This document shows positions 1 to 26,106 of a DNA stretch of 26,106 nt, piece after piece. The stretch comes from Macrostomum lignano (lineage: Eukaryota). Every line of letters begins with the position of its first letter. The stretch's first letter is position 1. Under the pieces are notes generated by a model. It was given only the letters and a program-made list of their open reading frames with translations, made no database searches and was not told the DNA's origin. Both the position numbers and the translations under genes were made by a program. The stretch is taken from positions 42,087 through 68,192 of the forward strand of contig NIVC01002465.1 in the NCBI GenBank assembly GCA_002269645.1. Reading direction: 5' to 3'.

Positions 1-27
1 CTACTACTACTACTACTACTACTACTA

Positions 28-100
<73 letters not shown>

Positions 101-114
101 TACTACTACTACTA

Positions 115-184
<70 letters not shown>
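1..184. repeat. (CTA)n/(TAG)n microsatellite with occasional TATAC interruptions; runs off the window start
   Basis: Direct reading of the sequence. Confidence 0.98.
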
Positions 185-185
<1 letters not shown>

Positions 186-557
186 AGACACCCCTTGTAT
201 CTCTGCAAATTTCGATTGGTCTTGATAGAAAGATATTTCTAATCTAAAAAATTAGAGAAACATTGGCCTATATGTAATGAATTCAGTGCTAAAGTTTCAG
301 CTTAATCGGGTTAACAGAGCAGAAGCAATCGATCATTTAGTATTATCATTATATATACAATCCTATTTTACTATACTCAAACACCTATAAAATTAGCAAT
401 ACGATTTTAAACTCATCAAAATGTAAAAGTTATCGAGCAAACAGTTCAAACTGGGAAGTTCCAGAACTTCAAGAAGCAGATCACCAATCGTGAAAATATT
501 CAAAGTGATCGCCATTCCGTCAAATGCACTTGTCATATCGTATCGGTTTGCAAGTCC

Positions 558-1060
558 TCAATCCACGCCGACCACATGTCCGAGAACAAAAATTGAACAA
601 GAGGGCACCAGCAGCAGCAACTCACCGTTGGTGTAGCTCAGCCGGAGCACCCGGTTTCGCCAATCGCCTCCACAGTTCTGGCCCGAGTTTCCACTGCAGG
701 CAAGAAAGCAGTCCGAGTCGGAGCAGCGCCCTGCGACCCGTAGGAGTTGCCGCAGTGGCACCAGTACATGGCCTGCAGAGCCGCGAACTGGAATCCGCCC
801 AGAGCGCAGACGCTGCTGCACAGCTCGTGAGTCATTATCGAGTCGCTGCCGACATACGCGCCACTGGCATGGTTCTCCGGAGATACCTCGGAGCTGCCGA
901 TCCGTATGAGGCCAATGTGCTTCAAGTCATTGACGTCTCTCACGCCATTCTTGTGGTCAACGAAGCAGCCGAGGTCCGAGATCTGGAACTGGCGGCAGAG
1001 AGCGGCGCAGATCAGGCAGCTCAGGATCGGAGCAGTGCAGAGAATCCTGCAGAGAGGCAT
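558..1060 (-). pseudogene. Secreted WSC-domain protein, single exon, broken by a 1-nt frameshift at about 720-721 (pseudogene or sequence error)
   Basis: ORF 1060-638 gives a signal-peptide-like N-terminus (MPLCRILCTAPILSCLICAALC), then LGCFVD...RD...MTHELCSSVCALGGFQFAALQAMYWCHCGNSYGSQGAA. The rest of the WSC consensus (DSDCFLACSGNSGQNCGGDWRNRV) continues in the adjacent frame (ORF 821-558) and ends in a hydrophobic tail. Confidence 0.8.
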
Positions 1061-1885
1061 GGCCAGGCTGGGTTTGTCAGTGCGGCATTAAGCAGAAGAT
1101 TGCCGAATCTCTGCGCGAGAGAGAGGCTAAATAACAGCAGCCTTATTGATGCGTTGCCATGGCGACTCTCAGCAGGCAGCCTCTTGCCTATCGGTAAAGG
1201 GAACTCTGTCGATGCGGCATGAGTCTGATTGAAATCGGTATTAACTCTCTGTGAGTATTCAGACTCAGTGAGATGTGCGATCATTGGGAGTCTCGATTTG
1301 TTCTGTCTCTGTCAAATCGGAATCATTGTTTCGCAGGAGGCGTCGAAGCCATCAGGCCCAGCATCTGCTTGCGTGAATAAATGACTTTTAATTTTATTGC
1401 AGCCTCAGTTTGTGACTCAAAGAGAGAAGAGCAGCGGTGATTAATAAGACAGACTGAAGCCGCTCCGAAAATTCCTCGGGATACGCTCGTAAATGAGAAA
1501 CAAAACTTCTGCAGCCATAAAGCCTGTGGACTCATTTAAAATGCTGTTGCTTATCGGAATTAATGATAAAGCCATTGTTTAACGAAACGTCACGAAGAGG
1601 CAGGCGCATGCAACAATGGGATTCGATGGTCAATTGTGGACGCCCAATTGCATAGTGGACACACAGGCCTTACTGATCCTTATGGCCTTATGGCTTCGTC
1701 AGGCTGATGATGTACGATAATTATTCTGCAGTGAGTGCAGCACTCGAAGTTTTCGGTAATTTTTACCGGCATCAATCGAGAACATTTTACCGGCTTCTGC
1801 TTCTTCTTCTTCTTCATGGTTCCATGTCTTCTTCAGGTACACATGGAGAGTGTACATGCCTGACGGTTAGAAAGTCAGGGCCGCT

Positions 1886-4321
1886 GTGCAACCTGCGGTC
1901 GCTCGTGCGGTCAGAACCTTCAAACCCTTCAAATCTCCTGGACCTGATGGTATCTACCCTGTTCTCCTTCGTGAAGCAGCCAAGATACCCTCGTTCCTGA
2001 GACTCACCCGCAATCTTATGCGGGCCTCTATCCAGCTGGGATACGTTCCCAAATGCTGGACTGAAGCTCGGGTAGTCTTTATTCCCAAACCTGGGAAGGG
2101 TGACTACCAAAGCGTCAAGGCCTTCCGGCCTATTAGCTTAACGTTAGCAATGCTTAAGCTCACTGAGAGGCTTATTCTCTGGCGGCTGCTGTCCTGCGAG
2201 CTGACAGCGATGCCCCTCAGCAATAATCAGCACGCCTTCCGTACCGGGAGGTCGACTGACAGCGCCCTGCATGCGATTGTCGAGAAGATTGAAAGGGCGG
2301 TACTGGGTGACGGTTACGCTCTGGCTCTCTTTCTTGACATTGTTGGCGCCTTCGACAACGTTATCTTTGAAGCGTTTCAGAGGGCCCTTCAAAATCGCAA
2401 AGCTCATGCTACCCTCATACGGTGGATCATGTACATGATCTCCAACCGTACGGTCACTGCCCAACTTCTTGGGCAAATTGCCTCCACCAGAGTCTGTAAG
2501 GGTGGACCCCAAGGCGGAGTCCTCACCCCGACGCTCTGGAACCTGGTCATGGACGCTCTTTTGAGTGACTCCCGACCCGACCCCGTCTTCAAAGTCGGGT
2601 ATGCTGATGACGTCACGGCCATTGTGGCAGGACCGTCTCCCAGCACGCTCAGGGATCTGATGCAGAGCTTTATCCGCAAAGCAGAATCCTGGGCCAATGA
2701 CAATGGTCTGGAACTCTCTGAGCCCAAAACCGTTGCCATTATGTTTACCAGCAGACTACGCTGGAACATACGTCCTCTGCAGCTCTACGGCAGAGATATT
2801 GCCTTCGCGCACCAGACCAGATGTCTCGGGGTCATACTTGACCACCGGCTCAACTGGTCCTCCCACGTGAAAGCAAAAGCCAAGCGTGCCTCAGCCATCC
2901 TGGCCCAGCTCCGACGAGCACTTGGCACTTCTTGGGGTCTATCCCCAAAGCGGCTTTGGTGGATCTACACTTCCGTAGTTAGACCTGCCATTACGTACGC
3001 CTCTGTTGTCTGGGTTAGCGCTACCCAGGTCAAAAGCCATGCAGACCTGCTCAACACGATCCAAGGCAGAGCGTGTAGGCTCATCTGCAACGCCACCAGG
3101 TCCACGCCCTTTGCTGGCATGGGGGCCTTCCTTAATCTTCCGCCTCTTGACCTCTTCATCAGGGGTGAGGCGGCTAGAACGACGCGGCGTCTAATTGATG
3201 CCGGCGTCAAATTCATTTACATGAGAGCACCTGCTAAGCGGAACCTTGTCCCGCATAGCGATCTGTGCCTCAACTTTCTCAACGAGTGTCAGGCCAATCG
3301 CGTCTTCACCGATGGCATTGCCTCAACGCTCAACCTGAGACAGCGCTACTCCGTAGCTATCGACTCGCGCGATAACATCAATGACCAATGGAACCCTGGT
3401 GAGCTTCATTGCTACACCGACGGTTCTAAGCAGTCAGCCAACACCGGCTTTGGTGTTGGAATCTTTCTGAACGGGAGGGTCATCGCTACCCACGCTCAAT
3501 ACACTGGGGTCAACTCCAGTGTTTTCCAAAATGAAGTTCTGGCCATCAGCTCCTGCACTGCAGAGCTTCTCGCCACTGGCGTTACTGGTAAGAACATCAT
3601 TTTCCATTCGGACAGCCAAGCTGCCTTGCACGCCATCAGTGGCTGCAGCACCAACTCTGCTACAGTCCTCGACTGTATCAAACTCCTCAACGTGTTGGGT
3701 TCCGCCAACAAAATTACCTTTAAGTGGGTTCCGGGGCATGTGGGGATCCGAGGAAATGAGTTGGCTGACACCCTTGCAAAAGTTGGTGCCTCCGGCTCCT
3801 CTCTCGGCCCCGAACCCCTTGTCCCGATTCCTGGCTGTGTCATCGACTCGCGCATCAAAGCGTGGATCAGGACTCAGCACCGCTCGACTTGGGTGAACCG
3901 CACGAACTGCAGGCAATCCAGAGGCGCTGTCCCTCAGCCCTCTCACCAGCTCCGGAAGCTCCTCTTGCGCCTCTCGCGCAGAGACATCCGGGCTGCCACC
4001 ATGACCCTCTCTGGTCACGGCTGCTTCTCCAGGCACCAGTACCTGCAGGGCAACGCCACCAACGCCACCTGTAGTTTCTGCAACTCAGGTGACGAAACCG
4101 CTGAGCATTTCGTCAGCATCTGTCCCGCCTTCACGCGGGCCAGACTCACTTACCTCGGGCCACACACATCTATTACTGAAGCGTGCAAACCCGAAAACTT
4201 TAATCAGCTCATGCGCTACCTTCGGGCCACCCGCAGGGCTGAACTCTCCTTTCCAGAGAGCACTATAGCTGCTGGCGACACTGGGGGACCTCCCTGGGCG
4301 GCGCCAACCCTCCGTCCATAG
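1886..4321 (+). CDS. Retrotransposon pol ORF2 fragment: reverse transcriptase + RNase H + C-terminal Cys/His zinc knuckle (no true start; the ORF-track start lies in the TSD)
   Basis: PFKSPGPDGIYP, FRPISL, QHAFRTGRST, FLDIVGAFD, GGPQGGVLTP, YADD, CLGVILD; RNase H YTDGS...NEVLAI...HSDSQAAL...WVPGHVGIRGNELADTLAK; CSFC...ETAEHFVSIC. The frame is uninterrupted for 2.4 kb. Confidence 0.95.
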   Translation: MQPAVARAVRTFKPFKSPGPDGIYPVLLREAAKIPSFLRLTRNLMRASIQLGYVPKCWTEARVVFIPKPGKGDYQSVKAFRPISLTLAMLKLTERLILWRLLSCELTAMPLSNNQHAFRTGRSTDSALHAIVEKIERAVLGDGYALALFLDIVGAFDNVIFEAFQRALQNRKAHATLIRWIMYMISNRTVTAQLLGQIASTRVCKGGPQGGVLTPTLWNLVMDALLSDSRPDPVFKVGYADDVTAIVAGPSPSTLRDLMQSFIRKAESWANDNGLELSEPKTVAIMFTSRLRWNIRPLQLYGRDIAFAHQTRCLGVILDHRLNWSSHVKAKAKRASAILAQLRRALGTSWGLSPKRLWWIYTSVVRPAITYASVVWVSATQVKSHADLLNTIQGRACRLICNATRSTPFAGMGAFLNLPPLDLFIRGEAARTTRRLIDAGVKFIYMRAPAKRNLVPHSDLCLNFLNECQANRVFTDGIASTLNLRQRYSVAIDSRDNINDQWNPGELHCYTDGSKQSANTGFGVGIFLNGRVIATHAQYTGVNSSVFQNEVLAISSCTAELLATGVTGKNIIFHSDSQAALHAISGCSTNSATVLDCIKLLNVLGSANKITFKWVPGHVGIRGNELADTLAKVGASGSSLGPEPLVPIPGCVIDSRIKAWIRTQHRSTWVNRTNCRQSRGAVPQPSHQLRKLLLRLSRRDIRAATMTLSGHGCFSRHQYLQGNATNATCSFCNSGDETAEHFVSICPAFTRARLTYLGPHTSITEACKPENFNQLMRYLRATRRAELSFPESTIAAGDTGGPPWAAPTLRP

Positions 4322-4418
4322 CGACGCGTCGGCCGTTCAGGGACTAGCGGAATGGGCGCCCGCGCCTTCCCGCTGTGTCCCCTCCGGGATAGCCCTGCAG
4401 CTAAGTCAAGTAAGTCAA
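1896..4418 (+). mobile_element. 5'-truncated non-LTR retrotransposon (I-group, LOA/R1-like) with 3' UTR and (TAAGTCAAG)2 tail, flanked by TSD GTGCAACCTG
   Basis: Identical 10-mers GTGCAACCTG at 1886-1895 and 4419-4428. Contains an RT-RNase H-CCHC ORF. No endonuclease domain or ORF1 is present; the element starts just before the RT domain. Confidence 0.92.
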
Positions 4419-4425
4419 GTGCAAC

Positions 4426-4685
<260 letters not shown>

Positions 4686-4837
4686 GGCCTGAACTTTCAA
4701 CAAGCAGCTTGGACTCTATTTTTCGTTCTATCTGCTAAAGTCCATTACGGGTATGTTGCGAAGCCGTTTGCAACCCAGTCCAGTGGCAGAATGTGACCCA
4801 GCCAGTTTTGCTCTCTGCAGTTCCAGCTGCACTATAG

Positions 4838-4857
4838 CACATTCCCTGGCCCGACCG
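4838..4857 (+). CDS. Bestrophin small exon (H-I-P-W-P-D-R); 5' boundary uncertain (acceptor at 4820 with a frameshift, or at 4837)
   Basis: ATT CCC TGG CCC GAC CG|GTGAGG matches the bestrophin PWPDR motif. The phase-2 donor at 4858 joins the phase-2 acceptor at 4930 to give CGC (Arg). Confidence 0.6.
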
Positions 4858-4930
4858 GTGAGGTGAAGGGGACTTGTAGGATAAGCGAAGAGCAGTGCTC
4901 AACTCTCTAGGTCATTATCCCCCATTGCAG

Positions 4931-5097
4931 CTTCATGTCCTACATCAGCACCCTGATCCCCGGCGCCGATGAGGTCACCGTGATGCTGCGCAGGACCATC
5001 GTGCGCTACCTCCTGCTGTGCGAGGTGCTGCTGCTCATGACCGTCAGCGCGCCCATCAAGAAGCGCTTCCCGACTGTTGAGCCCCTGGTTGATGAGG
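4931..5097 (+). CDS. Bestrophin-family Ca2+-activated chloride channel, internal exon
   Basis: FMSYISTLIPGADEVTVMLRRTIVRYLLLCEVLLLMTVSAPIKKRFPTVEPLVDEG matches bestrophin G.DE..R..RRT..RY..L...L....S....KRFP...L...G. Flanked by ttgcag| and |gtgagc. Confidence 0.88.
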
Positions 5098-5100
5098 GTG

Positions 5101-5290
5101 AGCACCCCCATCCCCACCTGAGCATCCCCATCCCCACCTGAGCAACCCCCTCCCCACCTGAGCATCCCCACCTGAGCATCCCCACCTGAGCATCCCCACC
5201 TGAGCATCCCCACCTGAGCATCCCCACCTGAGCATCCCCACCTGAGCATCCCCACCTGAGCACCCCATCCCCACCTGAGCATCCCCACCC
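5101..5290. repeat. 14-bp minisatellite (CACCTGAGCATCCC), about 12 copies, starting at the splice donor
   Basis: Direct reading; 14-aa periodicity in the spurious ORFs. Confidence 0.95.
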
Positions 5291-5690
5291 CCTGTGTCTG
5301 TCACTCGCAGTGTCTGTCACTCCCTGTGTCTGTCACTCCCTGTGTCTGTCACTCGCAGTGTCTGTCACTCTCTGTGTCTGTCACTCTCTGTGTCTGTCAC
5401 TCTCTGTGTCTGTCACTCGCAGTGTCTGTCACTCGCAGTGTCTGTCACTCCCTGTGTCTGTCACTCTCTGTGTCTGTCACTCTCTGTGTCTGTCACTCGC
5501 AGTGTCTGTCACTCGCAGTGTCTGTCACTCCCTGTGTCTGTCACTCTCTGTGTCTGTCACTCTCTGTGTCTGTCACTCGCAGTGTCTGTCACTCGCAGTG
5601 TCTGTCACTCCCTGTGTCTGTCACTCTCTGTGTCTGTCACTCTCTGTGTCTGTCACTCCCTGTGTCTGTCACTTCCAGTGTCTGTTACTC
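5291..5690. repeat. 16-bp minisatellite ([GCA/CCT/TCT]GTGTCTGTCACTC), 25 units, with an 80-bp higher-order repeat
   Basis: Units counted at 16-bp spacing from 5291. Confidence 0.96.
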
Positions 5691-5760
5691 CAAGATTGTG
5701 TGTCACTCTAGCATGTGTCATTCTGGGATCTGTGTGTCACTCTAGGGTGTATCACTCTGA

Positions 5761-6125
5761 GATTTGTGTGTCACTCTGGGATTTGTGTGTCACTCTGGAA
5801 TTTGTGTGTCACTCTGGGATTTGTGTGTCACTCTGGGATTTGTGTGTCACTCTGGGATTTGTGTGTCACTCTGGGATTTGTGTGTCACTCTGGGATTTGT
5901 GTGTCACTCTGGGATTTGTGTGTCACTCTGGATTTGTGTGTCACTCTGGGATTTGTGTGTCACTCTGGGATTTGTGTGTCACTCTGGGATTTGTGTGTCA
6001 CTCTGGGATTTGTGTGTCACTCTGGGATTTGTGTGTCACTCTGGGATTTGTGTGTCACTCTGGGATTTGTGTGTCACTCTGGGATTTGTGTGTCACTCTG
6101 GGATTTGTGTGTCCCTTTGCGATTT
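5761..6125. repeat. 19-bp minisatellite (GGGATTTGTGTGTCACTCT), about 19 copies, with degenerate units upstream from about 5700
   Basis: Direct reading; 19-aa periodicity in the spurious ORFs. Confidence 0.96.
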
Positions 6126-6158
6126 GTCTGTCACACTTTTCTAACCCACCCTACGTAG

Positions 6159-6430
6159 GCCTGCGGAAGGCGAGCCGCTCAGCTGACAAGGCGGAGACGG
6201 GCCGCCACCCCTGCCAGCCCAGCAGCCCGACCGCCGCGGGCTCCGCCGAGCTGCCCCCAGCGCCGTTTCACTTTCCGAGCATCGGCCTGCAGCAGTCGCC
6301 GACGCGCCTGACGGAGGTCACCGAGGCCGGCCCCGGGCGTCCATCGTCCTACCGGCGTGGTGCTGCCGCTGCCGCTAGTGTCGACAAAGACGTCGACAAA
6401 GACTCGCCAAGTGCACCACTTGTAACCTAA
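6159..6430 (+). CDS. Probable terminal exon of the bestrophin-like gene (low-complexity Ser/Pro/Ala tail)
   Basis: ctacgtag|GC CTG CGG is phase-compatible with the phase-1 donor at 5098 (GGC, Gly). GC-rich coding-like composition up to TAA at 6428-6430; AATAAA at 6903-6908. Confidence 0.55.
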
Positions 6431-6442
6431 ATGTTTGCTCGC

Positions 6443-6495
6443 TTGATTGATTGATTGATTGATTAATTGATTATTTGGTTGGTTGGGAGATTGAC

Positions 6496-6546
<51 letters not shown>

Positions 6547-6632
6547 CTGATTGACTGATTGACTGATTGACTGATTGACTGATTCATTGATTGATTCATT
6601 GACTGATTGATTGATTGACTGATCGATCGATT
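6443..6632. repeat. (TGAT)n/(TGAC)n tetranucleotide microsatellite
   Basis: Direct reading. Confidence 0.95.
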
Positions 6633-6988
6633 AATTCGTTACTAGACTAGAGAAAACTACTGTTTGGTTCTTGTTATATAAAGTTTCGACCTTGCAAAAG
6701 TGGCTGCTAAATTCAAGTTTTCGACGCAGTATCTACCTTGTGAAATAATTTACTTTTCAACCTTGTAAAAGCACATCAGGCCATCTTGCGGCTGTCTTGC
6801 ACTTTAATCATGACTGATGCTATCGACTCTCATTTTGCAGCTTACTGACTGCAGTGAGGGGCTGCTTGAAATGTTCAATCTGTATCAGGACAATGTCGGA
6901 CCAATAAAAGAGTAAAATGAAACTGGATTCCCAGCTAAACAGCTGTTCCTGTGGTTTATTTCTGCTCTTTCTCCAAGTCCGATCACGG

Positions 6989-7438
6989 TCAATAGACGTA
7001 GAACGCCACCTCAGCCACTGTGATGATTTTATTGACTGCGTCGTCTTTTTTGGGAATAATTTTTAAATCCTTGACCTCATCCACATCGCAGCCGCCATGA
7101 GAAGCATAGTATTTGTCTGCATAATATTTTCCAACAGTATAGAAGCAGGATATCGGGTTCCCCTCATGGATGACATATATTTCGTAATCAGTGAGGCTCT
7201 TCAAGCAGCAGCCGTACTTGCCCCAGACAACGTAGCCCCTCAAGTGCACTGGAGCATCAAATTTGTAGTGAAAATACGTCTCATGCACTGGAGTCGAAGG
7301 CTTGGCGAACTTCTTGTTCAGCGCCTGTCCGTAGGAGTACACGTCATTGTCAATTGTGCGCTCGCATTCTGGCCAGCTCGTCCAACAGGAGACGTTCAAC
7401 TTTCCTGGAATTCCGGTTTTGGTGTCGGGGGTGAGGTT
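6989..7438 (-). CDS. Terminal exon encoding a divergent F-type-lectin/discoidin (galactose-binding-like fold) domain
   Basis: CERTIDND...YVVWGKYGCCLKSLTDYEIYV...C...C...IITVAEVAFY resembles the F-type lectin pattern AIDG...V.I.NR.DCC..RL..+EI.VG...LTLCEVEVY. The frame is open from the acceptor ctctctag at 7439; an alternative acceptor lies at 7405. Minus-strand AATAAA at 6955-6960. Confidence 0.55.
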   Translation of the reverse strand, partial: NLTPDTKTGIPGKLNVSCWTSWPECERTIDNDVYSYGQALNKKFAKPSTPVHETYFHYKFDAPVHLRGYVVWGKYGCCLKSLTDYEIYVIHEGNPISCFYTVGKYYADKYYASHGGCDVDEVKDLKIIPKKDDAVNKIITVAEVAFYVY

Positions 7439-8121
7439 CTAGAGAGGCTTAAAAATGTACTTTCGACCTTCCGTTGTGTTCAATCTATAGGCCTACCTAA
7501 TCAAAAGAAACAAAATAAAAAAGGATTCTTTAACATTGTAATAATAGGGCATTTATGCTTTTACGCTACTGTCAGTAGTTCTAGCCAGGGAAAGTATTCA
7601 TGATGGGATTAGAACGTGATTTTGGGGCTTTGTTCTAAGTAGCGAGCAGTTGAGACTCGTGAAGAAGAAGTTACACATTTTGGGACTTTGAGCCAGTCTA
7701 AGGCATTTCTAACGTAGAGGAGATGATAAAGTAAGATCGGGAATAGCAGTTGTGGAATTCATGTACGTAAAACTGTTACAGGTGGTCGATGCCATAGCAG
7801 TACACAACGGTAGTCGATGCCGATCAATTTTTGCACCAGTTTAATAAACTATCTGTAATACCTATTGCATATTAATAAGTTTGTTTTGTTGGACTATATC
7901 TCTCGAGTAAATAAATTCTTTGTTTTCCGGTCTAAGTCTTTAATTATCTAAGTATTAGGATTAGGAATACCAAAAACCTGGTGGCAGCAACCTACCAAAA
8001 ATCAAACTAGTTAGATTCACCAAGAACAATCATAATAAACCAAGTAGCCTAAACCGCAAGGGCCACGATCGCAATATACGCTCGTAGCAATCCCGATAGT
8101 TTAGCAGTAACTGGTGCACTA

Positions 8122-9438
8122 CGAGGGTCACTCAGAAAGTCTTTAGCCTGAGTAGGATCCACGAGACGTAGAAGCATGAAATTTGTCTATGGTGAAGACC
8201 AACTTTTAAAAGTATTGCAACAAAAATTTCAAACAGAAGCAGCCACTTTTGAGTCCACTGCAGCGAGTTAAAGTCAGTTCACCCCCCTGAGTTCTTTAAT
8301 TCAACAATGAAGCTGGAAAATCGCGACTTCAGAGCAATGATGTACTTGCACTTCAAGCAAGGCAAGTCGCCGGCCGAATCGTATCAAACTTTACAGAACG
8401 TTTTTACCCATGTATGTCCTTCATACGCAACCGTCAAAAACTGGTTCGCTGAGTTTCGCCGAGGTCAAGAAAGCCTCGAAGATGAACATCGATCCGGGAG
8501 ACCCTGTGACGCAGTGACTCCAGAAAATATCTGCGCTGTGTCCAGCATGATTGCCGCTGACCGGCGAGTGACCTACCAGCAGATCCAGCAGGAGATCGGT
8601 ATTGGATCGGGGAGTGTGCACGCCATTCTGCACGAACACCTTGGAGTGCGGAAGCTGGCTTCCCGGTGGATCCCCCATCAGCTGTCGGACGTGCAGAAGG
8701 ACACCAGGGTGGCTTGGTGCCGATTTATGCTGCAGAAATTCGAATCTGGGACCAGCCGGCGTATCTGGGACATCCTCACGGGCGATGAGACCTGGATTTA
8801 TCAATACGACCCCGAAAGCAAGCGCCAGTCAGCCATGTGGACCTTTGGAGATGAGGACAGCCCCACCAAGTTTCGACGCAGCCGGAGTGTCGGCAAGCAG
8901 ATGGTGGCCTGTTTCTTCATGCGCACTGGGCATGTGGCTTCCGTTTCACTTGAAGATCGCCAGACAGTCGCCGCTGACTGGTACACAACGGTTTGCCTGC
9001 CCAAAGTCTTTTCTGCTGTGAGCCAGAGGCGCCCAAGGTGCGGAATGCGCGGGGTGCTGCTGCACCACGACAACGCCAGCGCGCACACGGCGGCTCAAAC
9101 TCTTGAGTTTCTGGCTGACTGTGGGGTCCAGCTGATGACTCACCCTGCGTATAGTCCAGACCTGGCACCGTGCGACTTTTTTCTGTTTCCGAAGTGCAAG
9201 GAGATTCTGAAGGGCCAGGTCTTTTCTTCACCGGAAGAAGCTGTGAATGAGTTCAAAAACATCATCGAGGAGCTCCGGGATGAGGATTGGCGGCATTGCT
9301 TCGACAGCTGGTTTCACAGGATGCAAGCCTGTATCAATGCCAGTGGAGAGTATTTTGAGCACTTGCAGTCGTTTTTTAGTTCATTTGTTGCTGTTTTCGT
9401 GTTCAGGCTAAGAACCAGCGCTATTCTCAGGGTTCTCG
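8122..9438 (+). mobile_element. Mariner (D,D34D; irritans/Hsmar2-like TIR) DNA transposon with an intact left end and a damaged right end
   Basis: TA at 8120-8121 followed by CGAGGGTCACTCAGAAAGTCTTTAGCCTGA. At the right end only TCAGGCTAA (9403-9411) matches the reverse complement exactly; a degenerate match follows at 9424-9438 and there is no terminal TA. Confidence 0.9.
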
Positions 9439-9449
9439 AGGTTTTATGA
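8307..9449 (+). CDS. Mariner transposase, open frame, with a 27-aa C-terminal read-through extension
   Basis: N-terminal HTH region, RWIPHQL, TGDETWIYQY, HHDNASAH, YSPDLAPCDFFLF with exactly 34 residues between the 2nd and 3rd Asp, and GEYFE. Confidence 0.96.
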   Translation: MKLENRDFRAMMYLHFKQGKSPAESYQTLQNVFTHVCPSYATVKNWFAEFRRGQESLEDEHRSGRPCDAVTPENICAVSSMIAADRRVTYQQIQQEIGIGSGSVHAILHEHLGVRKLASRWIPHQLSDVQKDTRVAWCRFMLQKFESGTSRRIWDILTGDETWIYQYDPESKRQSAMWTFGDEDSPTKFRRSRSVGKQMVACFFMRTGHVASVSLEDRQTVAADWYTTVCLPKVFSAVSQRRPRCGMRGVLLHHDNASAHTAAQTLEFLADCGVQLMTHPAYSPDLAPCDFFLFPKCKEILKGQVFSSPEEAVNEFKNIIEELRDEDWRHCFDSWFHRMQACINASGEYFEHLQSFFSSFVAVFVFRLRTSAILRVLEVL

Positions 9450-9488
9450 GCTTGAGGTAAGAAATAGGAAGGACTGCTGGGAGCTCAC

Positions 9489-10293
9489 TGTAGCAGCGGT
9501 TGTCCCCAAAGGTGGCGCCGCCGTTGGGGCAAAGGTCGCATTTAGTCATGCCAGACTTGGTAGCCAGGGCGAAGTTCCGATCGCACTGTTGGCACTCAGT
9601 CGCCCCCGCCGCGTCAGAGAAGGAGCCCGGAGGGCAGGCCTTGCACTGCTTGCTGCCTTCTGATGAGGCGAACTGGCCGGCCGGACAGCGGGTGCAAGCC
9701 GAGGCGCCAGCAGCTGAGAAGCTTCCGGCCGGGCAGCTGGTGCAAGCTGAGGCGCCCGCTGCTGAGTAGCTTCCGGCCGGGCACGGCCTGCAGGCGGCCG
9801 CTCCAGCTGGGGAGAAGTGGCCCGGCTGGCACTTGCTGCACTCCGCTTCTCCGGCCTTGCTCGAGGTGCCGGCGGGACACTGCACGCAGGCTGGGGAGCC
9901 GCTGAAGCTGATGAAGCTGCCGGCAGGGCAGGGCGTGCAGCTCGACAAGCCGTCCGTGGCGGCCATCGAGCCCTTGGCGCACTTCTGGCAGCTCGCGGAG
10001 CCTGAGCTGGCGGCGAAGCTGCCCGGCCAGCACTTGGAGCAGGCGGCGGCCCCGGCGCGGCTGTATGAGCCTGGCGGGCACTTCTGGCACTTGGAATTCA
10101 CGGTTATTCCCCTATGGGTGCCGGCGCTGCAGGGCTGGCAAATGAAGTCCGAGTCTTCACTTAGCTGGTGACCGGCCTGGCACAGTATGTGGTCCATCCG
10201 CTTGCCTCTCTCCTGCCTGCTTCTCGGCAACATTGGCCGATAACCCCGTCAGAGCGGCCACAGAGCCGCAGCAACTAGCAGAGAAAAGTTCAT
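9489..10293 (-). CDS. First exon of a secreted Cys-rich protein with tandem GCC2/GCC3 (ephrin-receptor-like) repeats; N-terminus disrupted
   Basis: About 12 C..CP.G.(F/Y)S...G...C units. ATG at 10293 begins a signal-peptide-like MNFSLLVAAAL but meets an in-frame TGA at 10251-10249. A donor TAC A|GTGAGC lies at 9488; the ORF tail to 9427 is probably intronic. Confidence 0.8.
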
Positions 10294-13292
10294 GGCTGAG
10301 AGTTTAAGCTCTTGTACCCTGGCTTCTGTTTCTGTGAGTAGCTTCTGTCTAGGAAGGTTCCAAGCTGAAGCAATTTACATGTATATCTCAGGATTTGAAT
10401 CGCTGAAATTCCAATTCTGTGAGAAATGGCAAAGAAAAATGGATTTATTAAATTCTGCTTCAGTTTTTAAATGCCAAAGTTTCCACTGCGGAATTTGAAG
10501 CACGAATTTGCGTCGTAATTATTGTCTTACATTTTTTCAGAAAACTCTCGCAGAAAAAAATGAGAATCTATAGAATTAATTAAGGAATTCAGAAACTATA
10601 TTGAGGAGACAATTGTAAACTTCGACGGTAGAAATCGAGTATAATTTCAACTACTTAGAGCAAAGCTAATTTCAAACTCAAAAGAATGCAAAAACCACAA
10701 ATTTGGAGATTGGAATGCAATGCCAAAGTTAGACTGGGGGGGGGGCACCTCAGCAGTTTGGGGCACTGTGTGTCTGAGACCCCACCAACATGCAGATAAA
10801 CGCAATTTTGAGTCCTCTGCTCCTCAGAGAAAAAAGTTTCAAACTGGTGGAAAAGTCAACTGGTGGAGATGCAAAAAACTTATGACGGAAGATTTGTGAA
10901 TAAACACCCCAATATTTGCGGTGGCCGCTGCCTTTGACTTCTTGGAGTCTGCATGGTATCGCTTGGTGCTCCAGTGATCCGATTCCGAATTGAATTTGAG
11001 AGGAATCGCCTTCAAAATCTCCGCAACGTATTTGTACATTCAACTGCGGGCGAAGATATACTGCGTGATCGAACAGAACAAAATTAGTGGGTTATATTTA
11101 ACTAACTGAATAAGTTTCAGTGCCGGCAAAATGATTGAGATTTTCTACGAAGATGCAGAATCTTAGCAAGCACGACTGAACTGCTGGAGAACCCCTCGCT
11201 CCGCGCGCCCAACTCACTCCGCGACCACCTCACTCCCGCTCTATACCTGCCTCACTCCGGGACCTTCGCTAACTCCACCACCTCGACTACTATCTACATG
11301 TATACACTTGCAACGATTTTGACCGAATCGTATTCTGCTACTTACACTTCATGGCCGCGGGCACACCCAAAATGCTCTGACATGAAGGCCATCCCAGCAA
11401 GTTATCCCAGTTAATTCTTTTAAACAAATCCAAAATATTTTCGTCCGGTTCGTAACTAGTAACTGCCAGTGTGGAACGCGTTATTAGCGGCTATTCGAAA
11501 TAACCGGTTTAGTCAAAAAACTGGACAGCGCTGCTGGTTCCGTTTCCACCTTCTATAGTATATACTACTAGTGGCAACACAAAAGGAAAAGTGGGAAAAG
11601 AAAAAGAAGTATACATTTTTATGTGTGGTGTATACTGTGAGTTTACATGTATATATAAACGGCCACGGGCAAGGTTCTGGGACCAACAGCGGGACTTACC
11701 GAATTGGAACGCTGTTTCCAGGTTATCGATAGGAAAGAGTAAAACAAACTTTTATGATTTATTTAACAAGTAAAGGGCACAAAAATCCCACGATTAGACC
11801 GATAAATGGGGGAACTTCCGAAAAACTTCCAAAAGGTAAGGCCATGCAATGGACGCCAAAATAAAAAATACAACAGTCACACTTGTCACTACCACATTTT
11901 CAACTTCAGTAGATTCTCGTTGATTCTCGACTCTGATGATTCGTATCACGTGCAGCAGCATTAAGCATATGCCATATGCGCTATGGTTGCGCCCGTTTAC
12001 CATGATTATGTCGATGGATATCATGCATATTTGACGACATGTAGTAGGTCAAAGAACATCTTGGCTATAATAACCATGCATTGATTAAATTTAGTTAAGC
12101 AAGATGTAGTAAGGGCGCAAGGCAAGGCCAAGGGTTGATGAAGGCCGAAGGGTCGTATCTTGGGTTCTTAACTTTAGTTAGAGGCCTGGGTGGCCTGCCA
12201 GGTCACCATGTCTATTATGTGTAAACAGTGTAAACCTCTTAGTGGTAGTATATTCGCAATCTTTGGTTATTTAGTTAATTAAGTTTTAAACTGGTGTGAC
12301 ACAAAAGACAGGAAGAATTTTATAATTGGAATGCAAAAAAGCTTTAGTTTAGGGCCTAATATATTAATATTATTGAGCTCAACAAGTTTCTATCATTGAG
12401 TAACTCTATAAGTTAGTCCAAAAGTATGCATAAGAAAATGTATACACAAATGCTACATGGGATCAGAGCAGAATATAAGTAGGGACTTCAATGAGGCAAA
12501 ATTATCCCGTTCAAAATTGTAAAAATGGCAAAAAGGGCCTATCTTTCTACACTTATAACTATTGAAAGGAGTAAAGTGTGAAGTAAAGTTAATATACTTT
12601 GAAAAGGCAACATAAAAAATGTAGCACAAAATGTACCATAACTTTTTTAATACCCAACCAATTTTTATAAATGAAATGTCACCATGCTCATAAAGCATGG
12701 ATCTATATGATGAAGTACAAAAAATGGCCTAATTTTTAGTTTTAAAAACCTCACTGAAGTCCCTAATATAAGTTAACTTTTACCATTTTCCTTTGCATGG
12801 CAGATATCAAAGATTTTCAAACTCTAGAATGTTTAGAAGATACAATATGATTTAAATTCATAAATGAATTTATCCATACAAATGATAATATGAATTTTTA
12901 TTTAAGCATTTGATTTGCATTTAAAAAATTATAATTTTGCAATTAATGGTGTTAAAATCTGAAAAATTTGAATTTGTATTAAAAAACAATATTTTTGGTT
13001 CAAAACTAAAAGCTGTTACTTCAAATTAATAAATATAAACAGTAAATAGTCTTTATATAACTTATTGAGCTAGATCTAAAGCTTTAGGCCTATATAGGGC
13101 CTACTTTTCATATAAGGATATAACTTTCAATTAAAGCTTTATGATATTGATTTAACCTATACATGTATATGAGTAGTAATAACTTGGTCTCCTTAAGCAA
13201 CAGCTGAAGCTGTGGTATATAAGTTCTGGCATTGCAACTCTGATGCTTGAAAAACCCAGGATATATTACATACATGCATACACAACCTCCCA

Positions 13293-13370
13293 TTGACTTA
13301 CTTGACTTAGCTGCAAGGGGCTACAGGAAGCGTAACAGCACGACCCCCTCCATTTTACACCAGCCAGGCA
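13293..13370 (-). mobile_element. Short orphan 3' tail of a LINE/SINE related to the element at 1896-4418
   Basis: The reverse complement of 13293-13315 (TGCAGCTAAGTCAAGTAAGTCAA) is identical to 4396-4418. It is preceded by TAGCCCC(T) versus TAGCCC in the LINE. The 5' limit is uncertain. Confidence 0.6.
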
Positions 13371-13673
13371 ACTTACTTTTTGACCAAAAATGTGACTTGC
13401 CTATAAAACTAATGTAATTTTGGGTTAACGGCAAGAGTAAATATAGCTGTATGACTAGAGCTAAATGCCTCGTCATCTAATTAGTACTTTTGCATTATTT
13501 GGGGTGGGCATTTTTGTGACTTACTTTGGCTGGGCCCCACGCCAGCTGGCCCGATGATATATAATATATAATTTAATAGAATTAACTAGGATTAAAGCAC
13601 AGCAAAACACGATACTGCCAAGCACTTGAACACAGCATAATGGCGCTGCACTGGCTAATCCCGCAGTTTCAAA

Positions 13674-14204
13674 ATGCGGCTAATGAGGCACCTGCTCAGG
13701 TGCCGGCACAGTTTCCGGCTGCGCCACCCCATCATCATGTCAGTGCTGCTGCTGCTCATGTTTATCATGTGGCCGGCCTCTCAGCTGCTCTCAGGTGACG
13801 GCTTTCCCTACAAAGAGTTCGCAGCCAGGTGGAACGCCTCGCCTCATTGCACCGGGCGAGATCAGGAACTGCCGGTCCGTAGGATCCACCTGATGTACCA
13901 GACTGACTCTGTGCCAGTCGCATTCGCCAACTACATCCGCTCCTGGGCCCGCGACTACCCGAACTTCGAGCTGCACTTCTGGACTGACGCGGGCATTGAC
14001 AGCTTCCTGATGGCTCAGTTCGGGCCCCGGATGCGCCGCTTCTTTCACGAACAGCTGGCGCACGGGGTGGAGCGCTCAGACCTGGCCAGGCTGCTCATTC
14101 TCAACCATTTCGGAGGCCTGTATGCCGACCTTGATGTCATGTCACTCAGGCCTGCACAGTCCATAATGGCCCAGCATGACATTGTCTTCACTGAGGAGCC
14201 TCGG
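13674..14204 (+). CDS. GT32-family (DXD, Gly_transf_sug) glycosyltransferase, exon 1; type II membrane anchor
   Basis: Basic N-terminus plus hydrophobic IIMSVLLLLMFIMW. RRIHLMYQT...SW...YPNFELHFWTD...ERSDLARLLILNHFGGLYADLDVMSLRP. Phase-0 donor CGG|GTGAGC at 14205. Confidence 0.9.
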
Positions 14205-14229
14205 GTGAGCTGTGGCTGACTGTTGGTTA

Positions 14230-14725
14230 CTGTATGACAGTTCACTGACACAGTCAGCCATTCTGTATGACAGTTCACTCATTCTGTATGACAGTTCACT
14301 GACACAGTCAGCCATTCTGTATGACAGTTCACTGACACAGTCAGCCATTCTGTATGACAGTTCACTGACACAGCCGGCCATTCTGTATGACAGTTCACTG
14401 ACACAGTCAGCCATTCTGTATGACAGTTCACTGACACAGCCAGCCATTCTGTATGACAGTTCACTGACACAGTCAGCCATTCTGTATGACAGTTCACTGA
14501 CACAGCCGGCCATTCTGTATGACAGTTCACTGACACAGTCAGCCATTCTGTATGACAGTTCACTGACACAGCCGGCCATTCTGTATGACAGTTCACTGAC
14601 ACAGCCGGCCATTCTGTATGACAGTTCACTGACACAGCCAGTCCGTTCTGAATGACAGATCACTGACACAGCCGGCTGTTCTGTAGGACAGATCACTGAC
14701 ACAGCCAGTCCATTCTGTATGACAG
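14230..14725. repeat. 33-bp intronic minisatellite (CTGTATGACAGTTCACTGACACAGTCAGCCATT), about 15 copies
   Basis: Direct reading; 11-aa periodicity in the spurious ORFs. Confidence 0.96.
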
Positions 14726-14743
14726 ATGGGTAATCCAGCCACT

Positions 14744-15590
14744 CAGTCAGTGAGTCAGGTGACACAGTCAGTGTGTCAGGTGACCCAGTCAGTGAATCAG
14801 GTGACCCAGTCAGTGTGTCAGGTGACAGTCAGTGAATCAGGTGATCCAGCCAGTCTCAGTCAGTGAGTCAGGTGACCCAGTCAGTGTGTCAGGTGACCCA
14901 GTCAGTGAATCAGGTGACCCAGTCAGTGTGTCAGGTGACCCAGTCAGTGAATCAGGTGACCCAGTCAGTGAGTCAGGTGACCCAGTCAGTGAGTCAGGTG
15001 ACCCAGTCAGTGAGTCAGGTGACCCAGTCAGTGAGTCAGGTGACCCAGTCAGTGAGTCAGGTGACCCAGTCAGTGAGTCAGGTGACCCAGTCAGTGAGTC
15101 AGGTGACCCAGTCAGTGAGTCAGGTGACCCAGTCAGTGAGTCAGGTGACCCAGTCAGTGAGTCAGGTGACCCAGTCAGTGAGTCAGGTGACCCAGTCAGT
15201 GAGTCAGGTGACCCAGTCAGTGAGTCAGGTGACCCAGTCAGTGAGTCAGGTGACCCAGTCAGTGAGTCAGGTGACCAGTCAGTGAGTCAGGTGACCCAGT
15301 CAGTGAGTCAGGTGACCCAGTCAGTGAGTCAGGTGACCCAGTCAGTGAGTCAGGTGACCCAGTCAGTGAGTCAGGTGACCCAGTCAGTGAGTCAGGTGAC
15401 CCAGTCAGTGAGTCAGGTGACCCAGTCAGTGAGTCAGGTGACCCAGTCAGTGAATCAGGTGACCCAGTCAGTGAGTCAGGTGACCCAGTCAGTGAGTCAG
15501 GTGACCCAGTCAGTGAGTCAGGTGACCCAGTCGGTGAGTCAGGTGACCCAGTCGGTGAGTCAGGTGACCCAGTCGGTGAGTCAGGTGACC
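14744..15590. repeat. 21-bp intronic minisatellite (CAGTCAGTGAGTCAGGTGACC), about 40 copies
   Basis: Direct reading; 7-aa periodicity in the spurious ORFs. Confidence 0.97.
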
Positions 15591-15604
15591 CGCGCCACCC
15601 GCAG

Positions 15605-16129
15605 CCGCACGCCATCTTCCTGTACGGCCAGCCCAGCCTGATCAGCAACGCGCTGATTTACTCGGCGCCGTGCCGCAGTTTCTGGCGCCACTTCTTCCTG
15701 ACCCAGCCGGCCAGGCTGTGGGCTGAGCACGGCGGCCCGCTGCGTCTCTGGCGGCGCCGCTGGCAGCGACATCGAGCGGTGTTCGCCACGGGCCCAGTGG
15801 TCCTGGACTCGATCGCTAGGAAGTTCTTGACCGCAGCTGCCTCAAGCATCTTGGTGGCGCCGCCGGAGCTGTTCCAGCCTGTGTTCGACGCTGAGGCGCC
15901 GGGCCTCGCCAAACTTCGCTGGCAGTGCCGAGTGCCGCTGCTTCGCCGCCTGCTGCTCAACTCCCTGCAGCTGCAGCACTGCGACAGGTTCTTGCAGCGG
16001 CCTGACAGCTTTGTCAACCAGTCTGTGGCCGCCTTTGCCAAGCACGACTTCCTGCATCTGGGATATCATAAAGACAGGACGGCTGCGGTTAAGGTAGCTC
16101 AGCTGCTGCCGGGGGTGCTGCTGCATTGA
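15605..16129 (+). CDS. GT32 glycosyltransferase, exon 2 (spliced product about 351 aa)
   Basis: ccacccgcag|CCG CAC gives EEPR-PHAIFLYGQPSLISNALIYSAP...FW...VFATGPVVL, the usual GT32 EP..H...SNA...S.P...F and TGP motifs. Same frame as ORF 15779-16129; ends AKHDFLHLGY...TGA. Confidence 0.85.
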   Translation, partial: PHAIFLYGQPSLISNALIYSAPCRSFWRHFFLTQPARLWAEHGGPLRLWRRRWQRHRAVFATGPVVLDSIARKFLTAAASSILVAPPELFQPVFDAEAPGLAKLRWQCRVPLLRRLLLNSLQLQHCDRFLQRPDSFVNQSVAAFAKHDFLHLGYHKDRTAAVKVAQLLPGVLLH

Positions 16130-16155
16130 GCCCTGGTGATTAGATGAGTTGATTA

Positions 16156-16613
16156 GTGGGTAGATGATTGGAAACCTACTCACAGGTGGGTAGATGATTG
16201 GAAACCTACTCACAGGTGGGTAGATGATTGGAAACCTACTCACAGGTGGGTAGATGATTGGAAACCTACTCACAGGTGGGTAGATGATTGGAAACCTACT
16301 TACATGACTCGTACAGGTGGGTTGATGATTGGAAACCTACTCACAGGTGGGAAGATGATTGGAAACCTACTCACAGGTGGATAGATGATTGGAAACCTAC
16401 TCACAGGTGGGTAGATGATTGGAAACCTACTCACAGGTGGGTAGATGATTGGAAACCTACTCACAGGTGGGTAGATGATTGGAAACATACTCACAGGTGG
16501 GTAGATGATTGGAAACCTACTCACAGGTGGGTAGATGATTAGAAACCTACTCACAGGTGGGTAGATGATTGGAAACCTACTCACAGGTGGGTAGATGATT
16601 AGAAACCTACTCA
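16156..16613. repeat. 30-bp minisatellite (ACAGGTGGGTAGATGATTGGAAACCTACTC), 15 copies with one internal interruption near 16300
   Basis: Direct reading; 10-aa periodicity in the spurious ORFs. Confidence 0.96.
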
Positions 16614-17774
16614 ACGCTAAGCTTTGTTCATAAGTTTACCTTCAGTTTTCTACATCTAATGTTGCTTGGACATGTAGTTGGATGAATTCTGCAAACTTTT
16701 GTCTCCGTTGCATTTATGTATTTAGTCTTCCCAGTTATAAACTGCTTTAGTACTCGTAAGTCTGATAGATCTTTCGCTCCATTCAGCTCTGCACTGATAT
16801 TGCTTGTACTGCTCACTGACAAATATACGAAGACGTATGCACAAATCTTGTCCCACTTGTTTCAGCTTAAACCTGCGCACTTCAGTTCTAAGTTGAATTG
16901 AAAGAAAGATTTGCTTTGTAAATTTGACAGTTTGTTTCTTAGTAAATTTACTACTTTCTTTGCTTAATAAACATGAAATAAACTCTGTTTCTCGCACCAG
17001 GATATTCTTGCAAGAAGTAGGTAAAATTTTACAGATAGAATTGATTGCGATTTTTTAGTGGGAGACAAAGGGGCTGTGTGCACCCTGGTGCACTTAAAGC
17101 GACATTGTCACACAACCGGCGAGAGGCATTGCTGCCCATTCCGCCGACTCCCCTGAGCAGGCATACAAGCGCGCAGATACGTACGCAGTCATATGCACGG
17201 ACACAGGATTTCACAGCGGCCCCAACTTTATTTATCGTTAGACATGTTACATTTCACTGTGCCCTGGGGGTTTCCCTCCCCCAAAGCCGTTATAATTTTG
17301 CATCAGCAGACGGCTCGAAATTAATGCGACTGCGCCAGACCACTTGACATTACGGCCTCCTTCAGGGTTGCGGTTTTGCTGTATACCCGCTTTTGTCCAT
17401 TTTATTTCGATTGTCTGCCGCTTGTACGAGACTCAAAGTCTGTGCGCTCTCACTTGCTTGCGGGCTTGTTAAATTAAAAGTACGAACGTACATTAACGAG
17501 CCAACAGTAGACTAGCGTACGCTCCAGGCCTCTGTAAGCTTCGTATCTTCATATCGCAGCCTGTCAAAGGCGGTTGTTTTGTGCACTTGCGCGCTGCTGC
17601 GCTCGTACGGGCGGTGAGAAGAGCAGCAGTAAATCCGTGAGAATGTTAGTGCCTTATTTTTAGCGTAATTAAGATTAGATAACAGGTCAGCAGTGCTGCA
17701 TTCAAGAGCTCTCCAAAAAATCAAAGAGAAGAAATTTTTACTTGTAGAGCTGCTTACGTGTTTGGGATTCAGCA

Positions 17775-18280
17775 ATGTCCCTTCCACCGAGTCTCGCAGA
17801 TCTGGAGTATTACCGCGCCTACCGGCCGGAAGATGGGGAAATTGACTTGGCCTCCTACCTGCTGGACGAGGACAACCTGGCCGAGAAGATCACGTCCGGG
17901 TTTTACCCAACTCCCACGGTGCTGGCCCACCTGCAGCGCACTCTGGGCGAGGAGCCCAAAGACCCAGACGCCACGGATGTCGGCCCGTTCCCATCGCGTC
18001 GGCTCAAGTCGGACATCTTCGACGCGGCCAAGTTCGCCGAGAAGGACGAATTCGTGAAGTCGCTGCGGCCGGAGCCGCTCGAGTCTGACGCGGAATTCGC
18101 CGTGCGGCTGTTCGAGCGGAGCCGCTGCGGCCTGGACTCGGTGAGGGCGGCCTTCTGCTTCGTCTGCTGCCTGCCGGTGGACGAGCTGGCCAAGGCGGAG
18201 GTTGAGTCTGAGTTCTACACCCGGGTCAGGCGGATGCGGCAAACCGACGACAGTTATGAGATTTTCAATTGGTTGATCGG
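17775..18280 (+). CDS. KY/Hillarin-plastin fusion gene, coding exon 1 (N-terminus and first half of the transglutaminase-like domain)
   Basis: ATG at 17775, 2 nt after the acceptor ttcag|. FDAAKFAEKDEF...DSVRAAFCFV...YEIFNWLI resembles the Hillarin/KY region before and within the TG core. Phase-2 donor GG|GTAAGT at 18281. Confidence 0.82.
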
Positions 18281-18696
18281 GTAAGTAGTTACGAGCATAA
18301 AAATAAGAACTTACGCTGACTTACATGTACTGGCTTTATTGATTGTCAAAATTTTATTTAAAAACTCCGCCCCTTTGGCTATATGTCGAAACCTATTCAG
18401 AGGTATTTACATTACTCAGAACTTACTCAGAAGTGTTGTCAGTTTAGTGCAAAAGAATTGACACGTTCTATAAATGCTAATCGTGAGTCTTACTGTGACA
18501 TTAGGACTTGAGTAAAAGTCAGTACCTTTTGGAAATTCAAACTAGTACATGTATTTGTGGCAAAAGAAAGTTTTTGGGATAAATAAGACAATAAGCTTTC
18601 AGCTGGTCTGTTAACGAAGCAAACATACCTGAAAGCAATAACTCGATGTGATATCAAACTGCATGTGTACATACTAAAGCTACCTGAAAACTGCAG

Positions 18697-21225
18697 GCTG
18701 ACCGATGTGCCATCCAAAAAGATATTCGGCTACAAGAAGGGCGCGGCCTACGAGAGCGGCATGGAGGCCCGGAGGTCTGGCGGCAACTGGACTGCCTGCT
18801 ACGTCGAGGGCGAGTGGCGTCTCATCGATCCGCTGTGGGGCGCGGAGATCCTCACCGAATTCGACACCGGCAACTATTCCAAACTGGACGACCAGGGCAA
18901 CGTGGAGGACTCGAGGAAGTCGGAGGGACGGCTGATTTACGGTTGCAACGAGTTCTACTTCCTCACCGATCCGGAGAACCTCATTCTCACGCACTTCCCC
19001 GTGGAGGAACTGCGCCAGTGGCAGCTGCTGGACAGGCCCCTCACCCTGGCCGAGTTTCATCGAATGCCGAAGTTCTTTTCAGCGGCCCTGGACGAGATGT
19101 TCCACTACAGCATAAACCCAAGTAGCCACCCGCTGAATGTCATTCTGGGCAAGCCAGGTACCGTCAAGGTTTACCTAAGGGAGGCTGCTGGCCAGATGTA
19201 CGACTACAAAGCCGTTGTTAGCATCCACAAATCCAACATCACAGATGGGACCCGGGCGGAGATCAAACAGCAAGCCAGCATCAACGGCTACCTGTCCAAA
19301 ACAACCAGAATGAGCCACGACACTGTGCGCTTCAAGTTTGTTCCACCGTGCAGCGGGAAATTCATGTTATCAATCAATCTCCTAAGAGCTATCGAGTATC
19401 CTGACAAGATTTTGCAAATAGGAATTGAATACGTCTCTTACGTAATTCACTGCCCCCGTGCTGACCGGACCGCCAAGATGGTGCCCGTGGGCTGCGCGAA
19501 TCTGATGCACTTTGGCGCGGGAGCGCAGCTCGCCTCTGCTCGACTAAAGACGGACGAGCCCGGCGAGATCAAGGTGGAGGACGGCGAGCGACTGATACAG
19601 TTGGAGTCCACAGATCAGCGACCGCACCGGCTGGAGTGCCAGCTGTACGGAGCTGCTGACGAGAGCATATCGCCAAAGAACCTGCTGTCTTGGACAGTCG
19701 GTCCGAAGACCAGCATCCAGTTTCTGTCGCCAGACTCGGGGTCATTCGCCTTGGTCGTCCGCGACAGAGGCATCCCAGTCTGTCAGTTTCTGCTTGACTC
19801 TGCGTCTGAATTTCGCGATTGTCGCGACTTTCCCTTGCCGGACCTGGACAGCCTGGGCGGACTGGACGTTGCTGACGATGCCGTGCAAGAACTCGTGCGG
19901 CCGCTGAGCCATCCCGATCCGTACATTCTTTGCAATGACCCCAGCCTTCAGCTCAAGTTTGCTTCAAGAGCTCGCCTGGAAATCAGGGCTGAGCTGTCTT
20001 ACATTTGCTCGAACGGGGAGAGCGAAGAGCTCAGCGGCTACACTTTCATCTCCAGGGACAGCGACGGCTTCATCGTGGACGTGCGGTTCAAGATCGCTGG
20101 TCACTACGTTCTGCAACTATTTTACCGACAGAGCAGCTCAAGCCCGTGGCAGCGCTACATGAACTACTTCATCCGGTGCGTGGGCCAGCTGGACGGTCGA
20201 GCTGAGCAGTTCCCGGAGCCCCTGCCCGCGTGGAGCAGCGACAATCTACTGTTGCATCCGACGCAGAAGCTGCTGCCTCTGAACAAGCCGGTGTCGGTGA
20301 GTGTCCGAATCGGCGATCCGGACTTCAAAGTGGCCTACTTGCTGAACGAGGGCAAGAACGAGCGCACCGTGATGCAGCGGGACGATGTCAACATCTGGCA
20401 GGGCACCATCGAGGGACTCGAAGACTCGGCAGGCTCGTCTGTTAAGCTGCTCGGCGGTCCCAGTGAGAACATGTGCGCCGAGCTGCTAAGCTACAAGTTC
20501 GAATCGGAGAAGGATCAAACTATTCGAAACAAGGAAATTCGATCGGCGGCTAAGCTCAACCTGAGTCGCCTGGGTAATGAAAGACTGCGCAAGCGAAAGC
20601 AGGAGAACCACGAAAGAAAAGAGATGGCGCTGGACCCGCTGCCGGATGCGCCTCGGCCTGAGGAATTGGCCGATTTGCAGCTGGAAAACGAATTAGAAAA
20701 ACTGCTGCTGGAAGATGAGCCGCCACTGGGAGAGGCGCAACCGGAAGCACCAGAAGACGAGCCGGCACTGGGAGAGGCGCAACCGGAAGCACCAGAAAAC
20801 GAGCCGGCACTGGGAGAGGCGCAACCGGAAGCACCAGAAGACGAGCCGGCACTGGGAGAGGCACAACCGGAAGCACCAGAAGACGAGCCGGCACTGGGAG
20901 AGGCACAACCGGAAGCACCAGAAGACGAGCCGGCACTGGGAGAGGCACAACCGGAAGCACCAGAAGACGAGCCGGCACTGGATGCTGTCCGATTCGAAAC
21001 GTTAGAAGATGAACCTCCTACTATGGAAACGAAGAACGAGACTTCAGAGTCGAATGATGAACCTGGAGCAGAGGTTTCAGACCAACCAGCTGCTGGAGAG
21101 AAGGCAGCAGTGGCTGATTGGCTTAACAAAAACCTGAGGTCGGATCCTGACTGTGAGAAGTACCTGCCTATTGAGGACATCCTTGCGGAAATCGAAGGGA
21201 AATTTGACGATGGCATTTTACTATG
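18697..21225 (+). CDS. Fusion gene exon 2: TG-like core, KY-type Ig-like repeats, acidic repeat spacer and start of plastin CH1
   Basis: ctgcag|G, phase 2. IFGYKKGAAY...WTACYVEGEWRLIDPLWGA...EFYFLTDPENLILTHFP...WQLLDRPLTLAEF is KY/Hillarin-like. The exon ends EKAAVADWLNKNLRSDPDCEKYLP...DDGILL, matching plastin EKYAFVNWINKAL..DPDC...P...DGIVLC. Donor TG|GTAAAT at 21226. Confidence 0.88.
20711..20980 (+). repeat. Coding 42-bp tandem repeat (EDEPALGEAQPEAP) x6 plus a partial copy
   Basis: Direct reading; in frame within exon 2. Confidence 0.95.
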
Positions 21226-21395
21226 GTAAATCAAACCGTTACATGCAATTTGTTACACTTGTGATACAAGTAGCAGAGCAATCCTCGAAGGTTTCCTGGA
21301 TTCATTCCAAGAAAACTTAGAGCCTTTGTTTGCAGCTTGCAGTCTAAACCATTGCAACTGACAGAACACTTCACTTCTTTATCTGTCCATTGCAG

Positions 21396-21870
21396 CAGCG
21401 CGGTCAATGCTGTCTCGCAGGACACAATCGACAAGCGAGCGTTGCACAGAGACGCAGGCATGAATCGGTCGCACCAGATTGAGAACATTACCCTGGCGCT
21501 GAACTCGGCTCAAAGCCTCGGAGTTCCCGTTAGCTCCGAGGCGGCTGAATTGGCGCAGAGTCCGAAGCTGCTGCTCGATCTCCTGTGGCAGCTGATCTGG
21601 TTCGGCCTGACTGACGCTGTCAAGCAGGCAGCTGCCGCAGACTCGCAGAAGCTCAAAGCCATGCTCCCAGAGACAGAACAGGACGCAGACATCCGAGGCA
21701 TTGCACCTGAGCAAATGCTCATGCGATGGGTGAACTACCATCTGCGTAATGCGGGCAGTGAACGTTCGATTGAAAACTTCAGTGAGGATGTGAGAGACAG
21801 CGAGGCTTACGCGCTTCTGCTGCAGCAGATCTGCCCGCCTGATATCAGGGACTGCTTGAATCCTGCTGCG
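21396..21870 (+). CDS. Fusion gene exon 3: plastin/fimbrin CH1-CH2 (ABD1)
   Basis: ttgcag|C completes TGC (GILLC). SAVNAVSQDTIDKRAL...ENITLALNSAQSLG...LLWQLIWFGL...PEQMLMRWVNYHLRNAG...NFSEDVRDSEAY. Phase-0 donor GTGAGT at 21871. Confidence 0.92.
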
Positions 21871-22236
21871 GTGAGTCACCTCGGTTCTGATCGCAATAAG
21901 TATTAGCTTATCGCACACATTCGAACCGACAAGACAGAATCCTACTCGTACCCCTGCTTCCTAAATTTTGCACTTTAGAAAGTAGCCGTTTATTTTTTGA
22001 GTCACTTTTCACTTTCGAGCGTTGCCTTCTGGCAGTATTCTCATCCCGTTCATAAAACTAAACCTGACCTAAACTAAACACAATCTAAACTAAACCTCTA
22101 AACCTTTTGGCTGGTGTGGCTAAATCCAATGCTGCACTGCCTGAGGACAAAGAAGTCAGCGCATACATCCTTGGGAGTGAGCAGGAACTTGCCCTAGTGC
22201 ATCAAAATTAATCTTGAAAATGTCGCAAACTTGCAG

Positions 22237-23025
22237 GGAATTGTCGCTCAAAGTGACTTCCTTCTGAGAGCGCAGCTGGTTCTGCAGAACGCGGATCTCA
22301 TTGAAGCTCGCGAATTTATTCAGCCGGAGGACATTGTCAGCGGAAATTCCAACCTGAACGTCATGTTCGTGGCCAACCTGTTCAAAAGGTGGCCCTGCCT
22401 GCCCGAGCTGCCGGATGGCGGCCAGGCCGGGGCTGAGCAGGCCGCTGAAAAGCCGCCAGAGCTGGTTCGCGAGGAGAGAACCTACGCGAACTGGATGAAT
22501 TCGGCCGGGGTGCAGCCCAGGATCAACTGCCTGTACACGGACGCGAGCTCCGGGCTGCCGTACCTGCAGCTGCTGGACCAGATCCGGCCGGGCCTGGTCC
22601 AGTGGTCGCGCGTGAGCCAGACACTTCGTGGGGCCCGAGCCTACTTTCAGCGGCTGGAGAACTGCGACTACGCCGTGGAGCTGGGCAGGCAGCTGGGCTT
22701 CAGCTTGGTGGGCATCCGAGGCAAGAGTCTCCTGGACGGTGACGAGATGCCGACTCTTGCGCTGCTGCGGCAGCTGATGCTCTCGCACAACCCGGCCGCA
22801 GTCTCCAGGGGGGACAGTCGAGTCGAGAATTCCAAGCGGCTGGTTGACGAGAACACGATTGTCGAGTGGACGAACGAGCAGCTGCAGCGCGGTGGCAAGA
22901 AGTCGCGGTTGCGCTCGTTTCTGGACGCCAGCCTGGGCAACTGCCACTGCCTGCTGGACCTCATCGACTGCCTGAGGCCCGGCTACGTCGACTACAGCTT
23001 GGTGCTGCCGGGGGCCACCGAGGCG
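22237..23025 (+). CDS. Fusion gene exon 4: plastin/fimbrin end of CH2, CH3 and start of CH4
   Basis: ttgcag|GGA. RAQLVLQNA...DIVSGNSNLNVMFVANLF...REERTYANWMNSAGV...LENCDYAVELGRQLGFSLVGI...TLALLRQLM...IVEWTNEQL...LLDLIDCLRPG. Phase-0 donor GTGAGT at 23026. Confidence 0.93.
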
Positions 23026-23385
23026 GTGAGTTTGAGAATCACGAACTTCCCAGCATTTGTCAGCAAGCCGTCGATCAGACAGGCAATAAAGCTTCAAATT
23101 TGGACTCGAACAACAAGCTTGAGGCTAAAGAACTGCTGGAATTTTGTGGCTCTTAAAGAGAGTTGCTGAGATGTATGGGGGTCGCCGAAATGCTGTTGCT
23201 CATGGGGAGAATCGTTGAGATTTCAAGGTCAAGACTCATGGGGGTTGCTGAGATGCTTCGATCCAAAACTCAGAGGATGCTGATATTTCAGGCTAGATGT
23301 CAGAATTTCAGGGCGGGTGCTTTTTGCTTTAAACACATTATTTTCCTTCAAAAAGTAAAAAAGAAGAACCTGCGAGCGACACGTA

Positions 23386-23420
23386 GTTTAGGTTTAGGTT
23401 TAGGTTTAAGTTTAGGTTTA
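23386..23420. repeat. Short (TTTAGG)n tract within intron 4, probably part of a non-autonomous element
   Basis: GTTTAGGTTTAGGTTTAGGTTTAAGTTTAGGTTTA. Confidence 0.8.
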
Positions 23421-23591
23421 TGTCCCAACAGGGGGCGACAATTGCTATTTTAACGTCGAAAACACTAAACACTCAATACCGTTCTGAAATAAATATGGGT
23501 CTCCCATAACAAATTCGAGGGTATTCATACTGCATGTGCCCTGACGCTCCCAATGACCTAGCTGAGCCAACCAACCTCGAATAAAACGCAG

Positions 23592-23741
23592 GAGCGGCTG
23601 CAGAACGCCCGCCTGGCTGTCAGTCTAAGCTGGCGAGCCGGTGCCAAGGTGTTCGCCTCCCCGGTGGACATTGCGCAGGCCCGGCCCCGGATGCTCATCG
23701 CTGCTTTCGCCGCGCTCATGCAGCTCAGCTCCCGCGGATAG
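23592..23741 (+). CDS. Fusion gene exon 5: plastin CH4 C-terminus and stop
   Basis: aacgcag|GAG gives ERLQNARLAVSLSWRAGAKVFASPVDIAQARPRMLIAAFAALMQLSSRG*, matching plastin [48 protein letters not shown] at 23900 and 23954. Not listed in the ORF track. Confidence 0.9.
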   Translation, partial: ERLQNARLAVSLSWRAGAKVFASPVDIAQARPRMLIAAFAALMQLSSRG

Positions 23742-24126
23742 ACTGGAACTGATCTCAGTTGATTTGGAAGAGTTTAAATTGAAACAAAAATCAGGTCAGC
23801 TTTATTTAACTTCAACATTTTCATCTATGATTAACCACTACTCCAGCTCTTTAAAAAGTGTGCTCTAACTGTGTATTTATTTATTGAAACCTTCGTTTGA
23901 ATAAATATATTCCAGAAAAAGTTTAACTCTGTGTATCCTGAAGCATCATGGCTAATAAAACAATAATTGACCACCTACAGAACTAAATAAAGCTTCATAT
24001 AAACCTACTGATTTAAACAAATAGCTACAAAACAATATTCTCAAGTGTGCATGAAAATTTTCGATCCCCAGTACTCTCTCATCTCTTCAATCTCTGGCTG
24101 ACTTGTCGAATTCAGCCTTGCAGACT

Positions 24127-24554
24127 TCAGACTTCCAGCATCATGCTGATGGAGCGAACCGCAGTGTAGTTATTCTCGACGCATTTCCAGTAGGCGTACT
24201 TAGGGCTGTAGACGTCTCCGCTGGGCGCGTACCAGCCGTTCGGGTTGCACGTGAGGCAGTAGTTGAACCAGAAGCCCGCATTTCCGTATGCGACTGCGCA
24301 GAAGTCTGCCTGCGCAGCGTCATTGTCCTGGTCCTTGGTGGAGAACTTCATTCCATTGTGCACCGCCAGGCAGTCGCTCGCCAAGTTTGACTGGTTGGGC
24401 AGAAACGCGGCATAGTTCATCTGGTACTTTGTTGTCGAATTGCCCACCGTGAAGCTGCTGTACTCGTTGAAGTACTCGGAGTTGTTGTACAGCAGAAAAC
24501 GGATCCGGAGGGTTCTCGGCGTGGAGGCTGTGAGCTCGTGAATGCGCTGGAGGC
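24127..24554 (-). CDS. Fibrinogen-related domain (FReD/ficolin-like) protein, terminal exon
   Basis: atcag|GC CTC gives GLQRIHELT...LRI...EYSSFTVG...KYQM...HNGMKFSTKDQDND...CA...GFWFNYC..CNPNG.Y...W...SMML. Confidence 0.92.
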
Positions 24555-24689
24555 CTGATTGACACGGGTACGACTGAATGTCAAATTTTTGGTACGGAAA
24601 GTTGATACGGAATGGGTGAGCCTTCGGCAATGACATTTAGGATATAAAAGTCAAGGGTCTTTATCACAATATACTAAATATCTAAGGTC

Positions 24690-25007
24690 TTAATAATACT
24701 ACTACTGATAATAATAATTGATTACACCTGCCCCAATCATGCCAGATGTGCAACCGACAGCTCAGCCGCAGCTATTTCGCATCTGAAGGCTGCGTACGGC
24801 TGTTCAGTCCAAGGACTGGGGGGTCGCCACACACACCTTCAATTACCCAAGCTAATGCTGGCACCCATTTCACAGCTGGGTGAACTGAAGCAATGCAGAG
24901 TTAAGTGTCTTGCTCAAGGACACATATTGTTCCTGAGGGATCGGGAATCGAACCCCCGACCTTGAATTCGTGAGTCCGACGCTCTAGTCTCTAGGCTATA
25001 ACCCTCC
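24690..25007 (-). mobile_element. tRNA-derived CORE-type SINE in the FReD intron
   Basis: Minus strand: A-box-like TAGCCTAGAGACTAGAG (24998-24982) and B box GGTTCGATTCC (24954-24944). Then TGTGTCCTTGAGCAAGACACTTAACTC...CAGTT...CTGTGAAATGGG, resembling the MIR CORE (TGACCTTGGGCAAGTCACTTAACCTC...CAGTT...CTGTAAAATGGG). Ends in an AT/TAG simple-repeat tail. Confidence 0.8.
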
Positions 25008-25097
25008 TAACCACTAGACAAGAAAGGGCTTTAATAAAAGTTACCAAAATCCTACAATACTACTGATACATAAGTAGACAAAAGCTTCGCCACTCGC

Positions 25098-25238
25098 CGA
25101 TCCAGAAGTTGCTGCCGTCTCCAAAGCCGGCCTCGTACTCTGTCCAGGTTCTCTCGAAGCTCACAGAGGCGCTGTTTCGCTCTTGGAAGGTGCAGAAGCT
25201 GCGATCGCCGAGTGTTGCCATGTAGGGGCAGTTGGTTG
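25098..25238 (-). CDS. FReD protein, internal exon (5' boundary approximate)
   Basis: FCTFQERNSASVSFERTWTEYEAGFGDGSNFWIG matches FReD VFQRR.DGSV.F.R.W..Y..GFG....FWLG. Phase-1 acceptor cccacag| and phase-1 donor G|GCGAGT. This frame is not in the ORF track. Confidence 0.85.
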
Positions 25239-25934
25239 CTGTGGGGTAATCGCGCGGGTTGAATTCTCAGTGACCCCCAACATTCTCGATTAGAATCGGG
25301 AATTTGAATGCCCAAAACGTCTTGTACCTTTTGGCCCTAAGTCTCGACCTCAAGCAGTCCTCAAATGACATCTTATCAAGGTTGAAGCGTTTTAAGCTAC
25401 CGTTTTGGCTTTCACTCCAGGGTGTCGATTTGACATCAACTTTAGTCAAGGTCCCACAATTACGAGCACTTAGGGTCGCACTTTGAGCATTGTCAAAGCT
25501 GTGGCTCTGGCTTTATTGTAGCAACTGGGATCCCAGTGATAAGTGCAAGGACAACTAAAGCATGTATATACAGGACGCGACACTCGCAGTCTATGGAAAA
25601 TGTCATTTGTTATTGCGTTCGATAGAAGGCAGACCCAGTGTTCATAATTTGATATGCTGTACCTTTCTTATAGCTCTATTGATATCAAAGATCTATTGCC
25701 GTAATATCAATTATAGAGCTGTAAGAAAGGCAGAGCATATTAAATGATGAGCATTGGGTCGGCCTTCTATCTAACGGAATAAATATTTTTGTGCTGAAAA
25801 AATGAAGCTTTCCTATCTCCGTAGTGCATTTTTCGGCGAAAGGTGGCCTTCAAAACATTTTCTATTGATTGCGAGTGTCGCGTCCTTCTACTTTAGTAGT
25901 CCTTGGATAAGTGTCGCACTAAGATTTGCTTCTC

Positions 25935-26106
25935 ACCGTCGCTTCAAAAGCCGCTTACGTCGTAAAGGGCGGGCGCAGCTCAGGCTCTCGACTGCGAACC
26001 GGAAGTGCGACAGCCGAGTTTCGAAGCGCAGATTCCGGCGCACTCGATGTCGCTGCGGGCCGGGCTGACAGACATTGGGGAAGATATCGGAGCCGGTGCC
26101 GAGCTC
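25935..26106 (-). pseudogene. Possible PAN/Apple-like exon with frameshifts, perhaps an upstream exon of the FReD gene
   Basis: ARSDIECAGICASKLGCR in one frame continues as HFRFAVESLSCA in another (C-x3-C-x5-C-x2-F-x-F...C). A donor-like GACG|GTGAGA lies near 25935. Runs off the window end. Confidence 0.45.

What the first reader, a model, noticed from the sequence alone, without database searches (positions are those of the whole stretch)
17775..23741. KY/Hillarin transglutaminase-like module fused in frame to a complete plastin/fimbrin actin-bundling core
Seen in sequence: five exons (17775-18280, 18697-21225, 21396-21870, 22237-23025, 23592-23741) have canonical GT-AG sites, compatible phases (2,2,0,0) and total 4449 nt, i.e. 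1482 aa plus stop. The switch from the KY/Hillarin part to plastin CH1 (EKAAVADWLNKNLRSDPDC, from about 21098) lies inside one stop-free exon, so it is not an artefact of joining exons. Established: plastins are normally two EF-hands plus four CH domains. KY (Z-disc, binds filamin C), Hillarin (septin and cleavage-furrow associated), LTD-1 and fungal Cyk3 are cytoskeletal scaffolds carrying TG-like domains. Inference: this chimera would target an actin bundler through a KY/Hillarin scaffold instead of regulating it by Ca2+, for example in muscle attachment or cytokinesis. I know of no described protein with this architecture, but I could not search.
Basis: partly seen in the sequence, partly recalled or inferred. 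Interest (0 to 1): 0.9.

Follow-up and report, generated by a model that had tools for sequence, protein, structure and literature searches.

The report
Flatworm KY-like scaffold fused to plastin
The window holds a real, already annotated but unstudied gene of the flatworm Macrostomum lignano, in which a catalytically dead transglutaminase-like/Ig-domain scaffold is joined in one reading frame to an actin-bundling plastin core that has lost its calcium sensor; it is an interesting lineage-specific domain fusion, not a new kind of system.

Summary
The five-exon model gives 1482 aa with one terminal stop. It is identical, residue for residue, to GenBank PAA57614.1 (BOX15_Mlig003158g1, "hypothetical protein", Macrostomum lignano). 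That annotation was built from RNA-seq transcript assemblies that are cut at mapped trans-splice and poly(A) sites. A second genomic copy has the same exon structure. dN/dS between the copies is 0.20 overall, 0.11 in the plastin core and 0.10 in the linker, and the only indel is four whole 14-aa repeat units.

Pfam finds four CH domains and a KY-type Ig-like domain, but no EF-hand and no Transglut_core. The transglutaminase-like fold is supported only through homologues and a structure model. Its catalytic Cys and His are absent.

The plastin half is sister to the worm's own canonical plastin (200/200 bootstraps) and shares three intron positions and phases with it. The KY half's nearest relatives are M. 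lignano paralogues without CH domains. None of 149 KY relatives or 120 plastin relatives from other organisms has the fusion.

Verdict: a genuine, selected, lineage-specific fusion. It is most likely a Ca2+-insensitive actin cross-linker tethered to a non-catalytic scaffold. It is already catalogued but not described in the literature searched. Function is untested, and 19% of plastin-invariant residues are changed. Interest is moderate.

The parts
17560..17613 (+). Probable 5' UTR exon, followed by a UTR intron at 17614-17747
   Evidence: The UniProt ML2-assembly model P0001 translates this stretch as its first 18 residues and splices to 17748. GTGAGA...TTGTAG borders are visible. The evidence is weak because it comes from a gene model only.
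17775..18280 (+). Exon 1: start codon, N-terminal helices and the first half of the transglutaminase-like domain (aa 1-169)
   Evidence: ATG at 17775 and donor gtaagt. Identical to PAA57614.1. The second copy has the same exon.
18697..21225 (+). Exon 2 (2529 nt, 842 codons). A single open exon carrying the rest of the TG-like domain, four Ig-like domains, the linker and the start of CH1
   Evidence: zero stops in the coding frame, against 9 and 16 in the other two frames over 20250-21225.
18027..19090 (+). Transglutaminase-like (papain-like fold) pseudo-enzyme domain, aa ~85-300, interrupted by intron 1. Catalytic Cys and His are absent, Asp is retained (WRLIDP)
   Evidence: Alignment with relatives that match Pfam Transglut_core. 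The AF2 model has pLDDT 87.7. In the fold search the best hit is FAP246 at E 9e-7, followed by weak hits to TGases, TglA, TgpA, TG2 and arylamine N-acetyltransferases. There is no direct Pfam hit.
19118..20518 (+). Four Ig-like beta-sandwich domains of KY type, aa ~310-776
   Evidence: AF2 model with pLDDT 87 and pTM 0.80; strand blocks at 317-421, 459-537, 569-663 and 686-771. Pfam Ig-like_KY matches aa 572-665 (E 7e-15) and gives a sub-threshold hit on the first Ig domain (E 0.0018). Fold matches are to Ig arrays and FAP246.
20519..20656 (+). Basic motif (aa 777-822, ...RLRKRKQENHERKEMALDPLP) shared with the closest KY-like paralogue. This is the end of the KY-derived part
   Evidence: phmmer E 3e-4 to 5e-4, and a BLASTP alignment to the P0276/P0128 tail.
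20657..21097 (+). Acidic, Pro-rich linker (aa 823-969; aa 871-985 has net charge -31). It contains the 42-bp tandem repeat at 20711-20981 (14-aa unit EDEPALGEAQPEAP; 7 units here, 3 in the second copy). The fusion junction lies here
   Evidence: TRF: period 42, 6.5 copies, 97% matches. The copy-number difference is exactly 56 aa. No similarity to the plastin EF-hand region.
21098..21225 (+). Start of plastin CH1 (aa 970-1011) at the 3' end of exon 2
   Evidence: Homology to canonical plastins starts at EKAAVADWLNKN. The donor is at the same position and phase as the intron of the canonical M. lignano plastin gene after aa 160.
21396..21870 (+). Exon 3: rest of CH1 and CH2 (ABD1)
   Evidence: tblastn with P0005 aa 164-319, 50% identity. 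Intron position and phase are shared with the canonical gene at aa 319/320.
22237..23025 (+). Exon 4: CH3 and most of CH4 (ABD2)
   Evidence: tblastn with P0005 aa 321-607, 50% identity. The canonical gene has one extra intron near aa 479/480 that is absent here.
23592..23741 (+). Exon 5: end of CH4 and the stop codon
   Evidence: tblastn with P0005 aa 604-649, 59% identity. The acceptor is at the same position and phase as in the canonical gene. The older UniProt models miss this exon.
23900..23905 (+). First AATAAA after the stop codon (candidate poly(A) signal)
   Evidence: Pattern match only.

Best explanation
This is a genuine, expressed, protein-coding gene of Macrostomum lignano (BOX15_Mlig003158g1). 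It arose in the macrostomid lineage when a duplicated KY-like gene (a transglutaminase-like pseudo-enzyme domain plus four Ig-like domains) became joined in frame to a DNA-level duplicate of the worm's plastin gene. The break lies inside the plastin exon that encodes the EF-hands. As a result, the Ca2+-sensing headpiece and its linker helix were replaced by an acidic, repeat-containing, probably disordered spacer. The product most likely works as an actin-filament cross-linker or bundler: two CH-CH actin-binding domains that cannot be switched by their own EF-hands. The N-terminal non-catalytic TG-like/Ig module would hold it at a particular cytoskeletal site through protein-protein contacts, and the roughly 150-residue acidic spacer would act as a flexible tether. 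Shown here: the gene structure, its identity to a transcript-derived annotation, the domain content, loss of the EF-hands, loss of the catalytic Cys and His, the origin of both halves, and purifying selection on every part. Inferred: actin binding and bundling, Ca2+ independence of the whole protein, the targeting role of the KY module, and where the protein acts.
For: The model is exact and equals PAA57614.1. GenBank models of this assembly derive from StringTie/TACO RNA-seq assemblies, cut by TBONE at mapped trans-splice and poly(A) sites, with TransDecoder ORFs (PMC5730564). Older independent UniProt models of another assembly also join KY and CH. A second copy on NIVC01001450.1 has the same five exons and splice sites. 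dN/dS between copies is 0.20 overall (p 7e-15), 0.11 in the plastin core (p 8e-7), 0.17 in the Ig region, and 1 nonsynonymous against 7 synonymous changes across the exon-2 tail that spans the junction (p 2e-4). Exons carry no frame-breaking indels, whereas the introns carry indels and are down to 79% identical. There are four CH domains (E 2e-61), with full-length alignment to plastin-3 (7r94, E 1e-101) and to fimbrin cores (1rt8, 1pxy). No EF-hand appears in the protein or anywhere in the window. The plastin half is sister to canonical M. lignano plastin in 200/200 bootstraps and shares three of three intron positions and phases with it. The KY half's nearest relatives are M. lignano paralogues without CH domains. 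The confident AF2 model shows a TG-like domain plus four Ig-like domains, and its best structural match is FAP246, a structural protein of the ciliary central apparatus.
Against: I could not inspect any long-read or RT-PCR evidence across the junction; the transcript support is short-read assembly taken from the literature. The gene was found in only one species, so there is no deep conservation of the fusion. The databases seem to lack other Macrostomum species, so this is absence of data and not evidence of absence. The plastin core sits on a branch about twice as long as the canonical one. It has changed 18 of 96 residues that are invariant in 18 canonical plastins, most of them in CH3, so canonical bundling cannot be assumed. 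Pfam does not recognise the TG-like domain directly. The linker dN/dS rests on four substitutions. There are no expression or localisation data for this gene.
Confidence: 0.7

Rival explanations
1. The fusion protein is real, but the plastin-derived half has been neofunctionalised. It no longer bundles actin in the canonical way. For example, it might bind single filaments through one ABD only, or use its CH domains for another partner.
For: 18 of 96 plastin-invariant residues are replaced (for example W1348R, Y1354H, R1254A, G1066Q, G1073D), with seven of them in CH3. Canonical plastins keep 93-100% in the same leave-one-out test. The branch is about twice as long as that of the canonical paralogue. 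Identity to other animal plastins is 38-43%, against 48-57% for the canonical copy.
Against: All four CH domains are recognised with strong scores and align end to end with solved plastin/fimbrin cores. 81% of invariant positions are retained. Present-day purifying selection is strong (dN/dS 0.11). None of this separates bundling from other CH functions.
Confidence: 0.2
2. The single gene model is an annotation artefact. Under this view there are two adjacent genes, or a polycistronic precursor of the kind common in M. lignano, and the plastin part is expressed on its own after internal trans-splicing or from an internal promoter.
For: About 7% of M. lignano transcriptional units are polycistronic precursors and 39% of genes are trans-spliced. 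The models come from short-read assembly. An AG acceptor-like gtttcag exists at 21074-21080.
Against: No stop codon ends the KY part anywhere in the 842-codon exon. After 21080 the next in-frame Met is aa 1034, inside CH1. TBONE, which cuts at mapped SL and poly(A) sites, left the model whole at two loci. The junction region is kept in frame and shows 1 nonsynonymous against 7 synonymous changes between the copies. The repeat-number change is a whole multiple of 42 bp.
Confidence: 0.07
3. It is a young chimeric gene without function, on its way to becoming a pseudogene.
For: It is restricted to one species in the databases searched. A third, truncated and frameshifted copy of the 5' part exists elsewhere in the genome.
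Against: Two full-length copies are intact over 4.3-4.4 kb of CDS, with dN/dS of 0.20 (p 7e-15). Both halves have diverged far from their parents (37-38% and 52% identity) without acquiring stops, which implies long persistence under constraint.
Confidence: 0.03

Closest known systems
Plastin/fimbrin family (PLS1-3, Sac6/Fim1; solved: plastin-3 7r94, fimbrin cores 1rt8 and 1pxy)
   Same: Four tandem CH domains forming ABD1 and ABD2, aligned end to end (E 1e-101 to plastin-3). It nests within flatworm plastins as sister to canonical M. lignano plastin. Three intron positions and phases are shared with that gene.
   Different: It has no EF-hand pair and no EF-CH1 linker helix. Instead it has a 969-aa N-terminal extension. 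19% of plastin-invariant residues are changed and the branch is long.
KY (kyphoscoliosis peptidase)/Hillarin-type proteins: transglutaminase-like domain followed by KY-type Ig-like domains (Pfam PF01841 + PF23265)
   Same: The order is the same: a TG-like domain and then several Ig-like_KY domains. There is significant sequence homology to molluscan and other invertebrate KY-like proteins that do match both Pfam families. The conserved motifs W..WRL.DP and NEFYFLTDPE...WQLL are present.
   Different: Transglut_core is not detected directly. The catalytic Cys and His are missing. The C-terminus is fused to a plastin core, which none of the 149 relatives examined has. The known roles of KY (binding filamin C at the Z-disc) and of Hillarin are recalled from the literature and were not tested here.
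FAP246, a Chlamydomonas ciliary central-apparatus C1 protein (PDB 7n6g chain 6E, 7sqc)
   Same: It is the best structural match both to the whole KY half (E 3e-14, 637 columns) and to the TG-like domain alone (E 9e-7, TMq 0.60). A weak sequence match covers the W..WRLVDP motif. This shows that such a module can serve as a structural component of a cytoskeletal assembly.
   Different: FAP246 is a microtubule-associated ciliary protein of a green alga. Sequence identity is 12-18%. The match does not include any CH domains.
Filamins (CH-CH actin-binding domain plus a long array of Ig-like repeats)
   Same: CH-type actin-binding domains and an array of Ig-like domains are combined in one polypeptide. 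Filamin and titin Ig arrays appear among the fold matches of the Ig region.
   Different: This is an analogy only. The domain order is reversed, there are two ABDs instead of one, the Ig domains are of KY type, and there is no sequence homology to filamin outside the generic CH and Ig folds.

Membership tests
Plastin/fimbrin | Four tandem CH domains (two actin-binding domains) in one chain | tested here: met
   Pfam CH, four stretches, E 2e-61. 95-99% coverage against plastins. Aligns to residues 125-624 of plastin-3 7r94.
Plastin/fimbrin | N-terminal pair of EF-hands (Ca2+-regulatory headpiece) plus the linker helix before CH1 | tested here: not met
   No EF-hand family at E<=0.1, whereas canonical M. 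lignano plastin P0005 has them. tblastn of P0005 finds nothing for aa 1-98 in the window. The alignment shows homology beginning at CH1 helix 1.
Plastin/fimbrin | Descent from the plastin gene lineage | tested here: met
   NJ tree: sister to M. lignano plastin in 200/200 bootstraps, inside monophyletic flatworm plastins in 199/200. Three shared intron positions and phases.
Plastin/fimbrin | Bundles F-actin | not testable with these tools
   Needs co-sedimentation or electron microscopy. 81% of invariant residues are kept and 19% are changed.
KY/Hillarin-type TG-like proteins | KY-type Ig-like domain(s) (PF23265) | tested here: met
   E 7e-15, 55.7 bits against a cut-off of 27. The AF2 model shows four Ig-like sandwiches.
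KY/Hillarin-type TG-like proteins | Transglutaminase-like core domain (PF01841 / papain-like fold) | tested here: inconclusive
   No Pfam hit, even at E<=10. However, the region is homologous to relatives that pass PF01841. UniProt labels sister models as TGc. The fold search gives FAP246 at E 9e-7, then TGase-fold proteins only at E 0.01-1.
KY/Hillarin-type TG-like proteins | Cys-His-Asp catalytic triad (needed for any peptidase or transglutaminase activity) | tested here: not met
   The alignment shows no Cys at the position four residues before the A/Y of the A-x-L-F helix motif, and G-N in place of His before the conserved Trp. Only Asp (WRLIDP) is kept. Most of the closest relatives also lack Cys and His. 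I located the triad columns from my own knowledge of the PF01841 motif.

The most novel reading that the evidence does not exclude
A functional KY-plastin protein would be a previously undescribed type of actin cross-linker. It would be a plastin core freed from Ca2+ control and positioned by a pseudo-transglutaminase/Ig scaffold through a variable-length acidic tether. It would have been invented in macrostomid flatworms alongside an expansion of KY-like paralogues, perhaps for a lineage-specific actin-rich structure.
Probability: 0.5. Interest if true: 0.5.

Novelty: new variant of a known kind. Interest (0 to 1): 0.4.

Why it matters
If the protein bundles actin, it is a natural experiment on plastin regulation. 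It is a complete ABD1-ABD2 core without the EF-hand headpiece, kept under selection. That could show how bundling is controlled or targeted when Ca2+ switching is removed. It would also give the poorly understood KY/Hillarin-type module a readable output, because whatever the module binds would recruit an actin bundler. M. lignano has transgenesis, RNAi and in situ methods, so localisation and loss of function are directly testable. As it stands, the gene is a single-species, lineage-specific domain fusion of two well-known modules and is already in public annotation, so the general significance is moderate.

Tried and rejected
1. The full-length word-indexed search returned only four hits.
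3. The third word-indexed search, with the KY half alone, found only M. lignano models and no orthologues from other species. The databases appear to lack other Macrostomum species, because no close orthologue of the canonical plastin appears either. The age of the fusion within the genus therefore could not be determined.
4. I looked for CH or plastin regions in 149 KY-half relatives and 11 extra M. lignano paralogue entries. There were none (best E 0.22-0.26).
5. I looked for KY similarity in the long (870-928 aa) neodermatan plastins. There was none at E<=10.
6. I looked for EF-hand remnants in the linker and for EF-hand exons in the window. There were none.
7. Pfam Transglut_core on the isolated N-terminal domain gave no hit at E<=10.
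8. The PDB sequence search with the KY half gave only a marginal FAP246 hit (E 0.61).
9. Literature searches gave nothing relevant: Macrostomum+plastin, the gene ids, kyphoscoliosis peptidase+calponin homology+fusion, and Macrostomum+kyphoscoliosis. The gene ids are also absent from the supplements of PMC5816591.
10. A search for terminal inverted repeats around the mariner-like insertion found nothing convincing.
11. I considered and rejected bacterial or viral origin, and assembly chimerism. The locus is duplicated with its flanks on a second contig.


Full report
**Source and observation.**
- The window is the last 26,106 bases of contig NIVC01002465.1 of the Macrostomum lignano Mlig_3_7 assembly (free-living flatworm, Macrostomorpha).
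They give a 4449-nt CDS encoding 1482 aa with one terminal stop.
- This translation is identical, residue for residue, to GenBank PAA57614.1 (BOX15_Mlig003158g1, "hypothetical protein"; UniRef A0A267E9N5).
- The first CH1 helix (EKAAVADW) starts at 21098 inside the 2529-nt exon 2. Over 20250-21225 the coding frame has no stop, while the other two forward frames have 9 and 16.

**Transcript support.**
- According to PMC5730564, the GenBank annotation of this assembly is the "coregenes" subset of a genome-guided transcriptome built from RNA-seq with StringTie and TACO plus a de novo assembly.
- The TBONE pipeline cuts the transcriptional units at experimentally mapped spliced-leader trans-splice sites and poly(A) sites. 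ORFs are then called by TransDecoder.
- The single uncut KY-plastin model is therefore transcript-derived. It was obtained at two loci (Mlig003158.g1 and Mlig024785.g1).
- Older, independent models from the ML2 assembly (UniProt A0A1I8HW62, A0A1I8III7, A0A1I8H0G3) also join the two halves. They miss the true last exon and so truncate CH4.
- I could not inspect reads or long-read data.

**Second copy and selection.**
- A second copy on NIVC01001450.1 (locus L001) is 94-98% identical at the DNA level, including the flanks. It has the same five exons and splice sites and encodes 1426 aa.
- Nei-Gojobori dN/dS between the copies:

| Region | dN/dS | Counts or p |
|---|---|---|
| Whole CDS | 0.20 | 38.5 nonsynonymous vs 58.5 synonymous; one-sided binomial p 7e-15 |
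| TG-like part | 0.36 | p 5e-3 |
| Ig region | 0.17 | p 4e-7 |
| Linker | 0.10 | only four substitutions |
| Plastin core | 0.11 | p 8e-7 |
| Exon-2 tail spanning the junction (aa 800-1011) | 0.04 | 1 nonsynonymous vs 7 synonymous; p 2e-4 |

- The only indel in the CDS is 56 aa, exactly four units of the 14-aa repeat.
- The introns carry indels and are down to 79% identical, whereas the exons are 96.8-99.3% identical.
- A third partial copy covering aa 1-327 on NIVC01002974.1 is frameshifted.

**Anatomy.**
- Pfam finds four CH stretches (E 2e-61) and one Ig-like_KY domain (aa 572-665, E 7e-15). It finds no EF-hand and no Transglut_core.
- An AlphaFold2 model of aa 1-776, built on 35 relatives, is confident (pLDDT 87, pTM 0.80). 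It shows an alpha+beta N-terminal domain followed by four beta-sandwich domains.
- Its best PDB match is FAP246 of the Chlamydomonas central-pair C1 projection (E 3e-14). Generic Ig arrays follow.
- The N-terminal domain modelled alone (pLDDT 87.7) again matches FAP246 (E 9e-7, TMq 0.60). It then matches transglutaminase-fold proteins weakly, at E 0.01-1: a TGase 4xz7, 3isr, TglA, TgpA, TG2 and arylamine N-acetyltransferases.
- Relatives from molluscs do pass Pfam Transglut_core, and they align with the fusion across the conserved W..WRL.DP and NEFYFLTDPE..WQLL motifs.
- In that alignment the fusion has no Cys at the nucleophile position and has Gly-Asn where the His should precede the conserved Trp. 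Only the Asp remains. I located the triad columns from my knowledge of the PF01841 motif. The module is therefore best read as a non-catalytic scaffold.
- After the fourth Ig domain comes a basic motif (RKRKQENHERKEMALDPLP) that the closest paralogue shares.
- Next comes an acidic, Pro-rich stretch (aa 871-985, net charge -31) containing the 42-bp/14-aa tandem repeat EDEPALGEAQPEAP, with seven units here and three in the other copy.
- The plastin core begins at aa 970.

**Origin of the two halves.**
- The plastin half's best hit is M. lignano's own canonical plastin (P0005, 684 aa, with EF-hands) at 51-52% identity. All other animal plastins are at 38-43%.
- In an NJ tree the fusion groups with P0005 in 200/200 bootstraps, inside monophyletic flatworm plastins (199/200), on a branch about twice as long.
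- The three introns of the plastin half lie at the same positions and phases as introns of the canonical gene: after aa 160 (phase 2), 319 (phase 0) and 603 (phase 0). The canonical gene has one more near aa 479/480 and others upstream.
- The plastin half therefore came from a DNA-level duplication, not a retrocopy. The breakpoint lies inside the exon that, in the parent, encodes the EF-hands and the start of CH1.
- The KY half's nearest relatives are at least five M. lignano paralogue clusters at 33-38% identity. Molluscan KY-like proteins follow at 27-29%.
- None of 149 relatives from the exhaustive search, nor the extra paralogues, contains a plastin or CH region.
- None of the 120 listed plastin relatives carries PF23265.
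- In the databases available, the architecture exists only in M. lignano. These databases seem to lack other Macrostomum species, so the age of the fusion within the genus is unknown.

**Likely mechanism.**
- *Shown:* a complete ABD1-ABD2 core without its own Ca2+ sensor is fused through a long acidic spacer to a non-catalytic TG-like/Ig module, and all parts are under purifying selection.
- *From established knowledge of plastins:* the CH1-CH4 core is the actin-binding and bundling unit, and the EF-hand headpiece confers Ca2+ sensitivity.
- *Inferred:* the protein cross-links actin filaments independently of Ca2+. Its site of action is set by what the KY-like module binds. FAP246 shows that such a module can be a building block of a cytoskeletal assembly.
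- *Caveat:* the core has changed 18 of 96 residues that are invariant in 18 canonical plastins, seven of them in CH3. Canonical plastins keep 93-100% in the same test. Altered or lost bundling is therefore a serious rival.

**Rivals.**
- Artefactual merging of two genes, or separate expression of the plastin part, is unlikely for four reasons. The KY part has no stop codon. There is no in-frame Met between the gtttcag at 21074-21080 and the middle of CH1. TBONE left the model whole. The junction is conserved in frame.
- Decay toward a pseudogene is contradicted by the selection data.

**Novelty and score.**
- The gene is already in GenBank and UniProt with auto-assigned domains, so it is catalogued. 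It is called "hypothetical protein", and no paper was found that describes the gene or this architecture.
- It is a new variant of known kinds: a plastin with a different N-terminal module, or equally a KY-like protein with an actin-bundling output. It is lineage-specific.
The fusion is real and testable in a tractable model, but domain shuffling of two well-known cytoskeletal modules in one species is not categorically new.

**Surroundings.**
- Upstream of the gene the window is rich in repeats and transposons:
  - a reverse-transcriptase/RNase H ORF;
  - a mariner-like transposase that is absent from the second copy's locus;
  - several minisatellites;
  - unannotated ORFs with Ephrin_rec_like and glycosyltransferase domains.
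- Downstream, on the opposite strand, there is a fibrinogen C-domain exon.

Noticed in passing
window 1886-4321 (+): An 811-aa ORF with reverse transcriptase (E 1e-26) and RNase H (E 4e-11) domains. It is a retroelement copy.
   Followed up: no
window 8122-9413 (ORF 8307-9449, +): An ORF for a mariner/Mos1-like transposase (HTH_48, DDE_3). The roughly 1.29-kb segment is absent from the otherwise collinear second locus L001, so it is an insertion specific to this copy. No clear terminal inverted repeats were found.
   Followed up: partly
window 9427-10233 (-): A 268-aa ORF full of Ephrin_rec_like / NCD3G / TNFR-like Cys-rich repeats (E 4e-36). It is not in the GenBank annotation of the contig.
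   Followed up: no
window 13674-14219 (+): An ORF with a DXD-type glycosyltransferase sugar-binding region (Gly_transf_sug, E 5e-15). It is unannotated and may be a gene fragment.
   Followed up: no
window 24127-24636 (-): An ORF encoding a fibrinogen C-terminal globular domain (E 9e-24), about 400 bp downstream of the fusion gene on the opposite strand. It is probably an exon of a fibrinogen-related gene cut off by the contig end.
   Followed up: no
window 1-184, 4426-6636, 14259-15591, 16156-16613: Dense micro- and minisatellite arrays: (CTA)n, (CTGT)n, and 16/80-bp, 19-bp, 33-bp, 21-bp x35 and 30-bp x15 units. Several differ in copy number between the two homologous loci.
   Followed up: no
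L004 9943-11381 (NIVC01002974.1): A third, partial copy of the gene's 5' part (aa 1-327, 72-96% identity). Its frame changes between segments, and it is annotated in GenBank as a 283-aa protein (PAA54075.1). It is probably a pseudogene fragment.
   Followed up: partly
window 23064-23153, and the repeat region 20711-20981: The UniProt ML2-assembly models (A0A1I8HW62, A0A1I8III7) use a stretch inside intron 4 as their last exon. They therefore lack the end of CH4. One of them also has a frameshift-like segment (ERRNRKHQKH) inside the acidic repeat. The GenBank model is the better one.
   Followed up: yes
proteins P0056, P0061, P0068, P0080, P0084, P0100 (parasitic flatworm plastins): Neodermatan plastins are 870-928 aa long, show no Pfam EF-hand hits and carry roughly 280-330-aa C-terminal extensions after the CH core. 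The extensions are unrelated to the KY module.
   Followed up: partly
M. lignano paralogues P0128/P0276, P0130/P0278, P0131/P0282, P0133/P0283, P0137: M. lignano carries an expanded set of divergent KY-like (TG-like + Ig) paralogues. Most of them fall below Pfam thresholds. The closest one ends in a roughly 180-aa Ala/Glu/Lys-rich tail where the fusion has its acidic repeat and plastin core.
   Followed up: partly
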